Shown: positions 1 to 64,000, counted from the first letter of the stretch. The stretch is 64,000 nucleotides of DNA from Marsupella aquatica (GCA_973895155.1 OZ316891.1:27503561-27567560); one strand, 5' to 3'. A program made the numbers and translations. The notes: generated by a model from the sequence alone, not told the origin.

Positions 1-3000
1 AAGATTCAAGTTCAGAAGACTATGTTGAAGAACATAACTCACCAGAAAACGTTCCTCTATGGATTGCAATTTTCCTGTTTGTGTTTGCAAGGACATGATG
101 CAAAGTCAATTGAAGCGAAGGTGCATTACTACAAGTTAGGTCACACTGTTGAAGCAGAGACTTTATATTTCGGGTCCGTGATTTGTAGATGGAGAAGATG
201 CTCTTTGTGAATTTTGATGATGAGCTTTCTCGACTTTGAAACACAGTCGTTAAGCCGGTTGTGATGAGCTGCGGCAAAGCTAGAAATACAGGTGGTGACT
301 CAATCATAAAGAGATCATCCGCATCTAACAGAAACAGAAGGAAGCAGCTTCAGAGCCATGGAAGTCGTCCAATTTGGTTGGCTTATGGCAGATAGAAGAT
401 TACCCTCTCCGAGTGGCAAGGATAATCTCCGTCTGGCAAAGTATTATCACAATCATTTCCTTCTTGAACAGAATGAAACTTAACGGTAGACAGATAGGTT
501 GATAAAATTGCAGAAGGCTAAACATAAAGATCCCCTAAAGAAAATAACATGTCTTTAAGCATATATGTCACTAAAACGTAAACTGGTTCCTATTCTTAGT
601 TTCCTAGGATATTTACTGAGGGACAATTGTTGAAATCCAGGTTGACATGGCTGCACAGAACAATGCCACTGTTCAGAAGAACTTTGATGGGCATGAAGGC
701 ACAATCTTTCCTGTACTCTGCTTTCCAACGAGTCTGAAGAACCGAATTTGTACCTCCCATTGACAATAATTAGACAGAGAGATTCAAGAGCAGATGTGAC
801 CATGAATTCGACAACCTACTATGTATCAGATTCGAAATTTTCACTTTGATGGGTGCAAGAAGGATGACGTTTCCGCTGTAGTCTGTCAGGACAAATCGAA
901 AGCAACAGTAACGAAACTGGCATTTGAGCATAGGGAATCCAAACCTCCAGCACCAATATGGCTTATTAACAAGTAAAGTTAGTTAGCCTGAAGGTACACT
1001 AGTCTCTGACTTAATTGCCCGCTTTGTTATTCTTGATCATCTAGACATGCTCTGCGAGTCCTCACCCTTGTATAAAAACCGTACTTTCAGGTTTCTCTTT
1101 GACCGGTTTTGTGGCCAATTCTGTCTGGTTACCGTTTCCCTGTACTCCAATTTCCTCTATTTTATTTACACCGTCCTCGTATGAATCAGTATGTTTCCAA
1201 CTTTCTCTTTGACCAGTTGTGTGGCCAATCCTCTGGCAAATGTTGCTGTATACTTTAATTTTCCTCTACCTCATATTTTGCAATATGCTTTAATTTCCGT
1301 CTATCTGATCTTCTGCAGACACTTCTTGTTTGAATAGATTTCTTTGAAGTCATCACAGCAAGTTCTTACCGTTGTATGAAACACCACCTTGGCAGCTTTC
1401 TCTTTCATTGACCAGTTGTGATGCCAATCCTCTCTGGCAAGTGCTGCACTACGCTCCAGTTGTCCTCTTTCATGTTCTGTAGACACTTCAATCCTGTTTG
1501 AATCTAATTCTGTGAAGCCATTTCAGTTCGATCTGAGTTGATTCCGTTCGAATCAATGCAATGGTTTGGGATTTGATATACCTGGTTTTTTGAATTCAGT
1601 GGTTGATTACAGGCTTTCGGAAGCAAGAGGGAAAATTAACTCGGAAAATTAATTCGGAATATCCAGGAGTCGACTAATGTCATACATTTTCTACCTCCAC
1701 TAGCCCAATGCATCTGCATTCCACTGACAGAAGATGTCAAGGCGGGATCAAACAGAATTCCCATCTATAGTATTTGATCTCGGCCTTACTCAATTACAAA
1801 ACTACAATATCATGCTGTGTAGCCCAATGCCCGTCCATTGCAAGCATGCTATTATTGAGAGGGCGGGGTGAAAGACGAGTGACAGCGGCTAGGGTGTCTT
1901 GGGATCAGGCTTGAATGGTCACTTTGGGCTAAGATTGTGGAGAGAGCAAAGAAAACGCGATTGGCGAGAGCAAAGACAACGCCAGAAAGGGATTTGCTCC
2001 ATTTGCCTCCCTTCATTCCTTCCTTTCTGCTCTCCCTCCCTCTATTCCTCCCTCCCCTCTTACAACTGAAAATGAGAAGAAATACACAGGGGACAAAAAC
2101 AAATTTATCCCAAAGAACAAAGAATGTTCCCTTCCTCCGAAGCCTTGTATGGTGCCCTGGGAAAGTGGACGTGCATTAACTTGACGTAGATTTAACTCAC
2201 GGCCAAAATGCCAGACAAAAAGCCAAAGAAGCTCTCATACCAGACCATGTATTTCACATGGAGCGGTTAATATCTGTTAAAAAGCACTCATGGAGAAAAA
2301 TTAATGTATCTGTTAAGTACCTATGTGGAAGCAAGTATATTCATTGGGTATACCCCTTTACTCAATCCAAGGGTGTGTAATCACTAGTATATTACATCTG
2401 AGAGTACTGACTTGTTCCTTCCTTTTTCAGTTTAATAAACATGGGAATAAACAGAGAATGGGGAGATTTTGGTGGAATCCATCATTATAGTGGGTAACTA
2501 GCTCAATACTTGTTTGCACAGAAGCCCGTACAGAAGATGTTGTTTCACAAAAGACGCAATTAAAAAAGTAAATGATGTCTTTGTGGAGGAAAAAGATGTT
2601 GTTATTTATCAGTGTTTATCAAAGACCTTGTCATTTGAATTAATCAATGAGGAGGACTCACTGATATACAGTGTATTGATATAATACCTTGTGGCTGCAT
2701 GTCATCATGAAACCACTGACAGGGAAACTTTGCAGTGATTTAGGGTTTAGGGGTGTATTAAAACACTCCCCATGTATGACCTTTCTTAGTGTTGCTACTA
2801 TTGCTGAGGAGAGTTGGTATGGCCAACATCCCTAAAGTGAAATAAGAAAAACTTTTCATTGTAACTAGTATGTTCCCATAAACATAGCCTCATCGGAAAT
2901 GAACCATATATGTGTCTTTGAGAGCTGTGTTGACTTTCTTTGTTGGATAGTCATGTGCATGGCAAGTTGCATCTTTGCACAACATAGAGCCTTCTCATTA

Positions 3001-4584
3001 AATTTTTTAGGAATATTAATATAAAGAATGTATATGGAAGTAAGGGCTAAACAATTCAAAAATGGCACATTTCATTATCGGGGTCTTTACGCAATATATA
3101 AGTTCCGAACAACTTATGTGAAACTTGACAGTGAAATCCATAAATAGTCCAAACCTTCACACATGATGGGGATGCATTCAACCCCGAGGCGCTGATGCAT
3201 TCCCAGAGTTAGTGGTGAGAGTTTTGGGAACTACAAATTTTCAACCCGCGATCCGGCCAGTCCACAATATCGGTGTTGCATAAAACATCTGCGGAACTCG
3301 TGTAGATTCATTTCAAGCCCGCTTACGGAATTGATTGTCGGATTGTGGAACAAGTTTTCGCTCCCCAGTGAGTGCCCGTACCGTCATGGGGCCTTGTTAA
3401 TTTTATCCGAAATTCCTCGGGACGGACAAGGGCCTCCCCTACTACACTACTGGGGACGAGGTACAGCTATTTTCCCGGCACCAGCAAAGTTCGGGACCGT
3501 CTACACGGTGTACCGACACGCTGGCAAGGGCCAATGCCTGTGAGAACTCGACAAAGGATGGAGAGTAGTGCTCGGGGACCAGGACGTGCACTTTTTCTAC
3601 GGATCGAGCCCCATCGCTGGGAGGTTTTCTCGGCCCGGGATGAGCGCCTTTCGTTAGGAATACTTAATTAAGCCAGAACGACGATCCGTGTACCCAATAG
3701 GTGAATTTAGTGCCAGTGAATTTGTTTGTTTTTAAATTTTTCTGTGCCTTATAAGAAATTGAAGCCGGGATGGATCCTCACGTTTTCCAAAATGCTCAGA
3801 TAGACTTAAGTTGCAGCCTGGATAGAGTGCAAAAAACCCTGTTTCTGCTCATATAGTATATATTACACTCATGACTAAAATGTAACATAAAACTACTTTA
3901 ATTGGATTTCTTCAGTGGACTTCTCAATGGAATTCGACCATATTAAGCTCACTAGAAAAACTAGCCCCCAAAACTAAGATTCCATTAAATATCAGGGAGA
4001 TGGCAAATTATGTCAATTGAAAGATGCTGAGTACACAAACTTTAGGAAACGCAATGGATGGAATGTGTCTCAGTGATAGAGCAACCTTCAGAAATTCATA
4101 ACTCCCTCAATTCTTCACAAACACTAGTCAGAGATGTTGGATTGGTTGGATAGCAAACCCTCTCTCTCTTTTTCTATCTTCTTTCTTAAAATTAATTTTG
4201 ATTTATGTCAGGGTGAAACCCATGGACTGGGAAACCAGCAGGCCAATAAAGCAAAATAGCACCCAAAGGGTGAAAAAGGCCAAGGCCCAGAAAGAAACAA
4301 GAGCAAAGCCCCTGCACACAGACAAACTAAGCCCGAGTTGCCCAGCCCAACCACAAATCAATCTCAAAGTAAAGGCCAGTAGTCAGCTCATACTCACCAC
4401 CAGGCAAAAGCAAATTAATCATAGTAAACCACAACTATTGAGGCTGGCGAGCCAAAACAACAGAGCACCCATCCAACGTGCAGTGAGGTCAGATCAAGGA
4501 TTAAAAGGAGTCGTCCCACTCCAACCAGGAATGAGCATCAAGGCGACAGATAGATGAGTAGTTCAAGAGCTTGGTCCACGTGGG

Positions 4585-4941
4585 AGCATAATTTTCAGTA
4601 TCATTTTTTGCCTTATATATAGAGAAGAATGCACAGCCCAACTTGCATCAGGAATTCTGAAACTTCACCACTTTAATTTACCAATTGAAGACAATTCAGC
4701 CTTAAATGAATTGTAACCCTGTTAAAAGGGGGCAGTACATGAAGGTGTGAAAGGTGTCATAGTGCACGGGTTGCGCTTTGTCCATGCAGGAGCATTATTT
4801 TCCGTATCATTTGTTTGCCTTATATATAGAGAAGAATGCACACTCAGCCCAACTTTGGATCAGGAATTCTGAAACTTCTCCACTTTAATTTATCAAAACA
4901 GTTCAGCCTTAAATGAATTGAAACCCTGTTAAAAGGGGGCA
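4585..4941. repeat. Local ~150-bp direct duplication
   Basis: agcat..tttgccttatatatagagaagaatgcac..ctgttaaaagggggca occurs at ~4585-4733 and ~4792-4941. Confidence 0.8.
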
Positions 4942-5345
4942 ATAGCCCTTGGGAACTTGAATGAGGTAAAGCCATTTTTTGCCCAGAGAAGCATGGCTGT
5001 GTGGTAGCTCACTTGAGTGGAGATTGATAGGCTGTATTCAAATGTATTACTGACTCTTCCCTTTCTGTGAATTTTGAAAAATTCTCTTTAAACAAATAAT
5101 TTAAAGAAACCTAAACATGGTAACCAACTGAAGGGAACCAAGCTCAGCTTCCACTTTGTGTAGCCACGTCATTTTGGTGGTTATAAGTGTCCCGATAATT
5201 AGCCAAGAAAGGAAACAACTACTGTAATTCAGGGTGTGTAGTTGACTTGCCTTCCCACATATTTGAATTTTACAATACTAGCCTGACTACTCATTGAATT
5301 TTACAATACTAGCCTGAACAGAATTGAAAACAAAGAAATTTGGAA

Positions 5346-5449
5346 AAAAAAATCTATACTCTTTTTGGTTATCTTTACTCTGACAGCGTCGAGTAAATGC
5401 GTCGGGTAAAAAAATTAGTCGGATAACCAAAAAGAGTATAGATTTTTTT
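5346..5449. repeat. Short inverted repeat (28-bp arms), MITE-like foldback
   Basis: aaaaaaatctatactctttttggttatc (5346-5373) is the reverse complement of gataaccaaaaagagtatagattttttt (5422-5449). Confidence 0.75.
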
Positions 5450-6289
5450 AACCGACTCTTTACTATCTATACCCATTTTTTTGTGCACCTTTTAGATCTG
5501 TCTTATTCAGAGTCATTATACATTTTGTCCTTATTTGAGTTACAGCGAGTTACAGGCTAGAGGCTTCACTCTATACTGTAATCCTTAAAAGTAGCTTCTG
5601 TTTGCGATTATATAGTAAGATAAAAACAGGGCATCCGGGAACCTTCACTCTATACTGTAACCCTTAAAAGTAGTTTCTGTTTGCGATTATATCAAGAACT
5701 ATAATACAAGGTTGCGCCCTTTTCTACCGTGGTCGTCATTCAAATATACAGTGTCCAAAAAAAAGATTCCATCAAAAGAGGAAGGAATAAATCAAAGATA
5801 AAAAAGTTTAGTGTGAATGAAAGAGGAAGAAACACTCAAAAGAGACAAAGAAAAGGAAAATGATTATTAAATAAACTCATGCAAGCACAAGGATCAATGA
5901 TGATCCCTCTGCTTTCCATCAATGCGGAAGTGAGACCAAGATGTTAATAAAAAATGTTCTATTTATCTTAGGCAATTTTTGTAATAATTATCAAAAAATG
6001 TAATACACTATGGCACCAATTTATACCATGGTCGCCTTTCAAAATTCCAGGGCCGTTTTGGGTGAAAAAATCAAAACCAGAAAAAATTGGAACCTATAAG
6101 ACAAAAAAAACCCAATTGGAAGCTCAAGCCATCACTTGGATTGCAGTGCTGCGATGTCAGCACACGTCGCGGCGACAGCACCAAGCCATAGCAAGTCGCG
6201 ACCCGCCCTGCCCAGCTCGCAGCAGCCAATGCTGGCTGGCTCCGCCCTCTGCCTCCCAGGCCCCCTTTTGCCTCCCCACTTCGCGGCCC

Positions 6290-6693
6290 TGTTGGGTATT
6301 TACTCTTACATCTAGGTTAGGTATGACGTGGGTTGGTACAACTACGTGGGTTGGTACAACTACGTGGTTAGGTACAACTACGTGGTTAGGTATAACTACG
6401 TGATTAGGTACAACTATGTGGTTAGGTACAACTAAGTTGCACACTATATCATAAGAGGCACGTGTGCTTTGAGAGGTAGAACCAAGGCTCATTGTTATGG
6501 AGCCACTTGAGAGATAGGGAGAGCTTACACTGTGGAGACTCGGTATAGCCGACGGGCTTAGAGTTCAGTAAAGCTCTCTTGTGTGTTCCTGTGGACGTAG
6601 CCTCAAGGAGGTGAACCACGTATCTCTTGTGTCGACTATTGTGCGTTGGATGGTTCATGGGCTTGCCGTTGCGATCATCGTCTATACTCAACA
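6290..6693 (+). repeat. 5' LTR of Copia element (404 bp)
   Basis: TG..CA termini; near-identical to 12347-12731; contains six ~18-bp units (ACGTGGkTwGGTACAACT-like). Confidence 0.95.
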
Positions 6694-6695
6694 AT

Positions 6696-6707
6696 TGGTA
6701 TCAGAGC
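6696..6707 (+). promoter_or_regulatory. Primer binding site complementary to initiator tRNA-Met 3' end
   Basis: TGGTATCAGAGC begins 2 nt after the 5' LTR; this is the canonical plant Copia PBS. Confidence 0.92.
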
Positions 6708-7842
6708 ATGCTAGGTGACGTGTGTTCGTGACAGGATTTCATGACGGTTTTTCCAGCATTGAGTGTCGGTGGATTTCCCAGAGTTCCGTCGCATGGAACT
6801 TGGAGTTTATGGGCTCAACGGATAGATCAGGGCAAGAGCTTTCTAACGGTGTGAAGAAATCGCTGAACGGAGCTCGTAGTGCAGAGAGATCTAAGTTTTT
6901 ATCGTTCTGGATTTTGTGAAGAAAGTTGGCAATCGACTCGGAGGGAGAAGCGTCAAGTGTTTTGACTCAACGGAGAGATTGAGGCAAGACGATTGTTTTG
7001 AGTCCGGGATTGGCTCTTTGATGCAAAGAGGACGGCTAAGCAAAATCAATTACCTTGTTGGACTTGGTGACGGCACCAAGTGCAATTGATCAACATTCGT
7101 TGTTGACAAGGTACCATTTTTTTTCTCTTTGAAAAACTGATTCGAAATTGGCTATGGCAATTGAGAGAAATCTGTCATCTTTACCAATTTTTTTCTCCCT
7201 CGTTCTTTCCTCGTTTTGGGTGCTTCTTATATCGATCTTCACTGCCTCGGAGTCTAGTTTCCAAATCTGAAATCAGATCTTGATTTCGTCAAAACCCGAG
7301 TGAGATATCTTGCGTTTGGTGTCGAGGGGTACATTCTGCCGTGTGTATTTTCTGGTGCGCGACCAGATTTCGACGACGAAGGGTGGTAGGGGGTTTTGGG
7401 GGTTCGAGGACACGTGTCAGCCCCTTGATTGTTCTTCCAAAATTCCCACAGGGCCTGTACAAGGGTCATAGAATATTCCAAAAAACTAGAGAGCTATTTT
7501 TTGACCGTCCGACAAAGATTTCATCCGCCGAACGGTAACTTTTTTGGTCATTTTTCGGCGAGATCGTAGCCATTGAAGTTGGCAACGCGGCGCACCAATC
7601 ACATCGCAATTCTAACAACGGGTTGTACTTGGTATTTCGGTTATTCCCTGAGGTGGTCAAAACGGGGGAGTTTCCCAAGGTTTTACCCACCTCGACCGAA
7701 ATTTGAATAACTTTTCCGTCAAATTTCGATTTTGATTTCGGTTTTCAGTATTGGACTCCTAGCTTTGTGGGCTACGCGGCGGTGTTGAGTTTCAAGTTTT
7801 TTGAGAAGTTGTGAAAAACAACATTTTTTGTGATTTTCTCAT

Positions 7843-10800
7843 ATGAGTGATTCGGAGGAGTTTTTCGAAGACGTGGAACTTGAAGCACGAGGATCACCGC
7901 GGAGGTTTCAGGGGCAGAGAGAGGAGCAGGAGGAAGAGCACGTGACACCGATACCATCACCGGTGCGGCGTGTGGTGGAGGAAGCAGTACTACTACCGGA
8001 GCTCACGGTAGTGCCAAAGAAGAAGATGGGGACTTTCAAGCTTGGGGGACCCAAGTATGAAGTGACAAAGTATGATGGGCGCTCTGACTACTTGCTATGG
8101 GAGAAGCAGGTGAAGGGAGTGCTCTATGCGTCAGGGATGGGCCAACTGCTGAGCCCTCGTGAAGACGATGTTGATGAGAAACAATGGGACCGCATGCAAG
8201 AGCAGGGAGTATGGTGTGTTACACTCTATCTCATGCCTCCCATCATCAAGCAGTTGGGTGCACATAAGGATTGCATGTCATTGTTTGCGGAATTGCAGAG
8301 CAAGTATCACCGCAAGGAGTTGTCGAACCGGCTCTACACTTCCTACAAACTGATGAGTTTCAGGATGAAGGAATTCGGTACGAAGTTGCAAGACCATGTG
8401 GATGCTTTCAACGACATGGTCGTTGACTTGGAAAACCTTGGGGAGACTTTGAATGATGAGACAAAGGCTCTACAGTTTCTTAGTTCATTGCCTCCATCTT
8501 ACCAGTCCCTATCACAAGTGTTGTTGCATCGTGATAGGGATACCATTTCATACAATGACGTGGTAAGTTCTCTGCTTAGTGATGATCTTCAGCAGAAGAT
8601 GCACATCACGTCACAGCCTTCATCATCTGGTGCTGCCCTCAATGTTAATCGTGGGAGGAGTATGCAACGACCAACTGGGGACCGTAGAACCCAGTTTAGA
8701 TCTAAATCCAGATCTAAGTCCAAGGGTAAATCCCCTCAGAGGAGGCAGGTGACATGTTGGAAGTGCAACCAAGTTGGACACTTCAAGCGAGACTTTAAGG
8801 GAAAGGCAGCGGAAACTTCATCGGCAAATGTGGCTAGGGCTGATGGAGAAGCTGATTTACTCAATGATGAGTATGTTTTATGAAGCCGGGGGTATGCCCT
8901 GTGCACGTCATCTAGGAGAGCAGATGATGTGTGGATTCTTGATTGTGCTTGCTCTTTTCATATTTGTTATATTCGTGAGTTTTTCAGTTCTTACTCTGTT
9001 TCAAACGGTTCAGTTCTGATGAGAAATGATCACTCCTGTCAAATTGAGGGAATTGGGTCTGTGAAGATTCAAATGTTTGATGGCGCTGTGCGCACAGTGT
9101 TCAGAGTCAGGTATGTACCTGGCATGCGTAAGAATCTGATTTCACTCGGTGTGTTGGATTCAAATGGTCATCAATGGAGCGTTATTAATAGTGAACTTCA
9201 AGTCAGGTCGGGAGAGACAGTGATTTTGAAGGGGAGTAGACAAAAGAATTTGTATGTGTTATAGGGCAATACTGTATGTGGAGAGGTCAATGTAACCAAG
9301 TCTCACGAGGAGATGACTCAACTGTGGCATTCACGGCTAGGCCACATGAGTGAGAAGAGTTTGGCTATCTTACGGAAGAATGGACTCATTTCTGATTTGC
9401 AATCTTTTAAATTAGAGTTCTATGAGCATTGCATTCTTGGAAAGCAGCATCGTCGTGCTTTTGGTGTTGGAACTCATCGTTCCAAAGCGGTTCTTGAGTA
9501 CATACATAGTGACGTGTGGGGTCCATCCCCGACTCCCTCACACTCTGGAAAGTTGTACTATGTATCATTTATTGATGATTACTCAAGATTTGTGTGGATT
9601 TATTTCATGACGCATAAGTCTGATGTCTTGTCCATTTTTAAGAAGTGGAAGGCCCAGGTGGAGAATCAGACTGGAAACACGATCAAGTATTTGGATACAA
9701 GGGTGAAGAGTTGGAGGTCAGACAACGGCGGGGAGTACACTTCAATGGAATTTGAAGAGTACGATTCAGAATAGGGAATAACTCGCCATCTCACCATAGT
9801 TTATACTCCGCAACAGAATGGTGTCGCCGAGAGGCTCAATCGGACACTGTTGGAGCGGTCACGGAGTATGTTGAGCCAATCAGGTTTACCACAAGAATTT
9901 TGGGCAGAAGCTGTTAATACCGCAGCTTATTTGGTAAATCTTTCTCTTTCTAGTGCTATCAATTTCAAAACGCCGTTTGAGATGCGCTATAAGCGGCAAG
10001 CAGACTATCATGGCTTGGTAGTTTTTGGAAGTGATGCATATGCTCTCACACCGAAGCAGAATAGGACCAAGTTGGATCCTACCTCCAAGAAATGTGTTTT
10101 TCTTGGGTACCAGAGTGTTGTGAAAGCCTATAGGCTATGGGATCCTATTGCCTGTAAGCTCGTTGTCAGTAGGGATGTTTCCTTCAATGAATCCAGATTA
10201 TTGAAGGAGAGGGAGAATACTCAGGTCTCCCGTACTGACAAAGGAAAATCTTCTATCCTGGATCTCGTTGAGGGGGAGATTGGTTATGAGGTGCATGACC
10301 GGAGAGAAGGAGTTGCTCCAATTATGGAGCTGGTTTCTATGCCAGAGGAACCAGAGGAGTTTGTTGATGCTGGTGAGCAGCAAGTGGATGCTGTTGAGCT
10401 TCAAATTGTACCAGCACACGCAGATCAACCGGAGTCATCGGCTAGAAGAGCATCTGGTCGCACTGTACGCGCTCCACCAAGGTATAGACAGTGGGTTGAT
10501 TCATCTCAACTGCAAGAGGATGATTTTGCAGCTGATGATGAGGGTGATGCGTTAATTTTGGAAGAAGGGGAACCTTCTTCATTTCATGAGGCAAGTGCTT
10601 CAAAGGAGAAGCAGAAGTGGACTGCAGCAATGCAAACGGAGATGCAGTCACTAAAGGACAACAAAACTTAGGAGCTTGTTAAGCTACCTAAGGGTCAGCA
10701 AGTGGTGGACAGCAAGTGGATTTACAAGCTGATGGATAATTCCATAGGAGGTGGATCGAAGGTCTACAAGGCTAGGTTGGTAGCAAAGGGATTCACACAA

Positions 10801-12156
10801 GAGAAAGGTGTGGATTACAATGAGGTCTTCTCACCAGTTGCTAAGTACTCTACAATACGACTATTGTGTGTACTTGTTGTAATGTTTGGTCTGCTGCTAG
10901 ATCAGATGGATGTTGTCACAACTTTCCTCTATGGCACATTGGAAGAGGTGATCTTCATGAGACAACCGCTAGGTTTTGTGAAGAGAGGACAGGAGGAATT
11001 GGTTTGCAGATTGCTGAAATCCTTGTATGGGTTGAAGCAGTCACCAAGACAGTGGAACAAGCGGTTTGACGATTGGATTCGGTCACAAGGTTTTCACAGA
11101 AGTGTATTTGACCCTTGTGTGTATTTGAAACCAGTGAAGAATGTTATCTTTGGGTTCATTGTTTTAGTACTTTATGTGGATGACATGCTAATTGCAGCCA
11201 AGGATAGGTCTGAGATTGTTAAGCTCAAGGCACTGCTTAGTACAGAGTTTAAGATGAAGGACTTAGGGCCAGCTAAGAGGATTTTGGGTATGGAGATCAC
11301 TAGGGACTTGGAGGCTGACAAGCTATGGTTGACGCAGAGCAGTTATGCGAGGAAGGTAATTGCAAGGTTCAACATGGGGAATAGCAAGCCAGTAAGTACC
11401 CCGTTGGCTTCACACTTCAAGTTATCATCAACGTTCTGTCCTACGGATGACACAGAGAAGGGGTTGATGTCAAAGGTTCCGTATGACAAGGCAGTGGGGA
11501 GTCTCATGTATTTGATGACTTGCACTAGACCTGATCTTGCCATGGCTATGGGCAAGGTGAGCAGGTACATGTCGAATCCAGGGAAGGTACACTGGGAAGC
11601 AGTGAAGTGGATTATCAGGTACTTGAAGGGTACCATGGATCATGGTCTTTTATTTGATGCGAATGCAAAGAATGCTAGATCATTGATTGGCTATGTAGAT
11701 TCTGACTATGGACAAGATTTGGACCGAAGGAGATCAACAACAGGATACGTGTTCACACTTGGCGGTGGATGCATAAGTTGGAGGTCTACTTTGCAGAAGT
11801 GTATTGCTCAGTCTACTACAGAAGCGGAGTATGTTGCAGTTGCGGAAGCAGCAAAGGAAGCGATTTGGTTGGATAGACTTATCACTGAAATGAGATTGCC
11901 ACAGGGGAATGTGAAACTCCATTGTGATAGTCAAAGTGTGCTCCACCTTGCTGTGAACCAGGTGATGGACAGTAGAGTGAAGCACATTGACGTCAGGTAC
12001 CATTTTATCAGGTAGACTGTGTCTGATAATTTGTTTGAGCTAGTCAAGATTGATGGTAAACTCAACCCGGCTGACGCATTTACCAAAGTGATTCATTTGG
12101 AGAGTTTCTCTAGACACCATGACGTATTGCAGGTTTTGCAATTGCATCACAAGTAG
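7843..12156 (+). pseudogene. Copia gag-pol polyprotein (gag, protease, GAG-pre-integrase, integrase, RT, RNase H)
   Basis: ORFs 7843, 8929, 9313, 9850 and 10702 share one frame, broken by stops at 8881, 9262, 9772, 10669 and 12013. Motifs: CWKCNQVGHFKRDF (knuckle, last C lost), WILDCACSFH (PR), WHSRLGH and HSDVWGP, SDNGGEY (INT), YKARLVAKG, LYGLKQSPRQW, LYVDDM (RT), GYVDSD and STTEAEY (RNase H). Confidence 0.95.
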
Positions 12157-12346
12157 AGTTTTCTTAACATTCATTGTAATTACTGATATATGCTCTTCCT
12201 CATTCCTATGTATTAGGCTACGGCTTAGTTCTGGTTTGCTCTAGTTAGAGAGGGAAACCAGTTTGGTTTTTGTCCAGAACTTCCCGCTGAGGGATCATAT
12301 ACATTGGCAGTATTACTCTCCCCTAGACCAGAGTCAAGGGGAAGAT

Positions 12347-12731
12347 TGTTGGGTATTTACTCTTACGTCTAGGTTAGGTATGACGTGGTTGATACAACAA
12401 CGTGGGTTGGTACAACTACGTGGTTAGGTACAACTACGTGATTAGGTACAACTATGTGGTTAGGTACAACTAAGTTGCACACTATATCATAAGAGGCACG
12501 TGTGCTTTGAGAGGTAGAACCAAGGCTCATTGTTATGGAGCCACTTGAGAGATAGGGAGAGCTTACACTGTGGAGACTCGGTATAGCCGACGGGCTTAGA
12601 GTTCAGTAAAGCTCTCTTGTGTGTTCCTGTGGACGTAGCCTCAAGGAGGTGAACCACGTATCTCTTGTGTCGACTATTGTGCGTTGGATGGTTCATGGGC
12701 TTGCCATTGCGATCATCGTCTATGCTCAACA
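12347..12731 (+). repeat. 3' LTR of Copia element (385 bp)
   Basis: Preceded by the polypurine tract 12336-12345; has five rather than six 18-bp units; followed by TSD GGCCC. Confidence 0.95.
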
Positions 12732-13149
12732 GGCCCCTCCTCTCAACGTACTCCCCCCTTGCCCTCCTTTAAATTTATCCTTTATAAAAGATTTAAATTA
12801 CAAAAACAATTTTAAAAATCATTCTCATTCTTTTGTACTTTGGTGGTGGTTGTCGCCTCTCTTTGTGTCATGACATCTCTCACTTGACAAATGTTTTTTA
12901 CGCAATGAGATGTTTCTAACAAAGATATCTTTCGCACCAAGATAATTTTTCAATTACATCTTTAGCACAACGTTACCTATTACGCATTGATATCTTTCTC
13001 CGAATGATATCTTTAGTAAACTACATCTTTTGCGCAACATCTTTTGAGCAACCACATATTTTACTTAATGATGTTTTTTATTTAACAAGACTGTAAAATA
13101 ATGCAACGATGTATTTATCCAACAACATCTTTTGTGCAACAGAGACTTG

Positions 13150-13310
13150 ACAACATATATCACTCACGACATCACTTTACTTATGAACCATTTTGTACTT
13201 AACAACATATATCACTCACGACATCACTTATGAACCATTTTGTACTTAACAACATATATCACTCACGACATCACTTTACTTATGAACCATTTTGTACTTA
13301 ACAACAACTT
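13150..13310. repeat. Tandem repeat, ~50-bp unit x3, inside the Helitron
   Basis: caacatatatcactcacgacatcact(ttact)tatgaaccattttgtacttaa is repeated three times. Confidence 0.85.
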
Positions 13311-13734
13311 TATACTTAACAACATCTTTTTTCTTAATGATATCTTGGGCGTTGTGATATCTTTTGTCTCAACGACATCTTTTTTCTCTATGACATCTTG
13401 GGTGACACGACATCTTTTCTATTAACGACATCTTGGGCGTCACGACATCTTTTCTCTTGATGTCTTGGGCGCATCACAACATTTTTTTCTTCACGACATT
13501 TTTTGTGCAATACACGGGTATTGAGCTCGTAGTAAGATAAAAACAGAGCATCCGGGAACTCCCTAAAAAATGACGAATGCCCAGGACAATGATGGCCATT
13601 TTCCCCTAACATCTGGTAAAAGTATTTAACTAATACACTTTAGGACCTCAGAAATTTTACTTTTGTACTGTTTTAGCAAAAACATAGAAGATGTTTCAAT
13701 TCATAATGCCCTACGCGAATGTGCAAGGTCATTG

Positions 13735-13900
13735 CACCTAAAATTACACACAGAAAAATCACGAATGGCCATAAGGACTCACCTAAAATTACACAGACAA
13801 AAATCACGATTGGCAATAAGGGACTCACCTAAAATTACACACTCAAAAATCACGAATGGGCTTGAAGGACTCACCTAAAATTACACAGACAAAAATCACG
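13735..13900. repeat. Tandem repeat, ~45-bp unit x4
   Basis: cacctaaaattacacasacaaaaatcacga..aggact is repeated four times, ~0.9 kb upstream of the CCCH gene. Confidence 0.85.
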
Positions 13901-14790
13901 CTCCATTTTCATGCACACTATCGAGCGGAAGGGAATTTAGGCATTTTGTGGCAAGTAACGGAAGCTACAGTACCTGAGAAGGTGATCGAGAAAGCCTCTG
14001 AGAATCACAACAAGCAAACAGCGATGGAGCGATGGTGATGGGGAACGCGGGGGCCCGGAGCTGTGAGGGTTCACTTCAATTGAGAAAGACAGGAGGACTC
14101 TGACTGCCATCGATCGGCGGGAGCGGGCGGGGTGGTGACATGCATGCGACGAAGCGTCAACAACAACAGATTGACGCTGCTGTTTCATTTTACGCGCGGC
14201 GATTTGGCGAGCGATTTGGTGGTGGATGAAGTTTGAGAGGGGATCTGCCAGGTCTGAATTTATCTTCACAACTGGCAGCGTCGAGTCGAGGAGCTTGTGA
14301 AAGCTGTCAAAGCTTTTTATGTCTACGTACTTAAGTCGCCACTCGGGTTTTCGCTCGACACTTACCAGCAGTTTGTTCATAAATTTCCGTCGCATTGATC
14401 CAGACGCGGATCGAAGCGAGAGAGCTAGTACCGGTACCGGTAGGTAGGTAGGTAGGTAGGTGTTTCGAAGTTGGCCCTCAGAGCTCCGTCCGCCATTTAG
14501 ATTACCATCGAGTTCCTGTGCAGTGATCCACACGGAGGGGGAAACTAAGGAGAGTAGTTTCGAATTATCGTTACGGCGCTTTGTCACTCGGTGCACTGCA
14601 ACGGGCCTGCGTTCGACCAGTTAATTATGTGAAAGGAAGGTACTGAAGGCGTCGCCGTCGATAGAGGAGAAGAGTTCCAGTACGTGGACAGGTGCTGGCC
14701 TGCTGGGAGCGGAGGAAGAGGACCTGCACGCCTGGCGGACAGGCCTGCGAAGACTGAAGTGGAAGTCTTCTCGACAGTAGTTTCACGACC

Positions 14791-16902
14791 ATGTTGTCGT
14801 CGACGTTCACGACCCGCGGAATGGATGAACTCAAGCAACAACTTCATCCTTACGATCCGCTCGACTTGACTCCCCATTTGCCTAGACAGGGTTCTTCTTA
14901 TGGTGGCTGCAGCGCTATGTACAGTGGCACTTTGCCGATAGGATGGAACCAGACCTCGCTGAGTACAAATGGTAACAGCTGTGGTCCTGAAATTGGTTTG
15001 TGGTCATATGGTCAAAATTCCTATCACGGCAGCCAAGAAGACCTGGAAGCTGAGGAGGAAGAGGAGGAAAGTATAGCAAGAATGCAGTCACTGGTTCCCT
15101 CTGATTTGCTACAGGAAGAAGGGTGGGATCAGCAGGATGGTTTTTCCATGTTTCCATCAGAAGTGAATATCCCAAGTGGTCCCAACTTAAACAGCGAGAC
15201 TCAAAGAAGAAATCACGAATTTCTGCGGGGAGTATATCACAGCTGCGCGAGGAATGGTTTTGTTGGAGCACGACTTGATCAGGGCTTTGATTCTGATCGT
15301 ATACTCAATCCCGAGGGATTTGTTGTTCGTCACGTCCCAAGCCCGGCTGAAGGATTTATTGACCAAAATCCGGCTGCAGCATATGTTCCAAACCCGGCTG
15401 GACGACATGTTCAAGCCGTGGCTGAAGCTCAGTCTCTCCGACGTATAGAGGAGGCCATACGAAGTGTGAATGAAGCAGTGCTTCCTGCATCGTTGAAACC
15501 ATCTGTTCATTTAGCAAGCGATAATGCTACTCTGAACAACTTTGCCGGTTCACAGCCAACCTACGAACTGAATTCAAGCCTGCCGAATTGGACCTACGAC
15601 CTGAAATCAGCGTTGGATAGTATTGGACAGTTGGACGCTCAATTGGAAAAGGCAAAAACCGAATTGTTCGAGGCTGAGTCGCTGAGAAATATGATGAAGT
15701 TGCTGATCTTCAATGCCCACAGACAAGCAATCATTGCAGAGCTCTCTCAGAGAAACGCTTTCTCCTCTCCACAACTTCCAAGTTTCGTGAACACCACTGA
15801 TGTCTTGTCTGCAGCAACGACATCAAGTGATTCCACCCCAGCGAGTATACATCCAGCTGCCTTGCGGGCTCGGTCTCGTGACCTAAGGCAAGAAACGTCA
15901 TCACTTCGCAGCCGTAGTCTTAGGAACACGCCGGAGAAGAAACTAGATGGCTACCATTCCAATTCTTTTTCTTCTCCGAGACGGAAGGCGACGTCGTCTT
16001 CTAGTCCTGCGACAAAAGCCTTGATTGCTCAAGGTGCAAAGAGTATCAGTGTTATTTTAAAACCGGAGCATTCTGGATCAACAGGCCGGAACTCTCACCC
16101 TGCTTCCCCGTTAAGTCCTGGCTCAGATAATCCAGTGTCGCCAGGCTCAGGGTCACTGTCTCCGATCCGTCCCCGGCGGCTAAACATGTCGAACAGCGAT
16201 GTAAGTTTCCAGAGTGAGTTGTATGTATCTCCTAAGAAATCTTTGTGAAGCATAAATTGAAGTGTAAGAATCAAGATCATGTGAAAACTTGAAAGTTTAA
16301 GGTCAAGGGTTGGCATGGGCAGCAAGGAGATCGAGCTTTCAATTGGTCTGACATTCAAAATCACTTTAGTTTCGCCAGCCAAGTCTTTCACAGAGAACCA
16401 TAAATAGATTAACACAAAAATGGATCATTCACAAGATAGAATTTCTTTCGAATGAGACGTGCAGCTGTACGTGCTAAAGTCTGTTGTGATACGGCACTTA
16501 GGCACAAGTTTGAATCTACAATGTCCTTTCACTTGTTCAAACTTTGATTTGTGGAAGTTTTATGTCCTCTTGCAGGCCGCACTGCAACTTATTCCCACGG
16601 AAAATCCTTCACTGGAGTTGGACGTGTCTAATCAGGGCCAGTACAAAACAGAACTGTGCAACAATTGGGAGGAATCAAAATGGTGTCCATATGGTGAGCA
16701 CTGCAGATTTGCTCATGGCGTGAAGGAGCTCCGGTGTGTCCTTCGCCACCATCGCTACAAAAGTGTGGCCTGCCGTATGATAATGAGTGGTAAAGAATGT
16801 ATTTATGGCCATCGGTGCCACTACCGCCATTCCTTGACTGAAAAGGAGTTGTCTCTTATCTCGGTGGAGGTGATCAAATTGGTCACTCGGACATCTTTGT
16901 AA
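14791..16902 (+). CDS. Tandem CCCH zinc-finger RNA-binding protein, TIS11/TTP-like (Arabidopsis C3H14/C3H15 type)
   Basis: Exon 1 14791-16200 (donor GTAAGT at 16201); exon 2 16576-16902 (acceptor ttgcag), phase 0, ~578 aa. Exon 2 has YKTELC-x8-C-x5-C-x3-H and YKSVAC-x8-C-x5-C-x3-H. The N-terminus is Ser-rich with a coiled-coil segment. The start codon is inferred. Confidence 0.85.
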
Positions 16903-18243
16903 CTTTAGGAGCGGACCCGATTGTCCGTTGTAATTTAATATTGTATTTGGTCGAGGAAAAACAACAGCCTGTGAAAGATTGTCAGTGCCCATCCTGCACC
17001 GCGATTGCCAATACAGGCATTTGACAGTGAGATCGATGGCCTTGAGCTGAATTTATTCGTTTATTATATATGCATTGTTTGTCAATTTATTCGTAGGCTT
17101 CCACCCCGGCTTCCACATCTAGCATTAGTGTTCAGATTTCGTGAACTCCGGCAATAGTAGGTCCACCATAGCTGGGACTTTTGAAAATATGCAAGTCTAG
17201 TCCATTTAAACATATTAATGTTTCTAGTGCTGCTTATCCACAACAGCTTTAGATGTTTAGATATACATCTAAGCAAGCCTGGATCATTTGTATTTGATAA
17301 ACAAGAGCTAGACATTGATAAGTTGCTTGCATAGGAACTCTCTATGTGACCGATCAGTCACATCTACGAAATTGCGAAAGATTCCGGCTCAGTTTGAAAG
17401 CTGCTGTACCAATTTCCATGCAGAATTGTATGTAGCAAGTAATTCGGCATACGATTAAGTGTCTTGATAAATTGTGAGTTGTAACAACAGTAGCGGTATA
17501 CAGATGCATTGCCACTTTAATCCTTCATACTTTGACTTGAAAAATAGTACTGTCTTGACCTTTTCATTTGAGTGGCATGATGACTCGATCATACACTGGA
17601 CAAGCACCTCCTTACAGAAAAAACTTCCATAGATGTCCATAGATGTGAATATGAATGCGGGGCCATGCACATATGTCTTGCTGCACCAAAGGCTCTTTCA
17701 CCTGCGGGAAGTCTTCTGGATTGATCAATTCATTTAGAAGAGCGGGCACGTAGTCACAGAGTAAGCAGGTTTGTTCAAAGCAGTCAATATCTGTGATCGG
17801 CGATGCGAAAAACAGATGGAAGCTAAGTTCGCCAATGGTCCAAGTTTTGGTGTTAATGTGGCTCCATTTCTCTCAAGTGAAGTCGCTTTTCATGTTTTCC
17901 TCCTGGTGCCGGCCTTAGGGTTCCCTTCCGGCGTTGCCTCTTGACTGACCTCCTTCTGTATGCTGCTCTTTTCTATGAAGTATTGGATAATTATGCAAGG
18001 CCAAAGAAAGATAAGTCATTTCTTCATTCATCTTCACACAACGTCTTTACGACAAGATGATCACTGTCTATCACGAAGTTTGATCTTGACCTCTTCTTCA
18101 TGTCATGTGAAAAAAATTCTTCTGTATCGCATTTCTACGGGCCTGGACGTATCAAAATCGCTCATTCAGTTACTTCGTTTGGAATGACATTTACATGCCA
18201 TTGTGAGCAGGTTCGTCTTCCTGCGGTTCACGTTGATCTTCCA

Positions 18244-18410
18244 TGCACGTACCAAATACTGCTCTGAATTCGTTTCGGTGCAGCTTCTCTCTGAATCCAT
18301 AGGAAAAAGCAGCACACAGGAGGGCTGCACGTACCAAACACTGGACTGAATTGGTTTCTGTGTTTCTCCCTGAATCCACAGGAAGAAGCAGCACACAGAA
18401 GGAGGGCAGC
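18244..18410. repeat. Tandem duplication, ~83-bp unit
   Basis: gcacgtaccaaa..ctgaatcca.agga..aagcagcacacag occurs twice; a partial third unit follows near 18434. Confidence 0.7.
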
Positions 18411-21400
18411 CAAGAGGCAACTCTCGCTTGAGCACTGAATTGATTTCGGTGTTTCTCTCTGAAATCAGAGTCAGTTGCCCGGGCCGGGTCTCTGGCGGAC
18501 CATCGCTTTCGAGGTGTATATCATACACGTATATGCACACACATACTTGTCGAAGACTTGTTTTTGATGCTCACCCTCACGCGCTTCCGAACTCGCTGAT
18601 CTCGTGCCATAAATACCGTCAGCCGTCCGATCGTCGTTCTGGCTACTTCGGGGGAAATTAGATATGGCATTCGAACTTCACTGTAGCAATTAAGGCAGCA
18701 TTTTGGCACAACAACCTACAGAACAATATTTCAATAATTGGTTTACACGACCGCTTCAGTCCTTCCCGAAATCAGGTCAACACTAGAAAGCAGCCTGAAA
18801 AGTTGAGATTTTAGCAATTGAATTGTATAGTCCATGTCTGCCATGCCTCCGATACCCGTCCTTGGTAATTGCTGCATTTGCATACTGCCATGCCAGATTG
18901 GCATCATTGACGTTCTTGGTAATTGAGTTTTCATTGTTCATGAATCCATCATGAGAATAATTGAGTCTCCACTTCATTTGCAGGTCTCTAGACCGGCTCT
19001 TTGTAAGATAATCTCTTCCGTAGTCGCTACACTTAGAAGTATCAACAATTGCAAAAGATTTCTTGTGTATTGAACGTAGATCTGGTAACTTTTTTATCGA
19101 CGCAATTAATTGCAATTTGTGAGTTCCCTACTATCCTCTTACGTACTAACATCTTGTCAAATTGACTTCGCCTGCTTTGTTAGCCGAGTTCGTCTCCGTC
19201 AGAATTGAAGGCTGGTTTGTAATCGCCATCGTTACTTCTCTCGGCCATCTTCGTTATCTGGTGCTTTACGTTGTGTATTACAGATCGCCTAGCTAGTAGC
19301 TTCCTTTTGTCTCCATAGTTGTGGCTCGGTCAATATATTGTTTGGTTTTGTGGATGTCAGTGATGATTTGTTCTTCTCGAATTGGAAACCTGGCACTCAT
19401 CGAATGTCTTTCACCAGCTCGAAATATTTATCTATAATTTAATGACAACCATGATGATTATGCTTCGATCTCGGTAATTGATGGAACAATGTTGGGACAA
19501 TGATGGGATGTCCAATATTGGCCATGAGGCTTCGAAGGCCGTTCGACATCTAAGGTACCGTATATAGTTATGGGTCCAAAGTGAGATGTTTCGTGCTTGA
19601 CAGGCTCGAGAATCAAGGCAGAAACTACACTCCATATGCCTATAGGATAACAGAGCCTCCGCTTCTGCACAGATGTACTAACTTGCATGTTAATGCTCGC
19701 GTCACAAGTGCAGATGCGGGTCTCCCCAGGCTAGCCTTCTCCGATGGAAAGGCTCCTCAATCTACGACTCACTTTGTCATGCCAATGAGTGCAAAGAAGC
19801 GAATCATGTGAAAAGCAGCAAAGAATGGAAGTAGGCTCGTGAATCTGGCATTTACGGCTGCTCAAGGTTGCAGTGATTTGCTACGAAAGATAGATCTTGA
19901 CGGTTCCAAAACATTTTACTTCCGCAATGCGTATCGTGTGTGCATTGTTTCTGCACAAACTTGTCATCCAGAATATTTTACTGACAGCCCTTAGCGTACT
20001 CTAATTGAAGCTTTGCATCTTAGAGGGCAGTCTGTCCCTATGATCGTCAAAATTTTCTTTCCTCAAATCCCTTCAACCTGTCTTTTCCGGTGTAATGGAT
20101 TTTAGCAGTAAGTACGTACCTTCTTAATTATTCTCTTCTACTCTTAGTCTTCTACTCTTCATCTCGGGCTATAATTTGTTATCGACCATCATCCTAGACT
20201 TCTAACCAGCTGAACAATCTGACTTTTGCCCGTTTTTCTTTTCGAACAGCTCAATTAATATGTACATATCTATCTATGAAGACAGTGCGTCAAGCGATGC
20301 TTCAAGTTCTAATTTGAACCGTCTGCCAGCAGCCGGAGATGGTTGTTTCAGCTCTTTAAGCCTTGGCATCGAGCCTGTGAATAGCTTGCCCATCCTCAGA
20401 CAGCTATAATTTCTGAAGCTAAAAAGTATATACACACTGAATCTAAATAGTTTGAAGGTTGGGATTCAAGCTTCAACTATTCCGATTCAGTGTATATGTT
20501 CTCTGTTGAACCTATGGCATTAGAGCGCAAGTTCAGCAATACCAATGCAGCGACAATAATCGTTGATCCCTGATATTGCCAATGGCTCTCAAGATCAATG
20601 TAGCAACAACAATCACTGATATGTCCAATCGCACTCAACGGCAAAGAGTATCTTATTTGAGATGTCTCTCTTTCCACGGACGCCATAGTCAGTGTATGGG
20701 GCGGAGGAGGGAGATGAAGCTTTTTCATGGCAATCAACTGCAGTGTTGGTTATGGCTTGATCCCCTGTTTTTAACACTCCTTACATTCCTCTCTTTTATA
20801 CCGGCTTACCCTCCTTGCCCTTCCGCCAAGAGACGGATGACCATTTTCGAAGGCCTCCCGGACTACGTCAAGTATCTTTCTATCTAAGAAAGCAAAGGAA
20901 CATCTCTAAGCCTGTACTTCCACATCAATTTCTGTCTTTCGCGATAAAAAAAAAATTCCTTGATTGTTTCTGTGAATGTTGTTGGCAGTGACTGGATCCT
21001 AATTTGTAATCATGTTGTACATATCATGCCATTTTATGGAGAGGCTCTTTGATTGTTCCCGTGAATGTTGTTGACAGCATCTACCTTGTGTCACGTTTTA
21101 CATATCATTCGAACTAATTCACAGGTACCTAAACTCCGCTGTTGGGTGTATTCCATAGTGCAGTGGGGTCATAAAAGTCATGGCCAAGAGGCCCAAGAAA
21201 ACTTAGTATGGAGGCTGTGTTATGTAGGCTCCGGGACCCAGAAGGCTGTGGGTGGAGAAGGATCAGGACCAGTCTGCCAAAAAATACCATTAAACATGAG
21301 GGCGGAATCCTTCGTTACCTCACCTTCCATATCACTCTAGGCATTTGTGCTCTCATGCACATTAGCGACTGTCCACAAGGTAAGCTGGCTGTCATTGATT

Positions 21401-22789
21401 CCCTCTGCCCATCTCCATCCTTCAGCTGTATTCGACCTCATTCTCTACATCCCAATGAAATCTACATTCGTGGCAGGTGTTTCGTATGGCATGATCTCGC
21501 TGGGTTCTCACTGATTAACCGTGTGGTCCTCGTCTGGAAGATTTCGCATCAACACTTGCTGCCTGTTGTACTTGACGACCAGCTCAATAATTATCCAACT
21601 TGGGGCTAGACTTGGAAAGGAAGACGGCCTATTTGCAGGACTACAAATGTCTAGATTTCCAGATGCGAAACTGAAGTACCCTTTGTCAGAACAAGGTATA
21701 TGAATTGATTTTGATAAACACTTGATAACGGTCACTAGGCAGGTAAAACGTTTTCCAAAGCAAAATTATGCGCAAGAATGGCATCAAAAACCCTCCCTTG
21801 AGATCTTCCAAAAAAGGATTTCACCTTGCCTCTCAACAGCCGTCGACATTTCCATCTTGAGGGGCGTTTAGAGTTTCGATAAGATGCACGAGTTTATGCG
21901 CTAGCCATTCCCACAGAAAGGAGTATAAAAAACAACAAATATATTCAGACGAGCCCAAAGTTGGAATGATGGCGATTGTTTTGAACACAAACAGTGAGTC
22001 CACCGGCCCAACAAACATTTCAGCCATGAGACCTCTGCAATATGGTAACATCGCCCGGCTTCCACAAGCTTATAATCTACGAATAGAATTAAGTACACTT
22101 CCCCGAATAGGTGAGGGGGTCTGCAAGTAAATTTCATAAGCTCTTAGCCTGTAAACTGACACGAATGGGCTCCCTCAAGAGCAAAAAGGGGCTGCCTAAA
22201 ACAATTCTGAGACACTGTACATTCCTCCAGAAGAAAGGAGGTCGCCAGAAAATTCCAGAGATCTGGGTTCCCAAAGAGAAAAAAAGGCTAGCCTAAAACA
22301 ATTCTCACTTCCTGACCTCGTACAATTGAGACTGGACATTTCGCCAGAAGAAAAGACGGATCTTGCCAAGGATATCCCATAGGTAATCTCCAACAATGTC
22401 AAGCGAAGTGCATTCACGAGGAAACCCTTCATCGTTGTGTTCAATCTGCCAAAAGTAAAGGAGGATCTTGCCCAGGAAATTCCAGAGAGTACTCTCCAAA
22501 TGTGAAGCGAAGTGAATTCACTTAGAAATTCGTCTTTGTGCTATCATTGAGAGAAGAAATTGGGCTTGCCTCAGGTCCTTTCACTGTCTCTCATCTTGCT
22601 CAACCGCAGAGCAATTTGGAGAAGAGCTTGGGAATGACCAACGAGATGAAAGCCATTTGTCCAATAAACAGCAGCAATGTGATCGAACCATGCTTCAGGG
22701 AGAAGAGGAGTATCTCACCAAGCTTACCAAATAGGGAGCATGTCCTTGAACAAGACTGGATAAATGTCCAGGTGAAGAAGCACGCTATG

Positions 22790-23734
22790 CTACACTGCAC
22801 GCTTGAAGACACGACCTGAAAAAGCCTTCTTCTCCTTCTGCTCTTCCGGTTTGGCTCGGTTGAGCACCTGAATGAGCGTCTCCACCCGCCTTCGCATTCG
22901 TGTGTGCATGAAAGCCTTGGAGCACTTTATGTGATAACTCACATATGCATAAAAAGTGGACAAAATCCACACAATTCTATCCAACCTATCCCCTTCCACA
23001 TGCCGAGGAAAAATCACGAAAGACACAAACCCTGCATTGGCATCCAGAGCCTGCCCTGGTGCTCCTTTGAGCTCTGAAGGTGGACTAGGTGACCAAACAC
23101 ACGGCGGAGCAGTGTGCATACCAGTGGAGCGTCTCGCCTCTAGAAACTCCTGCAGAAAAGAGGTGCCGAGAATCACATCGTTGCTGTCCTTGAATCGCAT
23201 CGGGAAGACCACCGTGACCTTCTCAGGCTGCGGAATGAGAAAGTAAGACTCCTTCGGCCTGTGCATTAGGGATACAAGGCGGTCGGCATCCGGAGCAACA
23301 GACTTGGTGGCCAGGTGCTTCAGAATCTCTCTCAAAGGCGCTCCCAAAATGATAGATCGCAGCGACGCCACCTTAATCACAACCTCGTCGACGAGCTCTT
23401 CATCGGTGGGAAAGCTCCCGAGATTTAGCTGCAAAGTGAGGTGAAAATCCGCCTTCGCCGGATCCAGGATTTGAGCTATCGATCCGTAAGCTCCTCTGAC
23501 GGCCTCGATGGCTCCGAAAGGCAGGCCAGCGGACAGGACGGTCTCCGGAGGTGACGGGGGAAGCGCGATGGAGAGCAGCACTACCTTAGGGTCCTTGGCG
23601 GAAGAGAAAATGTGGTACCGGACGTCATCAAATTCCGTCAGATGGAAGTCCACCTCTGTAGGTTTCTCTGTCAACCGAAGGCGGGTTGTCAAAACCTGCT
23701 GCAACACCCTCGAGGCGCCCGGAAGCAAGATCAT
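22790..23734 (-). CDS. ARPC2: Actin-related protein 2/3 complex subunit 2 (p34-Arc; DISTORTED2 homolog), single exon
   Basis: Intact 314-aa ORF with family motifs EFDDVRYH, HRPKESYFL, KVTVVFPMRFKDSND, SFLQEFLEARR, NAGFVSFVIFPRH, YVSYHIKCSKAFMHTRMRRRV, collinear with plant ARPC2A. Confidence 0.95.
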   Translation of the reverse strand: MILLPGASRVLQQVLTTRLRLTEKPTEVDFHLTEFDDVRYHIFSSAKDPKVVLLSIALPPSPPETVLSAGLPFGAIEAVRGAYGSIAQILDPAKADFHLTLQLNLGSFPTDEELVDEVVIKVASLRSIILGAPLREILKHLATKSVAPDADRLVSLMHRPKESYFLIPQPEKVTVVFPMRFKDSNDVILGTSFLQEFLEARRSTGMHTAPPCVWSPSPPSELKGAPGQALDANAGFVSFVIFPRHVEGDRLDRIVWILSTFYAYVSYHIKCSKAFMHTRMRRRVETLIQVLNRAKPEEQKEKKAFSGRVFKRAV

Positions 23735-23825
23735 GGCCGCCGCTCCACCGCCTTGCTTCAGTACAATTCAATCACTCCAGCTCCTCGTGCTTTGCTCTGC
23801 TCTGCTCCTCCCCCTCCACGAGACG

Positions 23826-24178
23826 AGAGACTATGACTAAAACCAATGGGTGAGAGAATCAGCCAGCTACACTACGTGTAACCTTTGCGCCGACGGAGAG
23901 AGAGAGGAGTCGAATTGCAGAGTGAGAAAGCAAAGATTGGAATCGCAGAGAGACGGAGAAAATGGGAACTGCACACACAGAGAGACCAGAGACTATGACT
24001 AAAATCAATGGGTGAGAGAATCAGCGAGCTAAACTACTTGTAACCTTTGCGCCGACAGAGAGAGAGCGAGAGAGAGAGAGAGAGAGAGAGAGAAGTGAAA
24101 TTGCAGAGTGAGAAAGCAAAGATTGGAATCGCAGAGAGACGGAGAAAATGGGAACTGCAGAGAGAGAGAGAGAGAGAT
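23826..24178. repeat. ~160-bp tandem duplication with (GA)n tracts in the ARPC2 5' region
   Basis: agagactatgactaaaa.caatgggtgagagaatcagc..gggaactgca occurs at ~23826-23972 and ~23988-24160; the second copy has expanded GA runs. Confidence 0.85.
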
Positions 24179-26074
24179 GTAAAGATCGGGAACGGCGGTG
24201 GGAGAAGACGGTAATGCTCGGGAAAATTAATGATTTCGTCGCTCTGCTGATGGATTGAGGGAATGACGACAGTCCGGATCCATTTGGAGCAGATTGCGAG
24301 CCAACCAAAGGAATAACCAAGGTACTGAGAAAGTGCCACCAAAATGTAGTCCAGTAATCACCAGAAACTAGGAACAACTTTTAACTAATCAGCGTGTCCC
24401 CCAAACTACCCCATATTATTAACATGCCCCCAAACAAAATGTATTATCAACCAGGCTTTGGGATCCTGTCTCCTGAATACCCTAGTTTGGAGGTGTGAAA
24501 TGGATATGCATACTTTATAGTACACAAACTCTCTACTGATTACCCTCTCCACTAGAACATTATAATAACTCTTGATTATTGGAAAGCTTGTTATAAATCG
24601 GATTTTAATACTTCTGTCAATCTATTCCATAAGATTGACACAAATTCTCAAGCCAAGTGAAGGCTCAAGACAGACAGTATTGTTATCTATCCATCTATGT
24701 GAAGAGAGGGACAAAAGTGTGACAAGGAAAATAGCTAGGTCAAGTGAAATGTATTCTGGCTAAAAGACCTTTACTAGGATTATAAGGAAAATGTGTTACT
24801 CCATGTTGCATATGGTTCCAACTATGTTGATAGCATTGTTTACGGACCCCACTAGAGGTTCCTTCCAAAATTCCTGGCACCACAGCGTGCCACGTCAGCA
24901 ACAACCGCAACAAACAAGAATGGTCATGTTTGCGCAACGAATAAACTCCTCTCCATCTTGTTTACGTCACTTTTCGTGTAATTTTATGGACGCCATGCCA
25001 TCAAAACATAATGTAAAAGTAAATAAAAGTTCATCCAAATCTATTGATACAAAGGGCGAGATTAAAAACATTCACCCATATTCTCTTTACTTAAATTTAT
25101 AAATGTTTTTTCATAAAAGTAAATAGTGTTCAACGTAAACAGTAACCGTATTCCTGTGTAACTGCCGAAATAAAACCGTCGGAACAAAAGAAGCACATCA
25201 ACATTTCGAAAGGGAGGAAGGCTTTTGATGAAAGTAATGAAAAGAGGAAAGCTCGAAAGGAGTTTTGCCTCTTGAAGTGCAAAGTAAAGAGGAATGTTGG
25301 AGAAACAAAATAAAAAAAGATCAGAAGCCGAATGAAGAAAGGAAAAATGAGAACTGATCGAGGATAGAAAAGAGGCGCAGCACATCTTAATCAGAAACAA
25401 ATAGATCGAGCAGAAAGAAGGAGAAGCAAAGAGAATCGATAAGGACATTGAGAAGATCGATAAGGACTGATCGACCTCAACTACTCTAGCAGATCACTGA
25501 AGCTCAACGTAGTAGTCCACTAATCGAATAAAAACAGGTGGGGGTCCACGAACTAATTATGTGTGAGTTTTGGGGGGGTTATTAATATGTCATGCCCGAT
25601 ACACAAGTGCCCTTTTCATAACGCAAGTTTTTAATTCCTTATAATGGCCTTATCCAATTGACCATGTTAGATTTCACTTTAGTCTAAGAAACTCTTGTAT
25701 CTCTCAACTCAAGGAGGACATTTTGAAACTGTTTTGATTGAACTTGAATTGTTTTGATGTGAAAAAACCAAATTATATGGCTTTTTTTTAATACAAGGAT
25801 CTACAGCCAAACTAGCCAGATTTTTAGGATTTTAACTAGAATTACTAAATTCTGAAAATCTTTTAATAAAAATTTACAACATGTCAGTATTATTTTATAA
25901 TTTTATTAATGTGCAGAAAAAAGAAAACCAAACCTTTTATATGACTTGAACAATTATGAAGGTACATGGAAAACCCTGGTTTTTTCAATTTTTAATTTTT
26001 TTGTATAGCCAACTTTTTAGTTCATATAAAAATGTAGACCTCTGCCTATACAAGAGTTGCTTACCAGAGCTCTG

Positions 26075-26465
26075 CCTCCTAGACATGCCCATGACCCAAA
26101 TAGTTAGTTTGTGTCAAAGCTTGTCCCAAGTGTCACGACCCTAGCTAGTCCCGACTCTTGTAATCATCCCTACGGGGCCAACTCAACTGAGATCCCCATC
26201 GATCCCCATCCCTATTGGAGGCTTGGTGGCATCCCGGGGGCATGATGAAATTGGGCCTCAAAACCCAGGCCTACTGTGCAATGTTGCCCCAACACGAGCT
26301 CCTAATTATTGGAATCAAACTCAGATTGGCTGTTGTCTAGTAGGTAGATTGGCAAGCGGGCAAGAAAGCCACTCCAAACCATCAGGACCAAATTCACCCC
26401 AAGACATACTTTAGATGACATCAAGAGGAGGTAACTACCCTTGGGAGATTTCCAATGCACCCAAT
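26075..26465 (+). repeat. Dispersed repeat related to 38785-39125
   Basis: Shared blocks gacatgc.catg.cccaaatag..aaagcttgtccc, tggctgttgt..ttggcaagcgggc and tcaagagg..ttccaa..caccca. Confidence 0.55.
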
Positions 26466-27485
26466 CTTGGGGGTTTCACCTGAGGTCCATTGTCACTTCT
26501 TTTCTTCCAGCCCATCACGCACAAATAGTATAGGGTTTTTTATTGGGTTTAGTGAAACAAATTAATTGGGTTTAGTAAAAGACTTGTTGTCCCTTGGAGG
26601 TCCCAGGTGGCTCCACCCAAGCCCCATTCACTCATGCATCAAGCGCCCATTTTGCATAAACTTCATTGCACTTAGGCCCTCAGAACTTAGAGTTTTTTTT
26701 GGAGTCCGGGCGGTTCCCCTTGAGGCTGGCCTTGCTCATGGCCCGACTAGCTCATATCGCCAGCCTGATTCCCTTGTCCGCGACCCTAGCTCAGTGCATT
26801 GCCTTAATTTGCTAGCGTAATGCTCCCTTATAATTAGTACACCTAAACTTACTTAGTCCCTTTTGGATGCATGGCATCCCTGCGGCTTGACCATAGGGGA
26901 GCTTGGCGTGCGAAACTAAGTGGTAGAGTAGTGGAGTTTTGTGACTAATTTTAAATTAAGGAAAACTTAAGATTAGGTTTGGAAGAACATTAGGGTATAT
27001 TTAATCAAATTTATTGACTATTCAAAAAATATTCTAGTCTAATATATAGGTGTAGAACTAACTTTTTCCTTACATTTTAGGGGGACCTTGGCCTAAAAAT
27101 GTTGTAGGGGATGGGGAGGGCTCCATAGAGTGAGACCCCCAAGGCTTGGGGGGGGGGGGGGGTACTTCCACGGAAGTGGCATATCACGTGCGACAAAGTA
27201 TAGGCCCGTTTAAATGGGTGTGGCAGAAGACTTCCAAAGTTTGGTGGAAGAACACATAGGGCATATTTTATTGACTGGTCAGCTTTAAAGAACACATAGG
27301 CCTATTAATTATACAAAATACTTTATTTAAAGTTTTTAGGGGTTTTTTAATAAAAAATGTCAAAATTTAAAGAATGAAAGGGTTTCGCAAAAAAATATTT
27401 TTCACTTATAAGTTAGGGGGGTCAAACCCTAAAACGTCGCATGTGATGTATGACGCTCCATGTAGTGACCCGCCCGAGCCCCAAG
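26466..27485. mobile_element. Degenerate, rearranged copies of the hAT-type MITE family
   Basis: TIR-like ends cttgggggtttcac (26466) and agtgagacccccaag (~27129-27143), plus internal motifs shared with the intact MITEs (ggcatatcacgtgcgac, cctaaaacgtcgca). No clean TSD found. Confidence 0.55.
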
Positions 27486-29414
27486 GGTTTGACTTGTTAG
27501 ACATCCCAAGTTGGGGTGCTGAAAGGTTTGCATGATTGAGACTACTAGGATATGGATATTCATTTTGTTCCATAAATAACAAACAGTAAGGGGAACAAAC
27601 AATGATACACTTTTGTGGGCAAAGTGCTAGCCAAGACTAATCTAAGGTACTAACAGCGATCTACACAACAATAAAAATTTGATTCTTGTTATCACACCAA
27701 TACACATTCTCACAATCACAATCGAGATCACAATCAAGGACATTCCAAAGGAACTAGTTAAAATAGATAACTTCTAGCACTAATTAACCTATGCTAATTA
27801 TTGCAATAAAATGAAACTTCATTATGTTATATTGAAGCAAGTAGTGAAATTATGTTAAATGCATGCCCAAACAAAGAGTATCAAGAGAGATGGTCATCCG
27901 CAACATTTGCCCCTTGATGCATTGGAAGACTAGGACTCACCACGGGTTGTCACACTTTTTTGTTCCACAAATGAATTCTATTTGAGTTAGATTGCTCGAG
28001 GCCAATGCATATATGTGAAGCTTGCTTAAGAGATTTAATTAAGGTTAAATTCCACATTGAAATTTCATAGAATTATGTCCAAAACCCTAAGCATCAAACA
28101 CGTACACAATAGAGCGACGACCACTGTATGCATTCATTTGCCATGAACAAGGTTAGAAACTGGGCAGCTTTTGGCCGCAACTTTTGCAATCCTTGGACCT
28201 TGGTTACTGGCATCAAATATTGGGTTACTCAACATTGGGCCACGCCCCAAGTCCTTGTTGTTGCTTGAGATGAGGGAGAGGTTACTAAGAGTCTTGGTAT
28301 GACATTAATAGTCAAGCTCTTCATATTTTTTCCAAGTTTTCTACTCATTTGTTCTATATTCTAGTGTTTATGCAGATGTCAGTGCATCATTGTAATTTTG
28401 GAGTCTACTTATTATTGCCCTTCTTAGCTTGCATTAGAAATAGTTTTGCTGCAATTAAAGACTGGAATTTAGAAGTTTTCAAAGGACTGCCCCAAAGCTG
28501 CCCAATGTACATTTCCGGGGATTTGTGGGTGTGCCACCTCACTAGTTAGGGTGTCCGCCAAAGGGAAAAAAGAACCGTCTCCTTGGTAGTACATTCAAAA
28601 GAAAATGGGGGTCAACATTGCGCGGCCAGACGAGATAGGGTGTACAGAGCACGAACTGGGTTCTTGGCAGAGAAACCCAGTTCCTCTTTGGCGCAAAGGG
28701 GGAGCGCCAAGACGAAAGCAAAGTGGACGATTCCCCATTGGTCGCGCAAGCTGGTCGAGATCAGTCGGGAGATTTATGAACTTGGTGTTAGGGAACTTAG
28801 CGCATCCGCTCGCGCGACCAGGTGTGCTGCAAATGAAGATGTGGATACAGGCCACTTTGCGGTCTTGCAAGCTAGAGCACATGATTGGCTGAGGCAACTG
28901 GCAATGCATGGTCAAGGGCAGTCGGGAGATTAATGTTGTGACAGTAGGGAACTTAGCGCATCCGCTCGCGCGATGAGGTGTGCTGCAAATTTGGACAATA
29001 GATTTCATATTTGCACCTGGAAGCACATACAATCTCAAGAGTTTTCAGATAGTGATCAAGAGGTGGCAAGAATCAAGAACAAGACATAAGCTTGCTCGAG
29101 AGCTCACTCCTCAGGTTTGCTCTAGATCCAATTTGTAAACTAGGCAAGGCTTTGTTGGGTTGTTGCACCAAATATTCCTTCTCCCTTTTTGTCAACATGC
29201 TTGCAATTAAGATAGCACTATGCCTTTGAGCATCAACATCTCCACAAATGCGTTGTTTTGTCCCACTTAACCTGCATACTGTTCCTGAGCCTACTTTGTT
29301 GTGCTTGCTTGTAGTAGGGAACGAACTTGGCATTTAAGTTTCTTTGCATGCCCACCTGTTTGGCTAAGCTCTGTTAAATTTTTCCTTTTGCGAACCTGTC
29401 CATCTCGCAGCAGC

Positions 29415-29722
29415 CCCGGGGTCCTCACTTCTTTTCTTCCGACCCATCACGCGCGAATAAATATAGGGTTTTTTTATTGGGTATAACGGAATACTTTTAA
29501 ATTTGTGTTGAAGAACATTAGGGTTATTTTAATCCAATTTTGAGAATTATAAGAATCATAGGGTTTTTAAAAATCAAATATGGGAATATTCTTGGAATAT
29601 TAACATTAAGTTAGGGGTAAAACAATTCCTATAAAAAACTTTATTGACTTAACTTTTAGGGTGTTTATTCCCCCAAAACTTCGAGCATGATATGGGACAC
29701 CCCTTGGATTGAGGCCCCCGAG
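29415..29722. mobile_element. hAT-type MITE (308 bp)
   Basis: 8-bp TSD GCAGCAGC (29407-29414 and 29723-29730); imperfect TIRs cccggggtcctca / tgaggcccccgag; AT-rich interior. Confidence 0.8.
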
Positions 29723-30299
29723 GCAGCAGCTTCTCGTATTTGTATCTCAATGAAGCAAACGCTTTGCCCTGCCTTGCAACGCTCTTCTATGTGCCAGGTT
29801 CAGGTCTTGCACAACCTGTATTTGTCTTGCTAAGCTTTCCTCTACCTCAGTAATCCTCTCTAACATCTGCTCCTTGCCAACTCCCAATGACCTTATCTTC
29901 CTCAACAAACCCAAATTTTCTACCCTCGACTGAAGATTATCCTTTAATAAAACACTCTTATCAATTTCTAGGCTTTTGATGGCAACATCATGTTCTTTTC
30001 TCTCATGAGTTCTCTCATGCTCTTTTGCAAGGCTTTGGGCATACCCATAGAACCCATTTTTCCCAAGGCAAAAGAAGACCACAAGCTCTTTTAAATTGGT
30101 GAAAGGGGGAGCTAAGTTAGTCCTTGGATCTCTAGGGTATATGCCTCCATCTATCCACAAGTCAAGCTAGATTTGTGCACCCCTCTTCCCTTTTTGTTGA
30201 AAAAGACTTTTTTTGCGTTTGTAAATCAATGTTGAGTCCTCGTTTGATTAGCGGAGCAAATCTGGGATCCACTGAAAAGCAAATTTCATAGGCCTTGCC

Positions 30300-30573
30300 C
30301 TCGGGGGTTTCACTTCCACAAAAATGGCATATCACGTGCAACGAAGGATATGGTCATTTTATTGGTTCTAAGAGAAGACTTAAATTTTTTTGTAGAAAAA
30401 CAATAGGGTCTTTTAAATTCAATTTTGAGACTTATTTAAAGAACATTAGGGTCTTTTTAATCCAATTTTTGGAATATTCCAACCTATTAGGGGTTAATTT
30501 TTATAAAAAATTCTTATATTTTAGGGGATCCGAGGCCTAAAAACGTCGCAGGTGATATAGTGAGACCCCCGAG
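30300..30573. mobile_element. hAT-type MITE (274 bp)
   Basis: 8-bp TSD GCCTTGCC (30292-30299 and 30574-30581); TIRs CTCGGGGGTTTCACT / AGTGAGACCCCCGAG; inverted homolog of 42644-42940. Confidence 0.9.
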
Positions 30574-30982
30574 GCCTTGCCCCATTTGTTGGTGACGTCT
30601 GCCAAGGCCATATTCTGTATAAGAGAGTACAATGAACATATCTTCATGAGCAATCGGGCAAGCTCATACTCACAAAACTCATATATTCAGTTAAAATAAT
30701 CACCGGCTATGTTGATCAAGCCACCCATACATGCACCCTCGACTGAAAATCCTGAGTACGTATGACACTGGCATGGCACATTTGTGCGATACTTGCAAAA
30801 ATCGTTAATAATACAAAACTCATGCCCAGCTTCTGAAATAGGTGGTCAAGAATAGTGTGTACTTCATTAACGTATATTTAATGATAGACAAAGACCATCA
30901 ATGTCTGGGGGCCAGATACATTGGATAAACTACAGCCCTTCACCAATCTCCAAATTAAGCCAGCTAGAATGTACTCTATCAC

Positions 30983-32629
30983 CTAAGTAAACCATCCAGC
31001 CAATGGCCTATACACATTTCTAGAGTTTACACCCATATCCTCTTTCCATTGCCTTGCATTGATCTTTGCTGTTTTCCAAATTTTCATGTCTGGATGGGCC
31101 AAAAGGTGTAAAAGATGCACTAACCTACTTGCCACTCCCTTCTTATTTTTAAAGGCCTGCTTAATGCAATCTATCATGCCAACCAGTGTAATGCACCCTT
31201 TCCCAACCTTCAAAGAAGTTTTTGCACATCCCTCTAAGTGAGATGCCAAGAGCATAGACATCAGTGAGCTCAGTGTAAAATCTTGACCCGTCAGAGGGAG
31301 AGAGTCGGTTGTTCTCCCCCATATACAGCTCAGGGGCTATGTGACGAGGGGGGCCAACTGGGTTGATTTCCCAATTCCATTCTCCAAACTTGGGAGCCCA
31401 GTCCTCTTTTGTTCCTGTCACTTTGCAACATCTTCCAAAGTTTGAGATGCCCACAAACACAATCAGTGGTCCCAATAACTTTTTGCTCCCTTTTTAGTCC
31501 ATTGCCATGTTGGCAAATGTAAAAGGATGTTTCTAGCATGCAGGCTATTGTGAAGGCACCCCTTTGAATGCATACATCAGAGGGTCTCTAAAAGGGCAAG
31601 GGAAATCTCTAAGCAGTTGTCCATAAAAATGGCCAATCTTTGCTCTGGTGCCTCATTGAATCCCAACATTTGGTTGTTTTGAAATTCCCTCAAGTGGCCC
31701 AACATGTCTTCCAATGTCCCTCCATTCCAGTATGGAAAAATGAGTGTTGGACATTCATAATCATTTATCATGGCTACAGGGTTAACTAATCCACACATCC
31801 TTACCCCACAAACCTGCATTTCTGAAAACAGGCGTTGTTGAGGCAAGATATGGTGTTCATAGTCAACTCTCTTAAAGCGTTTGGCCACATTCACCATGGA
31901 TGCTCCAAATAAGTTCAAGATGCACCCCAACAAAACGGACAAGGTGATAATCATGTTGAGAATCACTGCAAATATGTGAACTATCATCCCAAGGAGAATA
32001 TAGGTCCTTTAGTGAGATACAAGTAAGGGAGGGGTCTGTAATGGGCTCATCAAGTTGTCTTTGGGTCACCAGTGCTCTTCCTGTAGACCCACTTGATGCA
32101 TTGAACCACCCTTCTATCTCCTTAGCTAGAGTGTTGCGGTTGGTCAGGAAAGCCTCATCACGACACCCCCCACACTAATGGCCCCTCGTCTGTAGTAATC
32201 CACTCCTTCTTCTCTGCAGAATCCAACCAAAGGGCCCACTCCCGTGTCCAATTCAATGCAGCTTGCTTGCACATCTCCAACAAGGCGTTGTCCTCTTTGC
32301 TGGCTTTGTTTAATTATATTACCTTCAGAGGCTATCAAATCTGCTAAGAATTCGGATATTGCCTCCTTTCCAATTTCAAATAGAAATTGGACAAACATGT
32401 GAAGGCCATAAGGAGTTCCAGGTGTGCTATATTCCTCTTCTACCATGCTGATGTTAACAAGGTTAAGGTACCAAGTTGCCATCCACTTATGTCTAATGGC
32501 CCCATTGAGTCTTTGGCTGCTTCTTAGCAATATCAGGCTTACACAAGTGAAACTTTTTCTTTTCCTTTTTCCCTGGAATGCTACGTTTACCAACAATGAT
32601 AGCTGGAACCTCCTCTGAGCCGTACCCAT
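30983..32629 (-). pseudogene. Intronless protein kinase-like pseudogene
   Basis: Subdomain motifs spread across broken frames: VAKRFK (II), LIFPYWNGGTL (V), *CMHSKGCLHNSLHARNILL (VIb), GISNFGR (VII), HIAPELY (VIII), TDVYALG (IX). There is an in-frame stop at 31577-31579 and frameshifts. Inclusion of ORF 32144-32629 as the N-terminus is inferred. Confidence 0.72.
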
Positions 32630-33824
32630 CTGGTGTGTCTATTCCTTGGTCCGGAGTTGACATCTGGTCCTAAGCATTCACTTCAAATTAATTTTTTTTT
32701 CAAATTAACAGTACTAGGAATTAAACTCTTCTGAGAATGTATTAGTACCCTGATAAACAAAAACCATGGCATTCGAGCTAGTCAACTCAATTAAGGATTA
32801 TATAGGTTCAGACACATTCAATCGATATATTAGCAAAGCAGGGGTTTTACTTAGGTTATGTCTACACTAACCTCAAGAAATAGTCCAGATATATATGTAA
32901 GCAGACCAATTGGTATCGTCGGCTTCCCAAACACACTCCTGTAAACATGAGTATAAATAGTCAAGAGTTATGAATCCACTAAGGGGACCAAGTTAAATAG
33001 GGTATATATCTATAGTCGCATTCTCAGGATAGAAACTCTCCATCTAAATTGGCCTTATGGCAACCATGAGGAATAGAGGGGTTTCCGGCACGAGAAAGTA
33101 GTAATTGGAAGCAACGAGGAGCAACCATGCGGGAATGCAAACCACTTGTCGCCACTAGTTCTGTCTCTCAACTCACTTAGAATGGTCAATAAAAATCTCA
33201 CAAGCTTTAGCTTAAGTCGAGGTGGATCGCTTTCACTCAGCTACCGGCCTGTACACATTTACAAAAATGCATTAGTGACATCTATAATTATTGATGCGTA
33301 CATAGATTCATAGAGCAGACAGCAGTAGCAGACCAGGAGTGTGTACAGTAAATGCCGACACTAAACCAAATAGTTTTCAGTAAGAGTATGAACAAATTGA
33401 GCGATTGATGCGCACTCACTGCTTTGACTATGTTTGCCCAGTAAAAGTGCAAAAGGCTTCTCCGTCTCCTCTCTGTGCGCTTCAGGGCCGACAACTGCAC
33501 CGACTTGCTCCCTACACACCAATTTGATCAGGTGTTGCAAAGGGCCGCAGAATTGAGAGTAGGGCAGAGCGAGAGATTTATATTTCTATCAAAATGCAGG
33601 GGAGACTGAGAATCTCTTCTAGCGCTGCCTGATACCTGGAAATGCGATAGTATGGCCCGTGGCTTAAACTTGTGAGACTCGTGCAGCACAAGCGATTAAT
33701 TCCCTGGTACAGGTCGTCTACAAAAGCCCGGAGAACTTGTGTCTAACACCACAAGATAGTTGTACACAGCACAACATGACGAAACATATATGTCCACAAC
33801 GCAAAATCAAAAGTGCAAGAACTC

Positions 33825-34020
33825 ACCAATTCAGAATCGCCCGATCGATCGCCTGGCCCACAGAAGTAAATGGACCAATTCAGAATCGCCCGATCTATCG
33901 CCTGGCCCACAGGACTAAATATCACCAATTCAGAATCGCCCGATCTATTGCCTGGCCCACAAAAGTAAATAGAGACCAATTCAGAAGCGCCCGATCTATC
34001 GCCTGGCCCACGGAAGTAAA
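33825..34020. repeat. Tandem repeat, ~50-bp unit x4
   Basis: accaattcagaatcgcccgatc(g/t)atcgcctggcccaca..gtaaat is repeated four times. Confidence 0.9.
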
Positions 34021-35162
34021 TAAAGGCGAAAACATTGCACAGCGAACCCGCCAAGGCTTGTCGATCCTCAGAAATTGCTACCTGGCAGTGCAGACACTGC
34101 TCGCTCTCGGCCAAGGCTCAGCAAAGAATCTTATCCTGGTCCCAACTTGTCCAATCTTCGCATCCACAATTCGTTTGCGCTAGAGTCACTTCCCCATAGC
34201 TGCTGCCGCTGTCGCGAGTGAATTGTAACCTGGAAAATACACTACTCCTCTTGAACTTTGATTGCCAGGAAGGCCTGAAGTCGACGCTAACTCTACTAAC
34301 CACATAACGATGCTTAAATTTTGGAGCAATTTAATCTATTTCTATACTCACAAAGCTCGAAGACTCATTAAGGAGAAATCTGGGCAGGTGCCCTTTACAA
34401 AGGCTTAAGGGCCTTATTTTTTGCCCATTCTGTTTCTAATGAATAGGCTGAAAGTTTTCAGAGACTGAAGACTATTAAATGTATAATCTGTTTTTATCTT
34501 TCCATCTTAAAAAAGTCGCCACACATTCCCCTTGAGATCTTAGACCTCATGATTGTTTGGTAGTGTGAGTTGCCTCCCAAAAGGCATTTCGCAAGGAGTT
34601 TTTGCGTAGTGGGGCTCTAGGCTTGACCATACGCTCCCATCCAACTTTGGGCTCACTCAGCCTCACGTGTCCATCTCACTTCGATATAAATTCCAGAGCC
34701 TTTGGCTTAGTTTCCCATCAACTGTCTCCAGGGATTAGCAGTCAGCAGCAGGCTTCAAAATTTTCACCCTCACTGTCGACTCGCACCCCGTCAATAGGCT
34801 CGAATTGATCCGATCACTCGCGCGTCAGCTTCTGAACGTCCTCACATTTATCGACACTCGATCTTCATTATTTTTGCTGCTGCCTTAGTCTCAAGTGAAG
34901 TGTGTTTCTGGCAGCTGATGACGGTTCCACAAACGCAGTGAACTGCTACGCTAACTTGGCTTTAGTCGAGGTATCGGTAAAGGAAATCGTCAACCGAGAC
35001 ATCGATTTCAGGGTACTCGCTAGCTGTGTATAGAGGAAAGGAGGCGCTGTGATCCGTACAATTCTTTGATTTGGCAAATTAAACTTCTTTCCAAAGTTAC
35101 TCCTTCCATTCAAATCGAAGGTTGACATCTGAATTCCCGATCCCTCCTAGCTAGTCGCAAAA

Positions 35163-36543
35163 ATGGCAACCGCGGCTTCAACTGTAGATGCTGGCAGCAT
35201 GGGGGAAAGTGCTAACTTCAACCTCACCAGAGATGCTCCATCAGAAGGATGTGCGTCGGTGCTCGGCATTGGTACTGCTGTACCCCCCACCGTGCACACG
35301 CAAGACACGTATCCGGAATTCTTCTTCGACATCACCAACAGCAACGACAAACCGGAGCTCAAGAAGACATTCACGCGCATTTGTAAGGGTCTCGATCACC
35401 CAGTAATACAGATTGCTATATTTAACGTACACGGTAGTTGGTTGCATTCTTAGCTGGGATCATCTTCAGAACTGTCATTCAGATGTCCTTTTCTACAAAT
35501 AAGATGATTGAATGTAATTTCTTGTTTTCGAGTCGCGTTGCGCAGGTGAACGTTCCGGAATCAAGAAGAGGCATTTCTACATGACTGAAGAACGTCTGCG
35601 GGCGAACCCCACAATCCCCACATATTTGGAGCCATCTCTGAATATTCGACAAGAGATCGCTACCGCCCAGGTGCCCAAGCTGGCGCAAGAGGCTGTAGTG
35701 AAGGCAATCAAGGAGTGGGGTGGAAAGAAGTCTGAGATCACTCATGTCGTTTTCGCCACGACCAGCGGGGTGAATATGCCGGGAGCAGACCACGCCGTGG
35801 CCAGGCTCCTTGGACTCCGCCCAACTGTGAGACGAGTGATGTTGTACCAAATTGGCTGCCACGGAGGAGCAGCAGTCATGCGCATCGGTAAGGATTTGGC
35901 CGAGAACAACAAGGGAGCTCGTGTGTTGGTGATCGCAACTGAGTTAACTTGCGTCACTTTCAGAGCTCCAAGCGAAACTCACGCTGCCGGCCTAGTTGCA
36001 TCGGCGTTGTTTGGCGATGGCGCTGCAGCCATCATCCTTGGTTCCGATCCCAGGCCCGGGATCGAGAGACCAATCTTCGAGATTAAGTGGGCAGGAGAAA
36101 CCATCATCCCAGAGAGCGACGGTGCCATCGATGGGCAACTTACCGAAGCCGGGCTCATATTCCACCTGTTGAAGGACGTTCCAGGACTGATCTCCAAGAA
36201 CATCGAGAAGTTTCTGGTCGAAGCGAGGAAAGCGGTTGGGTCACCAGAGTGGAACGAGATGTTCTGGGCTGTGCACCCGGGCGGTCCCGCCATCCTCGAC
36301 CAAGTGGAGGCCAAGCTTGGCTTGGACAAGACGAAGTTGGGAGGGAGCCGAGATACTCTCTCGGATTACGGAAACATGTCGAGTGCAACCGTCCTGTTCG
36401 TGCTAGACAGAATCAGACAGCGTTCAATCGAGAAGGGCAGCAAGAACAGCGGGGAGGGCTCGGAGCATGGATTCGTAATTGGATTTGGTCCGGGGCTGAC
36501 ATTGGAGGTCTTGACTCTGAAGAGTCTTCCATTGGCTGTGTAG
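35163..36543 (+). CDS. CHS: Type III polyketide synthase (chalcone/stilbenecarboxylate synthase family), copy 1, divergent
   Basis: Exons 35163-35382 and 35546-36543 (405 aa); the GT-AG intron splits the Cys codon at the conserved CHS position. Catalytic Cys (QIGCHGG), His (WAVHPGG), Asn (YGNMSS) and GFGPG are present. The symbol is family-level; product specificity is unknown. Confidence 0.93.
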
Positions 36544-39190
36544 TTAAATACTTGATACGTTGCAATGTACAATTCAACAGTCAGCTGACCATTCCGGCCA
36601 TGTAATCTGGTTTGTTGAAATTGCTCTCGGGGTCTCTGTGATGTCGTTAGCTGACCGTTCTAACGCGGCATTGACTTATGTGTGATTAGCCTGACCGAAT
36701 GGGCAGGCTGGACCTCATTTCGCCCAGCTCATGCATTGTGGTAATGCGTCCCTCGTCAATGTCTGTGTTTCAGCTGAAGGATCTGGATTCCAACATGAAG
36801 GATGTCAAGGGCCATTGGCCTGGCTCTAATTAAGGCATATTTATCTTGCGTAAACGGATATATCTTGCGGACATTAATATGTATCCGGGATGGGTGAAAC
36901 CAGTTCGAAGAAACCTGCTCTCACGGTGGCCGGATTCAAGCCATGCCTAGTTAGCTCCACTTTGCAGTCAATATATGCTAGTCATTCGCGACCTGGATTC
37001 TTGGCAGCCTCGGCCTAAATTAGTCGTGGTCGATAGAGAGTATGCTTTTTAGAAACTCAGATCACAGTAGTCTCTCCGTTTACATTTTCGGCGATTAGGG
37101 GCTGTAGAATACATATACCCGAGTCGATCAGGATGTGGTTGTATCCATGCACACCTCTGGCAATAAATACATCATGACGTTCCATACTACCGACTATCAC
37201 TACGTACACATGCACTTGCTCTCAATCGGCAAACTCACTGATCAATGTCACTCCGTACTTTTCAACTCAAAAAACTGCTATATCTTTCAATACGGAATGT
37301 CATCGAAAATTTATGGATCTTAGAGGCACTCGACATACTCGCCCAACATTGTACATTATATTATATTATTTATTAATATAATTTGGCCTATATTTAACGT
37401 GTACATTTAAGGACCAAAAAGTGTATATTTGGGTTTCTTAAAGTGTATATTTGGGGACATGAAAGTATACATTTCAATACTGATTTGTGAACAAAAGAAA
37501 ATATACTTTTAATTAATAGGTTGATATATCTGTGTTGTAATACGATAGATTTTGTCCATTTGGGAAGGCTTTGGTAGGGGGCGTCTTCGTTGTAAAGTCG
37601 GAGAAAATGTGAATACAACGTGCATATTGTATGCAAGACAGACATCATTCTATGTTGAACAGGTTTTGGTTTTGTCCACCATAGCAGGCCTTTCTGCCTA
37701 TATGTAAGGCAGGGGAGTCCTTACTTTATTTAAGTGTGATCTTTGAATACAATGTCCAGTCGAGTGTGTATCCAAGGTAAAAATGATTTTGTCCATTTGT
37801 AGGTTGTGGAATCATGAATACCATATTTGCAGTGTGAGTAATGAATACATTGTGTGGCATGTATACCATCCAATCATGGTTTGTGCATTCTTGTCTACTC
37901 TGACCATTTTTCATGTTGTACAGTCTTCAAAGAGAGCAAGAAATATAATATCTAGCCCTATATATTTTGTCACCAATGTGTAAATTAATTCACAAAGAAT
38001 TATAGATACTATAATTCACAAAGAATAGTAGGATAGAGATCATACTTATAAAAACATTTCAGCACAAAAAAGCCCAAGTACCCTTGATAATGTGTGAACA
38101 AAATGACCTAACTCCAAATAGATTACGAAATAATCTCCAAATTTACAATGCATTTCTTCTATCTAAGGGGCTTAACATGAGTCATATCTCTAAACAAACT
38201 GCTCCTTACAATGTGTATTTGAGCACGTGCCCCTGTCTCCTTTACTATCTACCCCATTATCACGGTTGCAAGTCCCTTTATCTTCAAGGAGCTTAAACTT
38301 GGTGGTGTTGCTCCTAATGGCTATAATCTCCCGCAAAAAGTGTCTGGATTTTCTCTATATAGACCAATGGTGGACCTAGTCACCTAGCGCCCTCACCAAT
38401 CCCAACACTCACGCCTAAGTGCCCCTGGTGCCCGAACGCCTCCACGGAATACCTCGAGCAAGCTCCCTAGTGCGCCTTGCACCGCTAGCGGCCCCTCCCA
38501 TACGAAGCCGCACTTGCTCACCTACACGACCGCTACTCAACGGTCCTCACTATCTGCACAAGCAACCAAGCACCTCGGTAAGTAACCCTTCAGGATCTAG
38601 AACTCGCCAAGTCTAGCATCCTAACTCAAGCTCAACAAACGTTGGTAAATAGGTCAGCGATAGGTCCTCCCGATGCCATAAGCCGGAACCAGAACCCACG
38701 CCCACTGTTCGTCCAGAACAGTTCCTTCCTTGGGCGCGGCCCGGGTTCCCCCTCGTACCTATCCATCACCAAATGACTGCCCTGACCCCAGGACATGCTC
38801 ATGGCCCAAATAGCGTAGCTTGTCCTAAAGCTTGTCCCGACACGCCAGGACCAGAATGGCCCCGCCTCTAGCAACCAACTCCCGATTTGCCTCACTAATG
38901 GTCTAGGGACCGAGCACTCTTGGAACTCAAACTCCACACCTACTTGGCCTTGCCTCCCCAATGCTAGCTCCCTTGGGAGACTCAACGCGACATGGCTGTT
39001 GTTCGGTAGGATTTGGCAAGCGGGCGAGTTAACACCCGCAAGCCTCAAGATCCCATGGTTCCTCCAGACCCAGCTTATCTCAAGAGGGCGTAGCCCTACT
39101 TGAGAGCTTTCCAACACACCCAAGAAGTCCTCCAACGGACTTCCCGTTGGGAAGATATCGTTGTTTCTGTTTGACGGTTTCCCTTAGTGT

Positions 39191-41120
39191 TGTCACACCA
39201 TTCTAGGTAGTGTTAGAGCGTATCGTACTACCTAGATCCGTATGTTTGGTATGTGTGCTATATGAGGCGATAAGGTTCCGTCAGGTTTGTGTGAGAGGGT
39301 ACTTCTCACTTGTGAGGCATTGAAAGGTCATCTTTCAATGTTGAGCCTTGGAGAGAGAGGAGCTTGAGTGTGGCTATGGTGGCTATGAGCTCCGCTTGTG
39401 AAACATGGATTCCTTGAGTAGTGCAAGGTGCATTGGCTTGACATACATGTGTGATCGGATCGGTGCGAGATCGATGTGGTATTGTGGACCGGGATCGTTA
39501 TGCCGATTGTATTGAGATTACATTGAAAGATCGCTTGAACTCTGCTACTGTACGGCCAGGGCTTCGATTGGAGGTTGATGTGTATTGGCGACGGTTTGTG
39601 GTAGTTCGAATCGATCGTGTTGTGTTGGAGAGGATTTGTGGTAGCTCGGATCTTATTGTTGACATTGTGTTGGAAGATTTGTTCTGCTTGGGAGCTGTTG
39701 GTGAAGCTTTCGACAATTCCCGAAGGGCTGTGGGATGTGTTTATCGAGAAGGGCTGATCGGCAGCAGAGGGATCTATGCTCGTGCTTCGCCAATGTTTGT
39801 AGATCTGTTGGACAGGTTCCGGACGATGTAGTCGACCTGGCGCTTTCGCGATTAGCATCCAAGTTGCTGTTACAGGTAGCAATCGGATTTGACAGGGCCA
39901 GCTATCAAGTAGGTGCTGCTGTTTTGATATGGTTCTATATGAAGGAAACGGAGATCAAACTTTGAATGTTGCATTTTGTGTCACTATTGTTTCCATTCGA
40001 TCATGTGTATGCTGCCATCGCCGAGCTGCGATTTTGCCTGAAGGGAACCGGGAGGTGGCAGCCAGCGAAGTCAATCGATGTTTGTGAGGCTGTCCGTGAT
40101 TGCGATCTGCAATTTCGTGAAGGGAAACTGAGGGATTGAGACCCAAATGCGGGCCCAAATGTTGTGAGATTTCAATTGACGCTCGTTGCAGATCTGTGAA
40201 GACAGTATGTCGATGCGGGAGACGGACTGTACTCCGCTCCGCACCTGCCATGAATTTTTGCAAAGGGAAACATGGGGGCGGAACTCGGAATGTTGCAAAA
40301 TCTGAACGTACGTGGTCCTGGCGTAGCGAAGCGTTGCGGGCGTGAAGGGCTCACTCTTTGGCTCATCTCGGCGTTTAGAGGCTTGCGAGGCAACTCATGG
40401 TTACTCGGGACGAGGGGCATGAGGGCGGGCCAGCAAGCCAGCTGGTACGTGAGGAGTAGTTGCAAGTTGCTGATTTTGGAGCAGCCAATTTGGTGCATAA
40501 CTACAAGTGAGAGGTCACCCCTCCCAAAGCTATTCCTTCCCGCTTAACTATGTGGTTCTTAAGTGCTCTTGTGTACACACACTCATTTCCACTTTGATGT
40601 TAATGGAATGAGCACTTAGGCATTTTATACACATTCTAGTTTGTTTAGATTCATTTGTCATTTTGGGCCAAATCATAAGCTCTCTTTAGGTTTTTTATGC
40701 TTCTGAATCCATCTAGATGCATGGATTGAACCAATTGTGCATGGATTCTTAGCTACGACATTGAACATTGAGAGGCCTATTATGAAGGCCCCACATTGAA
40801 CATTATGAACATTGTTTGATTGATGTATGATCACTATTGATGTGGAGAGCTATTGTGGATTTCTTCTTGTTGATTGGATCCTCTCCACAATGCTTCTTGT
40901 TTATGCGCCATGTTAGTTTGGCGTGGGCGCTTGATTCTATAGGAGTGATCCAGGTTTGCAACCGGACATTCTAGTTGTGCTACGTATTTCTCTCCTGGTG
41001 ATGTGGAGTGATGCCCAACACACCATGGTGAGTGCTTGTGTTGCTGACAGAGACAAATTGCCCTTAGGGTTAGCATATAGATTAGGTTAGGTTGGTCACC
41101 ACGGATTCTTCTGGCGCTAC
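39191..41120 (+). mobile_element. Candidate 5' LTR/leader of the DNMT-carrying retroelement
   Basis: Abrupt boundary at TGTCACACC (39191), a typical Ty3/gypsy LTR start, directly upstream of gag; TGGCGCTACTGGG near 41112 is PBS-like. No second LTR is present to confirm this. Confidence 0.35.
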
Positions 41121-42643
41121 TGGGTTACCCGATGGACGACGAATCAGTTTCACTCAGAGTGGGGCGCAGTTTTGGCCAGTGAGATTGGTAGCAGTCAGCA
41201 GCACTGATTCAGACAGTAATTTGACGAGAACTCTGTGAGCAGTTATCCTTGTCTTCAGGTGATTGCACCTTTGTTGTGGGATATGGAAGAAATGTACGGG
41301 GCTACAAAGGGCCCACGACGATCCTCTGGTGCAGTTGGCACGATTGATCTAGATGACTTTATCCAGGAGTTCTATATGTGGTACGATATGCAGACATTGC
41401 GTAACGCCACGTTGTTTACCCCTTTCATGGCATGGAAGGGATTATTTCAGCATTTGGAGGGGCCACCCATGGATGACTACCATGAGTTTTGGAAGGCTCA
41501 TTTGGTTGAAATTGAGGCATGGAGGCAGCATTGGTCACCTAATTACGTGTCCATCACCTATGGCACTAGTGCAGCTGCCCAACACATTGCCATAGCTGCT
41601 GCTTCTTCTAGCAGCTCTAGCCAGAGTGGCACACCATCCACCAGTAGCACTCCAGCAGCATCCACCGCTACCCGTGCCAGTGTGATTATGACAGGGACTA
41701 GAGCTGCACCAACATTTAACCCTGCGGTGGAATTCTTTGAGGTACTGAAGTAGAACTATCAGGGTGTGAGAACTGATAAGTTGAAGGGTCTCCAGGAGTT
41801 TCAGCGCAAGACTAGAGAGAGTCTACGGGAGGCATACACTTGTATGCGCAGATTGATCACTGTCACCAAGGGAGTGATAGAGGCTCAAGCAGTCCAGTTT
41901 TGGTATGCAATTCTGGATAGAGAGTTGGGACGCAGAGTGAGAGATGTCACTCTGCTTAGTTAGGGATGCAGATCCCACATTAGCAGTTATTTTTACCCTT
42001 TCTGAGCGCATTGATCTCAATATGGTGAATGAGAAGGTGATGACTTGTGGATTTTCCAAGGAAGCACCAAAGGCTACATCTACATCTACACCACAGCCTA
42101 TTGCACGGAAGAGCCAGAGGGAGAAGCCTACTGCACGAGAGTCTATCAGCCAAAGACCTGTGCCCTCTTATGCTGGACAACAGTCAAGATGTTGGACCTG
42201 TGGTGGGGATCATACACAGAGATATTGCCCAGATCATAGAGGATTAGGGGGAGCATCAGCGCCTGATCAGCTACAGTGTGATCATTGTGGAGCCCCTGGA
42301 CACGCCAAGGATAGGTGTTTCTCACTCCACCCTGAGTTACGAAGGGGAGGATCCCGTACACATGATCAGGGAAGAGGAGGAGGAGTTAGAGGTGGTGGAC
42401 GTGGTCGTGGCATGCCACATGCAGGGAGATAGGGAGGTGACGCTGCCTCTGCTATAACCATAGATCCAAAGGATGCTAAGATTGCTCAATTGGAGCAACA
42501 GCTAGCTGCCATGGCTAGTTCCCAGGTGAGACCTACTTCTGGTGATGGGGCATCTACATCCTATGGACCTTTCACATCCCATCGTCCTTCCACATCTTAT
42601 GGAGCTGATGGAGACCTTGCCACCATGGGATTCATGTGTGGCC

Positions 42644-42940
42644 CTCGGGGGTCTCACTATATGGGGACCTCCCCATCGCCTGCGACGTTTTTAGGCCTCG
42701 GACCCCCTAAAATGTAAGAAAAAAATATTATTTTTTAACCCCTATAAAGTTGGAATATTCTTGGAATATTCTAAAATTTGGATGAAAAAGACCCTTATAT
42801 TCTTATAAGTCTCAAAATTGAATTTAAAAGACCCTATTGTTCTTCTACAAAAATTCTTAAGTCTTCCCTTAGAACCAATAAAATGACCCTATCCTTCGTC
42901 GCACGTGATATGCCATTTTTGTGGAAGTGAGACCCCCGAG
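42644..42940. mobile_element. hAT-type MITE (297 bp) inserted in the retroelement gag-PR linker
   Basis: Perfect 15-bp TIRs CTCGGGGGTCTCACT / AGTGAGACCCCCGAG; 8-bp TSD GTGTGGCC (42636-42643 and 42941-42948). Excision restores the frame MGFMCG-LAHIDASAALTRG. Confidence 0.93.
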
Positions 42941-43528
42941 GTGTGGCCTTGCACATATTGATGCATCAGCAGCTTTGACACGTGGGGCAGTCAAAGCTCT
43001 TGAGCCTCGAGGAGTAGTAGTGGAGCTAGATCCATAGAGGGGGGATGCACGTCGGTAGACAAAGCTTCCTCAATCTTTTACATTGTCAGAGACAGTTCAG
43101 ACTGCCTCTATGAACCCGGTTCGGACAAACCTTGGTGTGGGTAAGTTGGCAGAATCAGGTAGTGATGCAGTAGGGATGACAGGTACTCTGTTGGGGGCGG
43201 CTACTGCCATAATACGCACCCCATTATTTTCATCAACAGGCATGCTAAACTTGGGAGTTGGTCCTACAGAAGTGTTCAGATTGGCAGCTACACTCTGTGA
43301 GGACACTCCAGTGCTTGCTTCCCATGCAGAAGCAGCTTCCAGTGTTGAAGCAATGAAGACCATACCACCTACTGCTACTAGTGAGACATGGCATGCAGCA
43401 GCAGCAAGGTTGGTGGATTTACCAGCACGCTTTGCATTTGAATGAGAGGACTAGATTTAAACCTAGTGTTATGTCATTGGATAATCAGAGTGGTATCTTC
43501 CGATTAGTTGGGCCTTCTGGGGCAGTAT

Positions 43529-46500
43529 TGTGATGCCTTGCCAGGATCACGAAGTAATAACTTAGCCTAAAAAAATGGCTAAAATATGATAGATAGAGAG
43601 TATAAGGTAACAATAAAGGCCGATGCCAATTTCTAAGTGGAGATGATAAAGGACAGGATCCAACGGTTGAGATCCAGCGGGATTAGAGTTATGACCTAAT
43701 CCATGCTTGATCACAAGGACCCCTAAGTGGCGGCTTTGGAGTAAGGTGACCAATTCTCTGCCATTTCGCATTCTCGTGTACACGGTTTTGACATTGAGGA
43801 GCGATTGTCAGTCGAGTGCATGTGGTGGATTGGCATTCGGTGGAATGAACACGGTGAATCAGGCAGGGAAGTTTTGGGGCTATTTGCTTGAAGAAGCAAG
43901 GCAGCTGATACCTATGTATGAAGACGTTGAGCCGGAGCGCGCAGCCAGAGAACAAGCGGAGCTTGCGCGATTGTGGGGAATTCACAAGACGGGATACGTA
44001 GATACGGAGGAGGTGTTGGACAAGTTCTCGTGGACACCCACCAGTGCGGAGCTTGACGAATTGCTGATTCGAGAGAATAAGGTCGTGGGGATTAGGGAGG
44101 CAATCAAGAACGCAGGGCAGCCACTTTGGGAGTTGAAGGGTCACACTGCGAAGTGGACGAAAGAAGCTATTCTCGGGGAGTATTCAGGCGCTGAAGAGAT
44201 GAAGCGCAAGGGAGGTTCGGCATCCGCCACTCCAGCAAAGCGAACTAGGTCGGAGAGACCAATCAAGATGGAAGCCGGGCCAGTTAGAAATTGGGCTAAG
44301 GAGTATGGAGACATGTGTGGACTCTTAGCCTTAGAAATCTTCGGTAACGAGTTGGAATCCGGGCCATTTCTTAGAAAAGATGTGGCTGATCAAACGAGAC
44401 TGGAGGAGGCAATGACGTTAGAGCAGTTCAAGAAGGAAGAGGTAATCGCTCGGCTTCGCTCCATGGAAGCCGAAGTTGCTAAGACAAAGTCTGGACAACC
44501 AACTCAGCAGGATCTCTTGGCCAAGCAGCAGGAATTAGAATTGGCCAACAACCAATTGGAAAACTACCAATTGGATAACCAACAGATCAAGGAAAAATTG
44601 ACAAAGGTAGAGCTGGAGTTAGCCAATTCAAAAGCAGAAGTAGAGGGTCTAAATCGCCAAGTCGAGAGGCTCAAAAAGACGGCTAAGGATCAGGCCACCC
44701 AGAGCGAGAAGGCCTTGGCAGAAGCCCAAAGGAAGTATGACAAGTTACTCGACCGGTTGGATACCATGCGTGAGAAGCATGATGACGCCATGTGCAATGC
44801 GGCCAATGATCACCTAAACCGGGTTCAACAAATACACAAGGAGCTACAGGAGGAGCTAACCAGGACAAAGCAGGCATGGACGGACGAGGTCACAAAGCTG
44901 GAAGGCATCAACGACTCCTTGAAAGCAGTCGTAGATAAGCAAGAGCTGGAGATCGTGCAGATCTTGAATGAGGAGCTGAAGATGGTCAGGTCCGAGATAC
45001 AACGGCTTAACAATGAAGTTGAAGACGTATCTCAAGAATTGGAGGAGGCCCAAGGATAAGATACTCGGGTTGCAGAAGCGTGCCGACAATCAAACGGAGA
45101 AATTGAAGAAGTATGCCAAAGCGGGATATGGGTCACCAACTGAAAGGCTTCCCGTCAGTAGTATGGTAGGCAGAAATAAAGTGAAGCCGAGTCCAAAGCC
45201 GAGCTCACTATTGTCAAGTGTGACTGGAGAGCAAAGCCATGCAGTTGGTGGCAGATTTGGCAAAGACGTTCATGGGGCCAGGCGATAATAAGGTTAAGCC
45301 CCTTAAAGCCACTTCGGAGGAAGTTGAGAGCATGGCCGCTCACATTTGTGGTACTGTGGCCCTGAAGGCAGCTGTGGTAGAGATAAGTACTGCGGATCAA
45401 CTTGGAGCTGCGGTAACAGGTTTAGACGATGATATTGTTTCTATGGACGCCCAGAACGTGAAGCCGTGGGTTATCGAGACCAAGCAAATCGGGGTGCAGG
45501 CTTGGATTGAGGAAGTTAAGGCAAAAGCTCTCCAAGCCATTTCTCAGGAGGATGCCAATGCAGCAGCCGATGCCGGGGCCGACAAACCAGAACCCAAAAT
45601 TGAGGAAGCCGAAGGGGTCAAGCCGGAGCCGATGGCAGAAGAAGGTGCAGAGTCGGAAGATTCGGACTTACCCCCGGGCATCTGACAATTAAGGAGGGCC
45701 AGTCATCGGTTGGAAGGAGGACGTGGCGGCAGGAGAAGGGCTTGGGCCAGAAGGGCGCGGCCGTTGTAGGATGGGACAGGGCAAGTAGCGCCCTGTCGGG
45801 ATAGGTAGTATTAGATGCTCGGTTCACACAGGGTTCCGGGCTAGTCAAGTTTTTTAGGTGATAGTTGTTTAGTAGGATCATCGCGGGGAAGGCCGTGAGT
45901 TGTGGTTAGGATTTCCGCCTTTCTCTTGAATGCGCTGCAAGGATAAAAACCTGGGAAGCGTGGCTCGGGGGCTTTTTCTTAGTCAAGGCTTTAGTGTAAA
46001 TCTGTATTGTTGTGTACAGGAAGCTCTCGGCTAAATCTAGACCGCAGGGTATCAATAAACCACCAGTTCCATTGGATTTCTAGCAATTGTTTGAATTGAG
46101 TTGGCCTCGTTGCATAGTTCGCAGATTCTTACCATCCAAGGAAGTTGAGTGTTATGATATCTGTTGCTTGATCGATTAAAGTCAGATAGGGTGAACTGTT
46201 GAGAAAAATACAATTGCATTGTCTTGATTGGAGACTGCCCAATCAAACTCTGAGAGAAAAGTGAGGATTGAGAGTGTTTAGTCGGTGAAGTGTGGGTTGA
46301 GTCAGTCTGAAAAAGACCTTCAGCCGGCTTAAGAAATTAAGCCGTAGGGATACATTCCGGGGGCGGAATACAAATATACCTGAAGAAGTTAAAGAGGAAT
46401 TAGGTGTCTCAGTTGTGTACAATTCACAAGCCCAGTGAAAGAATCGGTCCAGTAAGTGTGGATCAAAGGAGAGGATCGCGTTTCCAAACCAAATAGCTGC

Positions 46501-46588
46501 TAGACGGCAAGAGGACGGACATAAACGAGTGGTTTATGATCGACTAAGGGTAGTTCTTGGGGTTAGAGGTCTTGGAAAACGTGCCACA
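43529..46588. mobile_element. 3060-bp solo-LTR-like insertion (TG..CA, 5-bp TSD) carrying a coiled-coil ORF
   Basis: Begins TGTGAT and ends GCCACA; TSD AGTAT (43524-43528 and 46589-46593). Excision restores the host frame GPSGAV-Y-QPERVLLDTGAQ. Confidence 0.85.
43707..45685 (+). pseudogene. Coiled-coil protein of unknown function inside the 3-kb insertion (frameshifted, ~600 aa originally)
   Basis: 450-aa ORF 43707-45059 with a long E/K/L/Q heptad region, continuing by frameshift (KDKILGLQKRADNQTEKLKKYAK) into ORF 45239-45685, which has an acidic tail. Confidence 0.65.
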
Positions 46589-46593
46589 AGTAT

Positions 46594-46930
46594 ACCAGCC
46601 AGAGAGAGTGTTACTGGATACTGGTGCTCAGCCCTTGATGTTGGTTAAGTTTGCCATACGTGGATTGGGATTGCGTCCAGAGGATTTGGAGGATTGTCCC
46701 TTTCCCATTCAGACTTCATTGGGGGGACCTACACCTACACAACACATTACCAGGAGACCTCTTGATTTGAGGATTCAGGAAGGTCATACCACAGATAGCT
46801 CACAGATATAGGCGCAAGTTATTCTGACTAAGGTAGATTCATATGATCAATGTGTTGGTGGGATGTATAGTGCTCTACCCCATGGGATTTATTCTTGATT
46901 TTTGGGATGAATCAGTGTCATATAGACAGT
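46594..46930 (+). pseudogene. Retropepsin-like aspartic protease of the DNMT retroelement
   Basis: RVLLDTGAQPLML active-site motif, flap-like PIQTSLGG, and C-terminal VLVG..LYPMGFILDF; stop at 46809-46811 and a frameshift near 46845. Confidence 0.8.
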
Positions 46931-47303
46931 CAGGAGATGCTCAATTGAGCAAATTTCCAGTGAGATTTAGTGGACCTATGGGAGGCCCTAAATCCACACC
47001 ATTATCTTTGGCAGCATTCAGTGATGTAATTGCTAGACCTGATGATTTGATTGAGGGCAATGCGCATGCAATAGATGTTCCACCATTGGAGGAGTCTAAT
47101 GAGGAGCATATCATGCGAGGATTCCTATTGGCAGTGTTGTGCCACCAGTGTGGGGCACTGCATAGGCCTTGCCACAGGCAACAACACGATTGGTACATGA
47201 GGCATGGCGTCATGCTTTTACACCATAGTCAGGAGCAGAGCAGTCTCTTGCAGATGGACCTATGACTCTTTCACCATTGGATACCACTCCTATTGCTTGG
47301 TAG

Positions 47304-48026
47304 TATCCATCAGAGGGTATTTGTTTGTTGGATCTTTTTGGTGGGATTAGCACTGGATTGGCTGTTGTTCTTCAGGCAGGAATTCCTGTGCATGGTTATT
47401 TGTATGTGAAGACAGATGAGACAGCACGGAGGGTCTCATTGCGACATGTGGCTATGTTGGTGGATAGATATCCACAGTTGCTGCCAGTGGATGCTGTTCG
47501 TGGTTATCAGCATGCACTACCTGCTGATATTTCATTGCTGGGGGTGAATCATCTGCATCATGTTGGCCCCATTGATTTGGTGATTGCTGGTTGGCCATGT
47601 CAGGGCCAATCTAGAGTTGGCGTTGGGCATGGACTTCATGATCCACGCTCTGCATTATTTTGGGAGATGTTACGGGTGCTGCGTCATCTCCAGCTACATC
47701 AGACACAGTCTCCAGCATACATTTTGGAGAATGTGCCATTATTAGGTGATGATCGTAGTCGGATTGTTGCCAGTGTTCACCAAGTGAGGTCTTGGATTGG
47801 ACCTACTGTGTTATTGGATGTTGTACGTGTGGGTTCTCGTGCACATCAACCACGCTTGTGGTGGACTAATTTGATCCCATGTGAGGTGCTGAAGCGCGCA
47901 TTTGACAACATTCCACGCTCACTAGCCTTAGTGGTGGATGATATTTTGGATCCAGGGCGTCGTGCACAGGGTGTGACCCGACCTGATAGACCTCCATTGG
48001 CAGTGGTCAATGCAGTTGGGCACCCA
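47304..48026 (+). pseudogene. C5 cytosine DNA methyltransferase domain, DNMT3/DRM-like, retroelement-borne, 3'-truncated
   Basis: Motif I LDLFGGISTG, motif IV DLVIAGWPCQG (catalytic Cys intact), GLHDPRSALF, motif VI YILENV, motif VIII RAHQPRLWWTN (compare DNMT3 AHRARYFWGN). Intronless; motifs IX and X are missing. Confidence 0.9.
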
Positions 48027-48504
48027 CATTGTTGGTTTCATCATATAGATTTCCAAATCCACTCCATACCACCCAAAAATCCTTCAGTAGCACATTTGCC
48101 TTTCTGTTTGTAATGTCATGCCTTTGAATACCTGTGTCAAAGGCTTCCACCTGTGTGAATACAAACTTAAAATTCAACCGCTCCTCAGCAGTGAACATCA
48201 TGTTCAATATTTTCACTGTTCGTTGTACCCCAGCACATGTCCAAATCGCAATGTCAAATTGGTCAAAAACCAACTTTAGAAACTCGTGGAGCCCTAGCCT
48301 TTCTGTATACATGCGACTAATTTCATTTTTTCTATTGCAATGTACTCCACTTGGGGTCACAACATTTCTGGATTTGCCCTTGCTTTGGAATTCAACCGAA
48401 TCCCAAAGTATTTGCTTAAGATCCAAAATCAGCAATTTGTGCTTGATGGAACAAGGTCTTGGTTTTGCAAGTGCAACAAATATCAATCTTAGAGAAAAAA
48501 CCAC
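48027..48504 (-). pseudogene. FCP1/NIF-like HAD phosphatase domain fragment
   Basis: KLLILDLKQIL (degenerate DxD), R.GLHEFL..VFDQFDIAIWT, LLKDF..VW and YDETN; cut off just before the expected C-terminal DD motif. Confidence 0.65.
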
Positions 48505-49029
48505 ATTAGAGGCCTAAATACTCTAAACTTGATGTGACTGAGAGTGCACGGTATATAAACTGTTTTATGTCCACTAAGACATGGGAACGCGATCCAGGGT
48601 TTGGTGAGAACACTCAACATTGGCAATATGCAAATTCTGCAATGTCTGGTTTTAAATCTGGAATGAAAGAAGAAAACATGGCGGGCAGAGGTTTGAAGAT
48701 TCCTTGAAATGTTCTACAAACTGTCCAAAGTTATCTCCAAAGGATGGACAAGTAGACTTAGTTGTTACTAGCAAACTCAAGGTATAATTAGATAGTTACT
48801 AGTTTTATGTAACTAAGATAATCACTCATTCTAACATAGTAAGTTACGTACTAGTTATTTACTATTCTAATAGTTTTATTGTGAGACCATGCCATTGAGT
48901 GTTAGTTATACTATCTCCTCATTTTCTAAAGGTTTGATCATTATGAATATGAATGTTTATTTTTTTTGTATAAATAAAAATATTTTTATTCATTCCTTCC
49001 TTTTAAATGATTATAATAAGAGTTTCTAG

Positions 49030-49510
49030 GAAAATGTACACTTTTTAGACCAAATGTACACTTTGTTGCACTAAAAGCTACACTAAAAGCTTCACTTAAA
49101 TTTTAGACCAAATGCACTTAAATGTACACTTTTAAAGCCAAATGTATGCATTTTTCACTCAAATGTACACTTTTTAGGCCAACTGTATTCAAATGACACT
49201 TTTAAAGCCAAATATACCTATTTTGATGTTCAAATATACACTTTTCATTGCCAAAATGTACACTTTCAGACCAATTGTACACTTTTAGACCAATTGTACA
49301 CTTTTCTATCCCCAAATATACACTTTTTCAAGCCCAAAAGTACACTTTTCATTGCCTAATATAAATAAATCAAATAATAATACACTTTTAATGAATAGGC
49401 TGATATATATGATCTGTCATGTATACACTTTCCACGTTGTATTCAGATTTCACATTTAGAAAAAAAAAGTTATCCCTCCAACTTTATGAAGACGCCCCCC
49501 CCCCCCCCCT
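49030..49510. repeat. AT-rich subterminal-type repeat array (aaatgtacacttt units), inverted homolog of 37356-37650
   Basis: Many ~20-bp ccaaatgtacactttt units versus aaaagtgtatatttggg at 37417-37457; cacgttgtattca..gaagacgccccc (49432-49500) is the reverse complement of 37577-37625. Confidence 0.65.
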
Positions 49511-51316
49511 AAAGCTTGCCATTTTACACTTTGCACATTGTATTCATATTTCATCCAACATTGTGGTCCTTGTATACAGTGATGTCAATGTATACATTCA
49601 TGATCTAATTGTGAGGCTCTCAGCCTCCCATCCCTTGACATGAGGCAACCCCGCCCCGTGCTTGGAAAGGGTTTTAATTACAACAGCAGGGTGCTTCTAT
49701 CAACCACTAGTGGAGGGCAATGGGAGAAACCTTGTCACCAACTATATATGCCAAATAATGATAGATATCATGTGTACGTAGCTTTCTTCAAAGGGTCCAA
49801 GGATAGATTAGTTCGAGCATGGCTGGGTGACCCTGGTAATTACACTGAGCCTTCTTCCCCAGCAATGCGGGCCCTGCACCAGTGTTGTGTTTGTCCTTTC
49901 CATCACCAAGAATGCAAATCCCACTTGGTCTAGCTTCAACCCCAGCTTTCAAACCCCAAACCCAATACCATTGTGTAAGTTGGGCAGTTGAATGGTAGGG
50001 CTGGATGTTGGAGAGATTAACCAAAGGTTGGAGGAAGATATGCAAAATTTTGCCATTGGAGGATTAACCCGTTCCACGTATGTCATAAGGGGTACACAAA
50101 GGAGGTGGGTAAGCAAGATATCACAAGGTTACCCGAATTGAAGGAATCCAACTCCCACCAAAGTAACCTACGGAGTAGGCTCGGGTGTAGGTTTTACATT
50201 TTCAGGGCTGCCCAAAGCAAACTTCACAATCATCGATTATATTATTTATATACGCCTTTACATCTACAAACAGTGCAGCCATGCAAAATCTACGCCGCGT
50301 ACTCTTCGAAAATGCAGGCACAGGGAACAACCACGCATCCATCATTGTCTGGCTGCAGACAATCATTTGATGCTCGAAGAAACACTACGCTCACATATTT
50401 CATGACAACTTTAGGACTTTAAATAATTCAGACATGGAAGCTAAGCCAAAGCGCTGAAGGAATGAATGTTGATATGATACACATAAAAGAGACATCCCAC
50501 AGAGGATCACCGAGTTGCACACGTCCGGAAGATCCGGACCTGGGTTTTCCCTTCGCCTCCCTAGATTTCCGGGAAAAAAGCTCGCAGCACTGCATACAAA
50601 AATACCATACGGGTCTGAACTCTACGTCTCTAGAGTGCTGCGAGAGCAGAAAGTTTGCAGAATTTGCTACAGTGTCAAGTCCATGCCACTCAACAACTCA
50701 AAAGGAAAGTGAGATGGCTAGCGGCACCAAACTAATGCACAGTCCAGACTGTAAACACGTCAGTTTCCTGCCTCCCAAAAGGCATTTTGCAAGGAGTTTT
50801 TGCGTCGTGGGGCTCTAAGCTCCTGACCAGCCGTGCCCCCGCACCATACGCTCCCACCCAACTTTGGGCTCACTCAGCCTCACGTGTCCATCTCACATCG
50901 ATATAAATTCCAGAGCCTTTGGCTTCGTTTCCCATCAACTGTCTCCAGGATTAGCAGTGCCTAGTCTGCTTAATTCCCAGCAGCAGGCTTCAAAATTTTC
51001 ACCCCTGTCGACTCGCACCCCGTCAATAGGCTCGAATTGATCCGATCACTCGCGCGTCAGCTTCTGAACGTCCTCACATTTATCGACACTCTCTTCATTA
51101 TTTTTGCTGCTGCCTCAGTCTCAAGTGAAGTGTGTTTCTGGCAGCTGATGACGGTTCCACAAACGCAGTGAACTGCTACGCTAACTTGGCTTTAGTCGAG
51201 GTATCGGAAAAGGAAACCGTCAACCGAGACATCGATTTCAGGGTACTTGCTAGCTGTGTACAGAGGAAAGGAGGCGCTAACATCTGAATTTCCGATCCCT
51301 CCTAGCTAGTCGCAAA

Positions 51317-52693
51317 ATGGCACCAGCGGCTTCAACTGTAGATGCTAGCAGCATGGGGGAAAGCGCTAACTTCAACCTCACCAGAGATGCTCCATCAGAA
51401 GGATGTGCGTCGGTGCTCGGCATTGGTACTGCTGTACCCCCAACCGTGCACACGCAAGACACGTATCCGGAATTCTTCTTCGACATCACCAACAGCAACG
51501 ACAAACCGGAGCTCAAGAAGAAATTCACGCGCATTTGTAAGGGTCTCGATCACCCAGTAATACAGATTGCTATATTTAACGTACACGGTAGTTGGTTGCA
51601 TTCTTAGCTGGGATCATCTTCAGAACTGTCATTCAGATGTCCTTTTCTACAAATAAGCTGAATCTAATTTCTTGGTTTCGAGTTGTGTTGCGCAGGTGAA
51701 CGATCCGGAATCAAGAAGAGGCATTTCTACATGACTGAAGAACGTCTGCGGGCGAACCCCACAATCCCCACATATTTGGAGCCATCGCTGAATATTCGAC
51801 AAGAGATCGCTATCGCCCAGGTGCCCAAGCTGGCGCAAGAGGCTGCAGTGAAGGCAATCAAGGAGTGGGGTGGAAAGAAGTCTGAGATCACTCATGTCGT
51901 TTTCGCCACGACCAGCGGGGTGAATATGCCGGGAGCAGACCACGCCGTGGCCAGGCTCCTTGGACTCCGCCCAACTGTGAGACGAGTGATGTTGTACCAA
52001 ATTGGCTGCTACGGAGGTGCAGCAGTCATGCGCATCGGTAAGGATTTGGCTGAGAACAACAAGGGAGCTCGTGTGTTGGTGATCGCAAGTGAGGTAACTT
52101 GCGTCACTTTCAGGGCTCCAAGCGAAACTCACGTTGACGGCCTGGTTGGATCGGCGTTGTTTGGCGACGGCGCTGCAGCTATCATCCTTGGTTCCGATCC
52201 CAGGCCCGGGATCGAGAGACCAATCTTCGAGATTAAGTGGGCAGGAGAAACCATCATCCCAGAGAGCGACGGTGCCATCGATGGGCATCTTACCGAAGCC
52301 GGGCTCATGTTCCACCTGTTGAAGGACGTTCCAGGACTGATCTCCAAGAACATCGAGAAGTTTCTGGTCGAAGCGAGGAAAGCGGTTGGGTCACCAGAGT
52401 GGAACGAGATGTTCTGGGCTGTGCACCCGGGCGGTCCCGCCATCCTCGACCAAGTGGAGGCCAAGCTTGGCTTGGACAAGACGAAGATGGGAGGGAGCCG
52501 AGATACTCTCTCGGATTACGGTAACATGTCGAGTGCAACCGTCCTGTTCGTGCTAGACAGAATCAGACAGCGTTCAATCGAGAAGGGCAGCAAGAACAGC
52601 GGGGAGGGCTCGGAGCATGGATTCGTAATTGGATTTGGTCCGGGGCTGACATTGGAGGTCTTGACTCTGAAGAGTCTTCCATTGGCTGTGTAG
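51317..52693 (+). CDS. CHS: Type III polyketide synthase (CHS/STCS family), copy 2
   Basis: Exons 51317-51536 and 51696-52693 (405 aa); Cys-His-Asn triad (GCYGG, HPGG, GNMSS) and GFGPG intact. Confidence 0.95.
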
Positions 52694-53859
52694 TTAAATA
52701 CTTGATACGTTGCAATGTACAACAGTCTCGATCATGGGATTCGATCGAGAGCATGGGATGGAGCCGATGAACAGTGTCCGAATTATGTGGACTCCGGCAG
52801 ACAGCCTCCGATGGACAGCAACGTCAGTAGCGGGTGGTCCTTCGAATAACTTTGGTGTGCTCCATGTGGTTTGTTGAAATCAAGACAAATTGACCGTCTC
52901 GGGGTCTCTGTGATGTCGTTAGCTGACTGGAAAATTTGCTTAAGCGATGGGCGGCCATGTAACCGGTGAGGACAGGAGCAGCTTACCGTTCTAACGCGGC
53001 ATTGACTGATTGTGTGATTAGGCTGACCGAATGGGCAGGCCGGACCTCATTTCGCCCAGCTCATGAATCCATTGTGGTAATGCGTCCCTCGTCAATGTCT
53101 GTGTCTCAGCTGAAGGATCTGGATTCCAACATGAAGGATGTCAAGGGCCATTGGCCTGGCTGTAATTAAGGCATACTTATCTTGCGGAAAGGGATATATA
53201 TATCCGGGATGGGTGAAACCAGTTTGGAGAAACCTGCTCTCACGGTGGCCGGATTCAAGTCATGCCTAGTTAGCTCCGCTTTGCAGTCAATATATGCTAG
53301 TCATTCGCGACCTGGATTCCTGGCAGCCTCGGCCCAAACTAGTCGTAGTCGATAGAGAGTTTGTTTTTTAGAAACTCAGATCACAGTAGTCTCTCCGTTT
53401 ACATTTTCGGCGATTAGGGGCTGTAGAATACATATACCCGAGTCGATCAGGATGTGGTTGTATCCACACCTCTGGCAATAAATACATCATGACGTTCTGT
53501 ACTACCAACTATCACTACGTACACATGCACTTGCTCTCAATCGGCAAACTCACTGATCAATGTCACTCCGTACTTTTCAACTCAAAAAACTGCTATATCT
53601 TTCAATACGGAACTTCATCGAAAATTTATCGATCTTAGAGGCACTCGACATACCCGCCATACATTGTACAAAGTGGGAGGGCTGAATCATCCTCCCGGAA
53701 GCAAACTTGCTGCTTTGGTTCAATGCTAGTGCATCAAAGAGTATACCCTCAATGTCACCTGGTTGAGCAACGAACTATACCTCAACGCGATTTATGACAT
53801 TAATTTTAGATTGGAGCTGTCAATCATAGCACACCGTTCAATTCGACTCTGTCACCACT

Positions 53860-55500
53860 ACTAAGTCCAAGCTTTCAGCAAGGTGGGTCTTTGGGTAAAA
53901 AATGATCGATCATGCAGGTAATGTCAAATTCAAATTGAGAGTGGTTGGCCGGCCAGGGGAATGAACAACAAAGGGATTGCATTACGAAGACAGTGGTCGA
54001 CGCTCGTTCGGGTGGTGAAGTGGCCAATGAACAGTCAGGTTGATAGCAGCTCTCGGTTGGTCTTTAATTTCAAGAGGAATTGTAATAAGACGAGAGTGAC
54101 GCTCGTTCGGGTGGTGAAGTGGCCAATGTACAGTCAGGTTGATAGCAGCTCTCGGTTGGTCTTTCAACACATGGATGTGGTTACAGCTTTCGTCAAAGAT
54201 CTATGCGATGCATCCGCCGGGATTCCTTGCTCCAGGGAAAGAAGCTCTCGTGTGCAAGCGTAGAAAGTCAATAAATGGAGTGAAACGTACAAAGCCCCAT
54301 CTGGGAGCTTGGTATGACGACATCGACTCGTGTCTAAGTAAGGTCAATTGGATGTACAAGCGAAACTCACTAATTGACCCTAATTAAGATACAGTACCTT
54401 CGGCAGCATGAAGGAATGGTGGCAATTGACATGTTGCTGTTCGTCGACGATTTATTAATCACAGGGAATGAAGCTGATCTGATATCCGAGCAGAAGAAGG
54501 AGCTTAACCGAAGTATGAAATGAAGGACCTGGCTAGGCACAGCGAACAGATATCTATGAGTTTGCTTGCAAGTCAGAGAAGAACGGATTCTCTTGCATCC
54601 AAAAACGCCTACTCGGGTCATGCAACTCGTTCTTGATTATGGGATGGAAAATCGTAAATTAACCCGCAGCTACTCCATTGCCAGATGGACTTGAGTTGTC
54701 TGCAAGAACTGAAACCCAATGAATTAGATACAGATTCCACAAGTTACAGCAAACTGGTGGGCATGCTTATCTATCTCACCAACACGTCGTGTGGGCCCGG
54801 ACGGGCGTCGTGTACGTAGACACTTCGGTTGGATTAATGAGCAGAGATATTGACGAGCCAGCCAGGCAGGCACAGAAGGCTCGATCATCTTGATCCAGTA
54901 ATGCACACCGTTTGCTATATATATTAGTGGAATTATAGACCTGGGTGTGTTCTACAATAGAGGCAGCACGCTCAACCGAGAAGGTTGACAGACTGAGACT
55001 GGAGTAATGCTTGGCCCCGTGCTTGCCCGGATTCAAAGAGGTAATCTGGTGGGTACATCTATAAGCTGGCTGAAAGCCCGGTGACCTGGAGCAGCAAGAG
55101 GCAACCGACTGTATCGTTGTCCACTACAGAGGCGGAGTATAAAGCGTTGTCAGGTGCTCACGAAGGCGAATATCTGACGAGATCGACTTCTTATTGAGCT
55201 ACAACGTACTGCTCAATTCTTGTCGGACCAAGATCAAGTTCGAGAACTGTATCAAAATCACCACGGACTAGAAGAACTCAATCCGTGATACCAATCCAGC
55301 CAGACCTACATGCATCTTCGGTGCGATAAGATGGGTGCATGCAGTTAAAGCCCGGTATTTCATTCAAGGACAACTCATTTGGAGATCGACCACCACTTTG
55401 TAAAAGAACGAGTTCGAGAAGGAGAGCTTTCAGTACTTGACATCAAATCAGAGGACCAAGCAGTTACATTTTAACAAAAGCACTCTCAAGTTCAAAATTG
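53860..55500 (+). mobile_element. Highly decayed Ty1/Copia RT-RNase H remnant
   Basis: Fragmentary motifs [49 protein letters not shown] and HHFVKERV across frameshifts; internal ~70-bp duplication near 53999 and 54098. Confidence 0.8.
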
Positions 55501-56079
55501 ACAGAACCTAGAAGTGTAGGAACGAATTGACTCGAGTATTGTCACGGGGATCTAGTATATATACGGTAACTAACATCGTGAGAAATCAAAAATTGGGGGC
55601 AGCACCTACGTACTAATAATTAAGGCCTCTTGTGCCACCTAGCTTCTGTTCTCAGCACCTGGCCTAGCATGCTCGTGCACCCCGGTCGTTCACTAGACGT
55701 AACAGCCTCCCACAGGTTCTGAATAACTTAGACATGTTGCGATGAACGACGCTTACCAACGGTTACACCTCCTCCCAAAATAAGTGACACCTGAATCATT
55801 GTGTGACCTAGTGCAACAGCAAAGTAATGTCGCTGATTAAGTTCTGTGAGAAGTTATGAGCGCTAGCTTGATTACACCTTGAGTTCCTTGAACGTCTTCG
55901 TCACTACTTTGCCAACTATTTTCCAAAATGTTTTTTCGTCATCTTCCTAGTATGTTTGTACCTTACATGCACTGTTTTTGACCGTGGCAGAATTGATGTA
56001 CACTGGATGGCCCCACCTGAGGCTTCTTCACTGGCCACCCTAGCTTATGGAGTGTGCTTGCTCTTGTACACTAGTATAT

Positions 56080-56828
56080 CAAACTGCCAAAGACCAGGGG
56101 CCCAAAAAGCAGGGGGAGCTGAACCGGAGACAGGATCCCACAGGCCAAAACACAATCAAGGGAAAACAGGGAAAAAAAGGCCAAAAACCAAATAGACCAG
56201 CCAGGCACAAGCCCAGCCCAAGGACTAACCTAAAGTCTACCCAGCTGCAAATTGGAGGCCTGATAAAACTCAGTAGTGAACTCCATAGGAGGGTCAAGCA
56301 AGGGAATCCAACTAGATGTCCGGACTCCAACGGCCTCTCCTCTACAAATGATAGTGAAGGCGTGTGCCCGCTGAAGCACAATAGACACCTGCTGTCTATA
56401 AAAGGTTGTGATAACAGAGAGGGGAGATAAGGCCGTCGCTCAAAATAATGAACCACACAAGAGCGCAAGAAATGGTCAAAAGTTGGGTGTAATGCTCCAA
56501 AGGTCCACAGCAAACTGGTAGAAAAGGTCCCTCGGGTAACGCATAACATAAACCTCCTCTTAAGGCGAGGAGCCCTTGTAGCAGCATGACCCTGGATATG
56601 AGCAGCGGATGCCACATTGGCTCCACTTGTGAGGTCAGCAACAACCACATCCCCAAGGGCACGAACACCAGCGCGAGAGAAAACCGAATCGGCCCAACGC
56701 CTGTCTGGAACTCCATCCCGGGGTGATAACACATGTCGTTGCTCCATCATACCATGAAACCCGGAATCCTTAGCAATGGCGGCCACCACATCCCGTATGT
56801 CATTGTGTCTTGCCGTTCGCTCACTAGT
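56080..56828 (-). mobile_element. 5'-truncated non-LTR retrotransposon fragment with restriction-like endonuclease (RLE, CRE/R2-type) C-terminus
   Basis: Minus-strand ERTARHNDIRDVVAAIA..EQRH..RRWAD....LGDVVVAD..GHAA..RLK..TFGALHP..RQQVSIVLQRAHA matches the RH-E-(P)D-D-K RLE pattern; frameshifted. Confidence 0.7.
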
Positions 56829-57095
56829 TGAACTTCTTGTTTAGCTGCCTCCCTTTCTTCTGGCGTGGTGCCAGCTCCCCCGGCTTAAGTTTTAGCAAGT
56901 AAATCTCCGGTCCCCTTGGGTCTTGTCCTCCTTTCGTGGGCCACCATGTTGCACTCTGTCTCTTTGAATGGAATTCAATTACAGTAGATGTTTCAAGGAA
57001 AAAAGAAGTGAATGAAATTCAATTGTACCTTTCAAGGCAAAAAAGGAATTGATGTACAGTGGATGTTCTCCCAGGTTATCTCACTACCCATAATG

Positions 57096-57204
57096 GCGGC
57101 ACCAAGTGTGAATCCAAAGGTCACTTGGCACTGCCAAGTGCAAACGTGACTGGTATAATTATGGGTAGTGCCAAGTGACCTTTGGCATTCACACTTGGTG
57201 CCGC
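57096..57204. repeat. Near-perfect inverted repeat (37/38-bp arms)
   Basis: gcggcaccaagtgtgaatccaaaggtcacttggcact (57096-57132) pairs with agtgccaagtgacctttggcattcacacttggtgccgc (57167-57204) with one bulge. Confidence 0.85.
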
Positions 57205-58284
57205 TATGTGTGGTGGACATTTTGGCCAGAGGGATATCCAGTTTTGTTTAAAATAATCAAAATGCTATATAGGAGTAATATATATGGCACCAGGATTTGC
57301 GCGTTTACCCTTCGACTGGTGAACTGGGTACTAGCCGGTTGACGAGAAGAGTCGCACTATCTTATTAGGAAGATTTCTATCTTGACAAATATTTTTATTG
57401 ACACTTGTTCAAAGGACACTAGATGTATCCATCCCCTTCGTACCGCCGGATGAATAAATAGTCTATGTAACACTTCAATGTTTGATTCTCTATCAAAATC
57501 CAAGTTTCTCATTTAGTTGCTTCAATTATTGGCTTTCTATAATATTGTTTTGTGCTACGTTTCTATTATTGGTTTTTCAACAGTAGACATATTATCAAGA
57601 AACTGTGGCACAAAGATATCTACGTTCACTTGGTGCTGGAAATTATAAGAGAATACTTAGAGGTGTTAGAAATGATATTAATTTCTAACTAAGGATATTA
57701 GAGATGCTAGAAATGATATTAATTAAGGGGTTTAGGTAATTAGAGTTGATCTTGAAAGTCATAGGTATTGACAATAATATGAACACTGTGAGATTCTGTT
57801 TTGAATATTGTTTAAGTTTCAAAAGGAAAAAACCAAAAGGAAATAACATTTAAGGTTGATATAAGACAAATAGAGACACAAAAAAACAATTTTAAGAGTT
57901 CATGGGAACCATGTCACCAAATCAATTTTTCCAATGTACATATTCAGATGATCAGTTTATAGCATTCCTACTAGGATCTTAAAGCATGAAGGATTTAAGG
58001 AGGCATTGAACGTCTTAGAATTGCTTGCATAACATGGGCACCACAACTGTCTTAAAGCACTTAGTTTGTGCAATGCACAAGCAACGAACCTTAGTTTGTG
58101 CTTCAATTGCCTTCCTTAGTTGTCCACTCATGCCACCACTTGGCCCCCTTGGCACTCACTTAGTGTAAAACCCATAAATCCATGTGAGTAGTATAATAGA
58201 TTTTTTTTAAAATCAAAAAGTAAAAAACCGGGTTAAGAAAACAAACAAATGTACTCTTGTACACTCTGTTCTACCCTTGTTGAA

Positions 58285-59514
58285 TAACCTAGGGAGTAGG
58301 CTAGGGTGTAGGTTTTACATGTTCAGGGCTGCCCAAAGCAAACTTCACAATCATCGATTATATTATTTATATACGCCTTTACATCTACAAACAGTGCAGC
58401 CATGCAAAATCTACGCCGCGTACTCTTCGAAAATGCAGGCACAGGGAACAACCACGCATCCATCATTGTCTGGCCGCAGACAATCACTTGATGCTCGAAG
58501 AAACCCTACCCTCAGATATTTCACGACAACTTTAGGACTTTAAATAATTCAGACATGGAAGCTAAGCCAAAGCGCTGAAGGAATGGATGTTGATACAAAT
58601 AAAAGAGACATCCCACAGAGGATCACCGAGTGGCACACGTCCGGAAGATCCGGACCTGGGTTTTTCCTTCGCCTCCCTAGATTTCCGGGAAAAAAGCTCG
58701 CAGCGTTTTGAGCACTGCATACAAAAATACCATCCGGATCTGAACTCTACGTCTCTAGAGTGCTGCGAGAGCAGAAAGTTTGCAGAATTTGCTATAGTGT
58801 CAAGTCCATGCCACTCAACAACTCAAAAGGAAAGTGAGATGGCTAGCGGCACCAAACTAATGCACAGTCCAGACTGTAAACACGTCAGTTTCCTGCCTCC
58901 CAAAAGGCATTTTGCAAGGAGTTTTTGCGTCGTGGGGCTCTAAGCTCCTGACCAGCCGTGCCCCCGCACCATACGCTCCCACCCAACTTTGGGCTCACTC
59001 AGCCTCACGTGTCCATCTCACTTCGATATAAATTCCAGAGCCTTTGGCTTCATTTCCCATCAACTGTCTCCAGGATTAGCAGTGCCTAGTCTGCTTAATT
59101 CCCAGCAGCAGGCTTCAAAATTTTCACCCTGTCGACTCGCACCCCGTCAATAGGCTCGAATTGATCCGATCACTCGCGCGTCAGCTTCTGAACGTCGTCA
59201 CATTTATCAACTCTCGATCTTCATTATTCTTGCTGCTGCCTTAGTCTCATGTGAAGTGTGTTTCTGGCAGCTGATGACGGTTCCACAAACGCAGTGAGCT
59301 GCTACGCTAACTTGGCTTTAGTCGAGGTATCGGTAAAGGGAATCGTTAACCGAGACATCGATTTCAGGGTACTTGCTAGCTGTGTACAGAGGAAAGGAGG
59401 CGCTGTGATTCGTACAATTCTTTGATTTGGCAAAACTTCTTTCCAAAGTTACTCCTTCCATTCAAATCGAAGGTTGACATCTGAATTCCCGATCCCTCCT
59501 AGCTAGTGGCAAAA
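58285..59514 (+). repeat. Duplicated 5' flank/promoter shared by PKS copies 2 and 3 (matches 50164-51316)
   Basis: Near-identical ~1.2 kb starting taaccta.ggagtaggct.gggtgtagg; only the proximal ~0.6 kb is shared with copy 1 (from ~34571). It includes a CACGTG and a TATA-like gatataaat. Confidence 0.9.
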
Positions 59515-60891
59515 ATGGCACCAGCGGCTTCAACTGTAGATGCTGGCAGCATGGGGGAAAGTGCTAACTTCAACCTCACCAGAGATGCTCCATCAGAAGG
59601 ATGTGCGTCGGTGCTCGGCATTGGTACTGCTGTACCCCCAACCGTGCACACGCAAGACACGTATCCGGAATTCTTCTTCGACATCACCAACAGCAACGAC
59701 AAACCGGAGCTCAAGAAGAAATTCACGCGCATTTGTAAGGGTCTCGATCATCCAGTAATACAGATTGCTATGTTTAACGTACACGGTAGTTGGTTGCATT
59801 CTTAGCTGGGATCATCTTCAGAACTGTCATTCAGATGTCCTTTTCTACAAATAAGCTGAATCTAATTTCTTGGTTTCGAGTTGTGTTGCGCAGGTGAACG
59901 ATCCGGAATCAAGAAGAGGCATTTCTACATGACTGAAGAACGTCTGCGGGCGAACCCCACAATCCCCACATATTTGGAGCCATCTCTGAATATTCGACAA
60001 GAGATCGCTATCGCCCAGGTGCCCAAGCTGGCGCAAGAGGCTGCAGTGAAGGCCATCAAGGAGTGGGGTGGAAAGAAGTCTGAGATCACTCATGTCGTTT
60101 TCGCCACCACCAGCGGGGTGAATATGCCGGGAGCAGACCACGCCGTGGCCAGGCTCCTTGGACTCCGCCCAACTGTGAGACGAGTGATGTTGTACCAAAT
60201 TGGCTGCTACGGGGGAGCAGCAGTCATGCGCATCGGTAAGGATTTGGCCGAGAACAACAAGGGAGCTCGTGTGTTGGTGATCGCAAGTGAGGTAACTTGC
60301 GTCACTTTCAGGGCTCCAAGCGAAACTCACGTTGACGGCCTGGTTGGATCGGCGTTGTTCGGCGACGGCGCTGCAGCTATCATCCTTGGTTCCGATCCCA
60401 GGCCTGGGATCGAGAGACCAATCTTCGAGATTAAGTGGGCAGGAGAAACCATCATCCCAGAGAGCGACGGTGCCATCGATGGGCATCTTACCGAAGCCGG
60501 GCTCATGTTCCACCTGTTGAAGGACGTTCCGGGACTGATCTCCAAGAACATCGAGAAGTTTCTGGTCGAAGCGAGGAAAGCGGTTGGGTCACCAGAGTGG
60601 AACGAGATGTTCTGGGCTGTGCACCCGGGCGGTCCCGCCATCCTCGACCAAGTGGAGGCCAAGCTTGGCTTGGACAAGACGAAGATGGGAGGGAGCCGCG
60701 ATACTCTTTCCGATTACGGAAACATGTCGAGTGCAACTGTGCTCTTCGTGCTCGACAGAATCAGACAGCGTTCAATCGAGAAGGGCAGCAAGAACAGCGG
60801 GGAGGGCTCGGAGCATGGATTCGTAATTGGATTTGGTCCGGGGCTGACATTGGAGGTCTTGACTCTGAAGAGTCTTCCATTGGCTGTGTAG
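59515..60891 (+). CDS. CHS: Type III polyketide synthase (CHS/STCS family), copy 3
   Basis: Exons 59515-59734 and 59894-60891 (405 aa); exon-2 protein reads identical to copy 2; triad intact. Confidence 0.95.
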
Positions 60892-61343
60892 TTAAATACT
60901 TGATACGTTGCAATGTACAACAGTCTCGATCAAGGAATTGGATCGTGATGGATCCGATAAACACTGTCCGAGTTGCGCGGATTCCTAGTGCCACATGCGG
61001 GGCCAAATGTTGGAGCCGGAAAAATTCGGACTGTCTCCAAAGAAGGACAACTTCACGACAATAGAAGACTGTGCTTTGAAAAATTAAGTCTACTCATCAG
61101 AAGTCCCCCTGGGTTCACCTTAGAGGTCATAAATCTAACAGGTTTAGCTCTGGCCGCATTGGCCATGAAAAATAAGACATGTATATTGGGTCAAGTTTGG
61201 TTAACGTTTAATTCGGATCAAGCTGAATTTGTCAGCCCAAGGAGAGAACACGCCAAGAATTATCCTCAACAAAATGAATGTAATAAGTTGAGGTGAACGA
61301 AATTGATACGTTGCAATGTGCACTCCTCATTCCTGCCGCATGG

Positions 61344-61556
61344 CTAGTATAGATAGAACTTGAAGTTCTCACTTTGTGGCAATGTGCACAGGTTAGACTT
61401 AGTTAGTTACCCACTGACAGTAAGGGACATCAAGAGTTTCGTATCGATCTGGGCTAGTATACATAGAACTTGAATTTCTCGCTTTGTGGCAATGTGCACA
61501 GGTAGTTCGTTACCCGCTGACAGTAAGAGACATCAAGAGTTTCGTATCGATCTGGG
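61344..61556. repeat. ~105-bp tandem duplication
   Basis: ctagtata.atagaacttgaa..gtggcaatgtgcacagg..ctgacagtaag.gacatcaagagtttcgtatcgatctggg occurs twice. Confidence 0.85.
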
Positions 61557-64000
61557 ATCTTCTCGTTTCCTGAGAATGCCCGTTCTGTGAGACTTTAATA
61601 CATTTCCCATTTCAGAAAACCGGTTCTCATTCGTTCAAGATCGTTTGGAACATGCACAACTTGTTGGAGCAATCAAAACATGCACCCTAAAAGTGTGTAT
61701 GCCTGAGAAATTCTCCCTTGTTCCTTTCATAATGGAAACATTATGAGGCAGATAGATGAGAAATGCCGTTTTCTACCATTCAAGCTCTTCCTTTTCACAT
61801 CAGACAGAACGCTGAGAAGGTGCTACAGATATCTTACAAGAATGTCACAATCTATCATCCTGAAAAGTACCTATTGAAAGTTGTTTTGTAAATTGAAAAG
61901 CCCGATTGAAACTAACAGTGAAACTGAATATCTGATTTCCATACAAGTGAAATTTTATGTGAGATGTCGCATGCATAAATTGAGTAGTAAGTTTGAAAAT
62001 CTGGTTTCCATATATATGGTCACTATCGTTCACAGGTGTCACCAGTTGCCAAATCCATCTGTGTCGATATAATCTTTTCAAATGGAATAACAGAATGATT
62101 AGTTTCCAGGTTGAATCTTTGTTGAAGTTGTTTCACTAAATTTTCTATTGTGTTAAGTTTATGTACATTTCACCAAACTTTTTAATTGAAGACACTTGGA
62201 AATGACTGAGGGGAATGAGAGTCTCAGCACAGGAGCCCCATGAACTGCTCCGGATATACAAAGGACCGGGTGCAGCAAAATTATCAATGATGAATATGCG
62301 ACAACGAAAGAGCTAGTATCTTCCATCTGGCAAGCTGAAGACACGCTTCGAGTCTGAGAAAGTGAAGCTCTGCAGTCTCTTTTGATGTGGTCAGCTTTGG
62401 TCATTGTCGACATGTGAGGCAGTGCTAAATGATGATCGTCACAACTGAACGAACACCATTCCGTAATTATGAAGAGAAAAGTAAAGTAGGATGTAGCTAC
62501 TTAGGAAGATAAGAGGGAGGCATGCGAATTGGAAAAAATTCAATATCGCATACTAGTAGAAACATCTCCGCATGGTCAAACAAGTTTCTCAATACTATTT
62601 TATACTAGGTTCCGGAGAATCAAAGAAAACATACACCACTGAAAAAAAAAGTCAAAATCACGGAAAATTTGTCAAAATCGGTCAAAACGAAAGAACGACT
62701 CTCAAATTATCAATAAAAGCTGGAATCTCAATTCATTGTGTTGTGACGGAGAAGGTAGACGTTAGTAGGGACTGAATGGCTAAAAGGGCACTAGACACTT
62801 GTAAAGCTCAGTCTCAACATTACGAGTGAGTCTCGAACTAACAAAATATACATTTCCCAGTTTCCCCCCTTGAGCGGCTTTTGGAGATACTGGTTGGTGT
62901 GCGCATGCGTAATTCGAACTTTTCGTCGCTTTGGAGATCATGCTATATAATGCGTGGCTTTTGACGTCCAGTGAGGCGTGAGCTACTGAGATCCAGGACG
63001 CAGAGTGACCCTTGACCGGCATGTTCACACTTCACAGCCAATCCACGCCCCACATGCTGACAAACATATTGCTGGCATTTGCTGCCCAAGCTATCATCTA
63101 TCACTTACAGATACAATAGGCCATGTCTAAGTATCCACGAAGTTAGTGCATTTGGTGGTATATAAAAGGAGAAGTACATTTCTCACTTTTCCACATTTTT
63201 TTTCTCCTCTAAGGTGAGACTTTGCTTCACAATTTCAGGAAAATGATACTAAAAAATGATACCATCACAATTTCAGGAAAATGATACCTGGTGGATCCAG
63301 GTTTTGTCATGCACAGTGGTGGCTTTAATTGCAGGCTACTCGTACTTCCCAAGAAAACCAGATATTCTTACAAATAGATGCAGCAAAAAACTGCACCCTT
63401 CCTAACTGTACAAAAACCCAAAACCCTCGGAGGAATAGACAACTACTGAACATGGGAGGTATTGTATAATGTAAGTAAACAAGAATTTTGTAAGCTAGGA
63501 GAGTGTTGTTAGCAACACCACACTGGTTTTCAATTTTTTTGCTTTTTCTCCCTTTTATATTTTTTGGGTTTCTCTATGACTCCAAATGGGTACTAAGTTA
63601 GCTAGCAAAAAGAGGAGTACTAAAAGTGTATCTTAATAACCAGGTTGTTGTAGCAAGGGCAGCTGGATAGAAAAAAAATAGTGTAAAAATTAGGGGTCAT
63701 GGGAAGAAAAATTGACTCGCAAGCTAAAATAACCCTAAACATAGACCAGTTGCCCACCACTTGTAGGAGGGATTAAAATGCCTTTATTGATAGCTAGAGA
63801 CACGTTTCCGTTTGCATTATCTTTGCACTAATAAGTCTAATATACTACTATACCCATCCCATACACTAGAAGATAGAGATTGGGCTAATATTATCATCAA
63901 ACACTTCTACTAAAACTATTTAGAAAATATTTTTTAATGTATTCAATGTATTTAAAATTTTATCAAAATTATACTAATGGGTGTTTATTTAGTTTTTTTC

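Follow-up and report, generated by a model that had tools for sequence, protein, structure and literature searches.

The locus considered here raises the question whether a cytosine methyltransferase (DNMT) that follows the protease of a retroelement polyprotein belongs to that element and, if so, what it does there. It lies in a stretch of 64,000 nucleotides from Marsupella aquatica (GCA_973895155.1, OZ316891.1:27503561-27567560), analysed as a whole and called the window below. The copy in the window is a dead, twice interrupted and 3'-truncated member of a multi-copy bryophyte family of the Ty3/gypsy type. The best explanation as a whole, to which we assign a probability of about 0.65, is that it is a dead copy of a family in which newly made cDNA is likely methylated by the element's own enzyme.

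All coding parts of the window copy are on the plus strand. The N-terminal, capsid-like part of gag (41283..41960) contains a premature stop and matches residues 1-230 of the Marchantia relatives P0005 and P0007 at 60-63% in tblastn. The nucleocapsid region (41905..42642) aligns to relatives and carries both zinc knuckles, recognised by motif reading (the first, CX2CX3HX4C, at 42190-42228, the second at 42277-42318). The conserved Gag-protease linker with the start of the protease region (42942..43527; 65% and 86% to P0320) has stops and one frame change. Further downstream are the aspartic protease (46590..46859; LLDTGAQ at 46611; 72% to P0320), its C-terminal part with the linker to the methyltransferase (46849..47315; matching relatives, with two frame changes) and a DNMT3-type C5 cytosine methyltransferase without motifs IX-X (47316..48032), in which motifs I, IV, VI and VIII were read from 47328, 47589, 47721 and 47841. 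At a single position motif VIII does not fit the pattern of the family. The motifs are otherwise those that the original prediction had named. A Pfam scan of the window piece supports the methyltransferase (DNA_methylase, PF00145, E 3e-10), gives a weak protease match (Asp_protease_2, E 0.022) and no zf-CCHC match; both of the latter domains are recovered in relatives (zf-CCHC E 1e-7 in L004; Asp_protease_2 1e-5 to 3e-6).

The two interruptions are a 297-bp MITE (42644..42940, no strand assigned), with 15-bp TIRs and an 8-bp target duplication, and a 3060-bp, solo-LTR-like insert of another repeat family (43529..46588, plus strand), with TG..CA ends and a 5-bp target duplication. They are later insertions, since contigs bridging the two sites skip exactly 305 and exactly 3065 bases, respectively, in 4/4 public sequencing runs. 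Their excision rejoins the reading as had been proposed: the alignment of the uninterrupted relatives P0320 and P0321 crosses both junctions with zero residues lost. The parts of the claimed intronless plus-strand run are collinear with uninterrupted relatives but do not form a single frame. The reading changes frame four times (near 41.95, 43.44, 46.85 and 47.13 kb) and meets about eight stops. Homology to relatives ends at the 3' breakpoint (48032..48033, no strand assigned), before motifs IX-X; the copy is dead, as predicted. Pieces related to the MITE, which we take to be hAT-like from the length of its duplication, are present elsewhere in the window. The 3-kb insert holds a 454-codon open frame (43695-45059) with weak coiled-coil-type Pfam matches only. 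A chalcone synthase gene neighbours the element; its best match is 6DX7, presumably a Physcomitrium entry, with 561 bits (next 533).

Directly 3' of 48032 an unrelated repeat with a NIF-like frame begins on the minus strand, and at the breakpoint 13 contigs continue into sequence that is absent from the window. RT, RH, INT, PHD finger and 3' repeats were not found in the window by tblastn of 56 relatives, some of which themselves carry RT, RH or INT (no match outside 41000-48200). On the other side, a candidate 5' terminal repeat A (TGTCA..TGACA; 39191..39664, plus strand) is suggested by contig depth, which is high up to about 39667 and near none beyond, and by a weak local match to repeat A of the relative L042, equalled by 1/200 shuffles and the best of 6 comparisons. 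A blast of the relatives' terminal repeats against the window gave no match, so the 5' end of this copy is not fixed.

The element is not isolated. Contigs matching its region number 22,904, 10,261, 12,913 and 624 in four public runs, and copy number is read from these contigs. A search with the DNMT frame of the window returned 56 matches, 24 of which could be placed by genus (18 Marchantia, 2 Calypogeia, 2 Sphagnum and 2 Closterium). From the Marchantia, Calypogeia and Sphagnum relatives and 80 metagenome loci (kept of 100 relatives found, many of them one genomic copy repeated in overlapping samples) the domain order gag-PR-DNMT-RT-RH-INT-PHD was assembled. PR lies upstream of DNMT in 67/80 loci, with 9 more cut upstream; RT, RH or INT lies downstream in 41 of the 47 with enough room; and DNMT, RT, RH, INT and PHD are all present, in that order, in 15/80. 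Pfam identifies RVT_1, RT_RNaseH, Integrase_H2C2 and rve in L004. The linkage at many loci bears out the predicted bryophyte retrotransposon family with its own methyltransferase. The enzyme had also been thought to sit where RT normally follows protease; it does follow the protease, but RT is not replaced and comes after it in relatives.

A search with RT added the genera Riccia, Klebsormidium, Tetraselmis and Haematococcus; Coleochaete is represented by the transcript P0060. The RTs P0089, P0108 and P0130 of K. nitens, which may or may not be those of its DNMT-bearing elements, are among the matches (40-45% identity), and no K. nitens DNMT is among the matches listed for the DNMT-frame search and the second profile search. 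In the DNMT tree (54 sequences) the window copy is sister to P0001 and groups with Calypogeia, Sphagnum and Marchantia sequences in the main clade of bryophytes (support 81, or 100 once P0022, P0030 and L035 are included). In a tree of 118 RT sequences, with a single unrelated gypsy as root, the main clade takes in Coleochaete and a second bryophyte lineage is separate, with deep-node support under 0.4-0.8. Both trees left out host DNMT3, and the Klebsormidium DNMT is also absent from them.

In chlorophyte relatives the DNMT is placed downstream of RNase H and ahead of integrase. When 1.84 billion representatives were searched with a profile, 631 matches were obtained at 1e-30; among the best 150 of the 631 the order RT-RH-DNMT-INT-PHD is found in 32, and fragments of the same order in more. 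A second search found it in 73 of 96 examined, including Monoraphidium and Haematococcus proteins. DNMTs of this type form their own clade where sampled (support 96, DNMT tree). Since both PR-DNMT-RT and RH-DNMT-INT orders are found, the DNMT has two polyprotein positions across green plants.

The enzyme itself is predicted from profile, motifs and modelled fold to be a DNMT3-type C5 cytosine methyltransferase. The family motif order I-IV-VI-VIII-IX-X is unpermuted and the DNMT is therefore not DRM-like, so that of the earlier description as DNMT3/DRM-like only the first half is retained. Against a profile built from 24 family sequences, DNMT3A reaches 79 bits, DNMT3B 64-70, 4ONJ (which we take to be a DRM) 38, HhaI 29 and DRM2 22; the best phage methyltransferases reach 63-65.5, and a phage origin of the enzyme is conceivable. 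Viral contigs searched for relatives gave 2 weak matches, both to unrelated phage-type methyltransferases. With the AlphaFold model of the relative P0003 (pLDDT 78), every row among the Foldseek matches listed is DNMT3A/B/C (top TM 0.82 by target, 21% identity). C187, Q188 and E230 are invariant across the 24 aligned sequences. The window DNMT has a dN/dS of 0.16-0.20 against 7 loci, ratios that are rough because dS is near saturation; at about 0.2 they indicate that the family DNMT is under purifying selection.

A stop codon appears to determine how this enzyme is made. In the Sphagnum-type family it occupies one codon about 100 residues past motif X in 37/38 rows; the next most frequent stop site in the same alignment is found in 8/42. 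A census by alignment, the only one to which near-duplicate removal was applied, kept 27 distinct copies of the 33 covering the site, of 43 with a match. The stop is present in 26 of these 27 (TAG 16, TAA 10) and the hexamer CAACCC follows in 27/27, invariant hexamers in the region amounting to 10/495. L004, which is distant and synonymous-saturated relative to the Sphagnum-type copies, has TAG CAA CCA, an exact CARYYA, and L035 has TAG TAG CCA at the same place. One of 36 rows, from L050, matched the pattern spuriously and was left out. In plant viruses UAG-CAR-YYA serves as the type I readthrough motif (PMC3542737). The frame stays in phase across the stop, and its conservation there is of the coding kind. 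For a candidate RNA stem downstream of the stop, z-scores were -1.6 to 0.05, none significant, with two-sided changes in 7/29 pairs. Of 20 chosen DNMT-without-RT proteins, 19 stop 71-189 residues past motif X, and stand-alone RT-RH-INT-PHD proteins of about 1030-1150 residues occur. Two Marchantia gene models, with different frames at the stop site, seem compatible with the same context. The DNMT is fused to RT, with no stop, in the second bryophyte lineage (L073, L074), in Closterium and in several further proteins.

Because the window copy lacks the stop region, this step is argued from relatives. In the main bryophyte clade a probably leaky stop separates Gag-PR-DNMT from RT-RH-INT-PHD and, since it is conserved and in frame after the DNMT, the enzyme would be made with Gag and not with RT. 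For this step only, an alternative to readthrough can be imagined, in which splicing removes the stop or translation reinitiates at an AUG close by. CAACCC is one base off CARYYA and the Sphagnum-type family has an ATG two codons past the stop, so reinitiation could occur in the main family; predicted introns join DNMT to RT in the Marchantia gene models P0008 and P0011. However, L004 keeps its readthrough context though it has no ATG there, the in-phase conserved frame spans the stop, and TAG and TAA are exchanged while the next six bases stay constant. We regard this bypass as rather unlikely.

L042 and L070, one from each of the two lineages, have the layout A-coding-purine tract-B-two bases-A-B, start with TGTCA, end with ACA and are flanked by 4-bp target duplications. 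L026 has an exact 4-bp duplication, in L019 3/4 bases agree, and the 3' ends of L024, L032 and L065 are B-A-B. In relatives the purine tract sits before B1 and the ends are TG..CA. Two complete identical LTRs were not found, the repeats being split as A..B-A-B, and inspection of L042 by eye showed no TGG tRNA primer site downstream of repeat A. In split-repeat elements the B-A junction serves as template for the ends, and it may do so here. The rve (DDE) integrase and the 4-bp duplications set the family apart from DIRS/Ngaro elements, which have a tyrosine recombinase and make no target duplication. At its C-terminal end the integrase carries a PHD finger, closest to those of CHD4, PHF12, KMT2C, DPF3, KDM5 and PHF21A. 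Several fingers of these types bind unmethylated H3K4; because such readers are among the closest, a targeting role is suggested, in which the finger would read histone H3 tails and so steer integration.

The preferred explanation combines these elements. It seems likely that ribosomes make Gag-PR-DNMT in bulk and RT-RH-INT-PHD by low-rate readthrough of a leaky UAG-CAA-CC(A/C). With somewhat more than even confidence, we suggest that the particle packs many DNMT molecules with the RNA and that these mark the cDNA with 5mC, probably at CG, ahead of its insertion by the DDE integrase. A new copy would then arrive pre-marked, at lower cost to the host or hidden from surveillance. Methylation of cDNA before integration was likewise proposed for algal elements. 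Dinoflagellate retrotransposon DNMT3s methylated CG in yeast, while the Klebsormidium DNMT gave no methylation there, a result its authors call inconclusive (PMC5890265).

CpG observed/expected is 0.32 in the window element, against 0.51 in a copia (Fisher p 0.004), 0.75 in the insert and 0.83-0.88 in genes, and there is no CHG loss. The ratio is 0.28 in the nearly open L004 and 0.78 in L035; in Sphagnum-type copies (0.53-0.59) it is similar to that of an unrelated gypsy (0.51). Depletion in the window element, which is not family-wide, is suggestive only as a trace of self-methylation, and CpG loss of the same kind can come from host methylation.

Other readings of the same locus have to be weighed against self-methylation. 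The simplest is a chance neighbourhood, or a retrocopy of a host DNMT3/DRM gene in a gypsy relic. It gains a little from the omission of host DNMT3 from the DNMT tree, but PR-DNMT linkage recurs in most metagenome loci and in the four genera named above, the motifs are unpermuted, and identity to most bryophyte retrotransposon DNMTs is 63-84%, versus 21% to DNMT3A. The multi-locus PR-DNMT-RT linkage refutes this reading, to which we attach next to no probability; a single-copy DNMT fragment that nests with the host DNMT3/DRM gene and has PR-DNMT(-RT) linkage at no other locus had been named beforehand as what would overturn the original prediction. The enzyme might also be kept in the same element for binding or for RNA methylation in the particle, instead of methylating cDNA. 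The inactivity of the Klebsormidium DNMT on yeast DNA points in this direction, a position beside Gag fits a structural function, and at motif IV the reading WEC instead of WPC is common among relatives (60 versus 42 among 150 representatives). Yet the catalytic Cys and the Glu of ENV are invariant in the alignment, and the nearest folds are the DNA-specific DNMT3, with DNMT2 far lower, so that such a role appears quite improbable.

Just as improbable, in our view, is an enzyme whose main targets lie in trans, in host chromatin or in competing elements. Production in bulk would suit it, the placement of the stop predicting Gag-level amounts in the main clade, and some Marchantia gene models (P0005, P0007) have a near-complete Gag-PR-DNMT frame; against this, the K. 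nitens methylome is plant-like despite its DNMT elements, and the window element is CpG-poorer than its neighbours. Self-methylation of the cDNA is retained as the preferred reading. Its widest extension is offered tentatively, and we consider it less likely than not: an integrase-bearing split-repeat lineage throughout Viridiplantae would have had a single DNMT3-type enzyme from a time earlier than the land plants, at two polyprotein positions (PR-DNMT-RT for streptophytes and RH-DNMT-INT for chlorophytes). Its bryophyte members, with the DNMT ahead of a readthrough stop, would form loaded particles, leading to pre-methylated, PHD-guided integration in chromatin.

DNMT-bearing retrotransposons have until now been treated as rare algal acquisitions of uncertain purpose. 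No report of one in a land plant was found in the searchable literature, outside of which lie subscription journals, figures and TE libraries, and no land-plant mention was found in the accessible text of bioRxiv 363937, PMC11982613 or PMC12344493. The last, with reference to the 2018 paper, speaks of "streptophytes and dinoflagellates", and its supplementary table has no Marchantia or Sphagnum entry; nor is there a row for either in the 96-genome table of the 2018 survey (PMC5890265). The kind was already known from algae and a prior land-plant mention may exist; what is added here is that in the main bryophyte clade a conserved stop follows the DNMT, that this enzyme is under purifying selection and that chlorophytes have it at the RH-DNMT-INT position. 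Copies in liverworts and mosses, including the model Marchantia polymorpha (18 of the 56 matches are gene models of this species), provide a tractable host. Since Marchantia has many copies, any gain from transposon self-methylation could, if true, be tested in a model plant; the conserved stop predicts DNMT at Gag stoichiometry. Retrotransposon copies of this kind may also inflate the DNMT3 gene counts given for bryophytes and green algae.

Among known systems, host DNMT3 has fold and motifs in common with the family enzyme, which in turn is intronless, has no PWWP/ADD or other host companion domain and is about 21% identical to DNMT3A; host DRM differs in its permuted motifs. REM1 of Chlamydomonas reinhardtii, compared by description only, is likewise a green-lineage Ty3/gypsy element, but it is described with a truncated integrase in reverse frame and no DNMT is mentioned in the accessible text of the papers citing it, according to which elements of C. 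reinhardtii commonly have PHD fingers as accessory domains (PMC2774666, PMC8557442). In having an in-frame UAG, followed by CAA CCA or CAA CCC, ahead of the polymerase, the family resembles type I (UAG-CAR-YYA) readthrough in tobamoviruses (PMC3542737), and its stop can be likened to the leaky stops that separate gag from pol in some LTR elements (PMC3441728). The family's stop, with its predicted readthrough, is however located downstream of both protease and DNMT and not at a gag-protease boundary.

SymbioDIRS-Dnmt3 of Symbiodinium also combines a DNMT3 with A-coding-B-A-B repeats and shows two domain orders side by side. Its enzyme was shown to methylate CG de novo, but it has a tyrosine recombinase in place of the DDE integrase, and an unrelated host (PMC5890265). 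A peer-review file describes the DIRS layout as A1 and A2 around the ORFs, with two B copies flanking A2 (PMC5890265). KnitGypsy-Dnmt3 of Klebsormidium nitens, which de Mendoza et al. (2018, PMC5890265) regard as acquired in the lineage of this alga, is like the family in its Gypsy domain set, its intronless, unpermuted, DNMT3-related domain under purifying selection and its DIRS-like split repeats on a gypsy body. Its host is an alga and not a land plant, and in the accessible text a PHD finger and a 4-bp duplication, both present in the bryophyte family, are not mentioned for it. Its DNMT lies in the ORF of RT, as in the second bryophyte lineage, whereas in the main clade the conserved in-frame stop lies between the two (PMC5890265). 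Because repeat layout and DNMT match this algal element, the kind of element is already known, and the bryophyte element is less isolated than it had first seemed.

Short A/T-rich repeats, arranged in inverted arrays at 37356-37760 and 49027-49600, flank the retroelement at a distance of about 11.7 kb from each other, and these arrays look like a DNA transposon in which the retroelement is nested. Similarity to the second chalcone-synthase (CHS) duplicate ends at 37355. Directly at the 3' break of the retroelement, a multi-copy frame on the minus strand (48010-48513) gives a NIF/FCP1-like phosphatase match (E 1e-5).

The inserted 3-kb repeat (43529-46588), for which a family name was looked for and not found, is solo-LTR-like and contains a 454-codon frame, predicted to form a long coiled coil, as well as a second frame at 45224-45685. 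More pieces of the family of the interrupting MITE, 73-81% alike, are found at 26983-27478, 29446-29626 and 30299-30574. A Ty1/copia element occupies 6290-12731; its 404-bp LTRs are 94% alike, and in-frame stops interrupt the gag, protease, integrase and RT frames.

Among the gene-like frames, three chalcone-synthase-type genes (35151-36543, 51281-52693 and 59503-60891), each with two coding parts, are located in recent segmental duplicates that are 95-97% alike. The minus strand carries a full-length ARPC2 (p34-Arc) frame without introns at 22790-23767 (E 2e-57); it could have arisen as a retrocopy, or the gene could lack introns naturally. At 14758-16902, a 496-codon frame, for which Pfam gave no match, is followed by a CCCH zinc-finger frame, and the two probably constitute a single host gene.

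Two proteins, P0346 and P0441, belong to the plant retrotransposon lineage of this retroelement and are filed under bacterial names (Synechococcales and Minisyncoccia), which is probably due to bin contamination. Outside bryophytes, the chlorophyte gypsy elements represented by the relatives P0430, P0268, P0438, P0042 and P0047 have the DNMT placed between RNase H and integrase, an arrangement of which no description was found in the literature searched. In many of these chlorophyte RNase H-DNMT-integrase elements, motif IV reads WEC instead of WPC.
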